The translations under genes and the position numbers were made by a program. Below are positions 1-64,000 of a stretch of 64,000 bases of DNA, piece after piece. This DNA is from Escherichia phage ECO340P2, in the sequence record OP172792; one strand, written 5' to 3'. The notes beneath the pieces are model-generated. The model was not told where the DNA came from and did not search any database. It worked only from the letters and a program-made list of their open reading frames with translations. Positions within the stretch are counted from its first letter, which is position 1. The number at the start of each line of letters is the position of its first letter.

Positions 1-34
1 TTTATTTACGTTTAAAAGAAGATGCTCAACATTC

Positions 35-47
35 CCGCCTGTGGCGG
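35..47. repeat. short GC hairpin CCGCC-tgt-GGCGG in non-coding left end
   Basis: inverted repeat read directly. Confidence 0.4.
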
Positions 48-171
48 TAACATTTCGCCCCCAAAAGTATTGACTTTTATTCTATTATGTGCATAGTGTG
101 CAATGTATCGGAATGATGATAATCATCCTCCCATTGCCCCCAATAATTATTGCCATGCTAATGATTTCATA

Positions 172-329
172 TTGTAACCATTACAATGATTATTGTTATT
201 GCGCTAATGCTATGATCTTGGTAATTACATATAATGCTAATAATAAGCCAGCGCAATGAGTGTAAGCGTCATTACGCTTGCAATCATTGCAAGCTACGCA
301 GTAACAAGAAATAACCATCACCGATGGTT
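172..329. repeat. cluster of perfect palindromes (TTGTAAccaTTACAA 172-186; AAGCGTcattACGCTT 264-279; GCTTGCAATcATTGCAAGC 276-294; AACCATCaccGATGGTT 313-329)
   Basis: inverted repeats read directly; region has no credible ORF. Confidence 0.6.
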
Positions 330-910
330 ATGATTGTTGGGGTGTAGTTGGCTTATTATTAGCTCGCTATGTGTCCGGCATAGCGTGCTAATGATGATCC
401 TGGGAATGATTCATTTTGTAATTATTTCATTCAGTCACTATTATGGCAATAGTTATTATTTTAATGGTTTCGTTTGTTATTGTTCGTTAGTTGGTTGTTT
501 TGTCGTGTTATCGTTATCTTGCTTACTATTTATCATGGTTTGATTGTTTGTCGTTATCAATCATCTTGCTATTATTCCTTTGATTATGATTAGTTTGCTT
601 ATTGTTTTAGGTTGTTTGTTGGTTAGTTGTTGCGAACTATTATCAACATTATAATTATGCGCTTATACTGCATAGATAATCATTGATAGATGATAATGGT
701 TATCATTGCACTAACCAGGAAGGAAAACAGTGTTTTTGATGGTTTGTTGTTGGTTGTTGATCGATTTTAACCGTTCTAAATAGCTCTCTAACAGCCTGTT
801 TCCCTGGGAGGTATGGTTATTCGTTTAATGGTTGATTAGCTCGATACCGCGATTTATTCAATTTTGTTCTGTGTCGGTTTTTCATAGGCGAAAGCTATCA
901 ACATTGTTCG

Positions 911-950
911 GGCAAAAAGAAAGGGCGCTTGGTGCGCCCCTTGTTTTGTT
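911..950 (-). terminator. intrinsic terminator (GGGCGCttggtGCGCCC + T-run) downstream of first early gene
   Basis: GC stem followed by TTTCTTTTT on minus strand. Confidence 0.6.
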
Positions 951-955
951 GTCGC

Positions 956-1375
956 TTATAACGCTTCATAGATTGAGTAGATCCGGTTTGCCAGGTCGTT
1001 ACGAAAGCGGAATTTTTCATCACGTTTGATCATCAGATCCTTAAAACCGCATTCTTTCAGTGCTTCATTAACTTTATGGCGGCAAACGTTCATATTATCC
1101 TGCGCGTCACCAATAAACTTATTGCTGTGATGCATTGCTTTGATCTCTTCCTCTAATACCAGGGCAACTACACGGATCGGATCAAGCTGATATGCGGTAA
1201 CATCCATGCGGCATTGTAGACGGCTTTTAACATCGTTTACCGGATATACTGCAACCTCTTCCCCGTCAACGTTCACAATAACCAATTTACCATCGATTTC
1301 GAAGCCTTTGGCGGCGCTACCGTGACAAAAAGCGTTATCGAAGGAGTAAGCTGGATTATTTGATTTAATGTTCAT
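956..1375 (-). CDS. hypothetical early protein
   Basis: ORF track 956..1459 trimmed to internal ATG at 1375 with AAAGGAT RBS; the upstream part overlaps its own promoter. Confidence 0.5.
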   Translation of the reverse strand: MNIKSNNPAYSFDNAFCHGSAAKGFEIDGKLVIVNVDGEEVAVYPVNDVKSRLQCRMDVTAYQLDPIRVVALVLEEEIKAMHHSNKFIGDAQDNMNVCRHKVNEALKECGFKDLMIKRDEKFRFRNDLANRIYSIYEAL

Positions 1376-1415
1376 AGTGTTATCCTTTGTTTCGTTGTTT
1401 GCTGCCAGTGAATTA

Positions 1416-1444
1416 AATATAATATAACGCCGATCCCCTGTCAA
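1416..1444 (-). promoter_or_regulatory. sigma70-like promoter TTGACA-N17-TATATT
   Basis: hexamers read on minus strand; -35 flanked by CCCCT/AGGGG inverted repeat. Confidence 0.55.
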
Positions 1445-1469
1445 TAGGGGATAGCGCATTATTTACATT

Positions 1470-1500
1470 TCTTTACGTTAAAGGGCGCTTAGTGCGCCCT
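1470..1500 (-). terminator. terminator-like hairpin GGGCGCttagtGCGCCC
   Basis: same hairpin family as 911-950 and 6544-6571; weak T-run. Confidence 0.4.
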
Positions 1501-1509
1501 TGTATAATC

Positions 1510-1878
1510 TTACTTTGTGCTGTTGTAAACGTTATCGCGTTCAACCATCACGGCAAGGCGGATCAGTTGATCAGTTGTATCGCGTAAATTGTCGGGCCAT
1601 GTTTTACTGTTCCAGCTATCCAGGTTTGATTGTATATAGGTTTCAATGGCTTGATCCATATTATCAAACAAGTTTTCCTCCAGGCTCTCGGCTGTTTCAC
1701 ACTGGAAAGCATTAGCGACACTATTAATCAATAAGCAAGCCAGTAAATCAGCATTACGCCAATTTTTACGGATAGTTTCATCTGTCAAATAACCAACGAG
1801 ATTAACCTTTGCGCCAGTGGTTGACGTTGCGATCACTTCTTGTGCTTTTTCAAGTGCTTTAATTGCTGATTTGCTCAT
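1510..1878 (-). CDS. hypothetical early protein
   Basis: ORF with AAGAGGAAAAG RBS. Confidence 0.55.
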   Translation of the reverse strand: MSKSAIKALEKAQEVIATSTTGAKVNLVGYLTDETIRKNWRNADLLACLLINSVANAFQCETAESLEENLFDNMDQAIETYIQSNLDSWNSKTWPDNLRDTTDQLIRLAVMVERDNVYNSTK

Positions 1879-1892
1879 CTTCTTTTCCTCTT

Positions 1893-1955
1893 TGTGGGCT
1901 TGCTGTATTGCTCGCCCTACGCAATAACTATAAGTTAACAGGAGAAATAAAGCAA
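1893..1955 (-). promoter_or_regulatory. early promoter (TTGCTT-N17-TATAGT) with degenerate leader hairpin
   Basis: promoter-like hexamers and cgtagggcg leader motif. Confidence 0.4.
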
Positions 1956-1956
1956 G

Positions 1957-2190
1957 CTATTTTTTATAAAATTTTTCTGCTGTGATATTCTTCCCAGTAG
2001 GCTTAACCACTTGCAAGATCTTATCATGTGCCGAACGTCCAAAAGAGTAAGATCCGTACACGGTAAACCAATAATCCCCGTTCGGTTGAACGGTTACGGC
2101 GGCGTACGGTGTACCTCTTTCATTATCCCCGATAAAGTGAGAAACATTACCGTTAACATTTGGTTTAGTGCTTTTAATTTGTTCGATCAT
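1957..2190 (-). CDS. hypothetical early protein
   Basis: ORF with TAGGAGT RBS. Confidence 0.55.
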   Translation of the reverse strand: MIEQIKSTKPNVNGNVSHFIGDNERGTPYAAVTVQPNGDYWFTVYGSYSFGRSAHDKILQVVKPTGKNITAEKFYKK

Positions 2191-2208
2191 GATATGACTC
2201 CTAAATCA

Positions 2209-2267
2209 GGCGGGAAACATTCCCGCCCTACGTGATAAATGATAATGTAAGCGTGATCCGGTGTCAA
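2209..2267 (-). promoter_or_regulatory. early promoter + leader hairpin unit (TTGACA-N17-TATCAT; hairpin GGCGGGAAacaTTCCCGCC 2209-2227)
   Basis: read on minus strand; member of repeated module. Confidence 0.6.
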
Positions 2268-2579
2268 TAGGTAGGATTGTAAAGATTTGATAGTTTATCT
2301 CTTTGATGTTTTGTTGTTTGATAGATGTTAGCTATCAATATATAGCGGGGTCGTCCGGTGATTATCTTCCCCTGCTCCCAGGTGCCGCCCGTTCAATAAG
2401 TATAACAAAAAACAGGACAAAAACAAGCCCTGTTTATTTATCTTAAAACCAGTTGCCAACCGTTTCCAATAGGTCACTGACTACCAGGACAACATTAATC
2501 AGCACATATTCAACCAGGAAGGGAATAAGCGCCAGCGTTGCTACTACGATCCCCATTGTGATGATTACCTTTCTCATGG

Positions 2580-2864
2580 TTAGCGGCTTATGTAGGCTTT
2601 ACCGTTTACGGTCATCGGTATGGCTTCAAGGTCGGGATCTTCTTTAAGGTCGCGTGCAAGCTCACCGCACCGGATACCCTCGAAGCCGTGATATTCTGTC
2701 TCGCCATCCTTGAAAGTTTTAGCGGCAAGGCATAGGCGGTAATTAACGCCGATCCGGTTTACTGCGTTAATGTCGGTTAGTGTGATAGATTCCGGCAACT
2801 CTTTAGCCACTACAGGCGCGTTAATACCAACAACCAGGGCAACTACTGCGATCATCTTTTTCAT
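2580..2864 (-). CDS. small secreted protein (signal peptide)
   Basis: N-terminal MKKMIAVVALVVGINAPVVA; RBS GGAAGAGGA. Confidence 0.55.
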   Translation of the reverse strand: MKKMIAVVALVVGINAPVVAKELPESITLTDINAVNRIGVNYRLCLAAKTFKDGETEYHGFEGIRCGELARDLKEDPDLEAIPMTVNGKAYISR

Positions 2865-2896
2865 GCTGTCTATCCTCTTCCTATTGCGTTTAATGG

Positions 2897-2910
2897 GGGC
2901 GTTACCGCCC
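2897..2910 (-). promoter_or_regulatory. leader hairpin GGGCGttacCGCCC (promoter overlaps upstream gene end)
   Basis: hairpin of the repeated family immediately upstream of RBS. Confidence 0.45.
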
Positions 2911-2920
2911 TGCTTATGGT

Positions 2921-3157
2921 TTATTGATTGATGTTATGATGAAAGTTATTTTCTTCAATAGCTTTTAAAATAAAAGCCGTGATCGCTTTCGTGTCTACTT
3001 GTTCGAACGTATCAGAATAACACCAATAATAATCATCCCCTACTTTAGGCGGGTAAACTTGGACAAGGAGATCGCCACCTGGTTGATCTATAAGCTCAAC
3101 ATGCAAGCCGGATGATTCGGCGGTTTTAACGGCGTGTAATACTGTTGCTATACTCAT
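2921..3157 (-). CDS. hypothetical early protein
   Basis: ORF with AAAGGGAAAG RBS. Confidence 0.55.
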   Translation of the reverse strand: MSIATVLHAVKTAESSGLHVELIDQPGGDLLVQVYPPKVGDDYYWCYSDTFEQVDTKAITAFILKAIEENNFHHNINQ

Positions 3158-3177
3158 AATCTTTCCCTTTCTGATGT

Positions 3178-3193
3178 GGGGCGTTGCCGCCCC
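3178..3193 (-). promoter_or_regulatory. leader hairpin GGGGCGttgcCGCCCC
   Basis: hairpin of repeated family. Confidence 0.45.
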
Positions 3194-3201
3194 TTTGTTG
3201 A

Positions 3202-3501
3202 TTAGATCGCTGTTTCCAGTAGTTCGGCTAACGTTTTACCGCCTGATAGTTGGTCTAATGTTTGCTCTTCTGGCAAGAAATTAGCGGACACTAAACCTAC
3301 TTGATCCCCTTTGTGCCAATTAGCCTGGCGGGTGATGCCATCCTTCAAAGATTTTATCGCCATAGTGCAACCATCGCCAAATGATTCATTTTTATGATCC
3401 ATCACTTCATAAGCGCCCAGCTTGCTACTGTTAGGTACCATTAACATAAATACATCACCAACAATCAGTTTTTCTACGGTAATAATAGCGATAGTTTCCA
3501 T
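3202..3501 (-). CDS. hypothetical early protein
   Basis: ORF with GAGGAAAG RBS. Confidence 0.55.
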   Translation of the reverse strand: METIAIITVEKLIVGDVFMLMVPNSSKLGAYEVMDHKNESFGDGCTMAIKSLKDGITRQANWHKGDQVGLVSANFLPEEQTLDQLSGGKTLAELLETAI

Positions 3502-3519
3502 TTTACTTTCCTCATTATC

Positions 3520-3576
3520 GGCGGCACCATTGCCGCCCTACGTGGTAAATATTAGCACACTGGCGATCTGTGTCAA
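3520..3576 (-). promoter_or_regulatory. early promoter + leader hairpin unit (TTGACA-N16-TAATAT; hairpin GGCGGCAccatTGCCGCC 3520-3537)
   Basis: canonical copy of the module. Confidence 0.65.
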
Positions 3577-3582
3577 TACTTT

Positions 3583-3969
3583 TTATTCAATATAAATCAA
3601 ATTATCTTCACCAATGTAAGCCGACACGTTCGGCATAAACTTAGCTGCATTGGTTAGGCGGTTGGCTGTGTTAGTGGTGTATATTTCAGGGCGATCCCAA
3701 AAGCCTACGCCGTGACCGTTACGGGTAAAATGTAAATCATTCCCGATCTGGTTGGCTGTTGCGCCGTCGCTCATTGCCTCAGAGATAGCGGCAAGATTAG
3801 CATTAATAAAGGCTGTTACATCCTGGGCGATCCGTTGATCTGCGCTAGGAGAAAAATCATAATCGTCTAAGTTATCAATAAAATTACCTTCATGATCCCT
3901 TGCTGATTCAGCAAAAATAAAGGCTTCTTTATAGCCGTTGATGATTTCAATAATGATTTCTGTTTTCAT
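3583..3969 (-). CDS. hypothetical early protein
   Basis: ORF; start overlaps stop of upstream gene (translational coupling). Confidence 0.55.
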   Translation of the reverse strand: MKTEIIIEIINGYKEAFIFAESARDHEGNFIDNLDDYDFSPSADQRIAQDVTAFINANLAAISEAMSDGATANQIGNDLHFTRNGHGVGFWDRPEIYTTNTANRLTNAAKFMPNVSAYIGEDNLIYIE

Positions 3970-4181
3970 GCTGTACGCTCGACAATAATAATAGTTTGCG
4001 GGATCTCGTTTTCTACTACTAACAAGGCTTTTTTCTGTGTGATAGATATTTTAACACGTTGTAAAGTAGCGGTAAAATCTTTCATTTCATTATGCGCGGA
4101 TTTAGTACAATGCCAGATCTCAGGCTTACCAACTTGTAAGCCGCGTAAAAATTCCGTTTTGCCTGTTTTGTTCGTGATCAT
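3966..4181 (-). CDS. hypothetical early protein
   Basis: ORF; ATG at 4181 with TAAGGTGA RBS (track uses GTG at 4190). Confidence 0.5.
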   Translation of the reverse strand: MITNKTGKTEFLRGLQVGKPEIWHCTKSAHNEMKDFTATLQRVKISITQKKALLVVENEIPQTIIIVERTA

Positions 4182-4191
4182 TTGTTTCACC

Positions 4192-4296
4192 TTAACCGAT
4201 ACCGTGGGAAGATAGGATCATATTAGCCATAGTTGCAACTACTCCAACCGATAACGCCAGGCCAACCACTGCAACCGTGAAAATTTTCTCTAACAT
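4192..4296 (-). CDS. small hydrophobic membrane peptide (34 aa)
   Basis: track ORF 4192..4395 trimmed; its upstream part runs through the leader hairpin and promoter; hydrophobic sequence. Confidence 0.4.
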   Translation of the reverse strand: MLEKIFTVAVVGLALSVGVVATMANMILSSHGIG

Positions 4297-4314
4297 GATT
4301 CTACCCTCATTAAT

Positions 4315-4377
4315 GGGCGTTGCACCATTGCCCCGCCCTACGTAATACACTTTACTAGATAACAAATTATTGTCAAG
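4315..4377 (-). promoter_or_regulatory. early promoter + irregular leader hairpin unit
   Basis: TGTCAA at 4372-4377 (minus-strand TTGACA); hairpin with enlarged loop containing caccattgcc. Confidence 0.5.
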
Positions 4378-4379
4378 CT

Positions 4380-4517
4380 TTATTTTACTTCCCAAACGGA
4401 AAATTCGCTGCCTGTTGGGATCATTTTTTTAATCTTGTTTGCTGCCGCTACCAGGTCAACGGCTTGTACTGTAATAATATAACCAATTGTCGAGGCTGTT
4501 GCGTTGAAAGTTTTCAT
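4380..4517 (-). CDS. hypothetical small early protein (45 aa)
   Basis: hand-translated ORF below track size cut-off, sits in a gap between genes. Confidence 0.4.
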   Translation of the reverse strand: MKTFNATASTIGYIITVQAVDLVAAANKIKKMIPTGSEFSVWEVK

Positions 4518-4536
4518 TATATTGCCCTTTAATACA

Positions 4537-4554
4537 GGCGGGATTAATCCCGCC
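4537..4554 (-). promoter_or_regulatory. leader hairpin GGCGGGAttaaTCCCGCC
   Basis: perfect palindrome 7 nt after stop of upstream gene. Confidence 0.45.
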
Positions 4555-4561
4555 TTTTTGA

Positions 4562-4732
4562 TTACTCTTCATTATCGCCGTTATAGTATTCAATGCCGTT
4601 TTCATCGGTTACGGTGATGTTAACGCCACCGATAGCAACACGATCACGGGCAAACGTCATAGCTTCATTTAAATCTTCAGACCAAAAAATATTGTGACCT
4701 TTGCGCGATACATAAAACATAGTCGGGATCAT
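4562..4732 (-). CDS. hypothetical small early protein (56 aa)
   Basis: track ORF 4562..4816 trimmed to ATG after leader hairpin. Confidence 0.5.
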   Translation of the reverse strand: MIPTMFYVSRKGHNIFWSEDLNEAMTFARDRVAIGGVNITVTDENGIEYYNGDNEE

Positions 4733-4755
4733 GATTTGTTTCTCTTCTGTTATGA

Positions 4756-4816
4756 GCGGTGGACCATTCCGCCGCCCTATGTGGTAAACTTTACTACGTT
4801 GTTTGCCTGCTGTCAA
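4756..4816 (-). promoter_or_regulatory. early promoter + leader hairpin unit (variant hairpin GGCGGtGGACCAttCCGCCGCC)
   Basis: TGTCAA at 4811-4816; hairpin variant. Confidence 0.5.
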
Positions 4817-4817
4817 A

Positions 4818-5102
4818 CTATTTTTTAATGTTTTGCCCTACAAAATCGATCACTTCCTTAAGCTGTCTCTCTGTCATGATCGTACCTGGTAACTCTTCTT
4901 TAATTTCTTCCGGTAAATAGATATTACCGCGCCAGGTTAACAAACAACCGTTTTGATCTTCGCAGATAGAATAAGAAAACATCCACTCGCAATCATTTTC
5001 AAGCTCCCAAAAACACAAAAAGTCTTCTTTCCCTAAGTTTTCAACGGTTAAACATAATCCGCGACGTGCTGCATAATTAGTTAGGCTTTTTGTGATTTTC
5101 AT
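4818..5102 (-). CDS. hypothetical early protein
   Basis: track ORF trimmed to ATG 5102 with AGAAGAGAGAAAAA RBS. Confidence 0.5.
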   Translation of the reverse strand: MKITKSLTNYAARRGLCLTVENLGKEDFLCFWELENDCEWMFSYSICEDQNGCLLTWRGNIYLPEEIKEELPGTIMTERQLKEVIDFVGQNIKK

Positions 5103-5123
5103 GATTTTTCTCTCTTCTTGTGA

Positions 5124-5179
5124 GCGGCACCATTGCCGCCCTACAAGATACATATTACCAGATTAAGCGGACTTGTCAA
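5124..5179 (-). promoter_or_regulatory. early promoter + leader hairpin unit (hairpin GCGGCAccatTGCCGC)
   Basis: TGTCAA 5174-5179. Confidence 0.6.
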
Positions 5180-5300
5180 ACTATTTTTTCTTTTTCTTTG
5201 CTTTCAATCGTCTAAGGTTACGGCTGGACTTATTGCGCAAGGCGCTTAGATCGTCGTACCCTTTCCATGCTTGCATATCTTTCGGATTCATGTTATCCCC

Positions 5301-5462
5301 TTACTTGTTAGCCGGATCATATACCAGGACCGCGCCGCTTGCTTTCACGCTTTCCGCTTCATAGTTGCGCAGATCGTTTTCTGTAAGATTGAGCGCGATC
5401 ACTTCCTCGATCTCAACGCCAGCGGCAAGGGCGATCTCTTTGATAATATCTGTTGTTTTCAT
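5301..5462 (-). CDS. hypothetical small early protein
   Basis: track ORF trimmed to ATG 5462 with AAGGTG RBS. Confidence 0.45.
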   Translation of the reverse strand: MKTTDIIKEIALAAGVEIEEVIALNLTENDLRNYEAESVKASGAVLVYDPANK

Positions 5463-5472
5463 GGTGTGCACC

Positions 5473-5592
5473 TTATAAGATGATTGATAAGATAGTGACA
5501 ACGAAAGCGATTATACTGATGGCAAATGTCATCTTTTTACCTTCGGATACTGCCGGATTTTCTACCGTGTATTCTACTGTGTACTTGCTCAT
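5473..5592 (-). CDS. small hydrophobic membrane peptide (39 aa)
   Basis: hand-translated ORF below track size cut-off; hydrophobic C-terminal half. Confidence 0.4.
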   Translation of the reverse strand: MSKYTVEYTVENPAVSEGKKMTFAISIIAFVVTILSIIL

Positions 5593-5614
5593 CGTGTAAT
5601 CCTCTCGTTTGCTT

Positions 5615-5677
5615 TGGGAACTATTCCCGCCGCCCTATGAATTAAATATACACTATCTCAAAATGATTGCAAGCCTT
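5615..5677 (-). promoter_or_regulatory. early promoter (TTGCAA-N16-TATATT) + leader hairpin GGGAActaTTCCC
   Basis: read on minus strand. Confidence 0.5.
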
Positions 5678-5690
5678 TTTCTAAATTATT

Positions 5691-5975
5691 TTATTCAGTA
5701 AACAAACCATCATTTACAACGGCGGCGATGATCTCCCGTGCCATTGATTCAGGGAAAGGGGCGCTATAGTCCTGGCTTGTCTCATCGGTATCGGTGATCC
5801 AATGATAAGCTAACGAGTAAAAGCCTTTACTAACTGTTTTCAGTGAGATGATGATCACTCGGTCAAGCTTATTGGTGAATGTTGCCGTTAATGTGTTACC
5901 CTCCTGCGTCATGTTGGACAAGTAAGCGAGATCATTAATCAGGGAAAACATTAGCACGGTGTTAGCTTTACTCAT
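5691..5975 (-). CDS. hypothetical early protein
   Basis: track ORF trimmed to ATG 5975 with GAGGA RBS. Confidence 0.5.
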   Translation of the reverse strand: MSKANTVLMFSLINDLAYLSNMTQEGNTLTATFTNKLDRVIIISLKTVSKGFYSLAYHWITDTDETSQDYSAPFPESMAREIIAAVVNDGLFTE

Positions 5976-6005
5976 GATTGCATCCTCAAAGGGGCGCGGC
6001 ACCAT

Positions 6006-6060
6006 TGCCGCCCTACACGATAACTATAACACAATGTAAAACAGGGTCAACCTTTATTTT
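6006..6060 (-). promoter_or_regulatory. early promoter (TTGACC-N16-TATAGT) + leader hairpin
   Basis: read on minus strand. Confidence 0.55.
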
Positions 6061-6253
6061 TCCACGGTGTCAGCTTGTTAATCATTGGTGATAAATAGCG
6101 TTTACCAACGTAAAACAGTACGCCAACTGATGCAACGGCGGCGACCTCATGCATAGCCGACGGGAAACGGGTATCATAATAAGATCCAATAATAGCAATA
6201 GCGGCAACGGCTGCAACGTCGATAATGATTTTCTCTTGTTTTGCGGTGATCAT
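6047..6253 (-). CDS. small membrane protein
   Basis: hydrophobic segment AAVAAIAIIGSYY; RBS AAAAGG. Confidence 0.5.
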   Translation of the reverse strand: MITAKQEKIIIDVAAVAAIAIIGSYYDTRFPSAMHEVAAVASVGVLFYVGKRYLSPMINKLTPWKNKG

Positions 6254-6275
6254 AGTATTTACCTTTTTGTATGGT

Positions 6276-6332
6276 GGGGAACTATTCCCCGCCTGATGTA
6301 ATACAGTTTAACAGGTCCGGTTATGGTGTCAA
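6276..6332 (-). promoter_or_regulatory. early promoter + leader hairpin unit (GGGGAActaTTCCCC)
   Basis: TGTCAA 6327-6332. Confidence 0.55.
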
Positions 6333-6338
6333 CCACTT

Positions 6339-6524
6339 TTAAAGATATTTTATGCTAATGACGTTTTCAGGTTTTACCTTGTTATGATGTGCATCAACAT
6401 AGATCAAACCATCGTCAGAAAAGCCCAGGATCACGCCCTGCGCGATAAAACCGTACTCGTCACGGTAACGCACGGCTATTTTTAATGTTGCGTTGTAGGC
6501 TGTTTTAAGCTCGTTTAAAGTCAT
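6339..6524 (-). CDS. hypothetical small early protein
   Basis: ORF with GAGGATAAACAAAA RBS. Confidence 0.5.
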   Translation of the reverse strand: MTLNELKTAYNATLKIAVRYRDEYGFIAQGVILGFSDDGLIYVDAHHNKVKPENVISIKYL

Positions 6525-6543
6525 TTTTGTTTATCCTCTACAT

Positions 6544-6571
6544 GTAAAAAGAAAGGGCGCTTGATGCGCCC
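6544..6571 (-). terminator. intrinsic terminator/attenuator (GGGCGCatcaaGCGCCC + TTTCTTTTT) between two co-directional early genes
   Basis: GC stem plus T-run on minus strand. Confidence 0.55.
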
Positions 6572-6579
6572 TTGTTATG

Positions 6580-6726
6580 TTAATCCTCTAAATCCATCCA
6601 ATTATATTTGTCACTCTTCCCGCGCTTTGTTTTATTACGCTTGTCACCTTTGCGGATCACTTCCTCGTTCCAGGCCTTGCGGATCTTGGAAGATTGAATT
6701 TTTTCTGCGCGATTAGATGTATTCAT
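6580..6726 (-). CDS. small basic protein (48 aa)
   Basis: hand-translated ORF; Lys/Arg-rich. Confidence 0.4.
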   Translation of the reverse strand: MNTSNRAEKIQSSKIRKAWNEEVIRKGDKRNKTKRGKSDKYNWMDLED

Positions 6727-6746
6727 TTTGTTTCCTCTTTATATGA

Positions 6747-6799
6747 GCGGCACCATTGCCGCTATATTGTTAATTTAAACTGTTTTGTAAAATTGTCAA
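6747..6799 (-). promoter_or_regulatory. early promoter (TTGACA-N16-TAAATT) + leader hairpin
   Basis: read on minus strand. Confidence 0.6.
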
Positions 6800-6805
6800 G
6801 GTTTA

Positions 6806-7159
6806 TCATTCATAAGAGCAAGCAAGGATCACGCCTGCAATATAAAGCCAATAATTTTCCCTTTCTCGTTGGATTTTATCATCGCTGCTATTCTCTTTAA
6901 TGTATCCCCAGGATGTTAACAGGCGATCAATTTCCCAATATTCGAAAGCGATATTGATATCTGATGGCAAACCTTGTAACCATGATGCAAGTGCTTTAAC
7001 AATACTATAATTAAAACGTGATTGGTTATCAGGGTACCAGTACTCGGAATTAAAACGGCGCATCAATTCCGCGATCTTCTCTTTTTCGGTTGTAATACCA
7101 TAATCATTAAAATCGATAGCGGCAAGGATGTACTCTTTAATTGCATTTTGTGCTTTCAT
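6806..7159 (-). CDS. hypothetical early protein
   Basis: ORF with AAAGAGAGAAAGACC RBS. Confidence 0.55.
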   Translation of the reverse strand: MKAQNAIKEYILAAIDFNDYGITTEKEKIAELMRRFNSEYWYPDNQSRFNYSIVKALASWLQGLPSDINIAFEYWEIDRLLTSWGYIKENSSDDKIQRERENYWLYIAGVILACSYE

Positions 7160-7178
7160 GGTCTTTCTCTCTTTTTGA

Positions 7179-7235
7179 GCGGGAACTATTCCCGCCCTAC
7201 GTGTAACAGTTTACTGAAAATTAAATCCGTGTCAA
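7179..7235 (-). promoter_or_regulatory. early promoter (TTGACA-N16-TAAACT) + leader hairpin GCGGGAActaTTCCCGC
   Basis: read on minus strand. Confidence 0.6.
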
Positions 7236-7238
7236 GCT

Positions 7239-7460
7239 TTATTTTGTTACTACCATTTGGTACCCTGTTTCAATGTTAGTAAATACTGTTATCCCGTCCT
7301 GGCGTTCACTCATTAGCATACAAGGCGCTAACATCCTTTCTACTGCCTTGCACTCATTGTAAACGGCGGTTATGTCTCCTGCGGCCTTGTCTTCTGTGGT
7401 GAATGTATCGTTTACGTAAACCTGACCAGCGACAACGGTGACAATAGCGAAAGTGATCAT
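7239..7460 (-). CDS. hypothetical small early protein
   Basis: ORF; shares RBS and first 5 codons (MITFA) with gene 7535..7702. Confidence 0.5.
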   Translation of the reverse strand: MITFAIVTVVAGQVYVNDTFTTEDKAAGDITAVYNECKAVERMLAPCMLMSERQDGITVFTNIETGYQMVVTK

Positions 7461-7493
7461 GGTGTTTCCTTGTTAGTAGTGGTTTCTCTTCTC

Positions 7494-7532
7494 TATAGCG
7501 CCCATTGTAAGGCGCTATAACGAAAAGTCAAC
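7494..7532 (-). promoter_or_regulatory. promoter TTGACT-N16-TACAAT embedded in a hairpin (TATAGCGCC/GGCGCTATA)
   Basis: -10 lies in the loop of a 9-bp inverted repeat. Confidence 0.45.
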
Positions 7533-7534
7533 GA

Positions 7535-7702
7535 TTATTTTTTAAGGCTTAAAGTACCTAACTTGTCAGCATGACGCAGACCAGGGAAGATCCATTTGCC
7601 TGACTCATCTTTCACCGGGGCTTTAAGCGTAGCGCCCAGGTTGGCGGCGTTAACTTTACGTGCAACGTTGCGAGCGGCTTCACGGGTAGCGAAAGTGATC
7701 AT
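7535..7702 (-). CDS. hypothetical small early protein (55 aa)
   Basis: hand-translated ORF below track size cut-off. Confidence 0.4.
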   Translation of the reverse strand: MITFATREAARNVARKVNAANLGATLKAPVKDESGKWIFPGLRHADKLGTLSLKK

Positions 7703-7726
7703 GGTGTTTTCCTCTTCTCTTTGTTA

Positions 7727-7788
7727 GGCGGTGGACCATTCCGCCGCCTTGATGTAATACAGTTTACTTTATTTTATTAAGATTGCAA
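7727..7788 (-). promoter_or_regulatory. early promoter (TTGCAA) + variant leader hairpin
   Basis: same hairpin variant as 4756-4776. Confidence 0.5.
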
Positions 7789-7794
7789 GCGGTT

Positions 7795-8010
7795 TTATGA
7801 AATAATTGTCAAAGTAAAATCATAAGACTGATTTAATTTATATTGTACTTTATTGCCGTAGTAGTCACCTTTACGTAAAGATCCGCGAATACCTATCACA
7901 TCCTTTACATCTTTAAGACTTTTTACGCCTGTAATGTCTTTATTGAAATACTCGTCATCTGAAAATAAAACTTGACTTGCATTTTTTAACAGTGTGCGGA
8001 TATTAGCCAT
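7795..8010 (-). CDS. hypothetical small early protein
   Basis: track ORF trimmed to ATG 8010. Confidence 0.5.
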   Translation of the reverse strand: MANIRTLLKNASQVLFSDDEYFNKDITGVKSLKDVKDVIGIRGSLRKGDYYGNKVQYKLNQSYDFTLTIIS

Positions 8011-8031
8011 CGTGATAATCTCTCTTCTTGT

Positions 8032-8089
8032 TGGCGGCACCATTGCCGCCCTACGTAATACAGTTTACTCTTTTTCTTTCCAGTGTCAA
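8032..8089 (-). promoter_or_regulatory. early promoter (TTGACA-N16-TAAACT) + leader hairpin GGCGGCAccatTGCCGCC
   Basis: canonical copy. Confidence 0.65.
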
Positions 8090-8098
8090 CAATCTTTT

Positions 8099-8326
8099 TC
8101 AGATTATTTCATCCAGGCATAACAGGCGATCAACGTTGAGATCGGTTAGGCTGATGGTTGGCACCTGGTAGGATTCGATGTACTCAACACTAGCCCATTG
8201 CCCGAAATTAGCGACCGCCCAGCTATTCAAGGAAGATTGCAGATCATCCCCTTTCTTCTCGGTGATAACTGCTACTGTCTGGAAGTTGCCAACGGTGCCG
8301 GATACGCGAACAATAATGATAGCCAT
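8099..8326 (-). CDS. hypothetical small early protein
   Basis: ORF with AGAAGAGAGAAA RBS. Confidence 0.55.
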   Translation of the reverse strand: MAIIIVRVSGTVGNFQTVAVITEKKGDDLQSSLNSWAVANFGQWASVEYIESYQVPTISLTDLNVDRLLCLDEII

Positions 8327-8350
8327 GATGATTTCTCTCTTCTGTTAGGC

Positions 8351-8405
8351 GGGGCGCTTGTCGCCCCTATGTGATACATTTTACACTAATTTAAAACGTT
8401 GTCAA
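8351..8405 (-). promoter_or_regulatory. early promoter + leader hairpin GGGGCGcttgtCGCCCC
   Basis: TGTCAA 8400-8405. Confidence 0.55.
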
Positions 8406-8414
8406 CTGCTTTTA

Positions 8415-8654
8415 TTACATTCCAACCATTGCGGCGCGGATACTGGATTTACTGAACTTGTAACCGTCTGGCGTTTTATCTTGTCCAGTTTGTTCCAGAA
8501 ATAACATCATATGACGGGCTGCATCATTACGATTAGTATTAGCGTCGATAAACTCTTTCGCCAACCGATATAATGACTCATCGTTATTAATCCAAAGGCT
8601 TACATTCCAATGAGTTTTATTTTTGTGACCTAAGAACATTTTTGATTTAGCCAT
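8415..8654 (-). CDS. hypothetical early protein
   Basis: track ORF trimmed to ATG 8654 downstream of leader hairpin. Confidence 0.5.
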   Translation of the reverse strand: MAKSKMFLGHKNKTHWNVSLWINNDESLYRLAKEFIDANTNRNDAARHMMLFLEQTGQDKTPDGYKFSKSSIRAAMVGM

Positions 8655-8688
8655 GATGTTAATCTCTTTTTCAGTGAGGCGGGAACTA

Positions 8689-8747
8689 TTCCCGCTCTCG
8701 ATGTAAAACATTTTACGCTTTTTCTTTCTGTTGTCAATGCTTTTTAT
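8689..8747 (-). promoter_or_regulatory. early promoter + leader hairpin GCGGGAActaTTCCCGC
   Basis: TGTCAA 8742-8747. Confidence 0.55.
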
Positions 8748-9109
8748 AAATCTTTTTTACGTTTAACATCGCTTGCATGACTGTATACAGTGATCCCATT
8801 GTCACGGCAAAAACGGGAAAGATATGTGCCGCGTGAAAACTCCTTGCCTTCAAGGTTGATAACCTTGCTAAATTCTTCCAGGGCGACGGTATCAAAATGA
8901 TCACCATAACCATATTGAAACGGAACGTTAACCACTTGAATCAATTTACCGCCGATCTCAACGTCAACCATTAAAGAAAAATATGTGTTACCGTAGGACT
9001 GTTGAAACCAGCGACGGGCGCTAATATGCACCGCCTCAATGCTGGATAGTTCAATTTTAGCAGTATTAGCCAAGGTAGCATAAGCGGAAACATTGATATT
9101 AATAGCCAT
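8744..9109 (-). CDS. hypothetical early protein
   Basis: ORF with AAAAGG RBS. Confidence 0.55.
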   Translation of the reverse strand: MAININVSAYATLANTAKIELSSIEAVHISARRWFQQSYGNTYFSLMVDVEIGGKLIQVVNVPFQYGYGDHFDTVALEEFSKVINLEGKEFSRGTYLSRFCRDNGITVYSHASDVKRKKDL

Positions 9110-9129
9110 GATGATAACCTTTTATTGTT

Positions 9130-9186
9130 GGCGGCACCATTGCCGCCCTACGTGATAAACTATACCAGAATTTTAAATAGTGTCAA
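9130..9186 (-). promoter_or_regulatory. early promoter + leader hairpin GGCGGCAccatTGCCGCC
   Basis: TGTCAA 9181-9186. Confidence 0.65.
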
Positions 9187-9192
9187 ATGTTT

Positions 9193-9555
9193 TTATTCGT
9201 AAATTTTGCCGCTTTCTACCCATACCGTAACACGGCGCATATTATCCCAAGTGTCTTGATCCAAGTTTAAGCCGTGCAACTCTTCGGTACTTCCCAGACC
9301 AGGTACCGCCTTGTTGTAAGTTGCATATAAGCGCCCTTGATACTCATACGCCAGGGTGAGATCCGTTTGAATCATCTTTTTAAGCATAGCGTTAAGCATC
9401 ATATTAGCGGCATGTTGATCACGTTTTAGCGGTAACATGTCAATAAGGGCGCGATAAGCTGAAATATGAATATCAACCGTTTCACGTGGTAAATTTTTCA
9501 TATCATCGCGGAAAGATACCAGATTAAACATGATAGTATTGATTTGCTTGCTCAT
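9193..9555 (-). CDS. hypothetical early protein
   Basis: ORF with AAAAAGGG RBS. Confidence 0.55.
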   Translation of the reverse strand: MSKQINTIMFNLVSFRDDMKNLPRETVDIHISAYRALIDMLPLKRDQHAANMMLNAMLKKMIQTDLTLAYEYQGRLYATYNKAVPGLGSTEELHGLNLDQDTWDNMRRVTVWVESGKIYE

Positions 9556-9566
9556 TGTGTTACCCT

Positions 9567-9627
9567 TTTTTGTTTTGGCGGGGAAGTATTCCGCCGCCCT
9601 ATGTGATACATCTTATCAGATTAAAAA
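9567..9627 (-). promoter_or_regulatory. early promoter (TTGACA-N16-TAAGAT) + leader hairpin
   Basis: read on minus strand. Confidence 0.6.
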
Positions 9628-9658
9628 ACGTTGTCAAGAATATTTTTAAAAATAATTT

Positions 9659-9940
9659 TTAGCTATATGATCCGCACCGCTCGCAATAGTGATCATCGTC
9701 GTCATCTGCCACCTGGCTGATAAAGTGATCAACCTTCATTTTCAGGTTATTATAATTGTTTTCAACTTCTTTTAATCTTTCTTGGTAGTATTCCAGGGCT
9801 TCAACATATGCCGCCTCAGCCGTTTTTTCACGCATAGCTAAATTCATGCCGCGCGTATCATCGTACAGCCAAAAACCATCAGTGCATTCACTCATTGAAA
9901 GCGTAGGGCTTAACTCTTTATGACTAATTACCTTGCTCAT
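9659..9940 (-). CDS. hypothetical early protein (C-terminal CxxC)
   Basis: track ORF trimmed to ATG 9940. Confidence 0.45.
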   Translation of the reverse strand: MSKVISHKELSPTLSMSECTDGFWLYDDTRGMNLAMREKTAEAAYVEALEYYQERLKEVENNYNNLKMKVDHFISQVADDDDDHYCERCGSYS

Positions 9941-9950
9941 AGTGTGCGCC

Positions 9951-10055
9951 TTATAGAAGGATTGAAATAACAATTGCTACAGTGATCCACACTGGAACGG
10001 CTAGAATGATAGCGTTAATCGTTCCAACCGTCAAGCTATTTTCTTTATTAATCAT
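9951..10055 (-). CDS. small hydrophobic membrane peptide (34 aa)
   Basis: hand-translated ORF directly after leader hairpin. Confidence 0.4.
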   Translation of the reverse strand: MINKENSLTVGTINAIILAVPVWITVAIVISILL

Positions 10056-10084
10056 TGTAAACCTTTTATATAATTTCACTATGA

Positions 10085-10141
10085 GCGGCACCATTGCCGC
10101 CCTACGTGGTAAATATTATGCTAGTGGCGGCGATATGTCAA
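10085..10141 (-). promoter_or_regulatory. early promoter (TTGACA-N17-TAATAT) + leader hairpin
   Basis: read on minus strand. Confidence 0.6.
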
Positions 10142-10695
10142 AGGCTATTTTCAAAGTTTTCTAGCGCGATCCTTTTTTCTTCCTCTGTCGGCTGATAATC
10201 AGGAAAAGCATCAATACACAACAACGGCGGGATCTCTTCGTACTCTTCCTCTTCCGTTGTCTCCTCGTCTTCCTCCTGGGCTATGGCTGCAATTTTGGCT
10301 AATTTTCTTTCAGCTTGAATCAGTTTACCATCAAGTACATTTTTTGCCATGTTGTAAGCGGTCCAGGTGATGCGCTTATTTTCCAGGGCTTCATCAAGCG
10401 CCGCTATCTTGCTGGGATATTCATCAAGGACACGAAAAGCCGGATCAACCTTGTACAAAGGATTATCTTTCGCGCCGTCGCTAGGATCTTCCGCACTGGA
10501 TAAATCAGCGTTACCATTTGCCAGCCAACCAGGGCGCACATGACGCGCTTTTACGTTGCCGTTACTACGTGCTAACCTGTTACCTATTTGCTCACCACTA
10601 TAGCCCGTTGATTCATCGACAAGATGATCGGGAATGATGCGCGGATCATCTGCCTCATGCTTTACCCAAGACTGGATCACATATTCACGCCCCAT
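10138..10695 (-). CDS. hypothetical early protein with acidic stretch
   Basis: ORF; ATG 10695 with AAGGTGG RBS; EEDEETTEEEEYEE run. Confidence 0.55.
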   Translation of the reverse strand: MGREYVIQSWVKHEADDPRIIPDHLVDESTGYSGEQIGNRLARSNGNVKARHVRPGWLANGNADLSSAEDPSDGAKDNPLYKVDPAFRVLDEYPSKIAALDEALENKRITWTAYNMAKNVLDGKLIQAERKLAKIAAIAQEEDEETTEEEEYEEIPPLLCIDAFPDYQPTEEEKRIALENFENSL

Positions 10696-10696
10696 A

Positions 10697-10954
10697 TTAA
10701 CCACCTTTTTTCAACAATTGACATACTTTAAAAAGACTTGCGGAATCCTTGCAAGGGTAGAAAGATGTACGATAGTCACGTACGCCAACCTTGCGGATCT
10801 CGATGTTCTCGCATGTTGTTTGATCAAAGATATTTATTTCATCACGCCCCCTTATATAAACATAGTGAGGATGGATCAAAGCATACTTAGCTAATCTGTA
10901 AAAAGCGTTATCTTTGAACGCGATCACGTGACCTTTTAACTTGATGTAAAACAT
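10697..10954 (-). CDS. hypothetical early protein
   Basis: ORF with TAAGGTGA RBS. Confidence 0.55.
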   Translation of the reverse strand: MFYIKLKGHVIAFKDNAFYRLAKYALIHPHYVYIRGRDEINIFDQTTCENIEIRKVGVRDYRTSFYPCKDSASLFKVCQLLKKGG

Positions 10955-10978
10955 TTTGTCACCTTACAAATAGCGGGA

Positions 10979-11034
10979 ACTATTCCCGCCTTATGCAACA
11001 TATTAGTAAATTATTCGCTAATGTCAAGCCTTAA
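10979..11034 (-). promoter_or_regulatory. early promoter + leader hairpin GCGGGAActaTTCCCGC
   Basis: TGTCAA 11029-11034. Confidence 0.55.
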
Positions 11035-11303
11035 AGCAAAAATGCTACATCTTGCGCTTTTAGTGTAGTGTCAACCATTTTCGGGCTTTTATAATCAACA
11101 AACCGCGCGGTTTTTTCAATAGCGAAACCTAAATAATCTTGCTTGTTGAAATTACATTCTTTCTTAAATGTTTCCCGCGCCACGGCGATCGCTGCGTCCA
11201 GGGATAAACGACCATCAATATTAATATTAGCGAAAGATCCGCCACCGCTCATAGGTTTACCAGTGGTGCCAGTTACAATCATTGTTGCGCTATATGATGC
11301 CAT
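11031..11303 (-). CDS. hypothetical early protein
   Basis: ORF with AGAAGAGAGAAAAA RBS. Confidence 0.55.
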   Translation of the reverse strand: MASYSATMIVTGTTGKPMSGGGSFANINIDGRLSLDAAIAVARETFKKECNFNKQDYLGFAIEKTARFVDYKSPKMVDTTLKAQDVAFLL

Positions 11304-11326
11304 GATTTTTCTCTCTTCTGTTAGGC

Positions 11327-11382
11327 GGGGCGCTTGTCGCCCCTATGTGATACATCTTATCAGGTTGTTGCCTGTTGTCAAT
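11327..11382 (-). promoter_or_regulatory. early promoter + leader hairpin GGGGCGcttgtCGCCCC
   Basis: TGTCAA 11377-11382. Confidence 0.55.
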
Positions 11383-11387
11383 ACTTT

Positions 11388-11585
11388 TTATTCAAGCCCT
11401 ACGATATGCAAAACACGGCGATCAGCAATAGCGTGCTGGTCTTCTGTTATAACGCACATTTCTACCAGTGAATCAAGAAAGGAAAGCACAGTAATATATT
11501 CGTCATCGGGTACACTCATTTCATTAGTACCGTTTACCATTACGTTGATTTGTCCTGCTTTCGCTACAATGTGCAATGTTGCCAT
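11388..11585 (-). CDS. hypothetical small early protein
   Basis: ORF with GGAG RBS. Confidence 0.5.
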   Translation of the reverse strand: MATLHIVAKAGQINVMVNGTNEMSVPDDEYITVLSFLDSLVEMCVITEDQHAIADRRVLHIVGLE

Positions 11586-11780
11586 GATCTTAACTCCAGG
11601 TGATAAATGATGTTTTTGTTTGTTGACGGTGGATTATGGAGATCCTCACCTTTGCCCGTCCTACATTGCACCCTCCTGTTGTTTATTGTCGTTGTGCCTC
11701 GCCCCCCTCGACAAGATGAATACTACGCTACCCCCTGGCGAACGTCAATCACTTTTCAATCTTTTTCATTTCTTTTTTGC

Positions 11781-11809
11781 TTGCTATCTATAAAGGAAAG
11801 GGCTATTAT
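11781..11809 (+). promoter_or_regulatory. sigma70-like promoter TTGCTA-N17-TATTAT
   Basis: hexamers read directly. Confidence 0.45.
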
Positions 11810-11856
11810 CTTTCTACCGCGCCAACCAGGGCGCACAACAAAGAAAGGGCGACACC

Positions 11857-12120
11857 ATGACTACTACATTACATCTTATGCACTCGTTAGGCTGGCAAGG
11901 CGGCACGGTGCACCAAGTAGCAAGCGCAACGGGCTTAAAGGTTGAAACCGTGCTTACCCTGGGCGATCATAAGGTGGAAGAGATAGACCATTTTGATCCG
12001 TTTGCTGATGGTTATTTGTGGGCGCTCAGTGGCGGCGGGGAAAGCAAGATCCCGCCAGGGGCGCGGGGCGATATGTATTTTTGGTTAGGTGTCCTCTCCT
12101 GGCAAGAAAACAAAAAATAA
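11857..12120 (+). CDS. hypothetical protein in GC-rich island (possible moron)
   Basis: 87-aa ORF with AAAGGG RBS; local GC clearly above flanking DNA. Confidence 0.35.
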   Translation: MTTTLHLMHSLGWQGGTVHQVASATGLKVETVLTLGDHKVEEIDHFDPFADGYLWALSGGGESKIPPGARGDMYFWLGVLSWQENKK

Positions 12121-12122
12121 TC

Positions 12123-12151
12123 TTGACAAGCCCAGGGATCGGGCTTATACT
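12123..12151 (+). promoter_or_regulatory. sigma70-like promoter TTGACA-N17-TATACT
   Basis: near-consensus hexamers; no credible ORF downstream. Confidence 0.55.
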
Positions 12152-12378
12152 GCTTTACATACAGAAGAGGAAGCGCCACCCCACGGCGTAAAGGCGGGGC
12201 TAACATACCAGGGCGCTGGTTGGAAGGTTGATCGCCGGGAGGCTGGACGCTATACATTTGTAAAGAAATGTAAAGACTAAAATAATTGCTTGCTTTCCAG
12301 GGTAGATCTGTTATTCTTATTACATGGCGAGGGGACACGGGAGCGCGAGACAAACACCACTCCTGCGCGTCATTCCCT

Positions 12379-12541
12379 AAATGAGAATGATTATCATTTA
12401 CCTTCTTAAATAAGAATCAATCTCATTTGAGTAGTTGAATGAGAATCATTCCTATTCGCAAAGTGAGAATAAGTCTCATTTACAACATTAAATGCGAATC
12501 AATCTCATTTGCATTTACATATGAGAATTGTTCTCATTCTC
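12379..12541. repeat. six palindromic iteron/operator-like sites (approx. AAATGAGAAT-N3-5-TCTCATTT)
   Basis: sites at about 12379, 12409, 12437, 12460, 12488, 12519; the last (ATGAGAAttgTTCTCAT) is a perfect palindrome. Confidence 0.6.
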
Positions 12542-12560
12542 ACCTGCATAAAAATTTTTG

Positions 12561-12600
12561 TAAACTTTAAATTTTGCTTTTGTACTTTCATTTTTGTAAA
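12561..12600. repeat. AT-rich 40-bp direct repeat, copy 1
   Basis: about 35/40 identity with 12700-12739. Confidence 0.55.
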
Positions 12601-12699
12601 AGCAAAAAAACTTTAAATACTGTGGGCGCGCAAAATTTTTAAAATTTTCCTTGACTTTTAAGTCTTATTCTTGTATGTAACATTTTAAGATAATTTTCC

Positions 12700-12739
12700 T
12701 AAACTTTAAATTTTGGTTTTCAACTTTCACTTTTGTAAA
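12700..12739. repeat. AT-rich 40-bp direct repeat, copy 2
   Basis: about 35/40 identity with 12561-12600. Confidence 0.55.
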
Positions 12740-12888
12740 TTCTTAAAAAGTTTAAATAATTTGAGGAATTTTTGAGATAACAGATAGTGAGAATTTGAGA
12801 TAACCTTTAATCTTGTTGGTAAACCTTCAGGAACCCATCTAGATCAAATCCTAGCGATGCAAACTGAAAAGATAAGTGTTCGTATAGG

Positions 12889-12933
12889 ACAAAATAATAG
12901 GCTCTCTACAGTGCTGTAGGAGCCTTATTTCTG
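12889..12933. terminator. bidirectional intrinsic terminator (AGGCTCtCTACAG-tg-CTGTAGGAGCCT flanked by T-runs)
   Basis: 12-bp stem with T-rich tracts on both strands; downstream of the leftward operon ending at 12990. Confidence 0.6.
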
Positions 12934-12989
12934 TGCTACAAAGTGACACCTTTGTTTTAAAAATGAAAAAAGTTAAAATATCACAAATA

Positions 12990-13523
12990 TCATCTTTGCG
13001 GTATTTTGTCTGGGAAAAGTATTTCTATCAGCTTGTTATGATATTTACCTAAAAGATTCTGCCCTTTCCAGGTGGCAGGGTTTAGCACCCCTGGTTCATA
13101 CATCCCCATTCCAATTCCGTATACCTTATCGTAAGGACTTGCTTCAACAAATGTTTTGTATTGATATAGACGTAAATCGGCATACAAGTCTGGATTCTGT
13201 ACATACTTCAAGCATAAGCCTCGCATTACAATACGCTCACGATTCTCTTCCCATACTTTGTTATCGAAGCCAGCTACTGCCCTACCCATACGTTTGTAAT
13301 AAGCTTGTATCTTCTCATCTTCTCGTTTTAAACTATGAGTCAGAATAGCCTGTGCAGTGCTGTGGTCATTAAAAAGCAAAGCTTTACGCCACATCATATA
13401 TTGTTCTACACAGTTAAATGTTTCATTGTATCCTAGCTCCGTCTCTGTAAATGGTGCAAGATACCAATTACTAAACACATCTTTATGTGAAAAGAAGAAT
13501 ACATATTCATCAGTTATTCTCAT
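12990..13523 (-). CDS. NADAR (YbiA-like, DUF1768) domain protein; putative ADP-ribosyl/N-glycoside hydrolase
   Basis: recalled YbiA-family pattern: FFFS..FSNWY..PF, EQYMMWRKALLF, YYKRMGRAV, C-terminal LGKYHNKL; AGGAGG RBS. Confidence 0.7.
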   Translation of the reverse strand: MRITDEYVFFFSHKDVFSNWYLAPFTETELGYNETFNCVEQYMMWRKALLFNDHSTAQAILTHSLKREDEKIQAYYKRMGRAVAGFDNKVWEENRERIVMRGLCLKYVQNPDLYADLRLYQYKTFVEASPYDKVYGIGMGMYEPGVLNPATWKGQNLLGKYHNKLIEILFPDKIPQR

Positions 13524-13698
13524 TTTTCATACCTCCTAAGACTTCAGCTTGCCCGTCTTGAAAAGCTTTCATCAGAACTATCTTAAGATTGACTTCCAAA
13601 CGTTCTTCATCCTTTCTATAACAATCCAACACTGCCTTAAGTTCATCATAGTGGTTCAGGATAGGTTTAAAGATTTCATGATCTGCTAAACGTGCCAT
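13510..13698 (-). CDS. hypothetical protein
   Basis: ORF in operon. Confidence 0.5.
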   Translation of the reverse strand: MARLADHEIFKPILNHYDELKAVLDCYRKDEERLEVNLKIVLMKAFQDGQAEVLGGMKNENN

Positions 13699-13711
13699 AG
13701 TTCCTCCTTTG

Positions 13712-14077
13712 TTAGTCCATCCACCAGTAGCCGTAAACCGCGTCTGCGTCGATGAGTTTGTGTTTGTTGTTCCGCATGTAGTCTAAGATAAGTAGACGTT
13801 TATTGTATCTGGAGAGATTATGACCCTCTTTTCCGCCATAGTCAAAATATTTTGCAAGATCTTTACATTCAAACAAAATTAGTTCAGGAGTTTCCTCACA
13901 CTGGTCTGTCTGGTACACTTGACGAATGATCATGTATACATCATCGTCTTCCGCTAAATGCTCTACTGGTCCACATCCAGCAGGAACAAATTCATAATCC
14001 CATCGAATCAGATGTGTCTCTACTGCTTCAAAGAAGTCCATTCTTTCGTTGCGCATAATTTGAACGTCAACTAACAT
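13712..14077 (-). CDS. hypothetical protein
   Basis: ORF in operon. Confidence 0.5.
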   Translation of the reverse strand: MLVDVQIMRNERMDFFEAVETHLIRWDYEFVPAGCGPVEHLAEDDDVYMIIRQVYQTDQCEETPELILFECKDLAKYFDYGGKEGHNLSRYNKRLLILDYMRNNKHKLIDADAVYGYWWMD

Positions 14078-15279
14078 GTTTCCTCCTGTAATGTTCCACC
14101 ATAAAGTTTATAAATATTTTGTATTGATGCCATGCAAGATAACTCCACTGTCTCTGTGTAGCCATCTGGCATAGAATATTTGCTCACTGCTTCCGTGTGA
14201 AGGACACGCTTACAACGCTTTTCTGCATCTTTGCATTGCTTCACAGTAGGGAAGTGCCACACTTGGCTCTGTTTCATAGTAAACACATTACGACTATTTT
14301 GTTCTTTGATACGGCGATTACTATTATTAGCAATACCAAACTTCAGTGCACAGATAATATCTTGCTCATCGTAAATATAATTAATGTAGGCTTGTTGTTG
14401 ATTCATACCTGCACAACCAGGGCAACCACACCCCTTATTTAACCAATTGTTAGCACTACACACATGTTTCCCATGATCCTTGCAACCATATTCAAAATCC
14501 CCAAGTATAGAAGCTTTCCCGATCCACCCCAACCACACGTACCCTCTACGTTCTACGTCACTTTTTGCTCTAAATGTCACCTCTTCTTCAGAATATTTGT
14601 AACTGGCAGAACAACGACAAGGGCGCATACCCTGTTTTAATGAACTACCTCTACCGATAAAATATCCCGTTCCTACCCCAGCTTTGGAAAACTCATCTAT
14701 AGCACAGATAGGGCAAAATACACTCCAAAGTATTTCGCTCCTCCCAGCTTTTTCCCCTGTATTAGTGAAGGTAGTGCCTTCGGGAAACACACCCGTACTC
14801 ATGAAATCTTGTATGTGCTGATCGTCTGAAAGCTTATTGTGTTTACCTATACCCTCTAAACGACAAACTGGACAACCTTGTTTATTATTCTTAAAGTTGT
14901 CTATGGTAGATGTGTTAAACTCGTGACCCCTATCACAACGTAAGATTACTCGTGTCTTTTTAGCTTTCAGCCATTCTCCGTAGATACCCAAGAAGCGCCA
15001 ACCTCTTTTTAACGCTTCTTCTTCACACTCTTTCTCTTGGTCCTCTCTGCTCTTCGTTCTCTTCTCCCTTTTTGTTAATTCACCACAAGAAGGGCAAGAC
15101 TTCCCACTTTTAAAGTTAGATATTTTACAAGTATCCCATACACCGTGCACAGGACATTCTATCAGGAGTTTAGTCTCACACCCTTTCCATTCTTTATGGC
15201 CTAAAATTTTATATCCTTTAGAGAGAGCTATGATCTCGCATTCTGCTTTATATTCTTCCCAACTTTTAGCTTTACTCAT
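14071..15279 (-). CDS. Cys-rich protein with three tandem zinc-ribbon-like repeats
   Basis: three repeats of C-x-x-HG-x-[WF]...NF...G-x-x-CP-x-C (CPVHGVW..CPSCG; CDRGHEF..CPVCR; CKDHGKH..CPGC). Confidence 0.55.
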   Translation of the reverse strand: MSKAKSWEEYKAECEIIALSKGYKILGHKEWKGCETKLLIECPVHGVWDTCKISNFKSGKSCPSCGELTKREKRTKSREDQEKECEEEALKRGWRFLGIYGEWLKAKKTRVILRCDRGHEFNTSTIDNFKNNKQGCPVCRLEGIGKHNKLSDDQHIQDFMSTGVFPEGTTFTNTGEKAGRSEILWSVFCPICAIDEFSKAGVGTGYFIGRGSSLKQGMRPCRCSASYKYSEEEVTFRAKSDVERRGYVWLGWIGKASILGDFEYGCKDHGKHVCSANNWLNKGCGCPGCAGMNQQQAYINYIYDEQDIICALKFGIANNSNRRIKEQNSRNVFTMKQSQVWHFPTVKQCKDAEKRCKRVLHTEAVSKYSMPDGYTETVELSCMASIQNIYKLYGGTLQEETC

Positions 15280-15320
15280 GATTTCATCCTATAAGAAATG
15301 CCCCTTGCGGGGCATCTTTA

Positions 15321-16460
15321 TTAGAACACGCTACCCAGTGTGGTGGAACGTTGTGTTACAGGCTCCAGCACCACTCGCAGAGTGTTTCCTGGCGTAGTGC
15401 TCATAACCAGAATCTTACCACCTTCAATCAGATCACAAGTTAGACCATCAGCCGTTGCACATAGATCAATATGTGGATCACCATCTTCATCTAGGATAAC
15501 ATAACTATTGGTTTCCATTGCTTCCACTTCATCATCTTTCAAGCTTTGTAGATAGATGTTCAGGGAACAAGCACCCGACAAAAACTTAGTAGGGGTAAAG
15601 TCGTGCCAGTTATTGATCCAATTCACCTTCAGGGTTTTGCCATTAGCTACGATAGAAGCCACATTCCATTTAGCATCGTTGCCTAAAGAAATACCCATCA
15701 TTTCAAGACATTCTTTAAAAGTCATTTTTGGATAGAAATTCAATTCTTCTACAATGCCTTGAATAACATCGAAAGACAACTCTGTGCTAACATCCCATAA
15801 ACGTTGGAAGTTATCTACGTGCTTTTTATTTACCAAGTTCTTATCTAAGTAATCTAACATAGTTTCACTAGACAGTTTATCGTAATTGAAACTGTAATAG
15901 ATACGACTAGGACGGTTTACAAAATATTCCGAGATATAACCACTATTTTTAGTGAGGATGTAAAGTTTATTCCCACTTCCTGTTCCATCCAACAAGGTCA
16001 ACAGTGCTTCCTGATCTTCTTTCTTAGCGTACACTTTATCAAATTCGTCAAATAAAACAACAGCACGATCTGTAATTTTACTCATAAATTCTAAGAAGCC
16101 AGCATCTGTGTAAGGCTGTGTAACCAAAATGGTTGGAATACCTAAACCTTCTGTGGACATTAGAGACATGCTAATTAGTTTAGCTAACATCGTCTTACCA
16201 CTGCCTTTTGTCCCTGTCAGTAACACTCCAGTATTTTTACCTTCTTTACTACGACGAGCAAATGTTTTAATAACATGTGCGGCGCGGTCTTTAGTTTCCC
16301 CATAAAGAGTGTTCGGAAGAGAGAAACTTTCACCACGCACTAAAGAGTAGTTACCGTGCGGATCGCAGTTGACAACCCAAACTCCAGCAGGAAGTTTATT
16401 AGCTTCAACGCCATATTCCTTATTTACAACAGCGACATCTCCAAAAATAGTGTATTTCAT
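15321..16460 (-). CDS. AAA-type ATPase
   Basis: Walker A LLTGTKGSGKTMLAKL and Walker B VVLFDEFDK. Confidence 0.7.
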   Translation of the reverse strand: MKYTIFGDVAVVNKEYGVEANKLPAGVWVVNCDPHGNYSLVRGESFSLPNTLYGETKDRAAHVIKTFARRSKEGKNTGVLLTGTKGSGKTMLAKLISMSLMSTEGLGIPTILVTQPYTDAGFLEFMSKITDRAVVLFDEFDKVYAKKEDQEALLTLLDGTGSGNKLYILTKNSGYISEYFVNRPSRIYYSFNYDKLSSETMLDYLDKNLVNKKHVDNFQRLWDVSTELSFDVIQGIVEELNFYPKMTFKECLEMMGISLGNDAKWNVASIVANGKTLKVNWINNWHDFTPTKFLSGACSLNIYLQSLKDDEVEAMETNSYVILDEDGDPHIDLCATADGLTCDLIEGGKILVMSTTPGNTLRVVLEPVTQRSTTLGSVF

Positions 16461-16816
16461 TAGAACGTTTCTCCTTTTAAAATAATTACTGTAAACTTTG
16501 CAGTTTTTTCACTCTTAATATTCTTGACTAATAAGTATTCTCCTCCAGGGGCATCTTTGTATTGTTTAATAGCTACTATTTCATTTTTGCAAGTAGCTAT
16601 AATCGAATAAAAAGGACGTTCCGTGTTATCTTCTTTTCCTGTATATGCCTCAACATCTTTGCACTCTTCTAGAACACCATTCCCAGGTGTATAGTAAAAC
16701 TTGTTGCCTGTGATCACAACATCTTTACCAATATCTGTTTTAACTGCTACAAATTTTTGAGCGTAAGTGGTGAAGCTTACGGTAGCCAGCAATGTGGCTA
16801 AGATTAGTTTTTTCAT
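16460..16816 (-). CDS. secreted protein (signal peptide)
   Basis: MKKLILATLLATVSFTTYA after trimming track ORF to ATG 16816. Confidence 0.55.
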   Translation of the reverse strand: MKKLILATLLATVSFTTYAQKFVAVKTDIGKDVVITGNKFYYTPGNGVLEECKDVEAYTGKEDNTERPFYSIIATCKNEIVAIKQYKDAPGGEYLLVKNIKSEKTAKFTVIILKGETF

Positions 16817-16827
16817 AAACTTCCCTC

Positions 16828-16992
16828 CTATTCCCACAACATACAAATCGCAGCGACAAACATATTAGCAATAGCCGCACCAAGAACTATAAACATCGCC
16901 AGTTCAGAACAATATTCACCAACCAGAGGGGATACTATTGCACAGAGTAATCCCAATGTCAAACACAAGTTGATGATGAAGTTTAAAATCAT
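16828..16992 (-). CDS. small membrane protein (54 aa)
   Basis: hand-translated hydrophobic ORF in gap. Confidence 0.4.
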   Translation of the reverse strand: MILNFIINLCLTLGLLCAIVSPLVGEYCSELAMFIVLGAAIANMFVAAICMLWE

Positions 16993-17001
16993 ACTCTCTC
17001 C

Positions 17002-17193
17002 TTACAACCAACCTTTTGCCTGATAGCCTTTAGAAAATCCATCTTCCCATTCTTCGAATTCCTTTTTGTGTGTCATTGGACAGTATGGATTTACTTTATT
17101 AAACATACCAAACTTGAATCCTGCTGTATACCCTTTCTTAAAAGCTGTTGATTCTAAAGAGATCATATTCTTTCTCCTCTTAGAACTCGACAA
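17002..17193 (-). CDS. hypothetical protein
   Basis: ORF in operon. Confidence 0.5.
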   Translation of the reverse strand: MSSSKRRKNMISLESTAFKKGYTAGFKFGMFNKVNPYCPMTHKKEFEEWEDGFSKGYQAKGWL

Positions 17194-17431
17194 TAGTTTT
17201 GTCTAAATGTTCTGCTTCGACTTGGGATAATGTTAACACCTGCACCAAACCTCTGTCAATACCAATTTTAATGACTTGCAAATAATCACCAAAAAGATCT
17301 GATAAAGAAATAGCATGTTCCGTAACTACAATAACTTCATTACCTTTAGTGTATTCTTTCCACACCCGACCACATTTATAAATGTAATCTTTCTGATCTT
17401 CAGTAATCATTTTAGGTTTGATACTTAACAT
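17180..17431 (-). CDS. hypothetical protein
   Basis: ORF in operon. Confidence 0.5.
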   Translation of the reverse strand: MLSIKPKMITEDQKDYIYKCGRVWKEYTKGNEVIVVTEHAISLSDLFGDYLQVIKIGIDRGLVQVLTLSQVEAEHLDKTIVEF

Positions 17432-17775
17432 TACATACTCCCGTATTCTGGTTCAATATTATGTTTACGACAAATAGTATCCCAACGTTCATTACCAAAA
17501 CCAAAACTTCTTCCATGTAGAGCGTTAAATGCGAAATGCTCTGCCAACCACAATACTACATCATCAGGATCTGTGTCAAGAGGAATTCTAAACTCTCGGT
17601 CATAACGCATACGCAGAATAAAATCCTTATCATCTTCAAGGAGATACATGTAACTTTTAGCCCGTGATGCCAAATCAAAGAAAGGAGGCTCATCTTTCCA
17701 AACGTGACGCTCAACTTCAACACCATGATCAACTACCAAAGTGGCAATTACATCTCTCATCTCTTTACTAAACAT
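17431..17775 (-). CDS. hypothetical protein
   Basis: ORF in operon. Confidence 0.5.
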   Translation of the reverse strand: MFSKEMRDVIATLVVDHGVEVERHVWKDEPPFFDLASRAKSYMYLLEDDKDFILRMRYDREFRIPLDTDPDDVVLWLAEHFAFNALHGRSFGFGNERWDTICRKHNIEPEYGSM

Positions 17776-17784
17776 ATTTCCTCC

Positions 17785-17973
17785 TCAACTAATCAGTTCG
17801 GCTGCTTTACACAGGTACACAACTAACGGATTCAAAGCAAAACCAATCCCAGCTAAAATCTTAACTTTATTACTTTCTGCTTGCATTAACGAAACAGCAA
17901 ACCCAACTACAGTAACAATCATGAATATCATTAAGAACATATAAGTGATTTCACCAGACATATTTAGCTCCAA
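17785..17973 (-). CDS. small membrane protein (two hydrophobic segments)
   Basis: hydrophobic helices; overlaps next gene start. Confidence 0.5.
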   Translation of the reverse strand: MELNMSGEITYMFLMIFMIVTVVGFAVSLMQAESNKVKILAGIGFALNPLVVYLCKAAELIS

Positions 17974-18323
17974 AGATTATCAAAATAGCGAGCAAATAAA
18001 AGACGACCTTGTAATCGTGCTTCTCGTTCCTCTTCAGTATACACGATTTCTGGATGACCACAATCAATAAATGCATTTTCCATAGCTTCCAGAATGTCCA
18101 ACCATTCCTTTTTCCCTTTGGCTTCTTCCTCATCTGTATATGGTGCACTTTTGTTTGGACATACATTGTGCATCACTTTGGTCGGAATCATGACAAACGT
18201 GCTTTTGTTTGCCTTCTCACGGAAGGCTTTAAGCCCTTTGTAAATCACCTCGCCCAAGGCTGCATCTAAATCCATGAGATCATTTTCTTCTATTTGAATT
18301 TCATCATGTACAATTTTCATCAC
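17964..18323 (-). CDS. hypothetical protein
   Basis: ORF in operon. Confidence 0.5.
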   Translation of the reverse strand: MMKIVHDEIQIEENDLMDLDAALGEVIYKGLKAFREKANKSTFVMIPTKVMHNVCPNKSAPYTDEEEAKGKKEWLDILEAMENAFIDCGHPEIVYTEEEREARLQGRLLFARYFDNLWS

Positions 18324-18604
18324 ACCTTCTCCCGCTCTGCGTCCAATTTCAACAAGAAGGCGGCATACTCTTCTGAACCTTGATGCAAGAACATACGATA
18401 AGAACTTACCAGTTTCTTCGTCGTTGTATAACGTTCCATTTCACCAACAACTCCAGTACCAAGAGTGTAGAGCACAACACCTTCGACTCCAACATGGGTT
18501 ACTACTTCAACCAAATCTGTGTTATCCCAATGGTAGTTAGGTGACACAATAAGATCGCCCACTGCCAGTTTAATGTTTGCTGCTTCGTCTTGTGAATAAT
18601 ACAT
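18320..18604 (-). CDS. hypothetical protein
   Basis: ORF in operon. Confidence 0.5.
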   Translation of the reverse strand: MYYSQDEAANIKLAVGDLIVSPNYHWDNTDLVEVVTHVGVEGVVLYTLGTGVVGEMERYTTTKKLVSSYRMFLHQGSEEYAAFLLKLDAEREKV

Positions 18605-18616
18605 TTGGTTCTCCTC

Positions 18617-18910
18617 TCACATTAAGACACGTTTTGTGTTGATGGGAGCATTATCAAACATGTTAAGAACATTGTCAAGCAGTTTTACTAATTCATTTGT
18701 AATTTGTTCTTTTGAACGGGAGGAAGTGAGCACTTTGCTTTCACCAACGATATGCATAACTTTTATAGGAGCATCTAAAATAATGTTGTGCTGACGATCC
18801 TCTTCAAAAGAAGCCAACCATTTCTCGTTGTTACCGTGTAAGGCTACAATCACACCAAAACCGTTAATTGTTTCAGAAATATTCTTAGTTGCTAAAGTAA
18901 TGTTCATCAT
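18617..18910 (-). CDS. hypothetical protein (first gene of leftward operon)
   Basis: ORF with AAGAGAGGTAG RBS. Confidence 0.55.
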   Translation of the reverse strand: MMNITLATKNISETINGFGVIVALHGNNEKWLASFEEDRQHNIILDAPIKVMHIVGESKVLTSSRSKEQITNELVKLLDNVLNMFDNAPINTKRVLM

Positions 18911-18935
18911 CTACCTCTCTTGTTAATGTTCATAC

Positions 18936-18963
18936 ATGATACCTGAAAATAATTTCAGATCAA
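18936..18963 (-). promoter_or_regulatory. leftward promoter TTGATC-N16-TATCAT
   Basis: hexamers on minus strand; back-to-back with rightward promoter. Confidence 0.5.
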
Positions 18964-18966
18964 GTA

Positions 18967-18994
18967 TTGACATGCTTTTTAGTCCTGTTAAGAT
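18967..18994 (+). promoter_or_regulatory. rightward promoter TTGACA-N16-TAAGAT
   Basis: hexamers read directly; 30 nt upstream of gene at 19025. Confidence 0.6.
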
Positions 18995-19024
18995 CAACTC
19001 ATACAAAACGAGAGGAGAAAACAA

Positions 19025-19459
19025 ATGCAAAACATCAAACTAACTTGGACCGAAGCTAAAGAAGCAATGAAGGAAGGTAGACGTGTTGAGCACAGCTATT
19101 TTTGCGGTGGCGAATGGTTTGAGATGCGAGATGGTGTTATTCTCGACGAACACGGTTATAACATGGAAACTTGGTTCAGAGGGGAAGCTTGGCAAGAAAA
19201 TGATTGGTCGGTAATTGAAAAAGAAGACAGTAAGGAAGAAGGGGTGTTGTCTAATGTAGAACGCGAGATGAGGGAAACAAAGATGCCTGCTTTGGATTTT
19301 GTATACCTGGAAGAACTTGTGGCAGCCTCTTTTGTAGCAGGGCATCTTTGGAAGACACCTGTTAGCCGACTGGAGAACCAAAATAACCCGTCTGCTCGTA
19401 ATCACAAGCTTTATAAGGGTAAAGGTCACAACAAATTAAAGAAAGGAAAGAAGAAATGA
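19025..19459 (+). CDS. DUF2829-like (Tad2-like) domain protein with Lys-rich C-terminus
   Basis: N-terminal KLTWTEAKEAMKEGRRV...W...EAWQENDWSVIE resembles DUF2829 pattern from memory. Confidence 0.5.
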   Translation: MQNIKLTWTEAKEAMKEGRRVEHSYFCGGEWFEMRDGVILDEHGYNMETWFRGEAWQENDWSVIEKEDSKEEGVLSNVEREMRETKMPALDFVYLEELVAASFVAGHLWKTPVSRLENQNNPSARNHKLYKGKGHNKLKKGKKK

Positions 19460-19602
19460 TCTACAAAAACAAGTTCACTGGTTGTCTCCGTAAATTTATC
19501 GATAAGAAAGGGTATGTTTCTCTTGACAACGGGGTTACATGGACAGAGAATGGCACTTCAGAACAGTTGATCAAAGCTTTGTCTTACTACGAGGAGGTTT
19601 AA
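19456..19602 (+). CDS. hypothetical small protein (48 aa)
   Basis: hand-translated ORF filling gap; ATGA overlap with upstream stop. Confidence 0.45.
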   Translation: MIYKNKFTGCLRKFIDKKGYVSLDNGVTWTENGTSEQLIKALSYYEEV

Positions 19603-19926
19603 ATGTCAAACAGTCTGTTTAGCGTGTCAATTGCACCACGTGTCAATATCCGTTGTCAGTTTGTTACTTTACCTGGTGTAACGCATATCGCATTAGAATA
19701 CGATCCCCGCTCACGAGACAACCCAATCACAGGGAAAATTGATTGTGCTTATGGGAACTTTGTTATGGATCACCAAACCCTCTTATGCTGTGTGCAACGC
19801 TTACAGGCAGGATCTTTATACATCTTTAAGAAAACGGTGTTCCAAGAGATTGCTCAAGCAGTTGAAAGTGGTATGGAGACTCTTAACGCTATGATTGAAG
19901 CAGCCAACAAGAAGGAGGTTTTATGA
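19603..19926 (+). CDS. hypothetical protein
   Basis: ORF with GGAGG RBS. Confidence 0.55.
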   Translation: MSNSLFSVSIAPRVNIRCQFVTLPGVTHIALEYDPRSRDNPITGKIDCAYGNFVMDHQTLLCCVQRLQAGSLYIFKKTVFQEIAQAVESGMETLNAMIEAANKKEVL

Positions 19927-20183
19927 CACTTTATCACGTAACTACAGAAGGCGACTGTGAAGGCCGCACTACAAAAGATTTGGGGTATGTTGAAGCAGAT
20001 TCACCTGAACATGCTATCAAATACCTGCATTCCATCGGGAAGTATGCGGGTTATGAGTATACTATCTATGAGGTTGAAATTATTAACCTTATACAAGTGG
20101 CAACTCCTATGGCAGAGTTGAAACATCTTAAGGCAAAAGTAAGACCTGGTATAGTGTCCGATTACAAAGGGGAAGTAAAGTGA
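19923..20183 (+). CDS. hypothetical protein
   Basis: ORF with AAGGAGG RBS. Confidence 0.55.
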   Translation: MTLYHVTTEGDCEGRTTKDLGYVEADSPEHAIKYLHSIGKYAGYEYTIYEVEIINLIQVATPMAELKHLKAKVRPGIVSDYKGEVK

Positions 20184-20392
20184 GTGGATGGATTAAAGTA
20201 TCTGGTACCGAGGATGTTCCTATCGGAGAGTGGCTTGTAATCATGGCAAACGGCAAGAAGGGATTCTGTGAAGTTAACAAAACACGCAATGGCACGATAG
20301 CTGTTATCAATGGTCATTTTTATTTTGACTTGGCACCTGTGATCGCATATCATGCACTACCAACATATGAAGAGGAGATTAACAATGGCTAA
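20180..20392 (+). CDS. hypothetical protein
   Basis: ORF, translationally coupled. Confidence 0.5.
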   Translation: MSGWIKVSGTEDVPIGEWLVIMANGKKGFCEVNKTRNGTIAVINGHFYFDLAPVIAYHALPTYEEEINNG

Positions 20393-20708
20393 CAAAGGAC
20401 CACATGTATATACTGCACTGGTAAAGCACTTGAACAAAGAACGTAACAGGATCATTGCAGATTATCGTAAATTTAAACGTAGTAGTCTAAATCGTAAATA
20501 CATGCCACATGCAGCTTTTGACGCTACACGTGCAGTATTTCGTGCAAAGATTGCGGAAATGGATAATCTGCTTAAGCTTGCACGATTATCTATTCATGCA
20601 TCCAAAGTAACAGGAGTCACTCACTTCTTTGACTTCGATACTAAAGCACTATATGCACCAGAAGCAGGTGAACAATTGATTTATCTGCTTACCAAAAATA
20701 AGTGTTGA
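20385..20708 (+). CDS. hypothetical basic protein
   Basis: track ORF trimmed to ATG 20385 with GGAG RBS. Confidence 0.5.
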   Translation: MANKGPHVYTALVKHLNKERNRIIADYRKFKRSSLNRKYMPHAAFDATRAVFRAKIAEMDNLLKLARLSIHASKVTGVTHFFDFDTKALYAPEAGEQLIYLLTKNKC

Positions 20709-20733
20709 CTTTTTTCAAAAAATATGCTACCCT
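20705..20733 (+). promoter_or_regulatory. possible promoter (TTGACT; -10 ambiguous)
   Basis: TTGACT at 20705; weak -10. Confidence 0.3.
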
Positions 20734-20780
20734 AACCCCGAAGGGTCGAGCGATAGCGAGTATAGATTATGTAATAGATT

Positions 20781-20860
20781 AATCTCTATCGTTAGATGTT
20801 CGAAGAACAGAGATTTAAGTACTTGTTCTTATCGGTAGATGATCGTAAGATCAAGAACAA
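20781..20860 (+). promoter_or_regulatory. two tandem stem-loops with near-identical loops in 5' UTR
   Basis: AATCTCT...AGAGATT (20781-20815) and TTGTTCTTATC...GATcAAGAACAA (20823-20860); loops share ATCG(T/G)TAGATG(T/A)TCG(A/T)AAG. Confidence 0.5.
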
Positions 20861-20877
20861 TAATAGGAGAGTGTGTT

Positions 20878-21075
20878 ATGTTAGTCAGTGGGACACTACC
20901 TGATTCTAACGGTAATCAGATCACTATTGATTGGTTTCCTGGTACGGGTACACTAGATCTAACTGCTGAATGGTCTGGTGATATTTATGGAGAAGGTGTA
21001 CTATCATTGTCTACAGAACAAATGATCATCCTTCGTGACTTCTTAATTAGTTTAGATCTAGGAGAAAACAAATGA
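20878..21075 (+). CDS. hypothetical protein
   Basis: track ORF trimmed to ATG 20878 with AGGAGAG RBS. Confidence 0.5.
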   Translation: MLVSGTLPDSNGNQITIDWFPGTGTLDLTAEWSGDIYGEGVLSLSTEQMIILRDFLISLDLGENK

Positions 21076-21341
21076 GTAAAACTTCTGTCGAGTTTATCGA
21101 GAAATCCCCTATTCCAAAGCTATACCGTTTAGCTGAAATTGAACCTATGTCTGTTTTCTACTACTACATTGCAGAAGTAGATGAACAAGAACGGGAATAC
21201 TATTTGGCTACAGACACAGGTGCAGTGTGCTTAACAGGCTCTCGTGCAGGAGAATACATTGTAAACAGTCGTTTTAATGAAGCAGACTCTTGTTGGGCTA
21301 AGGTTGAAACTAAGATTGTCATCAACATCACCAATCATTAA
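21072..21341 (+). CDS. hypothetical protein
   Basis: ORF with GGAGAAAA RBS. Confidence 0.55.
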   Translation: MSKTSVEFIEKSPIPKLYRLAEIEPMSVFYYYIAEVDEQEREYYLATDTGAVCLTGSRAGEYIVNSRFNEADSCWAKVETKIVINITNH

Positions 21342-21363
21342 GACTAATCTGACAAAGAGTTAC

Positions 21364-21393
21364 TTGACATGTGCAAAGCTCTTTGTGTAGAAT
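21364..21393 (+). promoter_or_regulatory. promoter TTGACA-N18-TAGAAT
   Basis: hexamers read directly; -35 flanked by CAAAGAG/CTCTTTG inverted repeat. Confidence 0.55.
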
Positions 21394-21423
21394 AAAGATT
21401 CACTTACTAAGGAGATTTTATAA

Positions 21424-21621
21424 ATGGCTACAAAGAAACAGAAAATGAAATGTCTTACTCTTACTGAACTGGGTCAAGCTTCCAACTGCATCACTGTTGG
21501 TAAGATTTATTCTACAGTTCTTGATAAAGACAACAACAGTTTTACTTTCAAAGATGATAACGGAAACCCTCAAGTTGGAATCTACCCTTCCTGTGCTTTT
21601 GGTACTTGGGAAAAAGTGTAA
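21424..21621 (+). CDS. hypothetical protein
   Basis: ORF with AAGGAG RBS. Confidence 0.55.
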   Translation: MATKKQKMKCLTLTELGQASNCITVGKIYSTVLDKDNNSFTFKDDNGNPQVGIYPSCAFGTWEKV

Positions 21622-21664
21622 CTAATTAGAGGGTATACTTGTAAACAAGATTAAGGAGGCATTT

Positions 21665-21838
21665 ATGGGAGATAAACAAAGTAACATCCGTTACGCGCTT
21701 TATGGAAGAATGGGTGCAGATTGTGAATGGATGCTTCTGTCGCAACGTATACCCTCTTACAAAGAGGCTCTTGAAAAAAGAGACTATTATAAACAAACAT
21801 GGCGTTTTGTCATTTGTAAACACTATTTGGAGGCGTGA
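21665..21838 (+). CDS. hypothetical small protein (57 aa)
   Basis: hand-translated ORF with AAGGAGG RBS. Confidence 0.45.
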   Translation: MGDKQSNIRYALYGRMGADCEWMLLSQRIPSYKEALEKRDYYKQTWRFVICKHYLEA

Positions 21839-22146
21839 TGAGCACATTATCATTAGCGGTTACGGTACATCAATATTATGAAGAGGCTGTGAAAGATTCA
21901 GAAAACCCTTCTACATTGGTGTTTGAAGATCGGACTGGTCTTAAATGGGTAGAATCTTGTGGTGAACTTTACTTTTGGTATCCACAAGGTTGCACAAGTA
22001 ATTCTAATTTGTACAGTTACGAATTGGAGTATCGTGCGCCTGTAGACGAAGATGATAATTATATCATGTATTACGTTAATAATGGTTGCGGTGAAATGTT
22101 TAATGTAGTATTCTCTAAAGCCTTGAAGTCCGACGAGGAGATGTGA
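21838..22146 (+). CDS. hypothetical protein
   Basis: ORF; ATG 21838 overlaps upstream stop. Confidence 0.5.
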   Translation: MSTLSLAVTVHQYYEEAVKDSENPSTLVFEDRTGLKWVESCGELYFWYPQGCTSNSNLYSYELEYRAPVDEDDNYIMYYVNNGCGEMFNVVFSKALKSDEEM

Positions 22147-22505
22147 TGAGAAAAGTGCTGCTTGCCTTGATGTTATTAGCCTCTGCTGGTGTTTTTGCTC
22201 GTGACGGCTTTAAGGTTGGGGCAGATCGCACTAAATTCTTCACATGGTTCGGAGGTGAAGCACTTTACCAAGATGGTAAAGATAAAATAAAATGTAAGTA
22301 TGTAGAAACATTAAAAGGTGTAGATGATTGGGGTGATGCTTATCAAGCAACAGGCTTCTCTTGTAAGAAACACCTTTACATTGTAGTAAAAGAGTTTCAA
22401 GATATAAATAAACAACTTTTTATTTTAGTAGATCCTAGTAAATTTGATGAACGGACAGCTTATGAAGTTGACATGTTCTTAGAATACAAGAAGGAGGAAA
22501 AATGA
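22143..22505 (+). CDS. secreted protein (signal peptide)
   Basis: MMRKVLLALMLLASAGVFA; GAGGAG RBS. Confidence 0.55.
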   Translation: MMRKVLLALMLLASAGVFARDGFKVGADRTKFFTWFGGEALYQDGKDKIKCKYVETLKGVDDWGDAYQATGFSCKKHLYIVVKEFQDINKQLFILVDPSKFDERTAYEVDMFLEYKKEEK

Positions 22506-22864
22506 GAGAAACGATTGTAGATGTTGTTATTAATGGTCAACGTTATGTGCCTGTGGTAGAGAAAGCTGAACCAGATGCTTTAGATGTTGTCTTTGAAGAT
22601 GATGATCTTGGTACTGTCACTGTGCGTGAATATTTCAGACGACTACTATCTACACTTTGGGAAGAAGAAGATAGTTTCAGTGGAAAGCGTCCTTTCGGTA
22701 ACTCTTGCTGGCAGTTCGATTTGATTATTGGTTTGATCGATGCTGGCTACCTGGAGGGTAAAGTTTATCGTGACGAAGATGGTGGCATAGAAGATACCGA
22801 CTATGATCGGGAAGAAGCAGATAAACTCATCCAAGGTCTGATCGCACGTATGTGTTTAGGTTAA
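22502..22864 (+). CDS. hypothetical acidic protein
   Basis: ORF with AAGGAGG RBS. Confidence 0.55.
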   Translation: MRETIVDVVINGQRYVPVVEKAEPDALDVVFEDDDLGTVTVREYFRRLLSTLWEEEDSFSGKRPFGNSCWQFDLIIGLIDAGYLEGKVYRDEDGGIEDTDYDREEADKLIQGLIARMCLG

Positions 22865-22865
22865 T

Positions 22866-23234
22866 ATGAAGGTATTAAACTTTTACCATTTAGGCAAAAC
22901 AATCCCAGAAGGTGCTATTTATATTGGTAGAGCAATGCCACACATGGGACTAAAAGCCTCCAAGTTTGCAAACCCTTTTAAGTTAAAAGATGATGAACCA
23001 CGAGGATCAACTATACAAAAGTATAAAGAGTGGTTGTGGGAGCAAATTCGTTGTGGTAAGATCACTCTTGAAGATTTATTAGAATTAGAAGGGAAAGATT
23101 TAGTTTGCTTCTGCTCACCTCAACCCTGTCATGGAGATGTATTGGTAGCAGCCGTGGCTTGGGCTAGAAAAGAGTGGGACAAAAGGCATCCTACTTATGT
23201 AGACAACTATTGGATTTGGGAGGAGAATTTTTGA
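22866..23234 (+). CDS. conserved hypothetical protein (possibly DUF4326-like, PCHGD motif)
   Basis: YHLGK...IYIGR...FANPF...CFCSPQPCHGDVL; family assignment from memory, uncertain. Confidence 0.4.
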   Translation: MKVLNFYHLGKTIPEGAIYIGRAMPHMGLKASKFANPFKLKDDEPRGSTIQKYKEWLWEQIRCGKITLEDLLELEGKDLVCFCSPQPCHGDVLVAAVAWARKEWDKRHPTYVDNYWIWEENF

Positions 23235-23584
23235 AAAATATTATTGATGTAGATGTGTTTGGTATCACAGCACTACAAGACAAACAAGCAACATTGTATT
23301 ATCATAAAAAAGAAGACCAAGCTTATATCTACATCGGGGCAGAAAAGTTTGGTGTCGGAGACATGGCTTTAAATGTCGAAGGAGATCTTCCTTTAGAACA
23401 AAAGTTGAAAGTTTTTCGTTTCACAGGAGATATTAAACTGGATGGCGTTATTGCAATCCTACAAGAAGAGCATTATTATATGGTAACTTTCGTTACTCCT
23501 GCTTTCTCTGGCCTTAATGGAGAAGAAGCTCTTAACGATGTTATTATCTTAAAGATTGGTAATGCTTTAAACGATGTAAATTAA
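23231..23584 (+). CDS. hypothetical protein
   Basis: ORF; probable TTG start after GGAGGAG RBS. Confidence 0.45.
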   Translation: MKNIIDVDVFGITALQDKQATLYYHKKEDQAYIYIGAEKFGVGDMALNVEGDLPLEQKLKVFRFTGDIKLDGVIAILQEEHYYMVTFVTPAFSGLNGEEALNDVIILKIGNALNDVN

Positions 23585-23598
23585 AGGAGGGAGTGAGT

Positions 23599-24108
23599 AT
23601 GTTCTTTGATGCAAATTCTCTTTTTGTATCTACAGCAGGGCAGTCTGCTGTTAATGCAGAATTTGAGGAAAGAGAAGAATGGATCGATAATCACAACTAT
23701 GATCCAAGTAATCTAAACTGGTGCAGTTTGGATGTTGGTAATCTTAGTCGAGATAATGCACTTAGAGCATACTACTCTGTATACACTGTTGACAATCTTT
23801 ACCAATACTACGTGTTTCGTAGTCTTATTGTTAATCTTAACTTAGCTGGACGTTTAAAGAACAATAAGGCATTCACATTAGGACATTATATTCCCTTCCG
23901 TAAAGGTGGTGTGCATTTTCCATGTAATTGGATTATTCAAACACGAAAAGAAAACAGTTTAGCAGGAGATACCATGCCAAGATTTAAAGATAAGTGGACA
24001 TGGGAAAAACAAATGGGATACATTAATGCACATTTGCCACCTAATCTAAAAGAACCTTACGCCAGCAGAGCTAAGGAAATGATGAGGATTGTCAAGAGTT
24101 TTTATTAA
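23599..24108 (+). CDS. hypothetical protein
   Basis: ORF with AAAGGAGGGAG RBS. Confidence 0.55.
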   Translation: MFFDANSLFVSTAGQSAVNAEFEEREEWIDNHNYDPSNLNWCSLDVGNLSRDNALRAYYSVYTVDNLYQYYVFRSLIVNLNLAGRLKNNKAFTLGHYIPFRKGGVHFPCNWIIQTRKENSLAGDTMPRFKDKWTWEKQMGYINAHLPPNLKEPYASRAKEMMRIVKSFY

Positions 24109-24122
24109 GAGAGGAGAAATAC

Positions 24123-25715
24123 GTGTCTACACAATTGAGTTTTACACCTACCGATGAACAATATGCTATTGAAAGCGGGTATAAAGAAAATCGTTTCGTT
24201 ACAATTCAAGCTAAATCTGGATCAGGTAAAACGTCAACACTGTATATGTTGGCTAATGGCACAAATGACAGTATTCTATACCTGGCATTTAATAAAAGTA
24301 TGGCAGAGGAAGCTCGACGTAAAATGCCGCCTAACGTTATGTGCCGAACACTACATTCAATCTGTTACCAACGTCTTCCACAAAACCTTCGACACAAGTT
24401 GTCTCGTCCAGAAGGTCAGTATGTTAACGTAGCTGGAACGGGTAGTGAGATTGCCAAGAAATTCAAGATTCAGAACTTGATCGATAAGAATGGTAAAGTG
24501 CTGCTGACTCGTGCAATGATCGGGTTAATGGTAAAACAAACTTTAGCTAAATATGAGTTTTCTGACGATGAACATATTGGACATAAACATTTTCCTAAAG
24601 TGCACATGTCAGACCTAAAACGTAAAAACATCAACGAACAAAAACTTATTAACGAAGTTGTTAAATATGCCAAGCAACTTTGGCGTGAGCGTATTGATCC
24701 TAAATCAGAAACCATTATGACTCATGATACCTATGTGAAACTCTTTGAATTGAGTAAAGAAGATTTAGGGTATGATATTATTTTCGGAGATGAATTCCAG
24801 GATGTTAACCCTGCATTTCTGTCTATCCTTCGCAATGCTAAATCGGCTAAACGTATTGTTGTTGTGGGTGATGAATTTCAGAGTATTTATCAGTTCCGTG
24901 GAAGCCAGAATATGATGAAGCAAACGGCTACATATGGGGTCGAGTTGCCTCTGACAGCTTGTTTTCGCTTTGGTCCTAAAGTTGCGGACATTGCCAATGC
25001 GATCCTTTCTGATCGCTCACCTCTGAAGCATCCGCTGGTAGGCAAAGGTTATGATACTGTCACCGGAAGTTTTCATTCTGATGTGGTAGATTATAGTAAA
25101 CCTTACACCATTATTTTCCGTAAGAATTTGACTTTGTTGCTCGAAGCTATGGACCGAATTGCTAACGGAGAAGAAATTATTATTAACGTAGATACCAAAG
25201 ACTTCATTTCTATGGTTGACAGTGTTAATGCTTTACGTAGAGGGGATTTGGACAAAGTTAAACATGAGACAGTTCTACCTTACACTTCTTGGGAAGAGTT
25301 TGTAGAGTGTGCAGAATCAGATCCTGATGCAAAACGACTTTTAAACATTGTTGTCTCTGGTAAAGCTAATAATATTGCATACACTTTACGTATGCATCGT
25401 AACTCGCCAACGGCTAAAGTTACTTTAACTACAGCCCATAAATCAAAAGGTTTGGAGTGGGATCAGGTTATTGTTGCAAATGACTTCCCTTCCAACTATG
25501 ATAAGAAGGGTGAGTGGGTAGGTCTTGAAGAGTCAGAACGAAATCTTCTGTATGTTGCACATACACGTTGTATTAAATGTCTGCAATGGAACCGGACTGT
25601 TCAAGAAATTTTAGACATGCATCGTTTAGGTAAGAGCACGGCTCCTGTATCCGAAGAAGATAAGCTTATAGCTGCCCTTGCTCGTAAGATTAATCAAATC
25701 AGAGAGGATCGTTAA
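24123..25715 (+). CDS. UvrD/Rep-family (superfamily 1) DNA helicase
   Basis: Walker A QAKSGSGKTST; GDEFQDVNP; VVVGDEFQSIYQFRG. Confidence 0.75.
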   Translation: MSTQLSFTPTDEQYAIESGYKENRFVTIQAKSGSGKTSTLYMLANGTNDSILYLAFNKSMAEEARRKMPPNVMCRTLHSICYQRLPQNLRHKLSRPEGQYVNVAGTGSEIAKKFKIQNLIDKNGKVLLTRAMIGLMVKQTLAKYEFSDDEHIGHKHFPKVHMSDLKRKNINEQKLINEVVKYAKQLWRERIDPKSETIMTHDTYVKLFELSKEDLGYDIIFGDEFQDVNPAFLSILRNAKSAKRIVVVGDEFQSIYQFRGSQNMMKQTATYGVELPLTACFRFGPKVADIANAILSDRSPLKHPLVGKGYDTVTGSFHSDVVDYSKPYTIIFRKNLTLLLEAMDRIANGEEIIINVDTKDFISMVDSVNALRRGDLDKVKHETVLPYTSWEEFVECAESDPDAKRLLNIVVSGKANNIAYTLRMHRNSPTAKVTLTTAHKSKGLEWDQVIVANDFPSNYDKKGEWVGLEESERNLLYVAHTRCIKCLQWNRTVQEILDMHRLGKSTAPVSEEDKLIAALARKINQIREDR

Positions 25716-25967
25716 ATGGCAGGGTATCACATAATAAACATTAAGAAACAACCTTATGGAAGCATAGAAAAGATTAAAGAGGAAGTAGAAGAACTTTTTG
25801 ATGCTGTTGAACAGGATTGTAAAATAATGCAACTTGTTGAATTATCAGATATCATAGGTGCTGTCGAGGGCGTTTTAGAACAACAGTTCCCAGATATGAC
25901 TTTACAAGATCTGATCATTATGTCAAACATTACTAAACGTGCTTTCCGCACAGGAGGGAGGTCATGA
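25716..25967 (+). CDS. possible MazG-like nucleotide pyrophosphohydrolase
   Basis: EEVEELFDA...ELSDIIGAVEGVLEQ resembles MazG EExGE/ExxD pattern; weak. Confidence 0.35.
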   Translation: MAGYHIINIKKQPYGSIEKIKEEVEELFDAVEQDCKIMQLVELSDIIGAVEGVLEQQFPDMTLQDLIIMSNITKRAFRTGGRS

Positions 25968-26518
25968 ACGTAGCTGTTATTGCTCAAGCTATTGATTACT
26001 ATGGGCGATTTGCGGAGATGTTGGAAGTCCCTTATCTTGTAGATGCGGATATCCTTGCATATACATTACCAGAAGGTAAAGAGGATCGACCCTTGGGGCA
26101 TCTTAATGGTAAGTTCTACGTAGCCAGTGCAGAGCAGTCTTTCCTCCAGATGGAGAAAGATGGGTTTGAATTTTCAACAGATCATCCTTATATGGCTCTA
26201 ACACCTTGCTACCGAACAGAGGAAGAATTGGATGATGTTCATTTTAACATTTTCTTAAAATTGGAAATTATTGAGTTTTATCCAGGAGCATCCGTCAAAG
26301 AATATGCTGAAACTATGCGCTATTTCTTTTGGACGTATTACAAAGTTCAAACTCAAATCATAGAGACAGATATTGGTCTTGACGTGGAAGATATGTATGG
26401 GTTAGAATTAGGTTCGTTTGGGATGAGAACTTCTCCACAAGGTCATCCATATTTATACGCCACTGGTATCGCAGAGCCTAGGGCATCTATTGCAATAAAA
26501 CGAGGAGGATTATTATGA
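25964..26518 (+). CDS. hypothetical protein
   Basis: ORF in operon. Confidence 0.5.
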   Translation: MNVAVIAQAIDYYGRFAEMLEVPYLVDADILAYTLPEGKEDRPLGHLNGKFYVASAEQSFLQMEKDGFEFSTDHPYMALTPCYRTEEELDDVHFNIFLKLEIIEFYPGASVKEYAETMRYFFWTYYKVQTQIIETDIGLDVEDMYGLELGSFGMRTSPQGHPYLYATGIAEPRASIAIKRGGLL

Positions 26519-27858
26519 ATGTATATGCACATAAGCAAGATTTGGTAACAGCGGCAAACAATCGTGGCTTGTTTGATAGTCTTTGCAAAGCTATTGAGAT
26601 TGCATATGGTTGGACCAAAGAGACAGATCCTAAACTTACAGGAAAGTATGCTCTTTTACACGGTTGCACAAATTTTCCATACATCTGTCACACAGTTGGG
26701 ACCGATGAATTTACTGGAGATCCGACAGTAGGAGATAATGAACTGCGTTTTACAGGAGATGCAATGCTAGATTTAATTCTTAAGAAAACTAAAATGCTAA
26801 AAATTGAAGATGTTTACACAGACACTAGTAACCTTTCCGAAGAAGAAATTGAAGAAATGATTACTACTTTCAATAATACAACAGGGAAGAGTTTTTGGAC
26901 TAAAAGCGACGCTTCCCGTCTTAAACGAGTAGACCCTGCTATTCCAGAAGACGGTAAGAAGTATCGAAAAGTTATCTTTTACGATAAAATGGCAGGTCTG
27001 GATGCTCTACATCTTGAGTGTGGAAGCCTTGTGCCTCCGACTGTTAGAGAACATGAGTTTGCAGTTGAGGTTGAAGCACAGGAGTTTAAAGATATGTTTT
27101 ATACTAAGCATGTAAGAAAAGTAGAAGATGTGGAACAACAAAAAGAGACTTTTGAACCAGAAGACACAGAGCCTACCTATATTCCTAATACAGGTATTCA
27201 ACCTTGTGAGGACTTTGTTCAAGTCCGTTACAAAAATGGTGTTTTAGAAGTATGCAAAGCCAACCACTTTGAATGGGAGAAATACGATAGTGAATGGCAA
27301 ATTGAAGAATATTTTGTTCTCCCAAGAACAGCAAAATACCAAGCCCATATTGGAGGTAGACGTCCTTGTGATGGTCCTGTTAATGTTCTTTTTCGAAATG
27401 GTGATAAAGGGAAAGGTTTGGCAGAGACATTTTATTGGAGCCACTCTGGAGATGGATCAGATATTGTAGGCTATATTAAACTTAACCCATCTCCACGTTA
27501 CCGCAAGCGTCGTCAGAAGCCGCCAGTAGGTAAGAAGAGTGTCGTTCGTGTCCTCTACACTACACAACAGACATACACATTTAAAAACGTTGTTGATGTG
27601 CAAGTAACCGAAGAGCGGGTTTATATCCAGTATGATCGTGAAGTTACAGAGGGTATCAAAGAATCGGTTACTACCGAAATTGAAAATAAACTTGTTATGG
27701 CGATCATTGTGGAAGAAAGTAAAGTAGAGAACGGTAGAGCCTATACTATTCGTGATAGCTTCTTACGTAATATCGACGGAACTTGGGATTATAATGGACA
27801 CGATGGGACCGCTGTAAAGAACGGTAAGATCATGGGAAGACAATTCCTCTCCAAATGA
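26515..27858 (+). CDS. hypothetical protein (447 aa)
   Basis: ORF with GAGGAGG RBS. Confidence 0.55.
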   Translation: MNVYAHKQDLVTAANNRGLFDSLCKAIEIAYGWTKETDPKLTGKYALLHGCTNFPYICHTVGTDEFTGDPTVGDNELRFTGDAMLDLILKKTKMLKIEDVYTDTSNLSEEEIEEMITTFNNTTGKSFWTKSDASRLKRVDPAIPEDGKKYRKVIFYDKMAGLDALHLECGSLVPPTVREHEFAVEVEAQEFKDMFYTKHVRKVEDVEQQKETFEPEDTEPTYIPNTGIQPCEDFVQVRYKNGVLEVCKANHFEWEKYDSEWQIEEYFVLPRTAKYQAHIGGRRPCDGPVNVLFRNGDKGKGLAETFYWSHSGDGSDIVGYIKLNPSPRYRKRRQKPPVGKKSVVRVLYTTQQTYTFKNVVDVQVTEERVYIQYDREVTEGIKESVTTEIENKLVMAIIVEESKVENGRAYTIRDSFLRNIDGTWDYNGHDGTAVKNGKIMGRQFLSK

Positions 27859-27866
27859 TAAAACTT

Positions 27867-27891
27867 AAAGGCGCACTTTGCGCCTTTTTTG
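27867..27891 (+). terminator. intrinsic terminator GGCGCActtTGCGCC + TTTTTT
   Basis: GC stem followed by T6. Confidence 0.7.
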
Positions 27892-27961
27892 ATTTCCCTC
27901 AAAGCTTTTTTCGGTTGGAAGAGGTAGAATAATAGTTCTACTCACAAAATAAGGATTAATA

Positions 27962-29776
27962 ATGAAAGATTTGTACCAAGATGTTTTTTCTTTTTTAGAT
28001 CGCACTTCAGAAACATACACTAGAGAGAATGCAAACAAACCTTCCCACCTCGTTAACACGCACAGGGATCTCTTGGCTGGGATTTTAAGCAAACATATGG
28101 CAATGACCCAGATACTGCCAAAAAGCTTGTCAGAATGGCATACAGAAGGTTTTGGACATATTCACGACTTGGATTATCTACTCTCCCCTCTTACAAACTG
28201 TTGTCTTGTTAATTATCAAGATATGTTAGAGAATGGTTTTAAGATCGGTGCTGCACAGATAGAAAAACCAAAATCTATTGGAGTAGCTACTACAGTGCTA
28301 ACTCAAATCATCCAAGCTGTTGCCTCCAGTCAGTACGGAGGTCAGACGTGTGCACACATTGACAAGGGTCTTAGCCCTTATGTTGAAGCTAGTTTCCTTA
28401 AAAACATGGAGATAACCAAACGTCGCTACGGTTGTTATGCAAGGAAAGAAGCCCTGGAAATGACCGAACAAGATGTATATGATGCTATGCAAACTCTCTT
28501 GTATCAGGTTAATACTTTAATGAGTGTTAATGGACAATCTCCTTTTATTACAATCAGCATGGGTCTGGACACTTCTGTTTTCGGCAGAATGATTACAGCT
28601 AACTATCTTAAAGTGCATAGTAACGGTCTAGGCAAAGATCATGTAACGCCTGTATTCCCTAAAGTTATTTTCTTTTTACAAGAAGGTGTTAACATGAAAC
28701 CTGGTGATCCTAATTACGACCTTAAGCAACAAGCTTTGGCATGTTGTGCTGATCGTATTTATCCAGATTTTATTTCTGTTCCTTTGAACAAAGAAGTTAC
28801 AGGATCAGCAGATGGTACCGTTACGAGTATGGGTTGTCGTTCCTTTTTGTCGTACTATGCCACCGAACAAGGAGAAAAATATGATGGACGATTCAACCTT
28901 GGAGTAGTTTCTATCAACTTGCCTCTGATTGCTGCGGAAGCGAGAAGTAAAGGAGAATCTTTCACCGATCTTCTTAATAAACATATGGAGATAGCCTACG
29001 ATGCTCACATGCTACGTGTAAACCGTATTAGACATACCAAAGCATCTGAAAACCCTATTCTTTTCATGGAAGGGGCTTTAGCTCGTTTAAATGCCAACGA
29101 TGAAATTGGTGTTTTGTTTGAAGGTGGTTATGCTTCTATTAGTATAGGTTATGTAGGTCTTGCCGAAGCTTTGGAAATCCTTTATCCAGAAGAAAAAGAT
29201 AAAAAGGAATTGGGTAAAAACATTCTGCAACATATGAAAGATGTGTGTGCTGTGTTTAAAGAACGATCTAAGCTGGCGTTTAGTCTCTATGGAACTCCAG
29301 CAGAATCCTTGTGCTATAAATTTGCAACAGCTTTAAATGAAAAATATCCAGGGCTGGTAGAAAGAGACTATCTTACTAATTCTTTTCATCAACCTGTGTG
29401 GTTGGTAACAAATCCTTTTGAAAAATGGGATTATGAAGCAGGTTTTGCACAGATTAGTAATGGTGGTAACATAAGTTATGTCGAAACACCAAACTTAAAG
29501 AATAACTTAGAAGCTTTGGAGACTTTAGTAGACTACGCTTATGAACATATTCACTACTTTGGTATTAATCAGCCCGTGGATCAATGCTTTAAATGTGGTT
29601 TTCATGGAGAATTTAAGGCAACGGCTAAAGGGTTTGAGTGTCCTGATTGTGGCAACCATGAAGAAGAAACTATTTCTGTAGTTAGACGTGTATCAGGGTA
29701 TCTTTCTGCCCCTAATTCACGACCTTACAATAAAGGTAAAATGCAGGAAGTTTTGCAAAGGGAGAAACATCTTTGA
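27962..29776 (+). CDS. nrdD: anaerobic ribonucleoside-triphosphate reductase
   Basis: C-terminal zinc ribbon CFKCG...CPDCG and glycyl-radical motif RRVSGY. Confidence 0.8.
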   Translation: MKDLYQDVFSFLDRTSETYTRENANKPSHLVNTHRDLLAGILSKHMAMTQILPKSLSEWHTEGFGHIHDLDYLLSPLTNCCLVNYQDMLENGFKIGAAQIEKPKSIGVATTVLTQIIQAVASSQYGGQTCAHIDKGLSPYVEASFLKNMEITKRRYGCYARKEALEMTEQDVYDAMQTLLYQVNTLMSVNGQSPFITISMGLDTSVFGRMITANYLKVHSNGLGKDHVTPVFPKVIFFLQEGVNMKPGDPNYDLKQQALACCADRIYPDFISVPLNKEVTGSADGTVTSMGCRSFLSYYATEQGEKYDGRFNLGVVSINLPLIAAEARSKGESFTDLLNKHMEIAYDAHMLRVNRIRHTKASENPILFMEGALARLNANDEIGVLFEGGYASISIGYVGLAEALEILYPEEKDKKELGKNILQHMKDVCAVFKERSKLAFSLYGTPAESLCYKFATALNEKYPGLVERDYLTNSFHQPVWLVTNPFEKWDYEAGFAQISNGGNISYVETPNLKNNLEALETLVDYAYEHIHYFGINQPVDQCFKCGFHGEFKATAKGFECPDCGNHEEETISVVRRVSGYLSAPNSRPYNKGKMQEVLQREKHL

Positions 29777-30243
29777 ATTTTGCGGGATACGAACCTGTAG
29801 ATCTTATTAATGGTGAGGGAGTTAGGTGCTCCCTCTGGGTTAGTGGTTGTAGCCACGGTTGTCGTGGCTGTTTTAACCAGAAAGCCTGGTCTTATTCTTA
29901 TGGGAAACCGTTCACTCACGAAAATGTAGAGCAAGTTTTAAAAGATTTGTCAAGACCGTTTGTAAAAGGTTTAACAATTTTAGGAGGAGAACCATTAGAT
30001 CCGCAGAATATTGACAATGTTCAAAACCTTATAGAAAAGGTTAGAGACGTCTATGGGTCAAGCAAAGATATAATGGTGTATACAGGATATACTTTTGAGG
30101 AAGTGCCTTTGTATATTAAAAATCTTGTTGACATTATTGTAGACGGAAAGTATGAAATAAACAATCCAACTACAAAACCTTTCAGAGGGTCAGATAATCA
30201 AAGATTATGGACCAAAACGGCAAGTGGTTGGCAATCAGATTAA
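29773..30243 (+). CDS. nrdG: anaerobic RNR activating protein (radical SAM)
   Basis: CSHGCRGC radical-SAM cysteine triad; directly downstream of nrdD; TTG start. Confidence 0.75.
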   Translation: MNFAGYEPVDLINGEGVRCSLWVSGCSHGCRGCFNQKAWSYSYGKPFTHENVEQVLKDLSRPFVKGLTILGGEPLDPQNIDNVQNLIEKVRDVYGSSKDIMVYTGYTFEEVPLYIKNLVDIIVDGKYEINNPTTKPFRGSDNQRLWTKTASGWQSD

Positions 30244-30256
30244 CTTAGGAGGTTTT

Positions 30257-30448
30257 ATGGTTACATACTTTGCTGTAGGAGATAAAGTAGGGACGGCAGG
30301 AGAACTTTTGAAGAACAGTGATCGGGACGTTAAGGACATTCTTGCAACCCTTGTAGATATTTTACAAAGAAAAGAGTTGCTTTCTGATCGAGATGTTGCT
30401 AAATTACTTGATATCGGAGGAGATGAACTTCAAAGACTTCCATTTTAA
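30257..30448 (+). CDS. hypothetical small protein
   Basis: track ORF trimmed to ATG 30257 with AGGAGG RBS. Confidence 0.5.
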   Translation: MVTYFAVGDKVGTAGELLKNSDRDVKDILATLVDILQRKELLSDRDVAKLLDIGGDELQRLPF

Positions 30449-30463
30449 GTGAGGAGATAAGTA

Positions 30464-31069
30464 ATGCAACATAGTGTAGTAGTTAACATGCCAAATAACG
30501 GGGATAAATCTTTTGGTATCCCTGCTAAAAAAGTGTGGAAAGCCCATTTTCATCTTACTTTATCTAACGTTAGTTCTGAAGAGTTGATGGAAGCAGCTAA
30601 GATCATTGGTGCCAAATGCACAACAATTGATTTACATCGGGATACAAAGTCTCAACGTGATCGTATGCTAACAAAGTATCAAAGCGATCTCGACACTACT
30701 TTAATGTTGCAGTGTGTAGAAAAACTTGAGAATGCAGGTTTCAATGTTGTTCGTTACAAACTGGAACGAATGTTTAAACATGTTGCCTGTGTTCTTTTCA
30801 TGGATCTAAGTAAAGAAAATTATGGAGAAGTTCACATTAAGACTTCAGCAAGTGATCCTGAAGTAGAAACAAACTTCTTCCGTATTTCTTCTAATGTTGA
30901 AGAAATTGACTACCGATTTTATAATGCTCGCTTATATTCCGCAGAAGATAAGTTGCGTTTCAATGAAGCATATGATATGCTCTTGAACAGCGGGATACAG
31001 ATAAAAGGCTACCACATAGAACAAGTTGTGGTAGACAGTAACTTAAATCTTGATGCATGGTGGGCCTAA
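30464..31069 (+). CDS. hypothetical protein (weak 2H-phosphoesterase-like HxTx motif)
   Basis: single HLTL motif near N-terminus; second motif not canonical. Confidence 0.45.
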   Translation: MQHSVVVNMPNNGDKSFGIPAKKVWKAHFHLTLSNVSSEELMEAAKIIGAKCTTIDLHRDTKSQRDRMLTKYQSDLDTTLMLQCVEKLENAGFNVVRYKLERMFKHVACVLFMDLSKENYGEVHIKTSASDPEVETNFFRISSNVEEIDYRFYNARLYSAEDKLRFNEAYDMLLNSGIQIKGYHIEQVVVDSNLNLDAWWA

Positions 31070-31070
31070 T

Positions 31071-31727
31071 ATGACAATAAAACATATCTCTTTTGATGTA
31101 TGGAACACTCTTATTTCTACCAATCAAAACTATGCAGATGCACGTACGCATACTATCGCCACTTATGGTAGAATGTCTGAACGTGCAGCCAAAGAAGCAT
31201 ACAAAGATGCCAAAGAAATCATGGATAATGCTGCACTAAATGGGTGTGCAGAGGGTGTAGCATATGCATGGAATATGTTGGGAAGAAAGATAGGTTTAAC
31301 CCCTGTAGAATCTGCACAAATGCGTTTTGAGTGTGAACAATGGTTTCTTAAATTTCCTCCACATATTGCCTTAGATTTGCCAGTTTGTTTGCTATATTTG
31401 TCTGGTAAATATGACCTTAGTATTAAAAGCAATACTAATTTTATATCTGGGGATATTTTGCGTCGTGCTTGTATGTTTGACAGTTGGAATTGTTTTGAAT
31501 TTATGCATTTTTCAGACGAACATCTGTTGTGTAAACCAGATCCTAGATTCTTTGTTAGGACAGCCACATATTCAAGCATTCCTTTGAGGGCTGAAGAGAT
31601 TTTACATGTTGGGGACAGCGAAGAATTTGATGGTAAATGTGTTGACATAGGGATTAACTTCTGTCATATTAAGAACCCTAACGACTTACTAGAGAAACTT
31701 AAAAGAGGAGAAATTGTAAATGCGTAA
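31071..31727 (+). CDS. HAD-superfamily hydrolase (phosphatase-like)
   Basis: HAD motifs: FDVWNTL (I), SIKSN (II), KPDP (III), VGDSEEFD (IV). Confidence 0.65.
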   Translation: MTIKHISFDVWNTLISTNQNYADARTHTIATYGRMSERAAKEAYKDAKEIMDNAALNGCAEGVAYAWNMLGRKIGLTPVESAQMRFECEQWFLKFPPHIALDLPVCLLYLSGKYDLSIKSNTNFISGDILRRACMFDSWNCFEFMHFSDEHLLCKPDPRFFVRTATYSSIPLRAEEILHVGDSEEFDGKCVDIGINFCHIKNPNDLLEKLKRGEIVNA

Positions 31728-32547
31728 TCAAACTCAAATTTTTGCAAACAAATTTGATGATCTGGAAACTGCTACTTTTGATATCAAAGACTATTCAAAA
31801 TTGAAATTTGGTAGTAACCAGGCTGCGCGTCGTATGGGTAAAGAATTGGCCCTTCAGTTTTTTGCTCAAGTAGCAATGAAACATATTGGGGAACAATTTG
31901 TTATCATCCCTTCTCCTTATAACCATGTGCATAATGCTGCAACAATGATGACAGATCATTTTATTAATTACTTTAATATGTTGCAAGCACAATATGATCA
32001 AGGTCGTTCAGCAGAACTGGATATTATTCATCGTAAAGTTAGCTATATCAACGATTATGGTTTCTTGGATAAAGCTAGTCGTAAGAAACTTATTGATGGG
32101 GATACATTCTACTGCAACAAAGAATTCTGGGGTGATAAGAAGCTTGTGTTCATTGATGATGTAAATATCACTGGAACTCATGAAGACAAACTGATTGAGA
32201 TCCTTGATGAAAATCAAGTTAAAAATGATGTTTACTTCTTGTATTTTGCAAAATATGAAGGTAATCAAGCAGATACCGAAGCTAAACTGAATTTTAACTA
32301 TATTAATACACCAGAAGCATTTGTTAAAATGATTAATGAAGAACGTGATGCACAGTGTCTTGTTCGTCCTATTAAGTATCTTATGGGTCAAAATCACGAA
32401 GACTTCAAAATCATTCTTAGCCAATTGCCACACTACTATGTAGAGCAGCTTTTCTTCGGATGTTTGGGAGAAGGTTACAACCGAATTGCAAAGTATGCTG
32501 AAAACTTTGAGTTCTTGGATCGTTACACAAAACAACATATTCTGTGA
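31720..32547 (+). CDS. type I phosphoribosyltransferase-fold protein
   Basis: PRPP-binding loop KLVFIDDVNITGTHEDK. Confidence 0.6.
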   Translation: MRNQTQIFANKFDDLETATFDIKDYSKLKFGSNQAARRMGKELALQFFAQVAMKHIGEQFVIIPSPYNHVHNAATMMTDHFINYFNMLQAQYDQGRSAELDIIHRKVSYINDYGFLDKASRKKLIDGDTFYCNKEFWGDKKLVFIDDVNITGTHEDKLIEILDENQVKNDVYFLYFAKYEGNQADTEAKLNFNYINTPEAFVKMINEERDAQCLVRPIKYLMGQNHEDFKIILSQLPHYYVEQLFFGCLGEGYNRIAKYAENFEFLDRYTKQHIL

Positions 32548-32560
32548 TAAGGATCTAAAA

Positions 32561-33046
32561 ATGCTTAAAATGAAAACAGGTAATCTTATTGATGCCGCTA
32601 AAGCAGGGGAAGTAACGGTTATTGCTCATTGTTGTAATTGTATGTGTAACATGGGGGCAGGTATTGCCCCACAAATAAAATATGCGTTTCCATATGCATA
32701 CGAAGCAGATTTAGCTACAGGAGCAGGAAACCAGAAAAAGCTTGGTTCTTTTAGTTTAGGAGAACCAGAAGATTATCCTAATCCTATGGTATACAACCTT
32801 TATGGACAATATCGTTATGGATATAATAGTAAAGGTCGTCAATTAGATTATGATGCACTGTATGATGCTCTTGCAGCTATGGCAATGGACTTACACAATT
32901 ACGATAAAGGAGATCAACCAGCACATAAGATTGGTCTACCTATGATAGGTGCAGGTCATGCTGGAGGTAATTGGGCTATCATTGAAGTCATGATCAAAGA
33001 AACTTTAGTAAAAGCTGGTCACGATGTGACTATTTATAAACTTTAA
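32561..33046 (+). CDS. macro-domain protein (TARG1/Poa1p/DarG-like)
   Basis: VIAHCCNCMCNMGAGIAPQIKYAF matches recalled TARG1-type macro signature (hC.s.d..MGaGIA..F). Confidence 0.65.
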   Translation: MLKMKTGNLIDAAKAGEVTVIAHCCNCMCNMGAGIAPQIKYAFPYAYEADLATGAGNQKKLGSFSLGEPEDYPNPMVYNLYGQYRYGYNSKGRQLDYDALYDALAAMAMDLHNYDKGDQPAHKIGLPMIGAGHAGGNWAIIEVMIKETLVKAGHDVTIYKL

Positions 33047-33058
33047 GAGGAGATTAGT

Positions 33059-33280
33059 ATGGGTGTTTTTGCAGGTATTGTTGCGGTGGTAGGGTTTTTT
33101 GTTATTGCTTTTATGCTTAGTTTGATCCCAGCTTGGTTACTGTTGCTGGCTTACAACTATGTTGCTGAAGTTATGGGTCATGCAGATATCACTGTTCCAG
33201 TAACCTTCTGGACCGTGGTTTGTGTTTCGTTTATTCTGGCTGTATTACGAGGAATCTTTTCCTCTAGTTCTTCTAAGTAA
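33059..33280 (+). CDS. small membrane protein
   Basis: two hydrophobic helices; GAGGAG RBS. Confidence 0.55.
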   Translation: MGVFAGIVAVVGFFVIAFMLSLIPAWLLLLAYNYVAEVMGHADITVPVTFWTVVCVSFILAVLRGIFSSSSSK

Positions 33281-33300
33281 ATTTAAAACAGATGGAGGGC

Positions 33301-33525
33301 ATGATGAAAGTAGCTGTAGTAGAAACGGATACAGACTATCATGGAGCTTATGTTGACACCAAGATAATGGAATTCCCTTCTATGTTGGAGGCTGAAACCT
33401 GGTGTGATACAAGGTCTAGTAAAGGAAGTGCTTATTTTATCGACAAAAGCTTAACCAAAGCTTTGAACGAAGAGGAAAAGCCTAAGAAAGAGCCAGAAAA
33501 TAATATCAGCTTATCTTGGTATTAA
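33301..33525 (+). CDS. hypothetical protein
   Basis: ORF with GGAGGG RBS. Confidence 0.5.
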   Translation: MMKVAVVETDTDYHGAYVDTKIMEFPSMLEAETWCDTRSSKGSAYFIDKSLTKALNEEEKPKKEPENNISLSWY

Positions 33526-33528
33526 CTG

Positions 33529-33587
33529 TTGACAAGCTTTTTAAAAAGAGTAAGATATATCACATGAAGCGGGGAATAGTTCCCCGC
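33529..33587 (+). promoter_or_regulatory. promoter TTGACA-N16-TAAGAT + leader hairpin GCGGGGAAtagTTCCCCGC (same module as early genes, plus strand)
   Basis: hexamers and hairpin read directly; 18 nt upstream of terC RBS. Confidence 0.6.
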
Positions 33588-33604
33588 AAAGAGAGGAGAA
33601 AAGA

Positions 33605-34579
33605 ATGCAACTTGGTTTCCCAATTATTGATGTAGTTGTTTTAGTTGGTATTTTAGCATTGTCTATTGGTATCGATTTCTTTGGTCATAAAGAAAATAAA
33701 GAAATTGGAATCAAATCTGCTTTGCTTTGGTCTGTTTTTTGGATTGCTTTAGCTTTAGGGTATTACGCATTCATTTGGGTAGAACATGGTAAAGAATTTG
33801 CCGCGCTTTTCCTAAGTGGTTATGTGTTGGAAAAGAGTCTTTCTGTAGATAACCTAATGGTGTTCATGGCAATTTTTGCAAGCTTTGGAATTAAAAGCAC
33901 ACATCTCCAACATAAGATCTTACTTTGGGGGATTGCAGGAGCCATTGTCTTCCGAGGTATTTTTGTTGCAGCAGGCACCGCTTTGTTTAACCTTCATTGG
34001 TCGGTCCAAGTGTTGTTTGGTCTGATTGTAGCTTGGTCTGCCGTTGCTATTATCAAAGGGGGTGACGAAGAAGAGGATATTGATTACTCTAAACATTGGG
34101 CTGTTCGTTTAGTAGGTAAAGTTCTGCCTATGCACAATGCACTGGATGGTGAAAAGTTCATTACTATTAAGAATAGTATTAAATATGCAACCCCTGCTCT
34201 TCTTTGTGTGTTTGTTATTGAGCTTACAGATATTGTCTTCTCTTTTGATTCAGTTCCGGCTGTGATTGGTGTGACACAAGAACCTCTGCTAGTTTATTCT
34301 GCAATGCTGATGGCTGTTCTTGGCCTACGTGCACTTTTCTTTGTGTTAAGTGTAGCTGTGAAATATTTGGTTCACTTAGAGAAAGCTGTTGCTGTGGTTC
34401 TGGTGTTTGTTGGTGCTAAACTTATGTATCACCCGTTCGGTGAAACACTTCATGCCAAGTGGTCATTCCTCCCGCATGATATCTCTCCTAACGTAAGTTT
34501 AATGATTGTTCTAGGCACATTAGCTCTTGGTGTTATTGCAAGCTTTATCTTTCCTGAAAAAGAAGAAGCCACTGTTTAA
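33605..34579 (+). CDS. terC: TerC-family integral membrane protein
   Basis: multiple TM helices; SLSVDNLMVF and ELTDIVFSFDSVPAVIGVT signatures. Confidence 0.8.
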   Translation: MQLGFPIIDVVVLVGILALSIGIDFFGHKENKEIGIKSALLWSVFWIALALGYYAFIWVEHGKEFAALFLSGYVLEKSLSVDNLMVFMAIFASFGIKSTHLQHKILLWGIAGAIVFRGIFVAAGTALFNLHWSVQVLFGLIVAWSAVAIIKGGDEEEDIDYSKHWAVRLVGKVLPMHNALDGEKFITIKNSIKYATPALLCVFVIELTDIVFSFDSVPAVIGVTQEPLLVYSAMLMAVLGLRALFFVLSVAVKYLVHLEKAVAVVLVFVGAKLMYHPFGETLHAKWSFLPHDISPNVSLMIVLGTLALGVIASFIFPEKEEATV

Positions 34580-34584
34580 TAGAT

Positions 34585-34610
34585 GAGCCTCCTTCGGGAG
34601 GCTATTTTAT
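34585..34610 (+). terminator. intrinsic terminator AGCCTCCttcgGGAGGCT + T-run
   Basis: 7-bp GC stem, tetraloop, ATTTTAT. Confidence 0.65.
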
Positions 34611-34621
34611 AGGAGAGACTT

Positions 34622-34972
34622 ATGAGTAATTTTGATGAAATTCAAGAACTTGTTTGGGATTTATGTGGTGATGTGGATTACGTTTCGGACTATCTTTCAA
34701 AAGTTTACCCTGGGGTAAGCGTTATGATTGTGACAAAAGATCCAATTAACTTACCTCCTAATGTGGTAGCTTGTTGTGGAAGTGGTTCAGGAGAAGTGGA
34801 GCCTGTATCTCGTTGGGAATTAACTAAAGCCGTTTCAAAACGAAACGGTGAAGTTTTGAATATTGATATCGAGCAAATATGGACTTCTCCAGCAGCCAAA
34901 TGGAATGATCCAAATGGTTGGGATTTGTTCTTTTGGGATAATGAAACTGATGATGAGGTATTTTTAAAATGA
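34622..34972 (+). CDS. hypothetical protein
   Basis: ORF with GGAGAG RBS. Confidence 0.55.
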   Translation: MSNFDEIQELVWDLCGDVDYVSDYLSKVYPGVSVMIVTKDPINLPPNVVACCGSGSGEVEPVSRWELTKAVSKRNGEVLNIDIEQIWTSPAAKWNDPNGWDLFFWDNETDDEVFLK

Positions 34973-35155
34973 AATACTTGTTGGTTGTGTTTGAAAATAT
35001 TTGTTTTGCAATAGGTTTGTTTGTTGTAATTTTTGTATTGACAAGCGTAATCAACGGCAGTAAAGTGAGTTTATACCGAGATGGAGAGCAGCTTTATTGC
35101 TTCTCTGGAGATTTCAAACACAGATGTATTAATAGTCAAAACGAGGAAAGCAAAT

Positions 35156-35593
35156 ATGAAAAAACTAGCCCTGATTTTAATTGGTTGTATCTTTTTAACA
35201 GCTTGCGAGGATGAAACAAATCCTGCACAATACCAACAACCTCCTCAACAATACGCTCAACAAGGATCTGACGGAGATACAACTATTATCAACAATGGTG
35301 GCGGCTCTAGTAGTAGCGGTGTTGGGGAGTTTGCTACAGGTATGTTGTTAGGGCATATGATGAGCGGTGGTAGTAATCGTGGTGGCGGAGATTATAACGA
35401 TAACAGAACGATTATTAATAAACATTATAACACACCTAAACCAAAGACTAATTTTTATGGTAAACCTAAACAAGAGACAAAAACTTATGAAAAGCCGAGA
35501 CAAACTTTTAAAACAAATAGTAGCTATACAACTCGTAAATCTTACAGTAGCCCTTTAAGTAAAAAGAGTTCATCTCGTAGCAAGCGACGTTAA
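35156..35593 (+). CDS. lipoprotein with Gly/Ser-rich and basic C-terminal regions
   Basis: MKKLALILIGCIFLTAC lipobox after trimming to ATG 35156. Confidence 0.6.
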   Translation: MKKLALILIGCIFLTACEDETNPAQYQQPPQQYAQQGSDGDTTIINNGGGSSSSGVGEFATGMLLGHMMSGGSNRGGGDYNDNRTIINKHYNTPKPKTNFYGKPKQETKTYEKPRQTFKTNSSYTTRKSYSSPLSKKSSSRSKRR

Positions 35594-35607
35594 TAAGGAG
35601 AAAAACA

Positions 35608-36201
35608 ATGACAATTTCTATTCGTACTTCCATCGTAGGTGTTAAAAGGTTGCCTAATGCTTTGCAAATCACACGTGCTTTGAGGGATACGTTCTCTGCT
35701 GTGGATGAGCATAAAATGCTTGATAATCTCTCAAATTGGCCCTATTTTCATTATTTTAAAAATGAAGATGACGAGTTTATAGATGCTGTTTCTTATGGTT
35801 ATGATTTCGGTAAGGAGGTTTCTCCTGAAGAATTTGTAGCTACGGTATTCCCAAATGGTTTTCCTACTCGCAGCAAACGTAAAAAAGGACCAAAAAACAA
35901 GAAACGTGCTATTAATAAAGCTACCATTTTCTTTACTGATGGGACACAGTATACGATTAAAGATTTTGAAGAAGTATCTTATACAGCAGGTGGAAATCTT
36001 TCTTTCTACACCATCAAAAAACAAAACGCTACGTTCAGCCATGTTTCTAACATGATTGAAATGTTAGTAGAAGATATTGAAAGCGTGGCTGTGTTAGGTA
36101 TGCATAAAAGCTTTTTAATTACAAATATTTCAGATTTCAGTGCACGTTTATCTAGCCCTGATTTTGAAGCCACGACCACGCATTTCACTTTTAAGGTGTA
36201 A
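35608..36201 (+). CDS. hypothetical protein
   Basis: ORF with AAGGAG RBS. Confidence 0.55.
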   Translation: MTISIRTSIVGVKRLPNALQITRALRDTFSAVDEHKMLDNLSNWPYFHYFKNEDDEFIDAVSYGYDFGKEVSPEEFVATVFPNGFPTRSKRKKGPKNKKRAINKATIFFTDGTQYTIKDFEEVSYTAGGNLSFYTIKKQNATFSHVSNMIEMLVEDIESVAVLGMHKSFLITNISDFSARLSSPDFEATTTHFTFKV

Positions 36202-36204
36202 GTT

Positions 36205-36795
36205 ATGTATACCGAGAGAGACTTGCAACTCTTGTGGTGGGAAGTGATGCAGGAAATAAAAGAAGATTTTCCTGTTTACTACAACATGTTACGTGAAGCA
36301 GGATATAAAGCTTGCGTTAGAAACAAAGTGAATAACTCTTTTGGTTGGTGCAACTACCGAGATAAAATTGTTGTTGTAAATTGGCACTTGCATAAGAACT
36401 CTACAAGAGATATGATCGTGGATACAATGAAGCATGAAATTGCTCATGCTATTGATGGTTGTATGGGTAAGTTTAGTAGGCACGGTGCTCATTGGCAAAA
36501 ACTGGCAGCAGAATTAGGGGCTAATCCTAAAGCCACTTCCAAAGAGCCGTTGAACCACGAATATAAATATGTTCTTGTTCTGGTAGATAGGTTTGCGACA
36601 AGGTGTGTTAGAGGTTATAATCGTAAACCTAATCGCATGTACCCAGGTAAGCAACCTAATATGTGGTTGAAATCAGATAAAGAAGGGACCGAAGGAAAAT
36701 TATGGTTGTATAAATGGGACGATTGGGTTAAAGTAGCTAAAGAGTACGGTGTTTCACCATATATAAGAGATGCAGAAGAGGAGAATGAAGAATGA
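36205..36795 (+). CDS. SprT-like zinc metallopeptidase-domain protein
   Basis: HEIAHAIDG (HExxH) followed by HGAHW. Confidence 0.55.
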   Translation: MYTERDLQLLWWEVMQEIKEDFPVYYNMLREAGYKACVRNKVNNSFGWCNYRDKIVVVNWHLHKNSTRDMIVDTMKHEIAHAIDGCMGKFSRHGAHWQKLAAELGANPKATSKEPLNHEYKYVLVLVDRFATRCVRGYNRKPNRMYPGKQPNMWLKSDKEGTEGKLWLYKWDDWVKVAKEYGVSPYIRDAEEENEE

Positions 36796-37904
36796 CAAGT
36801 CCATTTTTAAAAGCAGCTACTGGTGGTCAGAAGAAGTCTGAAATGAGTGTATTCGCTGCAACAACAGATGCAAGTAAATCTGTATTCGCGCCAAGCGTGT
36901 TAGATGCCAGTCCTGTTTATGCACCAGCCGCACCGCAAGAAGTCCCAGTTTTGCCTTCTATGACCCGACAAGAGATCGAAGAGATTGGGGCAGAGGCAGG
37001 AACAACCTTGCGTTCCTTGAATGCCGAGGTATTAAAACATCAACGTAGTAATCAAGGCGATCAGATGAGTGAACGACTCACAGCTTTGATTAAACAGGCA
37101 AAACAACTTGATCCAAACTCTATTAAACAAAGCAAGGGTATTACTAAACTCATTAAAAAGGTCATGGGTATGAAAGAAGACCTGTTCGGGGAGTTTGATA
37201 ATGTTAATAACCGTATTGAAGAGTTAGTAAAGAACCTTCAAATGGATATTCGCAAAGAAGAAGATTCCTTAGTATATCTTGAAAAACTACATCAAGCTAT
37301 TGGACAATATGCTGCAAGTTTGAACCGAGATATGCAGCTTCTAACAGCAACCTATGAAAAAGAAGAGCAAGCTTTGGCTGCTCTTCCAGAAGATGCAGTA
37401 GAACAGCGACAAGTGATCCGAGATACTTTGGATCTTCTGGAGATTCGTATTGCGGATTTAAAAGCATTGCGCCTACTGTGTGTCCAAATGGGACCACGTG
37501 TACAAGGTATGCAAAAAGTTTCTGCAAGCTTAATGCGATCTGCGCGTAACATAGTAAATAATGTTATCCCTGCTTACTCTGCTAACTTCTCAATGTATAT
37601 TGAGAGCTTACGTCAAATGAAAGCCGCAGAAACACAGAATAACGTTCTTGATGAATTTAACCTGGCAATTAAATTAGGTAGTGATTTGGCTACACAAAAT
37701 CAGATTGAAGCCGCAGCATTGGCTAACCGTCAAGTGTTAGATATTGATACTCTGCGACACGATCAGGAAAACTTAGTTAAAATGCTGGAAGAAACAAATC
37801 GCATCAATACAGAAGCCCGTGCTGCTCGTGTTGATTATATTAATGAAGTTCAATCTCTGGAAGACGGGATGGTAGCTGCTGTAAAACGAGGACTTGGTAA
37901 ATGA
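36792..37904 (+). CDS. helical protein, possibly TelA/KlaA-like toxic-anion-resistance family
   Basis: 370-aa largely helical protein within Ter-like cluster; family call from context and composition only. Confidence 0.35.
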   Translation: MTSPFLKAATGGQKKSEMSVFAATTDASKSVFAPSVLDASPVYAPAAPQEVPVLPSMTRQEIEEIGAEAGTTLRSLNAEVLKHQRSNQGDQMSERLTALIKQAKQLDPNSIKQSKGITKLIKKVMGMKEDLFGEFDNVNNRIEELVKNLQMDIRKEEDSLVYLEKLHQAIGQYAASLNRDMQLLTATYEKEEQALAALPEDAVEQRQVIRDTLDLLEIRIADLKALRLLCVQMGPRVQGMQKVSASLMRSARNIVNNVIPAYSANFSMYIESLRQMKAAETQNNVLDEFNLAIKLGSDLATQNQIEAAALANRQVLDIDTLRHDQENLVKMLEETNRINTEARAARVDYINEVQSLEDGMVAAVKRGLGK

Positions 37905-38095
37905 GAATCCGTGTTTATATGATTGATGATAGCTTTGGTGTCCGTTATGATGACGAAAAACGATTCGCGCCGATTAGCGGCATACATCCCCTAAGTGTTT
38001 TGGCAGCTTGTCGTGATAAATATCTCTATGAAGCTTGTAATCATTTTGGTTTTGAGCTTCTTTCAGATGTAGAGTTTAATGAGGAGGAAGGATGA
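37901..38095 (+). CDS. hypothetical small protein
   Basis: ORF, coupled. Confidence 0.5.
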   Translation: MRIRVYMIDDSFGVRYDDEKRFAPISGIHPLSVLAACRDKYLYEACNHFGFELLSDVEFNEEEG

Positions 38096-38265
38096 AAATA
38101 TTACGCGTGAATATTGAAACCGCTTGGTGCGGATGTAATGAGGTTGTGGATATTGAAATTGAAGATGATATGTCTAAAGAGGATATAGAAGATCTTGCAC
38201 ACGAAACCTTTCAGGACTATTGTAGCTATGGGTTCCATATTTTAGAGGAGGAAGAAGATGTATAA
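38092..38265 (+). CDS. hypothetical small acidic protein (57 aa)
   Basis: hand-translated ORF with GAGGAGGAAGG RBS. Confidence 0.45.
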   Translation: MKILRVNIETAWCGCNEVVDIEIEDDMSKEDIEDLAHETFQDYCSYGFHILEEEEDV

Positions 38266-38656
38266 TCCAACAGGTATTCTTTTAAAACTCACAGTAACAG
38301 ATCCTACTCTTTTCACCAAGTTAGTCAGTGGTGAAGTCTATGAAGTAATGAAAGATGACGACGGTTGGTGTTATCTTTGTGGCTACTACCTCTGTGATGC
38401 AGAAGAGTTAGAATCCATTACAACTAAAGGTTTTTATGAAGAACCAGGCTTCCGTGTGGAAACTACACAGAAACCTGATACCATTACGTTGACTCGACAG
38501 GAACTGATCACAATCATTGAAGATGCTTTTATTGATGGTTGGAATACACAAGATAATGATTGGGGTGGACCTGAAGCTTTTCTAGAACATCATAAAGCTT
38601 ACGGAGAATTTTGTGAAACCACTGTAGCTCTTGATAATCTGAAGGAGGGTTTGTAA
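38258..38656 (+). CDS. hypothetical protein
   Basis: ORF with GGAGGAAG RBS. Confidence 0.55.
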   Translation: MYNPTGILLKLTVTDPTLFTKLVSGEVYEVMKDDDGWCYLCGYYLCDAEELESITTKGFYEEPGFRVETTQKPDTITLTRQELITIIEDAFIDGWNTQDNDWGGPEAFLEHHKAYGEFCETTVALDNLKEGL

Positions 38657-39219
38657 TGGGTTGTTTTAGCTTTTTGTGTAAGGAATCGGGCAAAGCTGCC
38701 CTTTCTACTTCTTTCGACGGATCGCCTTGCTATCTCTTTCTTTTGAAAGATGGTGTTGTTATTGAAGAGATGTATGGCAACTACGATAGTTATGGTTGTG
38801 TTTTCTCTGGAAAGGAGGACGAAAATGGCGTTCGTGAACGGTTTGATTGGGTTATGGATTGGAGTAAGGTTTGTGATTTGATGCATTCCTCAAATCCAAG
38901 GGACGGTATCGCTATGGTGCTGGAAGAGTACTTTACAGGTGAAATCCCTACAGAACAATCTGACAGAGATCCTAACCAAGGTTGGGGTGATGGTGAAGAA
39001 GATCCAGATTGTTTTTTCAGCACAGAAAAGAATAAGTTTAAACGTGTTGACAACCCTTATCACAAAGTGCATAATACTCTCATTGAAACAGAAGATGACA
39101 AGATGGAAATTGAAGAAGATGATCCTCTTGTAACACTTCCTATAAGCGAGTTACAAAAGATTACTAAAGAAGCTTACGATTTGGGCTTCAAAATTGGTAG
39201 AGGAGGTATGCGTGTTTAG
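38656..39219 (+). CDS. hypothetical acidic protein
   Basis: ORF with GGAGGG RBS. Confidence 0.55.
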   Translation: MGCFSFLCKESGKAALSTSFDGSPCYLFLLKDGVVIEEMYGNYDSYGCVFSGKEDENGVRERFDWVMDWSKVCDLMHSSNPRDGIAMVLEEYFTGEIPTEQSDRDPNQGWGDGEEDPDCFFSTEKNKFKRVDNPYHKVHNTLIETEDDKMEIEEDDPLVTLPISELQKITKEAYDLGFKIGRGGMRV

Positions 39220-39484
39220 ATTCAATATTCAAGAAGAAAAGTATAAGGATTTACCTGTTCCTTTCGAAGATCTTGACGTAGGGGATACATTCATGTATTA
39301 TGCTGCCTATGAAGATGCAGGGTTGGATACTTACATTAATTTGGTGTTCATTAAAAGTTCTCCAAACAGCGCAATCTGCATCAGTGGATCGCAACGAGGT
39401 TATACACATTGTATCCCGCCAGATACAAATATGGTGGAAGTAGATTTAGAAGTTACCAATATCACACTTAAGAAGGAGAAATAA
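39194..39484 (+). CDS. hypothetical protein, paralog of 40506..40775
   Basis: shared DLDVGDTF motif and C-terminal ..VT(N/G)ITLK. Confidence 0.55.
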   Translation: MVEEVCVFRFNIQEEKYKDLPVPFEDLDVGDTFMYYAAYEDAGLDTYINLVFIKSSPNSAICISGSQRGYTHCIPPDTNMVEVDLEVTNITLKKEK

Positions 39485-39485
39485 T

Positions 39486-40280
39486 ATGTCCGAGAAAATC
39501 AGCCTGAAAAAACGTCAAGAAAACCTTGCTTTCTCTCTGAAAAAGAATAAGAACCTGAATGAAGGTAAGATTGTTCTTCGTGTAGCATGTGCTCTAGATA
39601 TTTCTGGTAGTATGCATGGTCTATATGCTCGTGGAGTAGTGAGTGATTTTGTAGGTAAACTGCTCCCTTTTGGTATGCTGTTCGACGATAATGAACAAAT
39701 TGATATGTGGGCCTTCAATACAAGTTCTCAAGAGCTTACTCCAGCAACAGCAGACGTTTACGATGATTATGTTGGTAAATGTATGCGTAATGTTCGTATC
39801 GGAGGTGGAACAAATTACGCCCCTGTAATGGCAGATATCTACGATGAGTATTTTGGCACTGTTACCAAATATATTACCACTAAACAAGTGGTACAAGAGG
39901 AGGCTCCAAAGAAAGGCTTCTTTAATCGTCTGCTTGGTAAAACTGAAACAGTATCTGTAGAGCGTGAAAAGGTTGTAGCTGTATCTGAACCAGGTGCTGA
40001 CGTTACCCCTGGTGTTGTATTCTTCCAGACGGATGGTGAGAATGGTGATCCTAGTGCTGTTCGTCGTCTTATTGAAGAGAATAAGAATAAACCTATTTAT
40101 TGGTTCATGGTTGGCGTCGGTAATGAGAAGTTTGGCTTCCTGAAAGAACTGGCAAATGCTTATGATAATGTTGGTTTTATTGGCATTAAAGATTTAGACT
40201 TGACAGATTCAGAGCTTTATGACAAACTCTTATCTGAAGAGTTCGGAGAGTGGGTTGTTAAAGTAGGTGCTAAAAAATGA
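39486..40280 (+). CDS. von Willebrand factor A (vWA) domain protein, TerY-like
   Basis: MIDAS motif ALDISGSMHG; N-terminal KISLKK shared with TerD gene. Confidence 0.65.
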   Translation: MSEKISLKKRQENLAFSLKKNKNLNEGKIVLRVACALDISGSMHGLYARGVVSDFVGKLLPFGMLFDDNEQIDMWAFNTSSQELTPATADVYDDYVGKCMRNVRIGGGTNYAPVMADIYDEYFGTVTKYITTKQVVQEEAPKKGFFNRLLGKTETVSVEREKVVAVSEPGADVTPGVVFFQTDGENGDPSAVRRLIEENKNKPIYWFMVGVGNEKFGFLKELANAYDNVGFIGIKDLDLTDSELYDKLLSEEFGEWVVKVGAKK

Positions 40281-40525
40281 TCGACGAGCTTGCCTCTCAA
40301 GTCGTAGAAAATTATTGGCGCGAGAGAGAAGCTTTCATTATGCGCAGTCTCAAAGAATATTTCATTGGGACTGTGCGGATGGAAGATATTGTAAGTAGAG
40401 TAGAGATTCATGTATGGCCTGATTATGAAGAATGGGTTGACAAAGAAAATGAAAATGCTATAATTCTTCGTATATACAAACCGGAGATAACATTAGGAGG
40501 AAGAAGTGTTAAACTTCGAAATTGA
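40277..40525 (+). CDS. hypothetical protein
   Basis: ORF, coupled. Confidence 0.5.
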   Translation: MIDELASQVVENYWREREAFIMRSLKEYFIGTVRMEDIVSRVEIHVWPDYEEWVDKENENAIILRIYKPEITLGGRSVKLRN

Positions 40526-40775
40526 TGAGCAAAAAATAAATAAACGATGCCTTACCATTAAAGATTTGGATGTAGGAGATACTTTCGTCTATGAAAATGC
40601 ATTTGACGAAAATGGTTTAGACCTTAGTGAAGTCATTGTTTATTTAAAAGTAGATGATGGGGAAAATGATTATTCTGCTGTAGAATTAAACCATCATGCA
40701 CAATTAGTAGCAATCCAAAACACATCTAAGCTTTTGGAAGTAGAATTGACTGTAACTGGTATTACACTTAAATAA
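40506..40775 (+). CDS. hypothetical protein, paralog of 39194..39484
   Basis: DLDVGDTF motif. Confidence 0.55.
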   Translation: MLNFEIDEQKINKRCLTIKDLDVGDTFVYENAFDENGLDLSEVIVYLKVDDGENDYSAVELNHHAQLVAIQNTSKLLEVELTVTGITLK

Positions 40776-40790
40776 TAGAGGAGACAAAAG

Positions 40791-41393
40791 ATGACTGATA
40801 AAATTTCCCTGAAAAAAGGCTCTAGCGAAAAAATTTCCCTGAAGAAAGTTGCTCCGGCTCTGAAAGAACTGCGCCTGGAATTCTCTTGGAAATCTGATTC
40901 TAAACTGGATCTGGATGTAAGTGCACTGGTTTGTCGTCATAATGCCGCTGGCAATCCTGAAATGCTGTCTGCACGTCATCTGGTTTGCTATGCTAACAAG
41001 TTTGATCCTGAACGTTCTACCTTTGCTGGTGACGATGTTCGTGATGGGACTGGCAGCATGGAGCAGATTGATATTACTCTGGCTAAAATCTCTCCCGATG
41101 CACAAGAGATTGCCTTTGTTCTGACCATTGATGATGATACAGGTCTGAAACGTTTTGGTCATGCTTCTGAAGGTATGCTTAAAATCTTCGACTCCGAGTG
41201 TAATGTGGAAATTCTGGATTTTGACTTCCTGGCTCCTGAAGTAGCTGGCAACACAATCTGCCACGTGGCTTCCTTGGTTCGTGAAGATGGTGAATGGAAG
41301 CTGAAAGCATATGGTGTAGGTAAAGCTGGTCTGGATATTTGTGATGTGGTGATGGCCTTCGGTGGTAAAAAAGAATGGTATGAATGTCCATAA
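40791..41393 (+). CDS. terD: TerD-domain stress protein
   Basis: KISLKKG...ISLKK, DLDVSAL, GDDVRDGTG, MLKIFDSE, C-terminal WK..A.G.G.AGL. Confidence 0.75.
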   Translation: MTDKISLKKGSSEKISLKKVAPALKELRLEFSWKSDSKLDLDVSALVCRHNAAGNPEMLSARHLVCYANKFDPERSTFAGDDVRDGTGSMEQIDITLAKISPDAQEIAFVLTIDDDTGLKRFGHASEGMLKIFDSECNVEILDFDFLAPEVAGNTICHVASLVREDGEWKLKAYGVGKAGLDICDVVMAFGGKKEWYECP

Positions 41394-41411
41394 TAATTAA
41401 CAAATGATTTT

Positions 41412-41435
41412 GAGGGGGGAGAAATCCCCCTCTTG
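41412..41435 (+). terminator. hairpin GAGGGGGgagaaatCCCCCTC after terD
   Basis: 7-bp G/C stem; weak T-run. Confidence 0.5.
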
Positions 41436-41461
41436 CAATAAAGCCTCTATCGTGTTATACT
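41433..41461 (+). promoter_or_regulatory. promoter TTGCAA-N17-TATACT
   Basis: hexamers read directly. Confidence 0.5.
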
Positions 41462-41493
41462 AGAAGTTCGTTAACTTAAAAAGGAGGCAAAAT

Positions 41494-42015
41494 TTGCTGA
41501 TAAAAAACTTTGTAACAGTTGCGTTACTATCCTTAACTGCTTTTACATTTACACCTGTTGTGGCGAAAGCCGAAGCTGCAAACGTAAAAACCGCTAAAGT
41601 AGTTCACAAATGTACAAAGCAATATAATGATAAAATTCTATTAGCTTGTGCAATTTACGCAGAAGGTCGCGGTCTGGGTAAAAAAGGAATGAATGCCGTT
41701 GGGAATGTGGTAATCAATAGAAGAAATGATGCCTACTTTCCTAACACAGTCAGAGGAGTCTTGTTCCAGAAAGGACAATTTTCATATGCGAAAACTTTTA
41801 ACGTAACAGAGAAAGATAAGTGGCAGGAAGCAAAAGCAATAGCGGAGCGTTTACTTTATTTAGAGAAACATTTTCCTGAATTGCGATCTGTTTTAGATGT
41901 TACTAAAGGTGCTCTATACTTCAAGAAACGGAATATAAGGACACACTGGGAACGCGATATGCGTCTTGTTTATCGAGATAAAGTGCATGGTTTCTATCTA
42001 CCAAAGGAGAGTTAA
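41494..42015 (+). CDS. secreted cell-wall hydrolase, SleB/CwlJ-like (Hydrolase_2)
   Basis: signal peptide; CAIYAEGRG...GNVVINR...VRGVLFQKGQFS; TTG start after AGGAGG. Confidence 0.6.
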   Translation: MLIKNFVTVALLSLTAFTFTPVVAKAEAANVKTAKVVHKCTKQYNDKILLACAIYAEGRGLGKKGMNAVGNVVINRRNDAYFPNTVRGVLFQKGQFSYAKTFNVTEKDKWQEAKAIAERLLYLEKHFPELRSVLDVTKGALYFKKRNIRTHWERDMRLVYRDKVHGFYLPKES

Positions 42016-42016
42016 A

Positions 42017-42301
42017 ATGCAAGAAGATAATACTGTTGTTGTAGCAAGTTACCTGGTTGTCGGTCTTACCGAAGAGGATGTATACTACACCCGTAAACAT
42101 TTGGAAGCATACGCTACTTTGTTTATGGAAGATGAAAAGGATGTAGATAAATATAGCATTGATATGATCAACGACAGTATTTATCCTTGTATGGTTCTTA
42201 AAGTAGATGCTGTGTTGTGGGAGCGTTTTGCAAGGACTCATGATGCTGTAGAATGCTCCGCAGTAATGTCTCAAAACAACATTTTAGGGGAGATTCACTG
42301 A
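42017..42301 (+). CDS. hypothetical protein
   Basis: track ORF trimmed to ATG 42017. Confidence 0.5.
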   Translation: MQEDNTVVVASYLVVGLTEEDVYYTRKHLEAYATLFMEDEKDVDKYSIDMINDSIYPCMVLKVDAVLWERFARTHDAVECSAVMSQNNILGEIH

Positions 42302-42531
42302 TGGGAGAAGTCATTGAAGTCAATTTTCGCACTAAACAAAAAGTGCAAAAGTATGTCGTTATTAAAAACATTTGCGTTGTCTGCTTCAATACAGTAATAT
42401 ACGACTCACGACGCGGAGAAAACGAAAATGAACCTTACATTGAAATTTCTAAGAACAAAGGTCAATGTATTTGTAAGAACTGTGCAGTAGCTATTAAGGA
42501 GGTTGTAAATGAAAACGCTTGGGACCAATGA
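42301..42531 (+). CDS. hypothetical Cys-containing small protein
   Basis: CVVC...CKNC pairs; ATG 42301. Confidence 0.5.
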   Translation: MGEVIEVNFRTKQKVQKYVVIKNICVVCFNTVIYDSRRGENENEPYIEISKNKGQCICKNCAVAIKEVVNENAWDQ

Positions 42532-42700
42532 AACTGGCGAGATCTCTCTTCAAGAAGTGACAAACGACAAACTGATTAAACTACGAGATGTAGCTCGTGA
42601 CCATCTTCAAGAATCTTTTAAAGAATATATGGAAGCACGAGATCGTGTAATCCAGATCCAACAGGAAATGATTAAACGTGGGATTGTAGCCGACAGTTAA
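42509..42700 (+). CDS. hypothetical small protein
   Basis: ORF with GGAGG RBS. Confidence 0.5.
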   Translation: MKTLGTNETGEISLQEVTNDKLIKLRDVARDHLQESFKEYMEARDRVIQIQQEMIKRGIVADS

Positions 42701-42718
42701 TATAACGGAGGGGGGAGA

Positions 42719-43282
42719 ATGATTTATTATATTACTCCCTATCTGACAGGAAATATCGGCAAGGCTATTAATGAAGCCATTGCCGTTCTTCCAGATGATA
42801 GTTGGGTGTGTTTAAGAGATACTGATACAATGTTCCTTCTGCCTGATCAACCATCTATGTTGGAAGATCTTGTTATGTCAAACCCACCTTTTGATGTAAT
42901 AGGTGCAACTTGTAATAGACTAGGTAGTGGTTATCAGCTTTTCTCTAACCAAATTAATGATGACCCAGACATTCTAAACCATATAGAATATGCTAAAATT
43001 GCACGGGAATATCATAAAACAAACGTTGAAGAAGTTCCTTTTGGAACACCTTTAGCTGGTTTCTTTTTGCTTTTTAGAAAATCATTGTGGAATGAGATTC
43101 CTTTCGAAGAAAAATCTATCCAATTTGACTTAATTTTCTCTCGCACTTTACATGAAAAAGGAAAGAGGTTAGGATTGATGCGGGGAATGTATCTGTTCCA
43201 CATTTATAGGTTAGGTCAAACAAATCCTCAACGGTCTATAAACCATTTATTACACTGTCACGATCACAGTAAAACTATTTAG
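42719..43282 (+). CDS. possible glycosyltransferase (DxD-like DTD motif)
   Basis: LRDTDTMF motif; adjacent to other GT genes; weak. Confidence 0.35.
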   Translation: MIYYITPYLTGNIGKAINEAIAVLPDDSWVCLRDTDTMFLLPDQPSMLEDLVMSNPPFDVIGATCNRLGSGYQLFSNQINDDPDILNHIEYAKIAREYHKTNVEEVPFGTPLAGFFLLFRKSLWNEIPFEEKSIQFDLIFSRTLHEKGKRLGLMRGMYLFHIYRLGQTNPQRSINHLLHCHDHSKTI

Positions 43283-43290
43283 GAGAGAAA

Positions 43291-43974
43291 ATGGAAAATA
43301 TTAAAATCGGAGTAGGTGTTATCACTGTAGGTGTCCGTCCACTTAAAGATTACCTTGTAACAGATCCACGTGCAGATTTTCGAGTATTCAACGATCCAGA
43401 TCGTAAAGGTGTAGCTTATGCCAGGAATGAACTTATGCACCAGTTCTATGAAGAAGGTTATGATTATTGGTTTATTTTTGACGATGATTGTTACCCAGTT
43501 ATGGAGGGATGGGAAACATATTTTGTAGACCAAGCTATTTCTGGAAGATGGGATTTCTTTGGTATGCCGGAGTATTTCAAAGATAAAGTTGTCGGAAGCA
43601 AAGGAGAAGTTATTCTCTGGGAACTTGCAATGTGTCAATTTGCAATGTATTCTCGTGCCGTTGTTGAGAAGATGGGTTATTTCCGCCCTTACACTCACGG
43701 TTATGGTTTTGAAGATGCCGAATGGGGACACCGTTTGAAAGCTGCTGGTTTGAATCATGGTATTCAGGCAACACCTTGTCCACTTCGCATTATGGCTTAT
43801 ATTCACCCAGACGATGTTTTTGGAAACAATCCTATGCCTTTTGCTAATCTGACTAAAGAAGAGAAAGAAGCCGCTATTGGGATTAACTGGGAAGAATATA
43901 AAGCGTCTTTAGAGGATATTAAAAATGGGAAAATCCGACTTTCCTATGAGGAGGCAATGGCACATGTCAAATAA
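43291..43974 (+). CDS. GT-A fold (family 2-like) glycosyltransferase
   Basis: FIFDDDCYP and GYGFEDAEWGHRL. Confidence 0.55.
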   Translation: MENIKIGVGVITVGVRPLKDYLVTDPRADFRVFNDPDRKGVAYARNELMHQFYEEGYDYWFIFDDDCYPVMEGWETYFVDQAISGRWDFFGMPEYFKDKVVGSKGEVILWELAMCQFAMYSRAVVEKMGYFRPYTHGYGFEDAEWGHRLKAAGLNHGIQATPCPLRIMAYIHPDDVFGNNPMPFANLTKEEKEAAIGINWEEYKASLEDIKNGKIRLSYEEAMAHVK

Positions 43975-44911
43975 AAAATGGTCTAAACTAAAAATTGATG
44001 CAAAACCTCACAGCGGTTGTGATTATCATCGTATTGTTATGCCATTTGACAACAATAATTTTCAACCTAAAAAAGATATTGTTGTGTTTAACCGTATTCA
44101 CTCTAAAGGAGCAGAATACGTTCTGTCTTTGAAACGTCAAGGTGTTAAGATTGTTGTAGATTTAGATGATTTCTACCAACTTAATCCAGAACACTATTTA
44201 GCAAGTTTATATGAGTCAAACACCCATGCTATTGTAGCTATGGTTAAGCTTGCAGATGTGGTTATTGTGACTACGGAATACTTGGCATATAAAATCCGAC
44301 ATTTAAATAGAAATGTTGTTGTGATCCGAAATGCACTTCCTTTTGATAGTGGACAGTTCACTTTGTCAAATGATCGTTCGTCCGGTACCCCTGTTGTATG
44401 GGCTGGCGGCGCTAGTCATGAACCTGATTTACGACTGGTTTCTAATACTTTTGATGATGAACTTCTTACTATTGCAGGATATGAAGCTTCACAGAGCATC
44501 ACAGGGCAAGAATGGATTAAGATCCGTAGAAATTTACCAAATGCTAAATATAAAGCTGCCGTAAAAGATTTAGATAATTACATGAGTGTTTATGAGAGTC
44601 ATGCTATTGCTATAGCTCCTTTGGTAGATAATGATTTTAATAATTGTAAAAGTAATCTCAAAATCCTGGAAGCTGGAGCAAAAGGTATTCCGATTGTTTG
44701 TTCTAAGGTGTTACCTTATTTTAACCCTGTAGATGCTCGCGCTGTTGCTTATGCAGAGAATAAAGCAGAGTGGCATTACGAAATTGTTAAGCTTCTTCGC
44801 AATCCAAACTATCGGGAAGATCGTGGTTTGTTCTTGGCGGAACATGTTCGAACACATTATAATCTGGCAGATGCAAACGAGTTGCGACGCCAGGTTATTG
44901 AAAGTTTGTAG
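43964..44911 (+). CDS. GT-B fold glycosyltransferase (paralog 1)
   Basis: NCKSNLKILEAGAKGIPIVCS resembles GT4 E..G.P motif; paralogous to next gene. Confidence 0.55.
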   Translation: MSNKKWSKLKIDAKPHSGCDYHRIVMPFDNNNFQPKKDIVVFNRIHSKGAEYVLSLKRQGVKIVVDLDDFYQLNPEHYLASLYESNTHAIVAMVKLADVVIVTTEYLAYKIRHLNRNVVVIRNALPFDSGQFTLSNDRSSGTPVVWAGGASHEPDLRLVSNTFDDELLTIAGYEASQSITGQEWIKIRRNLPNAKYKAAVKDLDNYMSVYESHAIAIAPLVDNDFNNCKSNLKILEAGAKGIPIVCSKVLPYFNPVDARAVAYAENKAEWHYEIVKLLRNPNYREDRGLFLAEHVRTHYNLADANELRRQVIESL

Positions 44912-44918
44912 GTGAAGT

Positions 44919-45863
44919 ATGGGACAAATAATTCTTGACAATCGTAACGGAATCAATTATAGTGTCTGCGATTTCCATAGGGTAGTGCTGCCTTACTCAA
45001 GGCAGTTCTCTTCACAACCTAAACACAACGTTTTCGTTTTTAACGGAGTGCCAACAAAAGGTAAAGAGGGCTTTTTAGCCCTTAAAAACCTAGGCTTTAA
45101 AATGGTTATGGATTTGGATGACTCTTTAGTTATTCCAAAAGGACACATGTTAGAAGGTATTTTTGAATCAGGTATTCGTGAACATTTAAAATGGTTTTTA
45201 GAGCACAGTGACCTTGTTACAACTACGACACCTGCCTTGCAAGTTGAACTTTCACAATACAATGATAATGTGCACATAATCCCTAATGGACTTCCTTACG
45301 ATGAAGGTCAATTTGTGTTGACCCGTGATCGCTACTCCAAATCTCCTTTGGTCTGGGCTGGAAGTGAAACACATAAACAAGATTTGGCTATCTTGCCTGA
45401 TTTTGGTAAAGATCTTACAATATGTGGTTTTCGTAGGGATTCTGAAGTTTTAAGTAGTCGTGAATGGTCTGTAATCAGAGAAAATGTAGCACCAACTTGT
45501 GTTTATGAAGGTGTAAGACCATATTCCAACTACATGGAATCTTACGATGGTCATCAAATCAGTCTTGCACCATTAATCGATAACGTGTTTAATAATGCAA
45601 AAAGCAATCTTAAAATTCTTGAGGCAGGTGCTAAAGGTTTACCTTTAATCTGTTCTCCTCGTGAGAACTATCATACACAAGAGTTTAAAGATTTGTTATT
45701 CTTTGCTGAAACACCTTCCGAGTGGAAAGATATTACGGAATACTTATTAAGTGCTCCCGATGTTTGCATGGAGAAAGGATTAGCATTAGCTAAGTATGTC
45801 AGGACTCATTATCACATTGATGTGTTGAATGAGCGTCGTAGACTTTTATTTGAGGAGCTATAA
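44919..45863 (+). CDS. GT-B fold glycosyltransferase (paralog 2)
   Basis: NAKSNLKILEAGAKGLPLICS; N-terminal CDFHRVVLPY parallels CDYHRIVMPF. Confidence 0.55.
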   Translation: MGQIILDNRNGINYSVCDFHRVVLPYSRQFSSQPKHNVFVFNGVPTKGKEGFLALKNLGFKMVMDLDDSLVIPKGHMLEGIFESGIREHLKWFLEHSDLVTTTTPALQVELSQYNDNVHIIPNGLPYDEGQFVLTRDRYSKSPLVWAGSETHKQDLAILPDFGKDLTICGFRRDSEVLSSREWSVIRENVAPTCVYEGVRPYSNYMESYDGHQISLAPLIDNVFNNAKSNLKILEAGAKGLPLICSPRENYHTQEFKDLLFFAETPSEWKDITEYLLSAPDVCMEKGLALAKYVRTHYHIDVLNERRRLLFEEL

Positions 45864-46141
45864 TGATTAACACTTTTGATTTTGAATACACCACTCGTAA
45901 TGGGAAAACTTTAGTCGTGGAGGTGGATTACTATTATGAAGAACCTAATCCACTTTCTCGTGAAAGCGATTGGGACTACCACGGAGGGCTTTTAATTGAC
46001 GGTATTCGTTTTTATGAAGGATCTACAGAAGTTTTTGAAAAAGATTTAAATGTAACTGTGGCAGAAATTGCTTTTCAATTTAGAAAGCACATGGAAGAAC
46101 TAGAAGCAGAATATATGATGGAGACTAACGAACCATTTTAA
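45863..46141 (+). CDS. hypothetical protein
   Basis: ORF, coupled. Confidence 0.5.
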   Translation: MINTFDFEYTTRNGKTLVVEVDYYYEEPNPLSRESDWDYHGGLLIDGIRFYEGSTEVFEKDLNVTVAEIAFQFRKHMEELEAEYMMETNEPF

Positions 46142-46153
46142 CAGGAGAACAAA

Positions 46154-47932
46154 GTGTCGCACATTATAACTAAATATGGATTTGATGTTGATCTTAGCAA
46201 GGAAGGACATACAGGTTGTCCGCGCTGCATGAAAAATGGCAAGGATCGCTCTCGTAATAACCTGATGGTTTATGGATTAGATTCTAATGGAGAGCATAAA
46301 GGTGCTAAGTGCTTTGCGTGTGAATACACTATTCCTAGCGTAGAATGGTTACGAGAAAATGGTGAAGTTTTAGAAGAAGAGGAGGAGATTGTGGGTTCGG
46401 AATTTAATAAACAGATTCATCGTAAAATTGTTCAAGAAACATCAACCAACCCACGTGGTTATCGAGGCATTAAAGAAAAAGTTTCATCTTTCTATGGTGT
46501 TCGTTATGAATACCGTCAGGAAGGGGATCAGATGGTAGTAGAAAGCTGTTTATATCCAACTACTATCGGTAAAGAATTGGTTGGTTTCAAGCGTCGTATT
46601 CATCCTAAAGACTTCAGTAAGCCTATTGGTCAAGTAGGTAAAGATGTAGATCTTTTTGGACAAATTCGTTTTGCAGACCGTTCTCATACTGTTGTAATTA
46701 CAGGTGGTGAACACGATGCTCTGGCAGCTTATCAAATGCTGTCTGAAAACTTGGATAGTAAATATGAGCTTCCAGCAGTAGTAAGTGGCACAACTGGTGA
46801 AACCAGTATGTATAAACAAGTTCAGGCACAATATCCTTTCTTTGAAAAATTTAAGAAAATTATTGTTTGCATGGATAATGACAAAGCAGGTAATGAAGCA
46901 TTTGAAAATATTGTTAAGGTGCTGCCTCGTAACAAAGTATACCGTATGCAGATGGACCTTAAAGATGCCAATCAGTATCTGGAAGAAGGTCGTGCAAAAG
47001 ATTTCGTAAAAGCTTTTTGGAGTGCTCGTCTGTACACACCAGCAGGTGTTTATGCTTCCAACGTCTTGTATGAAGCTGCATTAGAATGCTTGGAATCCAA
47101 GATGATTACCTTGCCTCCTTTTATGCGTGTTGCTGCAAATATGCTGGGTGGTGGTTTAGTAGAAGAAGAGATTACAGTTATCCTGGCAAAGACTAGTATC
47201 GGTAAAACTTTGATGGTGAATGAGATCACCAAACATATTATCGTTGCGCACCCAGAACATACCCTAGGTATTCTGTCCTTGGAAGCAACTTATAAGAAAT
47301 ATTCTCGTAACCTGTTGTCCTCTTTCCTACACATTCCTCTACACAGGAAAACACCTGAAGAGAAATTTCAAATCTTGGAAGAGAATAAAGAAAAAATCCT
47401 AGATTTTTACGAAAGAGAAGATGGATCACCACGTTTTTATGTGTGTGATGATCGTGGAGCAGATGTGGAGTCTATCAAAGAAAAAGTTTTGGAGATGATC
47501 ATCTATTTTGGAGTAACAATTCTTGTTATCGACCCTTATTCTGATTTGCTTTCTGGTATGGATGTTCAAGCCCAGGAAGAGTTAGCAACATGGTTGAAGC
47601 GTATCATGAAAGAATATGCTATAACTATTATCGTCATCTCACACGTTAAGAAATCAGCTAATGGTGGCAATGAACACTTAACAGAAGACGATGCAATGGG
47701 TAGTAGTTTCTTGGCTAAAGGTGCTGGTATTACATTGGCTTTGGAACGAGATAAAGCTGCTGAAGACCCTGTAGAACGCAATACAACTCATTGCTTTATC
47801 CTAAAAAACCGTGAGTTCTCGGAAACTGGTCCGGCAGGGCAGTTTTACTATGACATTAGAACTGCAACTCTGCACGACAAAGAGCAGTATTTCAACAATC
47901 CTGCTAATTTGCCTACGGATAGCAACTACTAA
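46154..47932 (+). CDS. primase-helicase (Zn-ribbon + Toprim-like + DnaB-like helicase)
   Basis: N-terminal CPRC...CFAC; VVITGGEHDALAAY; Walker A KTSIGKT. Confidence 0.7.
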   Translation: MSHIITKYGFDVDLSKEGHTGCPRCMKNGKDRSRNNLMVYGLDSNGEHKGAKCFACEYTIPSVEWLRENGEVLEEEEEIVGSEFNKQIHRKIVQETSTNPRGYRGIKEKVSSFYGVRYEYRQEGDQMVVESCLYPTTIGKELVGFKRRIHPKDFSKPIGQVGKDVDLFGQIRFADRSHTVVITGGEHDALAAYQMLSENLDSKYELPAVVSGTTGETSMYKQVQAQYPFFEKFKKIIVCMDNDKAGNEAFENIVKVLPRNKVYRMQMDLKDANQYLEEGRAKDFVKAFWSARLYTPAGVYASNVLYEAALECLESKMITLPPFMRVAANMLGGGLVEEEITVILAKTSIGKTLMVNEITKHIIVAHPEHTLGILSLEATYKKYSRNLLSSFLHIPLHRKTPEEKFQILEENKEKILDFYEREDGSPRFYVCDDRGADVESIKEKVLEMIIYFGVTILVIDPYSDLLSGMDVQAQEELATWLKRIMKEYAITIIVISHVKKSANGGNEHLTEDDAMGSSFLAKGAGITLALERDKAAEDPVERNTTHCFILKNREFSETGPAGQFYYDIRTATLHDKEQYFNNPANLPTDSNY

Positions 47933-47950
47933 GGGCTTCGGCCCTTTTAT
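47931..47950 (+). terminator. intrinsic terminator AAGGGCttcgGCCCTT + TTTATT
   Basis: GC stem, tetraloop, T-run. Confidence 0.65.
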
Positions 47951-47951
47951 T

Positions 47952-47980
47952 AAAATACCTGTTGACAACTGTGCGGAAGG
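47952..47980 (+). promoter_or_regulatory. promoter TTGACA-N17-TATACT
   Basis: near-consensus hexamers. Confidence 0.6.
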
Positions 47981-48023
47981 GATTTATACTTGTCTCATCA
48001 ACCAAACAAGAGGAGAAGTAAAA

Positions 48024-48455
48024 ATGCGTATGACAATCGATCTGAATGCAAAAGTTAAAGCTGCTGGTGCTCTGGGTGCTGGTGTTATTAAACATAAACA
48101 AGCGTTGGCGTTTGCCATCCCACATATGATTGTTGAGGATCATCCTGAAGAGTTTGCTGTAAAAGTTGTTGAGAACAATGTCTCTGTTATTGAACATATC
48201 CCAACTGGACGTTCTTACCGTGTTGTTTCTTCTAAAGGTTTCCGTTTCGATGTAAGCCCTTCTTTCACAAAAGGGGCTGGTCGTAGTAAAGTAGGTATTC
48301 TTTCTTACAAATATTACATCAATAAAGTTGCAGATGGTGTTGCATTCTGTCGTGTAAGTGAGGGTAAAGTAGATATCATCTTTAAAAATACCAAAAACAT
48401 GGTTATTTCTGATGATGGTAAAGTTGACCTCACTATTGAGTTCGCTAACAACTAA
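48024..48455 (+). CDS. hypothetical protein
   Basis: track ORF 47811..48455 trimmed to ATG 48024 downstream of promoter, AGAGGAGAAG RBS. Confidence 0.55.
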   Translation: MRMTIDLNAKVKAAGALGAGVIKHKQALAFAIPHMIVEDHPEEFAVKVVENNVSVIEHIPTGRSYRVVSSKGFRFDVSPSFTKGAGRSKVGILSYKYYINKVADGVAFCRVSEGKVDIIFKNTKNMVISDDGKVDLTIEFANN

Positions 48456-48464
48456 GGAGGACTA

Positions 48465-49259
48465 TTGAGCAAGTTGAACACACTTGATCAATATTACACT
48501 AACCCCGCTTATGCGGGGTTCTTATGTGATAAGATCAAAGAAATTTTTGGAGAGGAAGCTAACTACGTAGAACCATCTGCGGGAGAAGGAGCTTTCTCTT
48601 CTTGTTTTAAAAACATAACTTCTTTTGATATTGACCCTAAGTTTGAAGATTGTATTGAGGCAGATTTTTTAGCCCAATCTGTTGAGTCTGTTGGTAGTGT
48701 AACTGCTTTTGTCGGTAATCCTCCATTTGGAAAAAATGCTAGTCTTGCCATTAAATTCTTTAACCATTGTGCTGAAATGCTAGATAACGAAGGTGGTATT
48801 TGTTTTATCTTGCCTCGCACATTTCAAAAAATCTTTTTTGCACACAAACTAAATCCCCACATGCATCTTCTTTACGAAGAAGAATGTCCAAAAGGATCTT
48901 TTATTCTTCATGGAGAACCTTGGGATGTTCCTTGTGTATTCCAGATATGGATTAAACGCAACGAGAAGCGTTCTCCCGTTGTTTTAGGAGAAAATCGACT
49001 ATTTGTATTAGGCAACAGTAAAGACTACGACATAGCCGTTAGGAGAGCGGGAGCAAGTGCAGGTAAAGTGTTATCAGAAGAAGATTCTTTATCTGAAGCG
49101 TCTACCTATTTTTTAAAAGCCTTGACTTCTGATCTTAAAACGCGTATCATTGAGGCTTACCCGTTACTTAAAGCTGAAGCTAGTAAAACTGCGGGAGTAA
49201 GAAGTTTAAGTTTAAAAGAACTTCAGTGGGTTCTGGAGAACATTAGAAAGGAGGAATAG
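48465..49259 (+). CDS. DNA N6-adenine methyltransferase (orphan)
   Basis: QYYTNP, EPSAGEGAF (motif I), VGNPPFGK (motif IV); TTG start; no adjacent endonuclease. Confidence 0.7.
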   Translation: MSKLNTLDQYYTNPAYAGFLCDKIKEIFGEEANYVEPSAGEGAFSSCFKNITSFDIDPKFEDCIEADFLAQSVESVGSVTAFVGNPPFGKNASLAIKFFNHCAEMLDNEGGICFILPRTFQKIFFAHKLNPHMHLLYEEECPKGSFILHGEPWDVPCVFQIWIKRNEKRSPVVLGENRLFVLGNSKDYDIAVRRAGASAGKVLSEEDSLSEASTYFLKALTSDLKTRIIEAYPLLKAEASKTAGVRSLSLKELQWVLENIRKEE

Positions 49260-52200
49260 TGAGTAAGTTTACATGGGATATTGAAGCAAACGGATTGTTG
49301 AATAATGACACTATTGATTATTTGGCTAGTCCTTATCGTCTCAAAGACACATTTCAAATGCACTGTATTGTCTTAGAGAACCATGAAACAGGAGAAATAG
49401 TAGCTTTCCACGATGGCCCTAAATACATTTTTGATGGGCGTCCTTATGAAGAATCAGATGGTAAATACACGTATGTTCTTAAAGAGTATGTGGCGCAAGA
49501 TTACACACATTTTCAACTAAAAGATTTCCCAGACTTTATTAATCATGAAGGTTATTTTCAAGACAAGCCGGAATATCTGGTTGAAATGGCTGTGGCACAT
49601 AACGGTATCAACTACGACTGGTTGGCTACAAAACTGTTTTACGGATTGGATTACAGTGTTAAATATAATACATGGGGTAAAAGCAAGGTAAAACTTATTG
49701 ACTCCTTGATTTTGAGTAAAGTGTTGAACCCAGATCGAAAGATTGAGGGCAAATCAGGACATAGCTTGGCAGCACTTTCTCGAAAGGCAGGTGGTGATGT
49801 AAAAATAGATTTCCGTAAAGAGATTCCAGAAGAAGATCGATTTAAGACTTTTGCTGCGGATATGCTTTATTACTGTATCTATGACAACAAAGCCAATACG
49901 AGCGTATATAATTACCTTATGGAAGAATGGGGTGATTATGATAAATGGGAAGGTCCGTTTGAACTTGAACAACGTGTAGCAGACATTATTACACGCCAGG
50001 AACACCGTGGGTTTGCTTTTAACATGAAGCAAGCAGAAGAGAACCTTGCTTTTTTGGATGCCGAAATGGAGCGTCTTCGTTTACTCGTTGAGCCTATTTT
50101 GCCACCTAAGCCAGCAACAAAAGGTTATCTTAAGGCTTTTATCCCACCTAAGTTGCAAATTAAAAAGAACTTAGAACCAACTAACCATATGATCAATTTT
50201 GCTAAGAAACATGATGGTCATTTGGAAGAGAGAGATGGGGACTGGTGGTTAGTTATGTTGGGGAAAGAGTGGAAACTGCCAGTTGCAGCAGACGAACCTT
50301 TATGTGATCCTCATATCCCTGCAACATTGAATGATACAACCCATATTAAAAACTGGCTTGTAGGTTTAGGTTGGGTACCATCAGAATATAAAGATAAAGA
50401 CTTGACTCTTAAATCTGGCACCAAGATTAAAAAGAGTGAGGAAGAACTTCAGAAAGGTATTCGAGCTTACGTTGAGCAAACTCTATCTTCTAATTTTTGT
50501 CAGGATCGTTGTGATCACCTTGAGTGCACACCGGAAACCTTAGAAAGGAAAATTCAAGAGCGTATAGCAAAAGGTAAAGGTCGCGGTCTTAAAGTGTTGA
50601 CTAACCCATGTTTTACCAAAGGTCAGGAAAAAGAAATTTGTCCTAACCTGCAAGCTTTGGGTGAGAAATTTCCTTATGCTACACAGATTGTAGAATACTT
50701 AACGTATAAACATCGTAGGAACTCTATTTTAGGTGGTGGTGCTGATTGGGAAGAAGACGAAGAAGATCAAGAATACGATAAAGGTTTCTTAGCCGCAGTA
50801 AGGGCGGATGGTCGTATTCCTACCCCAGCCGCTACATGTGATGCTGCAACCTCTCGTATGAAGCATAGGTCTGTCGCTAATATTCCTCGTGTTACATCTT
50901 TGTTTGGATGGGAGATGCGTAACCTGTTTGGTGTGGAGGTTCCTAAATACTTCCAGATCGGCTACGACTTCGACTCTTTGGAAGCAAAAATTGAATCACA
51001 CTACTGTGTGCCGATGGATGCTCAAGCTTTGACTCGTAAAGGTTGGGTAGGATATCACGACCTGAAGGAAGGGGATGAGATTTTAGGGTACAATGCTGAA
51101 ACAGGTCTGAAAGAATGGACTAAAGTAAAAGGTAAGGTCTTCTATAAAAATAGTAAGACGTTTGAGATTAAAGGGAAATCACACACTTACCGTGCAACAG
51201 CAGATCACCGTTGGTATGTTAATACCCGTAGTAAAGGGAATACTTATGTGCCTAAAGTCAGAACAACTGCCGAGCTTTGCACAGGAGATAACATTATTTG
51301 TAATGCTCCATTTAATATGGAACAAGATCAGGTAAATAGTTTAACTTCTGTTCAACAAGGTAAATGGGATGTTCCGTGGGTAGAACGTGTAGTTAATATG
51401 TCTCATGCCGAGCGTGTAGCTTTCTTGGAAGGTTTCTTGATTGCAGATGGTTACTGGCACGAACATAAACAAAAACCTGTTTGGCGTTGGGCGCAGAACC
51501 CAGGTGAACTTTTTGAAGCAGCTTTAACTGCCTCGTACCTGGTGCATGGAGGCAATATCTCTGTAGCTTTCAATACAAAAGAGCAGAAAGTAAAAGTGGC
51601 AACATTGACTAACCGCTCTCACATTCCTGTTCAAAGTTTGACTATTGAAGAGTGGGGTGTAGAGGATGTTTGGTGTCCACAAACAGAACTTGGTACGTGG
51701 GTCATGCGTCAGAAAGACTGCATTACCATCACAGGAAACTGTTGGCGGTACGAGCCGGAGCCACACGAGTATTGTAACGCTCTGTTGTTAGAGAAACCTA
51801 ATGATGTTCACACAATGATGGCAAAACGTATCACTGAAACTATCGGACGTAAATTTGAACGTAGTCCTGCTAAATCTGTTAAGTATGGTATTACCTATGG
51901 TGCACAAGCCGACAAGGTTGCTAAAACAATTGGTAGCGATAAGTTTACAGGTCAATTAGTGTTTGATGCTTTCTGGGAAGCTGCATTCCCATTGGCGCGT
52001 CTTAAAGAACGTTTAAACGATTTCTGGGTTAAGACTGGTAAACAATATGTTTTGGGTATTGACGGTCGTAAGGTTCCTACTCGTTCTGCTCACGCGATTC
52101 TTAACTCTCTGTTCCAAAGTGGTGGGGTTATCTGTGCTAAACGTGCAATGGTTATTTATGACGACATGATCGAAGAAGAAGGACTAAGTGTTGACTTCTT

Positions 52201-52591
52201 TAAAGATGACTGGAAGAATAAAGACTTCGTGCAACAAATGATTGCATATCACGATGAAGCCCAGCTTGAAGTTTCTCGTAACCTTGTAGAATTTAAATGG
52301 TTTTCACCTGAATCATTAGGTTGGAAGAAAGTAGACGATCCTGAAGAACAAAAGAAAATTGATAAAGAATGCCTTGCTAAAGTTGAAGAATGGAAGCATA
52401 ATAAGGAAAAAGAGACGGGACAAATTTGGGCTAACATTCATGAATCTCCCAAAGGTGGATGGTTTACAGCCTATAGTCGGGCAGGTGAACTTGCTGCCTT
52501 AGCTGTTACTAAGGCTGGAGAATTTTACAATCTTAATGTTCAGCTTACTGCCGGATATGATGTGGGTAATTCTTGGGCGTCCTGTCACTGA
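49259..52591 (+). CDS. family A DNA polymerase with 3'-5' exonuclease domain, interrupted by putative intein
   Basis: Exo I FTWDIEANGL; motif A-like GYDFDSLEAKI; motif B-like RSPAKSVKYGITYGAQ; 245-aa insertion between them; GTG start. Confidence 0.75.
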   Translation: MSKFTWDIEANGLLNNDTIDYLASPYRLKDTFQMHCIVLENHETGEIVAFHDGPKYIFDGRPYEESDGKYTYVLKEYVAQDYTHFQLKDFPDFINHEGYFQDKPEYLVEMAVAHNGINYDWLATKLFYGLDYSVKYNTWGKSKVKLIDSLILSKVLNPDRKIEGKSGHSLAALSRKAGGDVKIDFRKEIPEEDRFKTFAADMLYYCIYDNKANTSVYNYLMEEWGDYDKWEGPFELEQRVADIITRQEHRGFAFNMKQAEENLAFLDAEMERLRLLVEPILPPKPATKGYLKAFIPPKLQIKKNLEPTNHMINFAKKHDGHLEERDGDWWLVMLGKEWKLPVAADEPLCDPHIPATLNDTTHIKNWLVGLGWVPSEYKDKDLTLKSGTKIKKSEEELQKGIRAYVEQTLSSNFCQDRCDHLECTPETLERKIQERIAKGKGRGLKVLTNPCFTKGQEKEICPNLQALGEKFPYATQIVEYLTYKHRRNSILGGGADWEEDEEDQEYDKGFLAAVRADGRIPTPAATCDAATSRMKHRSVANIPRVTSLFGWEMRNLFGVEVPKYFQIGYDFDSLEAKIESHYCVPMDAQALTRKGWVGYHDLKEGDEILGYNAETGLKEWTKVKGKVFYKNSKTFEIKGKSHTYRATADHRWYVNTRSKGNTYVPKVRTTAELCTGDNIICNAPFNMEQDQVNSLTSVQQGKWDVPWVERVVNMSHAERVAFLEGFLIADGYWHEHKQKPVWRWAQNPGELFEAALTASYLVHGGNISVAFNTKEQKVKVATLTNRSHIPVQSLTIEEWGVEDVWCPQTELGTWVMRQKDCITITGNCWRYEPEPHEYCNALLLEKPNDVHTMMAKRITETIGRKFERSPAKSVKYGITYGAQADKVAKTIGSDKFTGQLVFDAFWEAAFPLARLKERLNDFWVKTGKQYVLGIDGRKVPTRSAHAILNSLFQSGGVICAKRAMVIYDDMIEEEGLSVDFFKDDWKNKDFVQQMIAYHDEAQLEVSRNLVEFKWFSPESLGWKKVDDPEEQKKIDKECLAKVEEWKHNKEKETGQIWANIHESPKGGWFTAYSRAGELAALAVTKAGEFYNLNVQLTAGYDVGNSWASCH
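51005..51739 (+). mobile_element. putative intein (245 aa) with LAGLIDADG-like motif inside the polymerase
   Basis: begins with Cys after motif A, TADH block, LEGFLIADGYW, ends ..ITGN followed by Cys; removal restores normal A-to-B spacing. Confidence 0.5.
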
Positions 52592-52609
52592 TCTAACATA
52601 TTGTTTTAT

Positions 52610-52630
52610 AAGGGGCTTCTGCCCCTTTAT
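52610..52630 (+). terminator. intrinsic terminator GGGGCttctGCCCC + TTTAT
   Basis: GC stem, tetraloop. Confidence 0.6.
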
Positions 52631-52640
52631 AGGAGGAGAT

Positions 52641-52832
52641 ATGCATTACGATTTAGATTGTCTTGGTATGCCTTACCTACCAGATGAATTCGAAGGTGAA
52701 GAAGAACGTGAATGGGACGATGGGGATATCCGTTGTTGGTCTTGTGGTAAAGATATGTCTTATGAACAACATATGCACAATGATGGTTTCTGCATACATT
52801 GTTATAATGAAATTGATCTGGAGGAAGATTAA
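52641..52832 (+). CDS. small zinc-ribbon protein
   Basis: CWSCG...CIHC; trimmed to ATG 52641 after GGAGGAG. Confidence 0.5.
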   Translation: MHYDLDCLGMPYLPDEFEGEEEREWDDGDIRCWSCGKDMSYEQHMHNDGFCIHCYNEIDLEED

Positions 52833-52999
52833 TGGGAAATGGTATCATGATTTGCTATAAAATTGTGCGTATTGTCGGAGACGAAGTTACCACTCGGTAT
52901 TTTATGATAGAGTCTCAAGCCGATGAGGTTTACAATGACTGGCTTGAAAAAGGTGGATACGATTTTGTATCTAAAGAAACTTTCCGTTTAGAAGTATAA
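52832..52999 (+). CDS. hypothetical small protein (55 aa)
   Basis: hand-translated ORF with GGAGGAAG RBS. Confidence 0.45.
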   Translation: MGNGIMICYKIVRIVGDEVTTRYFMIESQADEVYNDWLEKGGYDFVSKETFRLEV

Positions 53000-53009
53000 G
53001 GAGAAAACA

Positions 53010-53228
53010 ATGCGTAAATTAGTGAGCTTTAATGTTTCAATTCTTGTTGATGAACAAAATGAAGATGTTATTAAAGGTCTTGCAAATAAGATTGCAGGTG
53101 GAATGACGGAAGCTGAAGTGTGGGAAGAATGTGCTCGACTTTATGAGGAAGGTGTTATTGAGGTCTTAGGGGATGAGATTAATATGGACGATGTTGTAAA
53201 AGTAACTGTGGAGCGTATCAATGACTAA
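53010..53228 (+). CDS. hypothetical small protein
   Basis: ORF with AAGGAG RBS. Confidence 0.5.
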   Translation: MRKLVSFNVSILVDEQNEDVIKGLANKIAGGMTEAEVWEECARLYEEGVIEVLGDEINMDDVVKVTVERIND

Positions 53229-53814
53229 ATCAAAACAAATCAATATTGCCAAAGAAATTCTTACCATATTAAAGATCGCTGATCCTAATTCTGTCTTGGC
53301 TGGCGGTGCTGTTCGTGATTGGCGTATTCTTGATATTGCTGGACGTGATCTGGATTTCTATACATCCCTTCCTGCACATCGGACTGAAGAACAAATACAA
53401 GGATTAATTGCATCTGCTTTAATGGGAACCAATATTCGTAAACTAGGAAACAAAGAGGCTTCTGACAATTATGAAGGTGTTACTGGTCTTAAACACGTTT
53501 TTGAGTTTGAACGTGATGGTCAGCTTTGCAACCTTATGATTATGGAACCAAGCGTAATGACAACCTTTCTAAATGAGTTCGATCTGTCCATCTGCCAGGC
53601 TGCATTTGATGGGAAGGACTGTTATTATTCTAAAGATTTTGAAACAACCTTGGAAACAGGGATCTGCTTCTTGCACAAAGATGTTAGAGAAGATGCCAAA
53701 CATGTTATTAAAATTGCTACACGTTTCCCATATCTTCGTTTTGTGAAAGAGGTTAAGGTTCCACGTCCACCTCAAGTAGATACCAGATTGGAAGAAGATG
53801 ATATTCCTTGGTAA
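53221..53814 (+). CDS. minimal nucleotidyltransferase of CCA-adding/poly(A) polymerase head-domain type
   Basis: LAGGAVRDWRILDIAGRDLDFY matches GGxVRD...D.D signature; only 197 aa. Confidence 0.5.
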   Translation: MTKSKQINIAKEILTILKIADPNSVLAGGAVRDWRILDIAGRDLDFYTSLPAHRTEEQIQGLIASALMGTNIRKLGNKEASDNYEGVTGLKHVFEFERDGQLCNLMIMEPSVMTTFLNEFDLSICQAAFDGKDCYYSKDFETTLETGICFLHKDVREDAKHVIKIATRFPYLRFVKEVKVPRPPQVDTRLEEDDIPW

Positions 53815-53821
53815 TTAAAGC

Positions 53822-53851
53822 TTGACAATATTAAACATTTTATGATAGGAT
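53822..53851 (+). promoter_or_regulatory. promoter TTGACA-N18-TAGGAT
   Basis: hexamers read directly; ATG of next gene about 9 nt after -10. Confidence 0.45.
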
Positions 53852-53859
53852 AGCATTCA

Positions 53860-54252
53860 ATGACTGAACGTTCTAAGATAGCTGTTGAAACTGTTTATGG
53901 AAACTATACCAGTTTGACACTAGTTGAGAAAAATGTTGTAGGTCTTGACAACTCTTTTTATTTTCAAATTTTGGTTATTCAAGGTGGAAACAAGAAGCTA
54001 ACTGCTCGTGTCGAAACATCTGAAATAATTGAAACCACTGTTACAAACAAAGAATTCATTTCACTGCAAGATACAATCCGAAACGTTATAGACGAAGAAG
54101 GCAAAGCTGCCACAATTAAACTCGGAGGTTTCCCAGTGCAAATAGTTCATTTTCCTAATGGTGAAATTGGAGTTGGAATAGGTAAAGGTAAATACCTGTT
54201 AGAGCAAGATGATATGGAAAGACTCCGCTCTTTCTGTGCAAAATTAATGTAA
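53860..54252 (+). CDS. hypothetical protein
   Basis: ORF; no obvious RBS. Confidence 0.5.
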   Translation: MTERSKIAVETVYGNYTSLTLVEKNVVGLDNSFYFQILVIQGGNKKLTARVETSEIIETTVTNKEFISLQDTIRNVIDEEGKAATIKLGGFPVQIVHFPNGEIGVGIGKGKYLLEQDDMERLRSFCAKLM

Positions 54253-54268
54253 TGTAGAGGAGATAATA

Positions 54269-55201
54269 ATGTCCGTAATTAATACTGAAACTGATCGTAA
54301 AGGCAAAACCGTAACTTATGCAACTGGTATCGTAGACTACGTTAAACTGGATAAATTCGCTGAACCTAAAACTTTCCATTGGGAAGGAAAAACGATTGTT
54401 TCAACTCACCGAGCTTCTCTTGTTCTGAAAGAGAAAGGTGCTAAACCAGATGAGAAAGGTGTTTGGATTTCTCTTGGTGACATTGAACTGAAAGAAGGTT
54501 ATGAAAACCTGCAAGTCAAAGAAGGTGATAATTGGATCACTATTGAAAAAGGTGTAGAAGTAAGTATTGATATTGATCGCGTTGATAATAAAGGCGGTAA
54601 AACTTACTACAATACTAAAAAATCTCGTATTACAGTATTGTCTACCGAGGGTGTTCAGAAGTCTAACAAATCTTCTGGCAATAAAGGTTCCAACGATGCT
54701 GCTCCTAAGCAATCCTATAAAAAACGTGATACTGTAGGTCTGGAAACTGGTCACGCAGTAAATGGTGCACTGGAACTGATTCGTAATGGTGTTAAAGGCG
54801 ATGCTTTCGATATCGCTGGGGTTGTTCAATCTGCAACTGTCACGCTGAAATCGGAAATTGCTGAATCTCGTGGCGTTGATATTAATGATTATGATCTTGG
54901 GGCATCTGTTGGTCACGCTATCCTCAATGCTTGTAAAGACCATACCATTAAGACTGTATCTGTAGAAGATTTGATTGACTCTGCTCGTAAAGTTCTAGCT
55001 TTGTCTGATAAAGTTGCTGCTGCCATTCGTGGTTCCGTAGAACAACCTAAGAAAGAAGAGAAGAAAGAAGTTAAAAAGCCTGAACCACAACCAGAACCAA
55101 CTCCAAGCAATCAAGAAGAACCTCCAATGGACTTCGATGATGATATTCCATTTGCTCCTATTGGACTGCAATATGGTCGAAACTTCCTGCATTGCTTCTA
55201 A
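54269..55201 (+). CDS. SSB-like protein with acidic DDDIPF motif
   Basis: C-terminal region PMDFDDDIPF resembles SSB acidic tail, followed by 15 more residues. Confidence 0.45.
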   Translation: MSVINTETDRKGKTVTYATGIVDYVKLDKFAEPKTFHWEGKTIVSTHRASLVLKEKGAKPDEKGVWISLGDIELKEGYENLQVKEGDNWITIEKGVEVSIDIDRVDNKGGKTYYNTKKSRITVLSTEGVQKSNKSSGNKGSNDAAPKQSYKKRDTVGLETGHAVNGALELIRNGVKGDAFDIAGVVQSATVTLKSEIAESRGVDINDYDLGASVGHAILNACKDHTIKTVSVEDLIDSARKVLALSDKVAAAIRGSVEQPKKEEKKEVKKPEPQPEPTPSNQEEPPMDFDDDIPFAPIGLQYGRNFLHCF

Positions 55202-55235
55202 GGTTTGTTTCAAGTGCGTGAGGTTGAATGCTGAA

Positions 55236-55267
55236 TAAAAGAAAGGAGCCAAATGGCTCCTTTTCTT
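55236..55267. terminator. bidirectional terminator GGAGCCaaatGGCTCC between convergent operons
   Basis: 6-bp stem with T-runs on both strands. Confidence 0.7.
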
Positions 55268-57938
55268 ATTTATAACCCGAAGGAATATTATTATAATCAG
55301 AAAGTTTTGTGCAATACCTGAATAGGTAACTATTAGCTACTCCGCCTAATGTATTTGTTAATGTTGTTCCTGTTCCTGTAAGATTTGTGCATCCACTAAA
55401 GAAAGAAGATAATGCTCCACGTTTACCACAAACAGTTAACCCTGGGTTGTCATTAAAGATTTTATTAAAATCTGTAAGTGCTAAACAACCTTGGAATGTA
55501 GCTGTTAAAGAGGTCACTTTCGTTGGAATATTATCAAACATTCCTGCTGGAACTTCTGCAAGAGAGGTGCAATCTTTAAAGGTGTAAGAATATCTTGTAA
55601 CTTTTGATAGATTCTTAAATAAATCTGAAGGAATAGATGTTAAAGATGTACAACCTTCAAACGTGCTTGACATTGTTGTCATTGAAGGAAATAAAGCATC
55701 ACTGAATAATCCTTCAGGGATAGCTGTCAAACTTGTGCAGCCAGAGAAGATACCGCTTATAGATGTTCCGGTGTAAGATGTGTTACTAAAACAATCAGAA
55801 GTTATTCGTCTTAAGTTAGCACAACCTTTTAAGAATTGTGAGGCTGGGCTTGTAGAATAACCAATTCTGTTGCCGCCCCATAATTCTAAAAGATTTGGAT
55901 TTGCTTCCATAGACACATCAACACTATTCACTACTGAAGCACTTGCAAATTCAATAGCCAGTCTATATTCTCCTGCTGGATAACTATCCACTGTAGAGAA
56001 AGCTTTATTTCTAAATATTACTTTATTTGAAGGTATTACAACGTCATCCACTTTAACTACAAAGTTAGCTGGTGTGACAGTACCCGATAAAATTGGGAAC
56101 GTAATTGCCCCATCTGCCGAGTGGTTGAAATATCCGTTTAGAACCGTTAAACTACTACTCGGAGATGGAGCTAACTCCTTTCCCGCAACAGCATTCACCG
56201 TTAAATAAGAACTATCGGAAGCGGTAACAACACCTTGATACGTAGCTGTGCAACCAATCCTACAACCACCATCACCAACACCAGTTATTACACCAGTTGT
56301 AGGATCTACTGTAGCAACACTAGAATCTGTAGTTGTATATTCAACAACCATGCCAGGTAAGCTTGCTGCCCCTGTTGGCGTTATTTCTGCTACCATTGTT
56401 TGTGTTGTTCCTACATCCATCGCAGATAAGCTAGGGGTGTAAACACTCAATGTTGAAGCATATCCTCCAGAGGTATCTGATAAAGTTGTTCCTTCAGCGT
56501 TTAAGGCTGTCATACCTGCATCAAAACCACCTTCTGCATGGAAAGTCATTAAACCAGTAGATGATATTGTCATGTTTGCAGGGGCAGAAGAAGTGTATTT
56601 AATATTGAAAAGTTTACCTCCTTCTGGGCTAACAGAATGTGTCAACTGTTTAGTTCCACCTACAATACAAACTCCTAAAGAATCTGTAGTTAAGCTAGTT
56701 GCCAGCACATCTCCCGTAATCACAGAGCTTGCTATCGGTGTGAATTTATTATAATTTAGACCACTGTTGAACAGATACGAGGCTTTCCCATCTTTCCAAA
56801 TACCGGAATAATACATATCCCCGTTATAAACGAAAAAGGTTCCTTGATAACCTAATTGGTTAGTAATATCCATATTCAGCGTATGAACGCTTGTGAGCTT
56901 GTTTATATCCCAAGAACCCACTCCTTCAGGTTTAACTGGTTTTCCCACTTGGAGTGGATCTCCGCTCGCAGAATCATACCCCAAACCTAAGTTTGCAGTG
57001 TAGTTCTTACCAATAGCCCACAAGGAATTGTTGATCCCAACGAAAAAAGAGTGGCGGCTTGGTGGAAATTTCCATGTTGAGAAACCTGCTGCAAAGGTAT
57101 CCAGTTTAGTGTAGGTTGTTTCTGTATTAGACCTGACATATAAGTAGTTTACCGTGCCCGTACCACCAGAGGTGTCTCCTACAACTATTGTCTGGGAAAC
57201 TGTATTGATGTAATCTTTGACATACACTGTTTCAGTAGTGGATATCGTGGCATTGACAAAAGCGGTTGTTGTGTTATTATTACCTGCTAAACCTTTACTA
57301 GCTCCACAAACACGCAAGGTTCCCACATTGTTGACATAAGAGCATTGGTTGTAACCTGCATCAAAAGCAACTGCTGAACTTGTTATCTGACGAGGAGTAG
57401 AAACTTCGTTAGTAGTGCTTGCACCTAAACTACCTACTGTGTTTTGACCCGATCCATAAAGAACACCGCTATTCATTAACCAGAGAGTATTGTTATACCC
57501 TCCTTTAACCTCTTTAAGATTGGCTAAAGAAATAGTCCCTGTTATTACAGATGGAAAGCTGGTCCAAGTAGTTACACATGCATCCGTACCACCTGCTGCT
57601 ATAGATCCTACCAACCCTGCTGTCAATCCTGAATATTGCCATCCCCCACTGTTAGTTTTAATAACAAAACAACGATCTGCGGTAAACACATCCGCTACTA
57701 CAGTAGAAGCTAAGTGGAAATTATTGAATCGTGCACTACGAGTTCCATCTGCAATCTCACCAAAGAGGTTTGCGCCTTGAGTAAACAATCTACCATCATT
57801 AAGCAAAATTGCTAAACTGTTGTTAGAATTACCAGCGTTATCTGGGTAATCTAAAGTGATTACTTTTTTAACAATACCTGCTGGCAGAGGAACGACACCA
57901 GTGCTGGTCATAATAGTAAATATTGGAATTGGAAACAT
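55266..57938 (-). CDS. tail fibre / receptor-binding protein with C-terminal BspA-type leucine-rich repeats
   Basis: repeats F.GCTSLT.IP..LF near C-terminus; Gly/Thr/Ser-rich body. Confidence 0.5.
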   Translation of the reverse strand: MFPIPIFTIMTSTGVVPLPAGIVKKVITLDYPDNAGNSNNSLAILLNDGRLFTQGANLFGEIADGTRSARFNNFHLASTVVADVFTADRCFVIKTNSGGWQYSGLTAGLVGSIAAGGTDACVTTWTSFPSVITGTISLANLKEVKGGYNNTLWLMNSGVLYGSGQNTVGSLGASTTNEVSTPRQITSSAVAFDAGYNQCSYVNNVGTLRVCGASKGLAGNNNTTTAFVNATISTTETVYVKDYINTVSQTIVVGDTSGGTGTVNYLYVRSNTETTYTKLDTFAAGFSTWKFPPSRHSFFVGINNSLWAIGKNYTANLGLGYDSASGDPLQVGKPVKPEGVGSWDINKLTSVHTLNMDITNQLGYQGTFFVYNGDMYYSGIWKDGKASYLFNSGLNYNKFTPIASSVITGDVLATSLTTDSLGVCIVGGTKQLTHSVSPEGGKLFNIKYTSSAPANMTISSTGLMTFHAEGGFDAGMTALNAEGTTLSDTSGGYASTLSVYTPSLSAMDVGTTQTMVAEITPTGAASLPGMVVEYTTTDSSVATVDPTTGVITGVGDGGCRIGCTATYQGVVTASDSSYLTVNAVAGKELAPSPSSSLTVLNGYFNHSADGAITFPILSGTVTPANFVVKVDDVVIPSNKVIFRNKAFSTVDSYPAGEYRLAIEFASASVVNSVDVSMEANPNLLELWGGNRIGYSTSPASQFLKGCANLRRITSDCFSNTSYTGTSISGIFSGCTSLTAIPEGLFSDALFPSMTTMSSTFEGCTSLTSIPSDLFKNLSKVTRYSYTFKDCTSLAEVPAGMFDNIPTKVTSLTATFQGCLALTDFNKIFNDNPGLTVCGKRGALSSFFSGCTNLTGTGTTLTNTLGGVANSYLFRYCTKLSDYNNIPSGYK

Positions 57939-57949
57939 TTAAACCCTCC

Positions 57950-57975
57950 ATAAAAAGAAAGCCCCTTTCGGGGCT
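57950..57975 (-). terminator. intrinsic terminator GCCCCgaaaGGGGC + TTTCTTTTT
   Basis: GC stem plus T-run on minus strand. Confidence 0.7.
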
Positions 57976-57979
57976 TCTG

Positions 57980-60004
57980 TTATCGTGTTACAACAACCAT
58001 GTCCACGACATTACCCACACCAGGATACGTTAATTGCAAAATTGTTACTGCGTTAGCAGTAGTTGCTATTTCTGTATCATTCAGTGCTCCATAAGACGCA
58101 TCTAGTGTAACCGTGTGTCCCGTTGTATCTTGAATCAAATAAATCATTGCTGAAAACGCTTTAGGCTTTGTAGAGCCAGTGACACCAGGCCATGCTCCAA
58201 CTGTCAGAGCGTCAGTTACTGTAACAACATACATATTGGAAGTTCCAGAAGGAGTCCAAGATGCTCCAGAGTTGGCAGTAGTTGTTTCAAGTTCCATGAA
58301 ACCTGCTGTAACTTTAGTTGGTGTTATAGCTTCTGTAGGATCTGATCCTGATATTTCGATCCAGTTTCCATCAGAACGACCATACGTCAAGCCATCTTGA
58401 GGGGCTTCTGGTATACTAGGAAGAGTGCCTATAAGTATCCACGTAGAAGAATCTGTTTTCTTAAACACTGCTCCAGTGTTAGTATTGAAGGCGTAATCAT
58501 TGATAACACCGTCTCCTGCGACTGGATTAGTTGTTGCTACAAACCACTGTGCGCCGTCCTTACCGTTGGTCCCATCAGTACCATTGGTTCCGTTTGTTCC
58601 AGGATCACCCTTATCTCCTTTATCCCCTTTTTCACCTTTGTCACCTTTAATACTTCCCATGTCAACAAAAGATGCGGAATTAGTGTCTTGATCGTAGGTA
58701 TAGATGTAAAGATTACTAGTGTCTTCAGTTAAATAGGCATCACCATAGTTATTATAAACAGGGAGAGCTTCACTGTTCGGAACATGACCTTTAGCTGTAA
58801 TTGATGTTCCTCCAAGACTGCCAACATTCATCCATTCCGTAGCATCTTGAATCCAAACATACAAATCATTATTAATTTTATATGCATCACCTACTTCTCC
58901 AGTAGGAGGAAGTTCAGCTTCACTGTTCAGAACCCCGATAATCTCTAAGCCTGATCCTGTTGCACCCACTGGTCCTTGTGGACCTAGTTCACCTTGTGGA
59001 CCTCGCTCTCCTTGATCACCCTTGTCTCCTTTTGGACCTTTAAGTGAGGCAATAAAATCTACTTCTGTCCCTTCATTACCAGCATCCAGCCAACTTTGAT
59101 ATGCAGATTTCCCTTCATCTCCATCTGTTCCATCAAGACCGTCTTTACCTGCCTCACCTTGTGGACCTTGAGGACCAACAATATTACCCATGTTGACCCA
59201 AGCTGTCCCATTAGAGACATAAAGATTACCATTGATAGAATAAGCTTGGCTTACGTTTTCAGAGTTAGGTTGTGGTAAGTTACTTGTAGAAGGCAAATCC
59301 CCACGATAATCAAAACCGTTGGCGTTAACACCAGGTGCTCCCTGTGGCCCTGTAGGACCAACATCACCTTTATCACCTTTTATAGAGGTAAGAAAATCAT
59401 AAACAGATCCTGTATTACCATCTGCCAACCATACCTCGTAAGCTGATTTACCTTCTGGCCCAAGAGAAGAAATAAGTTTCCAAACAGAACCATCCCAAGC
59501 GTAGATTACATCACCTACGATATAACCATCCCCTGCAACGTTACCTGTGGATGGTAGTTCACTAGTGCTTGCTAATGATCCTTTAATATTAAGTTGAGCA
59601 CCAGTATCCCCTTTCAAAGAAGCAAGCCATTGTGCTTCTGTTCCAACAAAACCATTATCAAGTGCGATCTGATAAGCCGATTTACCAGCTTCAGGTATTG
59701 TTTCCGACAGATCATCAATTTGTTGCTGCATTGCCGTAAACTTGGCATTGATAATTGCTATATCATCAGCGGTCCCAACACTTTGCCATGCAAGGGAAGA
59801 AATACCACCTGTGGTGGCTGGCGTAGAGTTTGCTGGAACTACTTTAGGAAAAGTTCCTTTCCATTGGTAATAATTCCCTTCTGCTGCTAACAGCAAAACT
59901 TCACGGGAATTACGTAATGTAAAACCTGCCTCAAAGCTGCGACGTTTTCGATAAGTAGCTTCTACCAGATCGGCTATCGCACTATTAGGTCTTGTTAAAT
60001 TCAT
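57980..60004 (-). CDS. collagen-like tail fibre protein
   Basis: multiple G-X-Y runs (GDKGDQGERGPQGELGPQGPVGATG) and repeated KSAY(E/Q)..WL..G modules. Confidence 0.6.
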   Translation of the reverse strand: MNLTRPNSAIADLVEATYRKRRSFEAGFTLRNSREVLLLAAEGNYYQWKGTFPKVVPANSTPATTGGISSLAWQSVGTADDIAIINAKFTAMQQQIDDLSETIPEAGKSAYQIALDNGFVGTEAQWLASLKGDTGAQLNIKGSLASTSELPSTGNVAGDGYIVGDVIYAWDGSVWKLISSLGPEGKSAYEVWLADGNTGSVYDFLTSIKGDKGDVGPTGPQGAPGVNANGFDYRGDLPSTSNLPQPNSENVSQAYSINGNLYVSNGTAWVNMGNIVGPQGPQGEAGKDGLDGTDGDEGKSAYQSWLDAGNEGTEVDFIASLKGPKGDKGDQGERGPQGELGPQGPVGATGSGLEIIGVLNSEAELPPTGEVGDAYKINNDLYVWIQDATEWMNVGSLGGTSITAKGHVPNSEALPVYNNYGDAYLTEDTSNLYIYTYDQDTNSASFVDMGSIKGDKGEKGDKGDKGDPGTNGTNGTDGTNGKDGAQWFVATTNPVAGDGVINDYAFNTNTGAVFKKTDSSTWILIGTLPSIPEAPQDGLTYGRSDGNWIEISGSDPTEAITPTKVTAGFMELETTTANSGASWTPSGTSNMYVVTVTDALTVGAWPGVTGSTKPKAFSAMIYLIQDTTGHTVTLDASYGALNDTEIATTANAVTILQLTYPGVGNVVDMVVVTR

Positions 60005-60040
60005 TTATCTCTCCTATCATTAGACCATTCTATTGGAAGA

Positions 60041-60060
60041 AGAGGGGGGATTCCCCCTCT
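60041..60060 (-). terminator. possible terminator hairpin GAGGGGGGAttCCCCCTC
   Basis: GC stem; weak T-run. Confidence 0.4.
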
Positions 60061-60066
60061 ATTCCA

Positions 60067-63000
60067 TTAGGTTGTTGGCACATCTACTACTGGCGTTGGG
60101 CGAATAACCGCAGTATTACCTACAGAAACATTACTGGAATCATTAGGTATGGTTTTAATTCTAACTCCAGCACTTGTAGGCGTTACAATGGGATCTGCAA
60201 TGTCTATTTTAACTGGGTTAGTCCACGTATCATTATCTTGATAAGGTGCACGAGTAATAACTGTGTCCAAATCTGCTCCACCTACGCCAGCACCAGGAAT
60301 ACGGATACGTGTCCCTGCTGACAGAGGGTAATGATACAACCAAGAAGCATTTGTTGCTGTCCCGTTAGGAGTCAAGTTCTGTGTCAGGAAGGTATCTCCT
60401 GCTTGTGTAGCTCGAATACCGAAAGCTGGGATATCTGGAATATATGCCCCACTTGTTGTTACAAGGAAGAACGTATTATCCGCCTTGACTATCATATCAC
60501 CTTTGTCAAACTCTTTCCCTGTTGGGAAATGCATTCCATCAATGTTTCGACTAGGATTAGGCTCTAAGTAATAAACTTTGCCCGTTGTCCCTACAATAGC
60601 TCCAATACCACCTGCGATATTGGTATACATATTAGCTTCAACATTACAGTTGACACGATGAATATCCGAGTAACGGCAACGGCTCCACTGTGGACGACCA
60701 GTAACCATCGTCTTGCCATCTGGGTAACAGTTTACGTTAACCATTTCAAGAACAGATTTTTCTCTACGGAAGAATCCATCATAAAATGTCCCTGGACCAG
60801 ATTCAGGTTGACCAACACAATCGAAGATATTACAGGTGATGTTAGACATTGAAAGCCAAGAAGCTATACCGAACAACTGCAATGCAGCGCAACGAATATT
60901 TTCAAAGCTAACTCTGTTTTCATAACCTGGCCCAGCGGAAACTCCCGCAAAAACACGCCCAGTTTTGGTGTGAATGTTACGAACAGAATAGTTAAAGCAT
61001 GGGTTTGAAGGTCTACCCTGTGCCGGAACTACCGGATTACCCTCTTCGTCCAGAACTGCGTTAGTTCCCCACTCCAAATAAATCATACGGATATTACTTG
61101 CAAGTGTGCTACCGTCTGTTTTAGGCTCTCCATAAACACCGTCAATCGTAAAATCTTTACTTCCATACATTACAACTGCGCCAGTTGCCAAACCTGTCCC
61201 AACAGATACAGTCTGGTCTGGATCGCCATGAATGTTTTCGATAGAGATATTACGACCAACTTCTACGTGGACAATCTGACGACAACGTTTTGCAAAAACG
61301 TTACGAATTGTAATATTCTTGCAATATTGATCATCAGGGATTCCGTAACCATATGGTCCTTTACCAGCTACACCGATACCGATACCCCAGTTGGACAGAG
61401 GAATAGGAGCGTTAGTCCCATCGATATTAGACAGGTAAATATTCTCAATCACACAACCATCGTCATAATGTTTATTGATGACGTTCAGTTCTATTGCATC
61501 ACCTTGCATGTCCATGAAGGTAAGGTTACGGAAGACACCACGTGTTACTGGTTCCCCTGTTCCTTGTTGAAGGATGCCGTACAACCCGTTTTTAAAAGTA
61601 CAGTTATCAATTTCAAAAGTACCTGATATTGGGTTGCCTTGGAATACCAAGCTACCAACTTGACCTGGGCGAGGAGCACCGTCCCACAAACAATCGAACA
61701 TGCGCACAGCACCACCCCAATACATAACACGAGAGTTACGGAAAGTTGTGCCTTCTACTGTAGCATTCTGCACACGATAGTCGCGTTGACCACGGAACAC
61801 ACCACCACGCAAAGTGATATCTTGAATATCAAAAGAGCTTGTCGTGAAAGTCATATCGCAACCGTAAGCATCGAGAATCTTACTTTTCGAAGCTTTTGCT
61901 GCTAACAGTGCCGCCTGGAAAGCTGCTTCTGGTGTGGTATAGGTAGTTGTATTGTTAGCAAATTCGGACAAGTAAACAACATCGAATAAATCGTTGTATG
62001 TTCCACCACGAGGGGTTAACAGTCCTTCTGTATTAGTTAAAACCCATGCATTTGGACCTAATCCACCGCTTGTCTCCAATGTATCGGAGGCCAAAATACT
62101 TTTTGGTAAACTTCCAGCCCAACGATAACGACCAGCACCACGTCCAATCGTCTGATTTTTAGCTGTCAGAGTTACGTTGTTACCAAAGCTTGTAGGCAAA
62201 TGAACAAACTGTCCACGTTCAACAGCTAGTGCAGAAAGATCTACAGACCCCCCAGAATAAGTCATTACTCCAGAAACAGACAAGGATGTTAAAGTTCCTG
62301 TGATGTTAGGAGGTAATGTGTAGGAAGACTGTGCTACTGGATCATACAGAGCTTTAATCCCTGTTAACGATTGACCTGCTGTTGCGTAAGCCACCTCATC
62401 ATCTAACAAACCATATTTACGAGCAATAGTTTGCAGAGGGACTTTATCCATGCTTTCTGTTAGTTCTTCCGTTTTTGTTTCTAAACTAACAAGACGGTTC
62501 TCTAGATTAGGATCTGTATCTGCTGAAGCTACGATTTTACCAATATAAGCAAAAAGCTTGTTTGGCAGTCCTGTTGCAGGATCGTGTCCCAAAGGTTCAG
62601 ATAAGATGATCTTACTATCTTCTATACGGAAAGCTTCCCCCAGAACCTGAATAACACCATTGATCGTAACAATAGCACTATCAAAGATGTAAGGAGGACT
62701 AATTACTGTTTCATAACCAGTTGCACCAGAATATACCCAAGGGGTGACTTCTGTTGCCAATTGTTCTGTCTTCAGTCCCCACAATACCCAGTTGTTATCT
62801 CCTACTGGAGTCCCTTGCATAGGGATAGGGTTAACCAATGTAGCGTTAGGAGCATAGTAATAACCGCTCAATACTCCATTCTGGAAATAACGAAGTTGGT
62901 TAAAAACCGTTTCATTTGTGCCTTGCGCCCAATCCAATGGGCTTTTAAAGAAAAAGTTATCAACAAGGGCTTTTCTCAGGGTTGGTATCAATCCTGATTC

Positions 63001-63120
63001 TGTCTCAATACTTTCTGTCGCACTTCCATTAATAACATCATGAAGTTGATTGGACGAGAAAATAACCAGATCTACGCCCTGTTCAAGAGACGTTGCTGGA
63101 TACGTTGGGAATGTTGCCAT
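60067..63120 (-). CDS. tail fibre/tailspike protein, probable right-handed beta-helix
   Basis: 1017 aa; Asn/Gly/Thr-rich repeats such as NITIRNVFAKRCRQIVHVEVGRNISIENIH. Confidence 0.5.
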   Translation of the reverse strand: MATFPTYPATSLEQGVDLVIFSSNQLHDVINGSATESIETESGLIPTLRKALVDNFFFKSPLDWAQGTNETVFNQLRYFQNGVLSGYYYAPNATLVNPIPMQGTPVGDNNWVLWGLKTEQLATEVTPWVYSGATGYETVISPPYIFDSAIVTINGVIQVLGEAFRIEDSKIILSEPLGHDPATGLPNKLFAYIGKIVASADTDPNLENRLVSLETKTEELTESMDKVPLQTIARKYGLLDDEVAYATAGQSLTGIKALYDPVAQSSYTLPPNITGTLTSLSVSGVMTYSGGSVDLSALAVERGQFVHLPTSFGNNVTLTAKNQTIGRGAGRYRWAGSLPKSILASDTLETSGGLGPNAWVLTNTEGLLTPRGGTYNDLFDVVYLSEFANNTTTYTTPEAAFQAALLAAKASKSKILDAYGCDMTFTTSSFDIQDITLRGGVFRGQRDYRVQNATVEGTTFRNSRVMYWGGAVRMFDCLWDGAPRPGQVGSLVFQGNPISGTFEIDNCTFKNGLYGILQQGTGEPVTRGVFRNLTFMDMQGDAIELNVINKHYDDGCVIENIYLSNIDGTNAPIPLSNWGIGIGVAGKGPYGYGIPDDQYCKNITIRNVFAKRCRQIVHVEVGRNISIENIHGDPDQTVSVGTGLATGAVVMYGSKDFTIDGVYGEPKTDGSTLASNIRMIYLEWGTNAVLDEEGNPVVPAQGRPSNPCFNYSVRNIHTKTGRVFAGVSAGPGYENRVSFENIRCAALQLFGIASWLSMSNITCNIFDCVGQPESGPGTFYDGFFRREKSVLEMVNVNCYPDGKTMVTGRPQWSRCRYSDIHRVNCNVEANMYTNIAGGIGAIVGTTGKVYYLEPNPSRNIDGMHFPTGKEFDKGDMIVKADNTFFLVTTSGAYIPDIPAFGIRATQAGDTFLTQNLTPNGTATNASWLYHYPLSAGTRIRIPGAGVGGADLDTVITRAPYQDNDTWTNPVKIDIADPIVTPTSAGVRIKTIPNDSSNVSVGNTAVIRPTPVVDVPTT

Positions 63121-63123
63121 TAA

Positions 63124-63459
63124 TTACCCCTTATTCTGTGTACGTTTAACTATGTCATCTAGCATCATTTGGATAGTCGCATTCTTGAGGTCCATAATCT
63201 TTTCAATTTTTTGCTCAAGAGTGTTATTATTTGCCATTAATGTAGAGTTAATTTGATTTAGCATCTGGGTAAGTTCGGCTTTAGTTGCATAAGTTGATTC
63301 AACAAAGACCAACTTCTTCTCTAGCTCTCGACTTTTCTCCTCCATTTCCTCAAGATCAGAGCCGAATTTATCCATTTTTTGTTTGAAAAAGAACCAGATG
63401 ACTCCGATTAAAGGGATTATTGCATCCTTTGCAAGTCCCCATGCTTCTTGAAATTCCAT
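63124..63459 (-). CDS. membrane-anchored coiled-coil protein
   Basis: N-terminal TM segment then charged helical region. Confidence 0.5.
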   Translation of the reverse strand: MEFQEAWGLAKDAIIPLIGVIWFFFKQKMDKFGSDLEEMEEKSRELEKKLVFVESTYATKAELTQMLNQINSTLMANNNTLEQKIEKIMDLKNATIQMMLDDIVKRTQNKG

Positions 63460-63468
63460 AATGATCCC

Positions 63469-63960
63469 TTATTCCGTTGGTAATGTAGGCCAATCTATAG
63501 TGTAAGGATAGTCTTTTTGAAGCGGAACACGGTTTAGTTTAACCACATAAACTTGAAGATTTTTAAGATAAGCTAATTCATCTTCAGTAGCCATTTCTAA
63601 ATCTTTAGCATACTGTAAAGGTGTTATAAGTGCTACCGCTGTTTCTTGTAAAGAGCGAATTTTTGCACTAGCTTGTGTCATCAACTCTTCACGGGAATAC
63701 TCTTTATCCTTAAGAGTCAAAGTTTCTAAATCCAGAACCTTGTTTCTAATATCCTCAAAAGTGTCTATATTAAAGTCCACTTGTGCTATAGAAAGATCTT
63801 CAGGGCAAAGTAATGTAGGATCAGTGTTCCAAAACACAATACGATTTTGATCGTCAAAAACGACTTTCATTTTATCGTTATTGAATTCTGTGCTACGTAA
63901 ATCATACCAATCGTAACCTTGATCGCAACGAAGAAAAAGAATGTTCTCTACTTCTACCAA
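63469..63960 (-). CDS. hypothetical protein
   Basis: ORF upstream of tail-fibre genes. Confidence 0.5.
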   Translation of the reverse strand: MVEVENILFLRCDQGYDWYDLRSTEFNNDKMKVVFDDQNRIVFWNTDPTLLCPEDLSIAQVDFNIDTFEDIRNKVLDLETLTLKDKEYSREELMTQASAKIRSLQETAVALITPLQYAKDLEMATEDELAYLKNLQVYVVKLNRVPLQKDYPYTIDWPTLPTE

Positions 63961-64000
63961 TTCTTTTAGTTCGGGATCTTCGGGAATATATCTTTTAAAA

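Follow-up and report, generated by a model that had tools for sequence, protein, structure and literature searches.

The DNA analysed here, referred to as the window, is a stretch of 64,000 nucleotides from Escherichia phage ECO340P2 (OP172792), and its source is a Phapecoctavirus-type coliphage. A gene on its plus strand, with 97.8% nucleotide identity to the polymerase gene of phage anhysbys, encodes a DNA polymerase whose open reading frame matched Pfam DNA_pol_A (PF00476) with 43.8 bits (cut-off 34.3) and PHROG 17 'DNA polymerase' with E=7e-106. The palm and fingers motifs A, B and C are present, and the intein-free form aligned to T7 DNA polymerase (E=1e-22) across D475/E480 and K522/Y526, as expected of a family A enzyme. 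When a profile of the full-length hosts was compared with the PDB, it returned polymerases only, which confirms the hosts and does not inform on the intein. The gene is organised as follows.

49259..52591, plus strand: precursor of 1110 aa, a T7-like DNA polymerase of family A that contains the intein; starts with GTG, coordinates include the stop codon
49259..51004, plus strand: N-extein, 582 aa, ending in ...KIESHY; exonuclease part and polymerase to seven residues past motif A
50966..50983, plus strand: polymerase motif A core, D570-F-D-S-L-E575, aligned with T7 D475...E480
51005..51739, plus strand: intein, 245 aa, Cys1 to Asn245, delimited by translation, exact absence from phAPEC8 and fold
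51740..52588, plus strand: C-extein, 283 aa, starting CWRYEPEP, with motifs B and C inside, from translation and junction comparison
51860..51901, plus strand: polymerase motif B, R868-SPAK872SVKY876G-ITYG881, aligned with T7 R518...K522...Y526-G527/F528

A sequence-only reading had proposed that a family A DNA polymerase is interrupted here by an intein bearing a LAGLIDADG-type motif, and this proposal agrees with an intein-free allele, the predicted fold, the conserved catalytic blocks and GenBank annotation. The insert at 51005-51739 translates into 245 aa, beginning with CVPMD and ending with ITITGN, followed by the Cys codon at 51740-51742. Alignment with T7 confirmed its placement between motif A (D570...E575) and motif B (K872...Y876), and the distance from D570 to K872 falls from 302 to 57 residues once it is removed, close to the spacing of about 55 that had been anticipated. 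The intein-free polymerase of phAPEC8 reads ...ESHY/CWRY... without interruption, and its length of 865 aa equals that expected of the spliced product. At the DNA level, 735 bp are present in the window between the TAC and TGT that form the phAPEC8 junction, while the flanking N-extein and C-extein share 96.8% and 98.7% nucleotide identity with phAPEC8, respectively. The insertion is thus in frame in a conserved host protein and exactly missing from orthologous alleles; phage tuntematon also has an intein-free allele. The segment is present in about 33 of 127 related phage records and missing from the others, which speaks against a conserved domain of the homologues, and among near-identical polymerase genes the segment is an exact presence/absence polymorphism. 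A family-profile search of the 64,000-nt window matched only the element at 51005-51739. A group I intron or a free-standing homing-endonuclease gene was ruled out by the continuous reading frame with no internal start or stop, and a bacterial intein-like domain by the presence of a +1 nucleophile.

Within the insert, the following elements were assigned, with intein block numbering as in PMC2807308.

51005..51007, plus strand: Cys1, predicted N-terminal splice-junction nucleophile (block A), in 116/116 family members
51197..51214, plus strand: block B, T65-A-D-H68-R-W70 (Thr B:7, His B:10, Trp B:12), conserved in 100%, 100% and 99%
51356..51634, plus strand: single LAGLIDADG half-domain, about residues 118-210, within the HINT fold, predicted as helix-strand-strand-helix-strand-strand
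51425..51451, plus strand: LAGLIDADG motif, L141-E-G-F-L-I-A-D148-G149, with putative catalytic Asp148, from conservation in 116 members
51674..51676, plus strand: Cys224, block F position 4, where class 3 inteins have their branch-point cysteine; 100% conserved
51719..51742, plus strand: block G, C-I-T-I-T243-G244-N245, followed by C+1 (Thr G:5, Gly G:6, Asn G:7, Cys +1); T243 100%, G244 99%, N245 100%

All the motifs named earlier were recovered, namely T65-A-D-H68, LEGFLIADGYW (residues 141-151) and the penultimate Gly244. The insert therefore combines the Cys1, block B T65/H68, C-terminal N245 and C+1 of an intein with Gly244 at the penultimate (G:6) position, which is commonly His.

Conservation and predicted fold of the intein family

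A word-indexed homologue search gave only 9 proteins, and an exhaustive search was needed to reveal the family, with more than 2000 cluster representatives. Because the precise presence/absence polymorphism is joined by homologues in such numbers, the insert is far beyond chance. Conservation was evaluated in 116 diverse relatives, taken as representatives from 50%-identity clusters, in which C1, T65, H68, C224, T243 and N245 were each found in 100% and W70 and G244 each in 99%. The +1 residue varied across the family (S 50, C 36, T 29) and is Cys in ECO340P2. About half of the scanned family hosts are family A polymerases, and the same module also occurs in portal, TerL, tape measure and DUF6321 proteins and at other polymerase sites. 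Of 156 intein copies of determinable size among the top matches, 119 measured 229-263 aa, and the single-motif form was the commonest among the matches examined.

A penultimate His usually assists Asn cyclisation, being common and not obligatory. The Gly in its place had been correctly observed in the sequence-only reading, and it is no defect, given its presence in 99% of the 116 relatives. Inteins without the penultimate His are able to splice; in a distant relative, the gp51 intein of mycobacteriophage Bethlehem, splicing runs to completion with a penultimate Gly and becomes slower when this residue is changed to His (PMC5050341). Across the sequences compared, a penultimate Gly is the normal state in this phage intein family.

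An AlphaFold model of the intein, built with a 41-sequence alignment, reached a pLDDT of 94.9 and predicted a HINT fold with one LAGLIDADG half-domain, and the best structural matches to the model were all inteins. Pfam Intein_splicing scored 16.6 bits (cut-off 35.8) and LAGLIDADG_3 gave E=0.15, both below threshold; searches of NCBIfam and PHROGs with the intein gave no match, and a PDB sequence search gave sub-threshold matches only. Since only 4 of 41 family members reached E<0.001 against curated intein profiles, such profiles under-detect this intein family.

Selection and lateral movement

Between the intein and its counterpart in Justusliebigvirus phage PaulScherrer, 53 differences are synonymous and 6 are non-synonymous (dN/dS 0.023); of these, 15 and 3, respectively, fall in the endonuclease region (dN/dS about 0.05). 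The KP13-16 intein is more distant, with 77% nucleotide and 90.6% amino acid identity to that of the window. The intein, including its endonuclease domain, is under purifying selection. The element is carried, with its reading frame intact, by isolated and thus viable phages including anhysbys, phi92, ESCO5 and PaulScherrer.

The inteins of the window and PaulScherrer share 92% nucleotide identity, whereas the exteins share only 72% and 79%, and this disparity between genera indicates that the intein has moved laterally in recent times. The inteins of UAB_1 and VEcB are near-identical to that of the window over their 3' two-thirds (dS 0.015-0.03), while the adjoining C-extein has a dS of 1.29, and mosaic breakpoints fall at the intein or within it. 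Judged from these comparisons as a whole, we consider that the insert is a genuine mobile intein that would be removed by protein splicing, with a probability of about 0.9.

Endonuclease half-domain

Only one LAGLIDADG motif is evident (residues 141-149), as had been noted before. Endonucleases of the PI-SceI type have two LAGLIDADG motifs and half-domains (blocks C/D and E/H), while the present intein has one of each; the acidic residue that ends the LAGLIDADG helix in that type is found here as D148. One motif per chain with a half-domain fold is the arrangement of the I-CreI type. The inteins TliVMA, PI-SceI, PI-PfuI and PI-PkoII contain two half-domains, some with an extra DNA-recognition region, in 360-540 aa, compared with one in 245 aa in ECO340P2. 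Conversely, I-CreI, I-MsoI and I-CeuI are free-standing, intron-encoded enzymes with pseudo-palindromic sites, whereas the ECO340P2 half-domain is embedded in an intein and no palindrome was seen at its target.

A two-motif relative is the 324-aa intein at motif B in nepoznato, ukendt, nieznany, AV126 and phiWec187, which belongs to the same family (32% amino acid identity) and lies in the same gene and phage subfamily. It shares the pattern CVP...TxxHxW...FC...TLTGN/C with the ECO340P2 intein and differs in its site, equivalent to T7 G527/F528 (G877/I878 in ECO340P2), and in having two LAGLIDADG motifs, the second of which aligns with the single motif of the present half-domain. This second site, at the boundary 51889/51890, is empty in ECO340P2, and nepoznato-type and site-a inteins were never found together in one record. 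At site a, where the ECO340P2 intein lies, nepoznato-type phages have a different sequence, HY/TWRYDN.

One LAGLIDADG half-domain alone cannot form a two-helix active centre. The endonuclease may be a dead remnant in an intein that still splices, left when the first LAGLIDADG half was lost and kept only for folding. The element would then persist through vertical inheritance and through ordinary recombination when phages co-infect a cell; we regard this as a serious contender with somewhat less than even odds. It is consistent with the single motif, where relatives such as the nepoznato, KIL1 and actinophage inteins carry two, and with a target site lacking palindromic symmetry, although the latter is a weak test, the best pseudo-palindrome at the empty site matching at 5 of 11 positions, a score reached at 96% of random gene positions. 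It also fits the DNA alignments, in which no divergent co-conversion tract was seen beside window-type alleles, unlike the two-motif site-b intein of nepoznato, which is flanked by a divergent tract of about 500 bp in pairwise alignment. Nor was an intein with a homodimeric or single-motif LAGLIDADG nuclease found described in the literature.

The conservation of the half-domain argues in the other direction. Position 148 is Asp in 106 of the 116 relatives and Glu in 8 (114/116 acidic, 98%), Gly149 is kept in 98%, Gln164 in 100% and Lys120 in 96%, and the size range of 229-263 aa is tight. Decaying endonucleases normally lose such conserved residues in the course of the homing cycle. The low dN/dS of the domain, an intein whose similarity between genera far exceeds that of its host gene, and breakpoints at or inside the intein likewise sit poorly with a dead remnant. 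The earlier description of the endonuclease as possibly degenerate is therefore not supported by the conserved length, acidic residue, invariant Gln and purifying selection, and this conservation suggests that the half-domain may still serve the spread of the element. For an active mobile intein, the most plausible route of spread would be a homodimer of excised inteins that cuts intein-free alleles during co-infection.

Predicted splicing pathway

By its predicted catalytic residues (Cys1, the Thr-x-x-His of block B, the terminal Asn and Cys+1), the intein is by definition of the class 1 type. The gene would be translated as a precursor of 1110 aa and about 128 kDa, from which the 245-aa HINT domain, of 28 kDa, would excise itself and join ...KIESHY to CWRYEPEP..., giving the 865-aa polymerase of about 100 kDa. 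Because the residues fit the class 1 definition, the most likely path would start with a thioester formed by Cys1 at the N-terminal junction, after which the N-extein would be moved to Cys+1 and cyclisation of Asn245 would free the intein. An insert seven residues past motif A would presumably have to be excised for polymerase activity, and the essential replicative polymerase of the phage would then have to mature by splicing.

The signature triplet of class 3 inteins is present in invariant form, as Trp B:12, Cys F:4 and Thr G:5 (W70 99%, C224 100% and T243 100% in the family), and Cys224 could accordingly initiate splicing in place of Cys1. In a class 3 or dual pathway, Cys224 would attack the N-terminal junction and pass a branched thioester to Cys+1, with Cys1 dispensable or regulatory, for example in a redox-sensitive disulfide. 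Further likenesses are the position of Cys224, 21 residues before the terminal Asn as in the class 3 MP-Be, Msm DnaB-1 and Mle DnaB inteins, a distribution centred on phages and a HINT fold that can be superposed. Atypical class 3 inteins were reportedly the subject of a report by Tori and Perler in 2011. Nevertheless, we judge such a pathway unlikely. Class 3 is defined by a missing N-terminal nucleophile, with no Cys, Ser or Thr at position 1 (PMC2807308, PMC7891396), and B:7 is not conserved in it (PMC7891396), whereas Cys1 and Thr B:7, both class 1 traits, are each 100% conserved in the present family. In class 3 inteins, block F also differs in sequence, G:6 is usually His and the +1 residue is Ser or Thr, with Cys at +1 in one known case (Bvi IcmO); in ECO340P2, G:6 is Gly and the +1 residue is Cys. 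Moreover, inteins with Cys F:4 together with a nucleophile have been reported to lie outside the class 3 clade (PMC3196547).

Profile comparisons lean the same way. The family profile matched the class-1-labelled intein of Bethlehem gp51 in both halves (25.5 + 22 bits) and the class 3 prototype Bethlehem TerL ('MP-Be DnaB') at the N-terminal end only (17 bits). The gp51 intein resembles that of ECO340P2 in Cys1, Cys F:4 and the ...T-G-N end, and differs in its length of 317 aa, a full endonuclease, Val at B:12, Ser at +1 and its host, a metallophosphoesterase-type RDF. Its endonuclease is toxic in E. coli and hence active (Kelley et al. 2016, PMC5050341).

The class-1-type reading of the ECO340P2 intein comes with an unusual combination of residues. 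Given an invariant Cys1, the invariant class 3 triplet and the invariant penultimate Gly, it is possible, though doubtful, that this large and under-annotated family has its own biology, perhaps as a class 1 lineage ancestral to class 3 or as one that splices with two cysteines, with the half-domain form acting as a homodimeric nuclease. With a class 1 nucleophile, the triplet of class 3 and a penultimate Gly that is obligatory, the family offers a natural test case for the evolution of class 3 splicing, and Cys1, Cys224 and Cys+1 at the predicted active centre would leave room for redox-conditional splicing.

Annotation of the element and its significance

The simple label 'DNA polymerase I' given to the 1110-aa product in most GenBank records might suggest that the segment is retained in the mature polymerase, as an accessory domain peculiar to the lineage or as an inactive relic. 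This is very improbable in view of near-identical polymerases exactly without the segment, intein catalytic residues that are all intact and under selection, the predicted intein fold, and the occurrence of the module at other polymerase sites and in unrelated proteins, as expected of a mobile element.

For the mobile intein favoured here, 31 of the 33 public phage records with the element say 'DNA polymerase I' or 'hypothetical protein', which leaves an annotation gap, and a profile built for the family would bring thousands of phage inteins to light. Its compact and possibly homodimeric LAGLIDADG unit, housed in an intein of 245 aa, would be of engineering interest if active. The practical value is modest. 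Inteins of this kind are known, and the element, already recognised by public records, is ordinary apart from its unusual catalytic signature and half-sized homing-endonuclease domain.

The intein call itself is not new. The same element is annotated as an intein in PaulScherrer (Bas60, MZ501100) and SD2 (PQ821640), where it occupies the same site (...KIESHY/C...GN/CWRY...) with 245 aa, 97.6% amino acid and 92% nucleotide identity, in a different genus (Justusliebigvirus) and between polymerase exteins of 72-79% nucleotide identity. The inteins of the BASEL phages were annotated by comparative genomics (PMC8594841), and this sentence in the BASEL methods was the only literature found on the present polymerase intein, two papers on rV5 concerning other inteins. 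In the PaulScherrer record, the GenBank mat_peptide is drawn one codon rightward (V...C, not C...N), which leaves the mature protein unchanged.

An intein separates motifs A and B of the phage DNA polymerase

The element under study interrupts the following gene:

49259..52591, + strand, intein-containing DNA polymerase ORF, GTG start, 1110 aa

By sequence, the product is a family A DNA polymerase: it matched Pfam DNA_pol_A with 43.8 bits (cut-off 34.3) and PHROG 17 with E=7e-106, and its intein-free form aligned with T7 DNA polymerase (E=1e-22). In this alignment D570/E575 of motif A corresponded to T7 D475/E480, and K872/Y876 of motif B to T7 K522/Y526. Translation of 51005-51739 gave 245 stop-free codons running from CVPMDAQALT to ITITGN, directly followed by a Cys codon, with T65-A-D-H68, LEGFLIADGYW (residues 141-151) and Gly244-Asn245 all present, which confirmed every detail of the insert, its position and its motifs in the sequence-only reading. 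In T7 numbering the insertion point corresponds to the junction of F487 and M488, 7 residues beyond motif A, and removal of the insert normalised the D570-K872 spacing from 302 to 57 residues, as that reading had also proposed.

The same polymerase in phage phAPEC8 has 865 aa and reads KIESHY/CWRYEPEP across the junction, the 245 residues being the sole gap in the protein alignment. At the DNA level the 735-bp insert sits exactly between TAC and TGT, with flanks 96.8% and 98.7% identical to phAPEC8. The segment was found in 33 of about 127 phage records having this polymerase and is therefore not a conserved domain of its homologues, the alternative considered at the outset. It is a presence/absence polymorphism, the pattern expected for a mobile intein. 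The full-length gene is 96.6-97.8% identical in nucleotides to the polymerase of many Escherichia Stephanstirmvirinae phages, including anhysbys, ESCO5, WPEC1 and ZCKP1, and the 24 kb around it showed about 97-98% identity to those same phages.

The orthologous gene of phage PaulScherrer (MZ501100, Bas60) carries the product name 'intein-containing DNA polymerase precursor' and mat_peptide features that mark polymerase and intein, and PQ821640 (SD2) has the same product name; the BASEL paper identified inteins through comparative annotation (PMC8594841). Because the PaulScherrer intein is 97.6% identical in amino acids to that of the window, the element is already known from public records and is not new. 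Intein annotation is missing from 31 of the 33 element-bearing records, and no discussion of this polymerase intein was found in the literature searched. The intein-free allele, the intein fold and the conserved catalytic residues described below, and the GenBank annotation support the main interpretation, an intein with a LAGLIDADG-like motif inside the DNA polymerase, which is correct. The MZ501100 mat_peptide draws the intein one codon downstream (2504-3238 of our PaulScherrer locus), as Val...Cys rather than the canonical Cys...Asn; since a Cys codon stands at both ends, this shift leaves the mature polymerase sequence of the annotation unaffected.

Upstream, the last base of a DNA N6-adenine methyltransferase ORF (48465-49259) is the first base of the polymerase GTG (49259), a one-base junction that suggests translational coupling; the arrangement is identical in phAPEC8. 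A small ORF (52536-52832, + strand) overlaps the polymerase 3' end and encodes a zinc-ribbon-like CxxC...CxxC (CWSCGK...CIHCYNE); its phAPEC8 counterparts are annotated as hypothetical. Across the whole 64-kb window ARAGORN detected no tRNA or tmRNA genes, and the family profile search detected no second intein of the same family.

Predicted fold of the intein

The intein was modelled with AlphaFold2 from 41 homologues, with a mean pLDDT of 94.9 and a pTM of 0.91. All top Foldseek matches in the PDB were inteins, led by TliVMA (E=1e-8) and followed by PI-SceI, PhoVMA, PI-PfuI and then mini-inteins.

Table. Structural matches to the intein model, with the two values recorded for each
TliVMA intein: 18.7; 228
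AceL NrdHF (class 3): 18.1; 143
PI-PkoII: 17.0; 224
PI-PfuI: 16.3; 217
PI-SceI: 14.5; 225

In the model, residues ~118-210 form a helix-strand-strand-helix-strand-strand unit, which on its own matched the LAGLIDADG proteins WhiA (8.3), I-Tsp061I (7.9), I-DmoI (6.8), I-CeuI (6.1), I-MsoI (5.8) and I-CreI (4.4). These matches support a predicted architecture of a HINT fold with a single LAGLIDADG half-domain.

A large intein family with nearly invariant splicing residues

When 1.84 billion cluster representatives were searched exhaustively, 2300 matched at E<=1e-3 and, at the stricter E<=1e-10, 835. Of 158 proteins analysed, 115 had one copy, 236-263 aa long, that aligned over its entire length. 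The copies whose length could be determined, a sample biased toward query-like forms, comprised 119 mid-size (229-263 aa), 33 full-size (290-400 aa, two LAGLIDADG motifs being recognisable in most) and 4 mini-inteins. Half of the scanned host proteins were family A polymerases. Insertions recurred at polymerase motif B, at the post-motif-A site of the window (P0012, P0019 and P0022, with EAHY/intein/TYKYDN), at the TGR.../SPN.QQIP motif and in other proteins, such as the KFDVYP/SAYANGW protein family. Further relatives occurred in TerL, portal, tape-measure and other proteins of Gordonia and Mycobacterium phages and in the polymerase of Pseudomonas phage KIL1; all of these have Cys1, TxxHxW and the block F Cys, and block G ends in TGN in 4 of 5 and in TSN in Mcklovin. 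Some metagenomic proteins (P0026, P0040, P0050, P0058, P0072) hold two inteins of the family, with merely 21 residues between two full copies in P0026 and P0040. Curated profiles miss the family: Pfam Intein_splicing gave E<0.001 in just 4 of 41 members.

Table. Conservation in mid-size family members (n=116)
C1, block A:1: 100%
T65, block B:7: 100%
H68, block B:10: 100%
W70, block B:12: 99%
C224, block F:4: 100%
T243, block G:5: 100%
G244, block G:6: 99%
N245, block G:7: 100%

The first C-extein residue (+1) was Ser in 50 members, Cys in 36 and Thr in 29. Gly244 does replace the usual penultimate His, as the sequence-only reading had noted, but as a caveat this did not hold: with Gly in 99% of the 116 members, this residue is the family norm and not a lesion, and penultimate His is frequently missing in phage inteins (Kelley et al., PMC5050341). 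The experimentally tested intein of Bethlehem gp51, extracted as C95...N411 with Cys1, TANHRV, EVWCLRV and HLTGN/S, scored 25.5 and 22 bits against the family profile in its two halves and resembles the window intein in Cys1, Cys F:4 and T-G-N; thus a tested relative with this arrangement is splicing-proficient.

With block numbering from Tori et al. (PMC2807308), W70, C224 and T243 form exactly the WCT triplet (Trp B:12, Cys F:4, Thr G:5) of class 3 inteins. C224 lies 21 residues from the terminal Asn, the spacing also seen in MP-Be (C320/N341), Msm DnaB-1 (C118/N139) and Mle DnaB (C124/N145). Both features would fit splicing that starts at Cys224, or a dual mechanism, which we nevertheless consider unlikely. 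Position B:7 is not conserved in class 3 inteins; unlike these, the window's family has both Thr B:7 and Cys1 invariant. An invariant Cys1 also contradicts the definition of class 3, in which the N-terminal nucleophile is absent (PMC2807308). The family profile matched the class 3 prototype over the N-terminal part only (17 bits), and the class 3 clade reportedly excludes inteins that have Cys F:4 together with a nucleophile (PMC3196547). On this sequence evidence we filed the window intein as class-1-type carrying the WCT triplet, a combination present in 3 of 37 WCT inteins, whose mechanism Tori et al. left open (PMC2807308). The prototype was traced to the Bethlehem TerL gp10 intein (P1, H65, W67, C320, T339-H340-N341/T); the published 'MP-Be DnaB intein' agrees residue for residue with an intein of the Bethlehem large terminase gene (61-2772 of that locus), and not of a DnaB gene.

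The remaining interest is at the family level: its members unite a class 1 nucleophile with the class 3 triplet and an obligatory penultimate Gly, most of those sampled have just one LAGLIDADG half-domain, and detection by profile databases is poor.

Proposed splicing and the state of the endonuclease

We infer the following course from the residues, the modelled fold, the tested relative and the fact that many isolates are viable. Translation would yield the 1110-aa precursor, in which the HINT domain folds and Cys1, with help of Thr65 and His68, attacks the Tyr582-Cys583 peptide bond. The N-extein would then pass to Cys+1 (polymerase residue 828), the intein (28 kDa) would be freed by cyclisation of Asn245, and an S-to-N shift would complete the 865-aa polymerase. 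More speculatively, the excised intein may dimerise and cut intein-free alleles during mixed infection.

The window intein has one LAGLIDADG motif only, aligned with the second motif of two-motif relatives. The single motif noticed earlier therefore stands, while its interpretation as degenerate was not supported. Whether the half-domain is an active homodimeric nuclease or is retained but inactive appears close to an even call. Inactivity would agree with the fact that a lone half-domain cannot form the two-helix catalytic centre (single-motif LAGLIDADG enzymes are known to act as homodimers; PMC3943268), with the empty target site, where no pseudo-palindrome beyond chance was detected, and with the literature searched, in which no single-motif intein nuclease was described. 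Against decay, the mid-size class is tightly conserved, the LAGLIDADG acidic residue is Asp/Glu in 114 of 116 members, and G149 (98%), Q164 (100%) and K120 (96%) are conserved in the same set. Furthermore, dN/dS of the endonuclease region is about 0.05 versus PaulScherrer, and the KP13-16 intein keeps 90.6% amino acid identity despite 77% nucleotide identity.

Exchange of the intein and a sister intein at motif B

In a comparison of the window (Phapecoctavirus) with PaulScherrer (Justusliebigvirus), nucleotide identity was 92.0% in the intein, peaking at 96-98% in its middle, versus 72.3% in the N-extein and 79.1% in the C-extein; dS was 0.45 in the intein and 1.5 or saturated in the exteins. 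In phages UAB_1 and VEcB, intein codons 111-245 are near-identical to the window (dS 0.015-0.03), whereas codons 1-110 gave dS of ~0.4-0.55, a contrast that places a recombination breakpoint inside the intein. With a dS of 1.29 in the adjacent C-extein, this mosaic shows that exchange was recent and that its breakpoints lie both inside the element and at its border.

A second intein site, 51889/51890 (G877/I878, motif B), is empty in the window and occupied in 12 related phage records, including nepoznato, ukendt, nieznany, AV126 and phiWec187. This motif-B intein (2501-3472 of the nepoznato locus) has 324 aa and two LAGLIDADG motifs, belongs to the same family and is 32% identical to the window intein; among the related polymerase records examined, none had both. 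In pairwise alignment, nt ~1480-1975 of the nepoznato polymerase form a ~500-bp tract 61-87% identical to phAPEC8, versus 96-100% in the rest of the gene, which looks like a typical co-conversion footprint around the motif-B intein. The tract turns the window's insertion site into HY/TWRYDN, with Thr rather than Cys at +1, and such alleles might be immune to the window's intein.

Four records labelled Campylobacter jejuni, 'Campylobacter phage' A150, A145, C3 and A110a (MG065639, MG065645, MG065656 and MG065689; 146 kb each), share 99.8% identity with E. coli Phapecoctavirus phages over the motif-B intein and have matches to the polymerase gene as well; their host label looks doubtful.

Follow-up and report, generated by a model that had tools for sequence, protein, structure and literature searches.

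Gabija anti-defence 2 (Gad2) is a phage protein that counteracts the Gabija defence system. Its knockout in SPbetaL7 yields a phage that is sensitive to Gabija, and a homolog of Gad2 encoded by a Brevibacillus laterosporus prophage abolishes Gabija defence when co-expressed with it. Gad2, a protein of 400 aa, is predicted to be a nucleotidyltransferase (NTase), and that of SPbetaL7 shows toxicity (bioRxiv 10.1101/2023.05.01.538930). In February 2026, the mechanism of Gad2 was still reported to be unelucidated (PMC12904381), hence stating that a protein works like Gad2 says little about its chemistry.

Toxicity upon expression is a property that Gad2 shares with related mini-NTases of phages. 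Gp22 of Klebsiella phage fHe-Kpn01, a stand-alone head-type NTase of about 180 aa, was shown experimentally to be toxic in E. coli (PMC7291057), and its gene lies directly after the DNA polymerase gene, overlapping the stop of the latter. High-level induction of gp22 from the P. putida phage Emajogi is toxic, and the next gene number, gp23, belongs to a DNA primase/helicase; some of the gp22 homologs of related phages are annotated as members of the Gad2 family. Similar mini-NTases, labelled 'tRNA nucleotidyltransferase', also occur in Autographiviridae.

Here, a 64,000-nt stretch of DNA from Escherichia phage ECO340P2 (sequence record OP172792; hereafter, the window) was analysed. A first-pass annotation of its letters had proposed that a 197-aa ORF encodes a minimal NTase of the CCA-adding/poly(A) polymerase type, i.e., a head domain without body domains that could repair tRNA 3′ ends, tail RNAs or synthesise a nucleotide signal. 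We compared this ORF (the NTase ORF) and its relatives with class II CCA-adding enzymes and poly(A) polymerases on the one hand and with Gad2 on the other.

A minimal nucleotidyltransferase in phAPEC8-like phages

The window is a genome segment of a Phapecoctavirus (phAPEC8-like, Stephanstirmvirinae), in which positions 52500-55300 are 97-99% identical to about 65 coliphage records. Among the proteins of phAPEC8, one is 100% identical to the product of the NTase ORF; it bears the annotation "putative tRNA nucleotidyl transferase/poly(A) polymerase", and its RefSeq name is a plain "nucleotidyltransferase". The ORF is thus not new as a gene, being annotated in many records, nor is it new as a kind, since Gad2 and the Pfam family PF26128 exist already. 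Judged by its sequence, it is a distinct short Gad2-like variant, with an RDW signature of its own and a possible tail resembling the tip of the single-stranded DNA-binding protein SSB. The features of the locus are collected in Table 1.

Table 1. Position of the NTase ORF, its motifs and neighbouring genes in the window
Feature	Position	Strand	Remarks
DNA polymerase I (family A) gene	49259..52591	+	Leads via three small ORFs into the NTase ORF
72-aa ORF, phrog_25475	53010..53228	+	Function unknown; directly upstream of the NTase ORF
NTase ORF	53221..53814	+	197 aa; minimal pol-beta-fold nucleotidyltransferase of the Gad2-like family; class II-type head and first neck helix
Motif A, LAGGAVRDW...DLDFY	53296..53361	+	Residues 26-47; glycine turn and metal-binding D43 and D45
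N104	53530..53532	+	In predicted strand 101-108; aligns with the D of the Gp22 EIDVLF strand
FDLSIC	53578..53595	+	Residues 120-125; counterpart of Gad2 FDFTVC, without the two arginines of motif B
Helix 160-168 and FP turn	53701..53730	+	H161, K164, R168, F169, P170; class II neck stub
C-terminal linker and acidic tip, ...RLEEDDIPW-COOH	53755..53811	+	Low confidence; tip at 53791-53811
SSB-like gene	54269..55201	+	Two genes downstream of the NTase ORF; tip MDFDDDIPF, with DDDIPF at 55136-55153

The start of the NTase ORF overlaps the stop of the upstream ORF by 8 nts and is preceded by a GGAG located 7 nts upstream, an arrangement in which translational coupling of the two is likely. Downstream of the NTase ORF, a promoter-like site (53822-53851) scored no better than the shuffled expectation.

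Searching 1.84 billion representatives with a profile of close homologs recovered a family of 1,044 clusters at 50% identity (E<=1e-3), nearly all of which are stand-alone proteins of 170-230 aa. Ten longer fusion proteins of the family were scanned with Pfam and revealed no informative partner domain. NCBIfam and PADLOC searches with the NTase ORF gave no matches, and phmmer against PDB sequences returned noise only.

Fold and active site

The signature reported by the first-pass annotation (GGAVRD...D.D in a 197-aa ORF) is present, with GGAVRD at residues 28-33 and DLD at residues 43-45, and its arrangement (G28-G29-A-V-R32-D33...D43-L-D45) corresponds to motif A as it occurs in class II enzymes, GGxVRD and then DxD. 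No catalytic aspartate is lost on alignment: D43 and D45 are each present in 187/187 homologs. The glycines G28 and G29 are conserved in 186/187, W34 in 185/187, R32 in 181/187 and D33 in 170/187, while position 47 is Tyr in 164 sequences and Phe in a further 20, and Y84 is found in 183. That the two Asp residues of DxD persist without exception in sequences that have diverged widely speaks for a functional metal site.

The third carboxylate is the less canonical part of the putative active site. N104 aligns with the Asp that Gp22 keeps in its EIDVLF strand, which is designated the third carboxylate in Kuchta-type patterns. Across the 187 homologs this position is Gln in 145, Asn in 35 and acidic in five; in Gad2 it is also Gln (aligned to the Gad2 'iQlI'). 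The strand beside it carries E95, a position that is acidic in 131/187 members (70%). With Asn or Gln in place of the canonical third carboxylate, activity is not guaranteed; the conservation of the remaining site nevertheless leads us to regard the product of the NTase ORF as probably an active enzyme.

Further towards the C-terminus, F120 is kept in 166/187 sequences, S123 in 128 and C125 in 150 (with Ser in another 32), and the segment formed by helix 160-168 and the FP turn retains K164 in 183, F169 in 166 and P170 in 153. Through the alignment of Gad2 with Cca, this segment would correspond to the motif D region of class II enzymes.

The AF2 model of the NTase ORF (pLDDT 87.7) gives structural matches to class II heads, placing the protein in the pol-beta, class II (CCA/poly(A) polymerase) structural lineage and bearing out the earlier view of a stand-alone head-type NTase. 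Of the class II CCA-adding enzymes and poly(A) polymerases, only the head and the first helix of the neck are matched, and the alignments of structures do not extend beyond the N-terminal part of their targets (TMt 0.25-0.30). The body domains are absent as had been described, the model ending after one neck helix and a short strand. A bacterial protein of similar make-up, the stand-alone 'CCA-adding enzyme head domain' of S. pneumoniae (PDB 2la3; NP_344798.1, 191 aa), shows 14% identity, and neither the family profile nor the Gad2 sequences detected it by sequence. Gad2 sequences detected no solved structure.

Comparison with class II CCA-adding enzymes and poly(A) polymerases

The fold lineage and the class II form of motif A speak for the proposal of RNA tailing or of repair of tRNA 3′ ends damaged by host nucleases, possibly together with a phage RNA ligase. 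Motif A is also the sole stretch of the NTase ORF for which a significant alignment to Cca, PcnB or Pfam PolyA_pol was obtained. The Pfam search suggested in the first-pass annotation gave a match of 13.9 bits to PolyA_pol (PF01743), below the gathering score of 23 (E=0.07), confined to residues 26-65 and to positions 3-41 of the 126 in the profile; homologs of the ORF scored between 13 and 21 bits. Similarly, the best match of the family profile among PDB sequences (E=0.002) is again motif A, and hhalign of this profile against the single sequences of E. coli Cca or PcnB aligned 24-44 columns, also limited to motif A.

The other class II motifs were sought as patterns, [RK][RK]D[FLIVM][TS][IVLM]N for motif B and [ED]D..R..R..RF for motif D. 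As references, nine class II enzymes were used, namely E. coli Cca, PcnB and seven phage or archaeal-virus enzymes, one of them only 250 aa long. The diversity of this set was drawn from phage records; a large search with the Cca head gave near-identical enterobacterial Cca only, and a scan of viral contigs for Cca relatives returned none. Each motif was found in 9/9 references and in 0/187 members of the NTase ORF family. Recognition of the ribose and triphosphate in class II enzymes falls to motif B, and the Asp and Arg residues of motif D form the amino-acid template that selects CTP and ATP. The family segment aligned to motif B reads NEFDLSIC, with x-Phe where class II enzymes have Arg-Arg, and the motif D region keeps H161, K164, F169 and P170 instead.

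The 197-aa product is half the size of the class II enzymes (PF01743; E. coli Cca and PcnB; PDB 1miv and 3aql), with which the sequence similarity of the family is limited to those 24-44 columns, and it lacks the complete neck, body and tail (about 350-470 aa) by which they bind tRNA or RNA. Since motifs B and D and the tRNA-holding body and tail are missing, the protein is not expected to synthesise CCA by the known mechanism, and it is improbable that it is a CCA-adding enzyme. Small size is in itself compatible with RNA repair: the 250-aa reference, a truncated class II enzyme of an Arthrobacter phage, is encoded beside a polynucleotide kinase gene, indicating that short RNA-repair NTases exist. 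This enzyme has nevertheless retained motifs B and D. Isoelectric points failed to separate substrate types, class II heads being equally acidic.

Relationship to Gad2

About 16 of 58 relatives of the NTase ORF have a recorded match to PF26128 'Gad2'. The records of a protein 60% identical to the ORF (P0009) and of P0016 (an unmarked hit, E<=1e-5) carry it, and it is absent from that of P0001, the ORF's own 90% cluster. For profile comparisons, the Gad2 set consisted of nine sequences, the verified B. laterosporus protein and eight homologs (Supplementary Table 10 of bioRxiv 10.1101/2023.05.01.538930). With hhalign, the family (187 sequences) matched Gad2 (9 sequences) at 97.3% (E=1.9e-11) over 118 columns, pairing residues 19-154 of the ORF with residues 22-142 of Gad2. 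The match of the family to the class II set reached 81% (E=1.2e-5) over 26 columns, and that of Gad2 to the class II set 68% (E=4.7e-5) over 169 columns. By profile-profile comparison, the family is therefore much closer to Gad2 than to class II enzymes.

Single-profile searches gave a similar picture. The Gad2 HMM detected 29 family members at E<1e-3 (nominal database of 1e6), the best at 7.6e-10, and the family HMM detected the verified Gad2 at 6.6e-4 against 0.14 for the best class II match. The NTase ORF alone reached only 8.2 bits against the 9-sequence Gad2 HMM, which is not significant; together with the lack of PF26128 on P0001, this means that the link to Gad2 is transitive and holds at the level of the family and its profile. 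Two intermediates, P0016 and P0059, match the ORF's clade at E of about 1e-43 and Gad2 at 1e-7 to 1e-9. P0120 (400 aa) was considered as a Gad2 and rejected, as it carries a different N-terminal fusion and comes from Vibrio- and Aeromonas-type phages.

The alignment of Gad2 with class II enzymes sets Gad2 FDFTVCMG opposite class II RRDLTINA, and Gad2 YP--VVSALRVQKY opposite EDPLRVLRVARF. The first pairing bridges the FDLSIC of the ORF to motif B (RRDFTIN). Given that hhalign to Cca and PcnB is restricted to motif A, matches made by eye in the region of motifs B to D are supported solely through this Gad2 bridge.

The two families have in common a pol-beta NTase domain, an AGG...D.D.Y pattern, a Gln at the third-carboxylate strand and an FD.[ST].C motif, and some Gad2 homologs are single-domain proteins of about 214-228 aa. 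They differ in that Gad2 has ITS where the NTase ORF family has the conserved RDW, and in that the verified Gad2 proteins are 394-400 aa long and possess a C-terminal domain of about 200 aa, which the NTase ORF lacks; the two-domain architecture of about 400 aa is thus not found in the 197-aa protein. Proteins of 214 and 228 aa are part of the published list of Gad2 homologs; the second domain may therefore not be a defining feature of the family, although it could carry the specificity for Gabija. The genomic settings differ as well, Gad2 being encoded in a dedicated anti-defence locus of temperate Bacillus phages and the NTase ORF in the replication block of a virulent coliphage. Altogether, the product of the NTase ORF is very probably a Gad2-related NTase, and we propose that its family is a distant sister of the Gad2 NTase domain.

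Gp22 of fHe-Kpn01 belongs to a separate family. It matches the NTase ORF family profile over 107 columns (E=8.8e-5), and it differs from the family in keeping the Asp at the third-carboxylate strand and in its closer match to class II enzymes (92.8%) than to the NTase ORF family (65%, motif A only).

Genomic context

In the window, a same-strand block runs from a primase-helicase gene through a Dam-like methylase, DNA polymerase I and three small ORFs to the NTase ORF, which comes last; a 130-aa ORF and then the SSB-like gene follow 3′ of it. Related arrangements are found elsewhere. A family member lies after primase-helicase and polA genes in L010, the polA-to-NTase arrangement recurs in fHe-Kpn01 with the related Gp22, and in Vibrio phage 1.253.O a family member overlaps the end of the 5′-3′ exonuclease gene. 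Other neighbours of family members encode ribonucleotide reductase (RNR), ThyX, glutaredoxin, thymidine kinase (TK), 5′-nucleotidase, RNase H and RdgC, and one further member lies near a UvrD-type helicase gene. The family thus usually resides amid DNA replication and nucleotide-metabolism genes, with several members located among small unknown ORFs rather than replication genes. None of the contexts of the family, of Gp22 or of Emajogi gp22 is one of RNA repair.

A rival reading is that of a replication accessory without a role in defence, e.g., a terminal transferase that extends or caps the 3′ ends of phage DNA or primers in the course of replication, recombination or packaging and is recruited through its SSB-like tail. 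The occurrence of the family among related phages is patchy, however, and its members frequently lie amid small accessory ORFs, as is characteristic of dispensable arms-race genes rather than of a core replication function. Furthermore, the closest characterised homolog is an anti-defence factor and related mini-NTases are toxic to the host. We accordingly give this reading a rather low probability.

tRNA genes and RNA repair

No tRNA gene was found in the window. The first-pass annotation had suggested looking for tRNA genes or an RNA ligase elsewhere in the genome, and both are present in the complete genome of a close relative, anhysbys, which has 10 tRNA genes and a putative RNA ligase with an adjacent phosphoesterase. 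Full-length Cca is absent from this genome, while related rV5-like phages carry one. Taken alone, the tRNA genes and RNA ligase of anhysbys would fit the tRNA-repair proposal.

Several observations go against it. CCA is already encoded in 10/10 tRNA genes of anhysbys, and CCA ends are already mended by the host Cca. The NTase gene lies inside the replication block, about 100 kb from the tRNA/RNA-ligase region, and small phages have kept such genes in genomes devoid of tRNA genes: no tRNA gene was found in Vibrio phage 1.253.O, which carries a family member, nor in fHe-Kpn01, which carries Gp22. With PolyA_pol below threshold, the RNA-binding parts missing, replication and nucleotide-metabolism genes rather than RNA-repair genes as neighbours across the family and the anti-Gabija protein Gad2 as the nearest characterised relative, the functional part of the earlier proposal, tRNA-end repair or RNA tailing, is not upheld. 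We consider it improbable, slightly more so than a role as a replication accessory.

An SSB-like C-terminal tail

The C-terminus of the NTase ORF product is predicted to be flexible over its last 19 residues, and the final 20 residues are modelled with low confidence, pLDDT falling to 64 and then 51 in the AF2 model. The E. coli SSB C-terminus reads PPMDFDDDIPF and the SSB-like protein of anhysbys ends identically; compared with the SSB tip DDDIPF, the tip of the NTase ORF (EEDDIPW) has Trp in place of Phe. In the whole window, an acidic hP-aromatic motif near the C-terminus was found in the NTase ORF and the SSB-like ORF only, the latter having 15 extra codons after DDDIPF. DDIPW or FPW is kept throughout the phAPEC8-like clade, with IPY, IPF and VPW as recurrent variants, and hP[FWY] preceded by an acidic stretch forms the C-terminus of 16/187 family members. 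Among the seven Gad2 homologs with complete C-termini, three end in P-[IW]-F.

The SSB tip is a docking peptide for many replication and repair proteins. By resemblance, the tail may recruit the NTase to partners of the SSB tip or compete for them. In its extreme form, this idea makes the protein a non-catalytic decoy that titrates host proteins binding the SSB tail. The invariance of the tail in the phAPEC8-like clade and the Asn or Gln at the third-carboxylate position are in line with a decoy, but D43, D45, G28/G29, R32 and W34 are essentially invariant in the 187 homologs and 171 of these have no such tail. With the active site invariant and the tail mostly absent, the pattern is indicative of selection on the former rather than the latter, and we consider a decoy highly improbable.

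Proposed function

In view of the relationship to Gad2, the product of the NTase ORF may be an active Gad2-like counter-defence enzyme, a reading to which we give slightly less than an even chance. That Gabija specifically is its target is more doubtful, and a DNA end or fork as its substrate is less likely still. The protein would be made together with the DNA-replication proteins of the phage and would act as a counter-defence or host-interference enzyme. It would hold an NTP or dNTP with the GG turn, R32 and D43/D45, and transfer the nucleotide to an acceptor hydroxyl by a two-metal mechanism. The loss of the motif B arginines, of the motif D Asp and Arg residues and of the tRNA-binding body and tail implies that its choice of substrate differs from that of CCA-adding enzymes and poly(A) polymerases. 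A general cellular substrate is suggested by the toxic effects that SPbetaL7 Gad2 and related mini-NTases display.

In the phAPEC8-like clade, the DDIPW tail could mimic the SSB tip and dock the enzyme on readers of the SSB tail at forks or on ssDNA, where it might modify a DNA 3′ end or a fork-associated protein such that Gabija-type monitoring of ends and repair stays silent. Recent work has Gabija acting at DNA ends without RecBCD activity. In general terms, short Gad2-like NTases would be fork-targeted modifiers, with DDIPW hijacking the docking sites of the SSB tail on replication and repair proteins of host or phage, so that the catalytic head would nucleotidylate a DNA 3′ end or a partner protein of SSB and blind Gabija-like defences; we offer this as a speculative model with a small chance of being right.

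An alternative is that the product of the enzyme is a small molecule, such as a modified nucleotide or an oligonucleotide in linear or cyclic form, which would rival an immune signal of the host or hold a nucleotide-sensing nuclease like GajA in the off state. GajA is reported to be inhibited by nucleotides. A free nucleotide as acceptor would be in keeping with the loss of both the RNA-binding domains and the base-templating motif, and many neighbours of the family are nucleotide-metabolism genes. A precedent comes from a different family of NTases, the MNT-like ones of phages, which make competitor cyclic dinucleotides against TIR-STING; Atd1, from the same paper, was reported in Phapecoctavirus (bioRxiv 10.1101/2022.06.09.495361). 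We consider this alternative unlikely, on a par with the replication accessory and below the counter-defence enzyme proposed above.

Whether the NTase ORF belongs to the same family as the MNT-like enzymes that synthesise cyclic dinucleotides (Ho et al.; phages BCP1 and Av05) was also considered, and this assignment was rejected, as their signatures are absent: the ORF contains no GS-x-AY[GAN]T-x4-SDxD, even with a loose regular expression, and no NP-x-h2-[DE] site. Both groups are small phage enzymes of the pol-beta superfamily, with counter-defence served by the MNT-like ones, which form another clade, related to MNT/KNT.

Implications

The label 'tRNA nucleotidyl transferase / poly(A) polymerase' spread from the annotation of phAPEC8 to dozens of phage genomes and is probably wrong in function. 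Should the anti-defence role fail, correcting this annotation would still be useful, and the finding would otherwise be an ordinary one. On profile evidence, the family, which exceeds 1,000 clusters at 50% identity, is to be grouped with Gad2, one of the few anti-Gabija factors. The single-domain version encoded by E. coli phages provides a compact system in which to ask what Gad2-type enzymes transfer, and onto what. If fork targeting proves true, the 197-aa coliphage protein would be a minimal and genetically tractable model for the mechanism of Gad2.

Minimal nucleotidyltransferases and RNA-related genes

Four members of the nucleotidyltransferase (NTase) family, P0111, P0120, P0139 and P0171, are longer proteins of 310-400 aa. 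The N-terminal extensions of 100-210 aa found in some family members have no Pfam match, and P0171 ends in an acidic tail (...FSFSDDDF). The truncated class II enzyme of Talia1610 retains both motifs B and D, and a polynucleotide kinase gene lies shortly upstream, separated from the enzyme's own gene by a single small ORF. It is an example of a genuinely minimal phage tRNA-repair NTase and contrasts with the window ORF.

In the close relative anhysbys, all 10 tRNA genes encode CCA. The stretch 64001-113000 of this phage contains a putative RNA ligase and an adjoining phosphoesterase (gp219/gp220), a Sir2-like protein (gp163) and a MazG-like nucleotide pyrophosphohydrolase (gp211), which is possibly of the Atd1 type reported in Phapecoctavirus.

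Coordinates of the features discussed, in the window unless a locus is named
Feature	Location	Strand	Length	Remark
Four consecutive annotated glycosyltransferase genes	L001 1498-4642 (anhysbys)
DNA polymerase I ORF	49259-52591	+	1110 aa
TTGACA-18-TAGGAT, TG upstream	53822-53851	+		Lies after the NTase stop, ahead of the following gene
SSB-like ORF	54269-55201	+		DDDIPF at 55136-55153
RNA ligase, phosphoesterase, Sir2-like, MazG-like and tRNA genes	L005, anhysbys 64001-113000
Truncated class II 'tRNA nucleotidyltransferase'	L019 892-1644 (Arthrobacter phage Talia1610)		250 aa

Genomic surroundings of the NTase gene

The glycosyltransferase genes of anhysbys are followed by a primase-helicase gene and then by a Dam-like N6-adenine methyltransferase gene, the whole stretch lying directly upstream of the replication block. 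The glycosyltransferase segment is syntenic with the window region upstream of the primase-helicase, and the glycosyltransferase-methyltransferase stretch may be a module for modifying DNA or surface sugars. In the window and in anhysbys the ORF for DNA polymerase I has the same length; that of the window includes an apparent intein (CVPMDAQ...LEGFLIADGYW...ITITGN|C) carrying a LAGLIDADG-type endonuclease. A promoter-like site follows the NTase gene; the count of such sites in this region was not above that in shuffled sequence.

The SSB-like gene

SSB PHROGs match the window SSB-like protein only at residues ~250-295, corresponding to the linker and tail, so that the tail may be the main basis for annotating the proteins of relatives as SSB. 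The body of the protein matches phrog_4477, a PHROG without assigned function. While DDDIPF is the exact C-terminus of the anhysbys protein, the window ORF reads 15 codons beyond the canonical tip MDFDDDIPF and ends in ...APIGLQYGRNFLHCF before the stop. Compared with the anhysbys gene, the window gene has one base fewer and has lost the TGA stop. No fewer than six further phapecoctaviruses carry the extended variant. The annotations of Mt1B1_P17, nieznany and PsgM04F place an 'endonuclease' gene on the match at this position or next to it, which suggests a homing-endonuclease hot spot here, burying the SSB tip.

Follow-up and report, generated by a model that had tools for sequence, protein, structure and literature searches.

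A probable sigma-70 promoter whose -10 element overlaps a Shine-Dalgarno sequence in the replication module of a phAPEC8-like coliphage

The window, by which is meant the whole 64,000-nucleotide stretch of Escherichia phage ECO340P2 (record OP172792) that was analysed, is that of a phAPEC8-like coliphage of the genus Phapecoctavirus, subfamily Stephanstirmvirinae. The region around the locus described here is 97-100% identical to phAPEC8-like coliphages, with 99.3% identity to Mt1B1_P17 over 2.1 kb and 100% identity to phAPEC8 over 601 nt. The locus is housed in the replication module, whose plus-strand genes run from DNA polymerase through three small ORFs and a nucleotidyltransferase to a hypothetical protein of 130 amino acids and a protein annotated as single-stranded DNA-binding protein (SSB); convergent tail genes stand after the latter. 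The gap between the nucleotidyltransferase gene and the gene for the 130-aa protein is 45 nt in the window, and 45-55 nt can be given as its general range. The features of the locus and of the transcription unit around it are collected in Table 1.

Several other features of this region vary among its relatives. The DNA polymerase I ORF (49259-52591) specifies 1110 aa in the window and in vB_Ec-G1 and 865 aa in Mt1B1_P17. The difference corresponds to an inserted segment of about 245 aa whose junctions look intein-like (…HYC/VPMD… and …TGN/C…), and a Pfam search at E <= 0.001 detected no intein domain in this ORF. In Mt1B1_P17 (L001, 5061-5468) and some relatives, an additional endonuclease gene separates the SSB gene from the tail gene. 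It is missing from the window (corresponding site about 55201-55266), which amounts to a presence/absence polymorphism of a probable homing endonuclease. Certain records not named after Escherichia also fall near the Phapecoctavirus coliphages here. Campylobacter phage B15 (MG065650), Acinetobacter phage ABPW7 (OP562383) and Klebsiella phage ZCKP1 (MH252123) are 97-100% identical to the window in this region; Pseudomonas phage PsgM04F (OR584014) is only 74% identical, yet it groups with the lineage of coliphage phiWec179. Mislabelled hosts or contaminant isolates are possible explanations for these four records.

The 130-aa protein belongs to a PHROG of unknown function (phrog_16560), and a Pfam search returned nothing for it, for the nucleotidyltransferase or for the SSB-annotated protein. 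Searches for distant homologues of the 130-aa protein in a phage collection, IMG/VR, metagenomes and a set of 5.8 billion proteins all returned members of the same subfamily only, so that the comparison is confined to this subfamily. A confident AlphaFold2 model based on 15 homologues (pLDDT 89, pTM 0.82) displays two beta4-alpha repeats, the first of which has a short extra strand (residues 57-61). The top Foldseek matches were to PUR-alpha, with probabilities of 0.87-1.00 and E-values of 2e-3 to 3e-2, but with TM-scores of only 0.32-0.40. Judged from this model, a Whirly/PUR-like fold that binds single-stranded nucleic acid, encoded beside the SSB gene, is plausible; the position next to that gene in the replication module is the sole pointer to the putative binding of single-stranded nucleic acid. 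In the SSB-annotated protein itself, the match to SSB families is limited to the last 45 or so residues. The protein has a DFDDDIPF motif followed by 15 further residues (APIGLQYGRNFLHCF). Motifs of the DFDDDIPF type form the usual C-terminal tail of bacterial SSB.

The gap in front of the 130-aa gene contains a -35 hexamer that matches the consensus at every position and, after a spacer of 18 nt, a -10 hexamer. The 3' part of the spacer carries the TG of an extended -10 element, and the resulting TG-A-TAGGAT agrees with TATAAT at four of six positions, A2 and T6 being present. Eight nucleotides (AGCATTCA) separate the -10 hexamer from the ATG (53860-62), the A of which is the ninth base past the -10. 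Direct reading and a consensus scan thus bear out the geometry given in the first-pass annotation, which had placed the ATG about 9 nt after the -10. Alternative -10 elements for the same -35, at spacers of 13-17 nt, were rejected, TATGAT at 13 nt being too close and the rest non-matching; the same applies in relatives. The features by which a sigma-70 extended -10 promoter is recognised, namely a -35 hexamer, TGn plus a -10 hexamer at 16-18 nt and conserved contact positions, are all found here, and the extended -10 gives the promoter a constitutive look. The element is likely to be an operon-internal promoter of the host sigma-70 type, packed into the 45-nt gap. Because the gap is so short, the -10 overlaps the core of the Shine-Dalgarno (SD) sequence, AGGA. 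In general, fitting a promoter of 30 nt into a gap of 45-55 nt in a densely packed genome causes the -10 to end no more than about 10 nt from the start codon and the SD to overlap or abut it; the odd geometry is the expected outcome of squeezing a promoter into the 45-nt gap.

The ATG at 53860 is the start codon of the 130-aa gene: a TAG in the same frame at 53851-53 closes off any longer ORF, no further methionine occurs before residue 118, and homologues share the N-terminal residues. The TTG in frame at codon 19 was rejected as a start, because it lacks an SD and is preceded by conserved residues. The gene had been described in the first-pass annotation as having no ribosome-binding site, a statement that survives only as a comment on strength. 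AGGA stands 9 nt upstream of the ATG, and its bases are annotated as a ribosome_binding_site in the GenBank record of ESCO13; its predicted duplex with the anti-SD, at -4.0 kcal/mol, is the weakest among 42 annotated plus-strand genes scored between 27962 and 54269 (starts mapped from the vB_Ec-G1 annotation), the others ranging from -5.9 to -13.4 kcal/mol. An SD core of at least 4 nt is found in front of every one of these 42 genes. The AGGA is located 5' of the promoter's own predicted start and is usable only on transcripts begun upstream; the 130-aa gene does possess an SD that serves it, which is missing only from RNA initiated at this promoter. RNA folding predicts that the ORF begins with 11 unpaired nt; structure in this 5' part is weak, does not differ from that of shuffled sequences and does not discriminate between SD-led and leaderless translation.

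Table 1. Features of the locus and of the surrounding transcription unit (window coordinates)
Feature	Position	Strand	Basis or remark
GGGC-UUCG-GCCC hairpin plus T run, preceding the upstream promoter	47933-47951		directly after the primase/helicase gene
Upstream operon promoter, TTGACA-17-TATACT	47962..47990	+	33-nt leader with GAGGAG
Nucleotidyltransferase gene	53221-53814	+	
-35 hexamer TTGACA (6/6 consensus)	53822..53827	+	direct reading and consensus scan
TG of the extended -10 element (TGn)	53843..53844	+	direct reading and scan
-10 hexamer TAGGAT	53846..53851	+	direct reading and scan
SD core AGGA, embedded in the -10 hexamer	53847..53850	+	9 nt before the ATG
Predicted start window, positions 7-9 after the -10 (C53858, A53859, A53860)	53858..53860	+	inferred from the rule in PMC5730371
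Gene for the 130-aa protein (phrog_16560, no Pfam match)	53860..54252	+	homologues 35-100% identical, same gene order
Gene annotated as single-stranded DNA-binding protein (SSB)	54269..55201	+	strong SD GAGGAG, 6-nt spacing
Bidirectional intrinsic terminator, 10-bp stem, T runs on both strands	55241..55264		closes the unit

The terminator-promoter pair at 47933-47990 marks the start of the transcription unit that holds the 130-aa gene. Between 47990 and 53822, no convincing plus-strand terminator was found, the three short-stem matches in this interval being no more than shuffled sequences give. The 45-nt gap of the window likewise has no hairpin (-3.2 kcal/mol, no better than shuffles). Since no convincing terminator intervenes between the 47962 promoter and the 130-aa gene, read-through RNA that includes the AGGA is to be expected, and the 47962 promoter is its probable source.

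The strict extended -10 pattern TTGACW-N13-15-TGnTAnnAT matches the window nine times, as against 0.19 +/- 0.39 times in shuffled sequences (a 47-fold enrichment), and no shuffle attained nine matches. Six of the other eight sites stand in front of gene blocks; those at 17230 and 57253 do not obviously do so. The latter site (57253-57280, plus strand, TTGACA-16-TG-T-TATTAT) lies antisense inside a minus-strand tail protein gene (55266-57938), and could be either an antisense promoter or a single chance match of the sort allowed by the shuffles.

Conservation of the element was assessed on the homologous gap as gathered from public phage records, IMG/VR, metagenomes and Logan assemblies. The sigma-70 contact positions are invariant in at least nine diverged lineages of Stephanstirmvirinae. 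In 11 aligned lineages, the encoded protein is only about 50-85% identical to that of the window, and the invariant columns are TTGAC, TG, TA and AT, together with one T of the spacer and the last two bases of the start codon. The spacer and the flanks drift freely while all sigma-70 contact positions stay invariant; the sixth base of the -35 is A or T across lineages. Among 64 close relatives, a 70-nt segment is 100% identical in 62. The motif is present even in Klebsiella phage 05F01 (TTGACT-17-TGaTAATAT), in which the protein is 35% identical. Judged from these patterns the promoter is very probably real, and conservation and enrichment together set aside the alternative, raised in the first-pass annotation, that the promoter call is wrong.

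A loose promoter match is by itself no proof, because such matches are equally common in shuffled sequence: generic promoter-like matches numbered 6 against 8.0 in one scan of this AT-rich DNA and 59 against 47.4 in another. This lack of excess lends some credit to the view that TTGACA/TAGGAT is a chance match, that TAGGAT is merely an SD and that all transcription comes from upstream, and the same view is favoured by the four-of-six match of TAGGAT, by a spacer whose 18 nt exceed the optimum and by gene callers, which treat bases of TAGGAT as a ribosome-binding site. It is nevertheless highly improbable in light of the 47-fold enrichment of the strict pattern and of the fact that the invariant columns are exactly the sigma-70 contacts, including a -35 and a TG that have no SD role. 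Sister lineages, moreover, keep a -10 (TATTAT, TAATAT, TAGTAT or TACTAT) and an SD (GAGGA) as separate elements, both of them conserved. Even less credence is given to the idea that the motif is primarily some other signal resembling a sigma-70 promoter, such as a terminator, an RNA-processing hairpin or a site for a phage regulator. This idea draws on the Klebsiella-type and metagenomic lineages, in which the -35 lies inside a GGGGTT-GACA-AACCCC hairpin with a T-rich run after it. The window lacks this hairpin and phi92 has only a weak one (-3.2 and -5.6 kcal/mol, neither better than in shuffled sequences), and TTGAC, TG and TA..AT are conserved even there; furthermore, the TG and the -10 lie outside the hairpin. 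The hairpin is a terminator-like element that overlaps the promoter in the Klebsiella-type and metagenomic lineages.

A hairpin around the -35 was seen in L006 (1385-1425), L021, L022, L023, L027 and L028. In the three lineages folded (L006, L018 and L021), its energy is -12 to -15 kcal/mol, and an A/G change preserves pairing as a G-U wobble.

Relatives differ in how far the -10 stands from the start codon. In the window, in L024 (85% protein identity) and in the phiWec179 group, TAGGAT is followed after 8 nt by ATG. In L025 (70% identity), the same hexamer is followed by ATG after 7 nt, so that the A of ATG, with a T in front of it, occupies position 8 and would make an ideal start. Justusliebigvirus (phi92, arall) and most Klebsiella-type and metagenomic lineages combine TATTAT, TAATAT, TAGTAT or TACTAT with a 10-nt interval, an invariant GAGGACTTGA that provides a separate SD, and an ATG; the A of this ATG falls at position 11, out of start-site range. 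L014 and L022 have TACTAT, a 10-nt interval (GAGGACTTAA) and GTG instead of ATG. In Klebsiella phage 05F01, the distance is -2 nt, as the -10 (TAATAT) overlaps the ATG, and the predicted RNA start lies inside the ORF of the 130-aa homologue. In the sister lineages, the GAGGA is invariant and stands 5 nt before the start, and the equivalent GAGG is annotated as a ribosome-binding site in phi92. Throughout the Phapecoctavirus-like clade, which comprises four TAGGAT sublineages, the -10 has GG at positions 3-4; elsewhere these positions are TT, GT, AT or CT. The GG may be kept for SD function in the TAGGAT clade; the pattern, being drawn from four lineages, is only suggestive and statistically not compelling.

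Promoter-to-start spacing among the relatives, which would be constant for a leaderless gene, is therefore 7, 8, 10 or -2 nt. The conserved features are thus a promoter together with an SD at working distance, not a 5'-terminal AUG. Because the -10 lies 7, 10 or -2 nt from the start in sister lineages, with GTG once in place of ATG, leaderless translation does not appear to be the conserved purpose of the promoter. A leaderless or near-leaderless RNA would be geometrically permitted in the TAGGAT clade only.

A search of the literature found no transcript 5' ends or RNA-seq for Phapecoctavirus, Justusliebigvirus or other Stephanstirmvirinae, and the start site was predicted from rules established in E. 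coli. In this host, transcription most often begins 7 bp after the -10, within a range of 6-9 bp, and prefers a purine preceded by a pyrimidine (PMC5730371). Usage amounts to 8%, 55% and 29% for positions 6, 7 and 8, with a Boltzmann prediction of 4% for position 9, and initiation seldom occurs more than 2 bp past position 7 (PMC5730371). By these rules, the best prediction is A53859, which offers a pyrimidine-purine step and would yield an RNA with a 1-nt leader (5'-AAUG), and RNAs with leaders of 0 and 2 nt are predicted as minor species. Initiation at A53860 would produce a truly leaderless RNA, position 9 being allowed and not favoured. A single extra 5' nucleotide is reported to inhibit leaderless initiation in E. 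coli, in which AUG is by far the best leaderless start codon and GTG a poor one (PMC8459731). An ATG is the start codon here and in all lineages of the TAGGAT clade. The proposal that the transcript may be leaderless therefore stands in part: the promoter RNA is predicted to have a leader of 0-2 nt, but an SD core is also present, and the variable distance from -10 to start and the one GTG lineage do not fit selection for a 5'-terminal AUG. A transcription start well upstream, which had been named as the observation that would refute the proposal, is not exclusive of it, as an upstream start and a promoter start are both expected.

The favoured reading, to which a probability of roughly 0.6 is assigned, is that two classes of mRNA cover the 130-aa gene, that the promoter chiefly boosts SSB and that leaderless expression of the 130-aa protein is a minor by-product. 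RNA of the first class, begun at the promoter near 47962, would carry the AGGA and would support weak SD-led initiation on the 130-aa gene, which would be translated chiefly from this read-through RNA. RNA of the second class would begin at 53858-53860 with a leader of 0-2 nt and no SD, and would span the 130-aa and SSB genes as far as the terminator at 55241-64. On such RNA, the SSB gene would be translated normally via its own strong SD, and the 130-aa gene only by leaderless-type 70S initiation, if at all; any leaderless expression would be a minor side-product, possible in the TAGGAT clade only. The conserved role of the promoter would then most likely be to supply more transcript of the distal genes, SSB in particular. 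A boost of SSB is supported by the position of the SSB gene, which comes next and has the SD GAGGAG, and by the strong terminator that closes the two-gene unit. In 05F01, the RNA start falls inside the first gene and therefore only the SSB gene could be served. That the promoter is most plausibly "for SSB" is an argument from geometry. The model builds on sequence anatomy, conservation, enrichment, relative SD strength and the lack of an upstream terminator; where transcription starts, whether and in what proportion the two RNA classes occur, and how efficiently they are translated are inferred.

Certain features sit less comfortably with this model. The SD is the weakest of 42, as would be expected were SD-led initiation not the main route, and in the Phapecoctavirus-like clade the A of ATG is always at position 8 or 9, no start codon other than ATG is used and the ORF begins with an unstructured stretch. 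L025 has ideal geometry for a leaderless start, and the features of the clade are compatible with genuine leaderless expression. In addition, the terminator-like hairpin at the -35 of the Klebsiella-type lineages would, if efficient, make the gene dependent on promoter-initiated RNA. Such observations are the substance of the competing proposal that the 130-aa protein comes mainly from RNA starting at A53860, translated by 70S ribosomes without an SD, and that the AGGA is incidental. Conservation of the promoter, the placement of the A within the 6-9 range both here (position 9) and in L025 (position 8, after T), the ATG shared by all four TAGGAT sublineages and the unpaired first 11 nt of the ORF all accord with this proposal. 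It is nonetheless considered unlikely. The best-fitting start, A53859, would leave a 1-nt leader, and one extra nucleotide is inhibitory in E. coli (PMC8459731); starts at position 9 are a small minority, the predicted 4% being an average over sequences (PMC5730371). Read-through RNA with the AGGA at canonical spacing is expected, and the GG kept at -10 positions 3-4 in four sublineages hints at SD use, though only suggestively. In sister lineages, for their part, the -10 and the start are 10 nt apart, the gene begins with GTG, or the -10 and the ATG overlap. A further reading assigns TAGGAT a dual use in phAPEC8-like phages, as the -10 in DNA and as the SD in read-through RNA, and holds that SD-led and truly leaderless isoforms coexist, the latter being usefully translated in infected E. 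coli, so that the phage could shift the ratio of the putative Whirly/PUR-like protein to SSB during infection. That, too, is a doubtful prospect.

Under the favoured model, the closest known analogue of the arrangement at the 130-aa gene is lambda cI. The cI gene is expressed as a leaderless RNA from PRM and as a leadered RNA from PRE, and its leaderless start at the A of the AUG has been proven experimentally. PRM is regulated by CI and Cro, and the leaderless cI RNA is translated less efficiently. In both systems, in the present one by prediction, one ORF is served by two promoters, the distal of which gives a leadered, SD-translated RNA and the proximal an RNA that begins at or next to the AUG. 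In contrast to cI, the start at the present promoter is a predicted one and is most likely 1 nt upstream of the AUG; also, the promoter is a seemingly constitutive one in the replication operon of a lytic myovirus, with its -10 overlapping the SD.

T4 gene 32, an SSB gene boosted by operon-internal promoters, is transcribed both by read-through and from its own promoters. The present locus is similar in that an abundant replication protein would gain transcription from a promoter within a longer unit; it differs in that the promoter lies one gene upstream of SSB, and the intervening gene loses its SD on the promoter RNA. In Deinococcus-Thermus, -10 regions adjacent to ORFs are described as a route to leaderless mRNA (PMC12340547). 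The likeness consists in a -10 box with only a few bases between it and the start codon, but there the arrangement is a genome-wide habit, in phyla with efficient leaderless translation. It is a single case here, in an E. coli phage in which all other genes carry SDs.

The promoter at 53822 is indeed the only strong one of the window that lies less than 10 nt from a start codon, and is an exception and not the habit of the phage. All other strong promoters of the window are followed by a leader of 30 nt or more (roughly 30-55 nt for those with a clear start codon) and a separate SD. A second case, at 20325-20354, in which a -10 and an ATG seem to overlap, is probably an artefact of the way the ORF was chosen. 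In rV5, 33 promoters have been predicted, 11 of them with an extended -10 (PMC3606486). The predicted promoters of rV5-like and phAPEC8-like phages share the consensus and the host polymerase of the promoter described here.

A further group of promoters in the window consists of about 20 repeated cassettes on the minus strand at about 2200-11400 (for example, at 11381, 9637, 9186, 8405, 7235, 6332, 3576 and 2267), with one plus-strand copy at 33529. Each cassette contains a strong sigma-70 promoter (TTGACA-N16/17-TAAnAT) and, directly after it, a conserved GC-rich hairpin (GTATCACRTAGGGCGGCAATGGTGCCGCC and variants), which is followed at a distance of about 45-55 nt by the ATG of a small early ORF. 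These cassettes resemble the promoter-stem-loop cassettes of T4-type phages.

In the dozen or so public records examined, the conserved internal promoter, which defines a two-gene unit for the putative Whirly/PUR-like protein and SSB, is unannotated. The practical value of the finding is one of annotation, in a phage group that finds wide use in therapy and biocontrol. Should the 130-aa gene prove to be translated from leaderless RNA, a lytic coliphage would join the very few known sources of natural leaderless mRNAs in E. coli, and the locus would provide a neat case of one hexamer that acts as both a -10 element and an SD.
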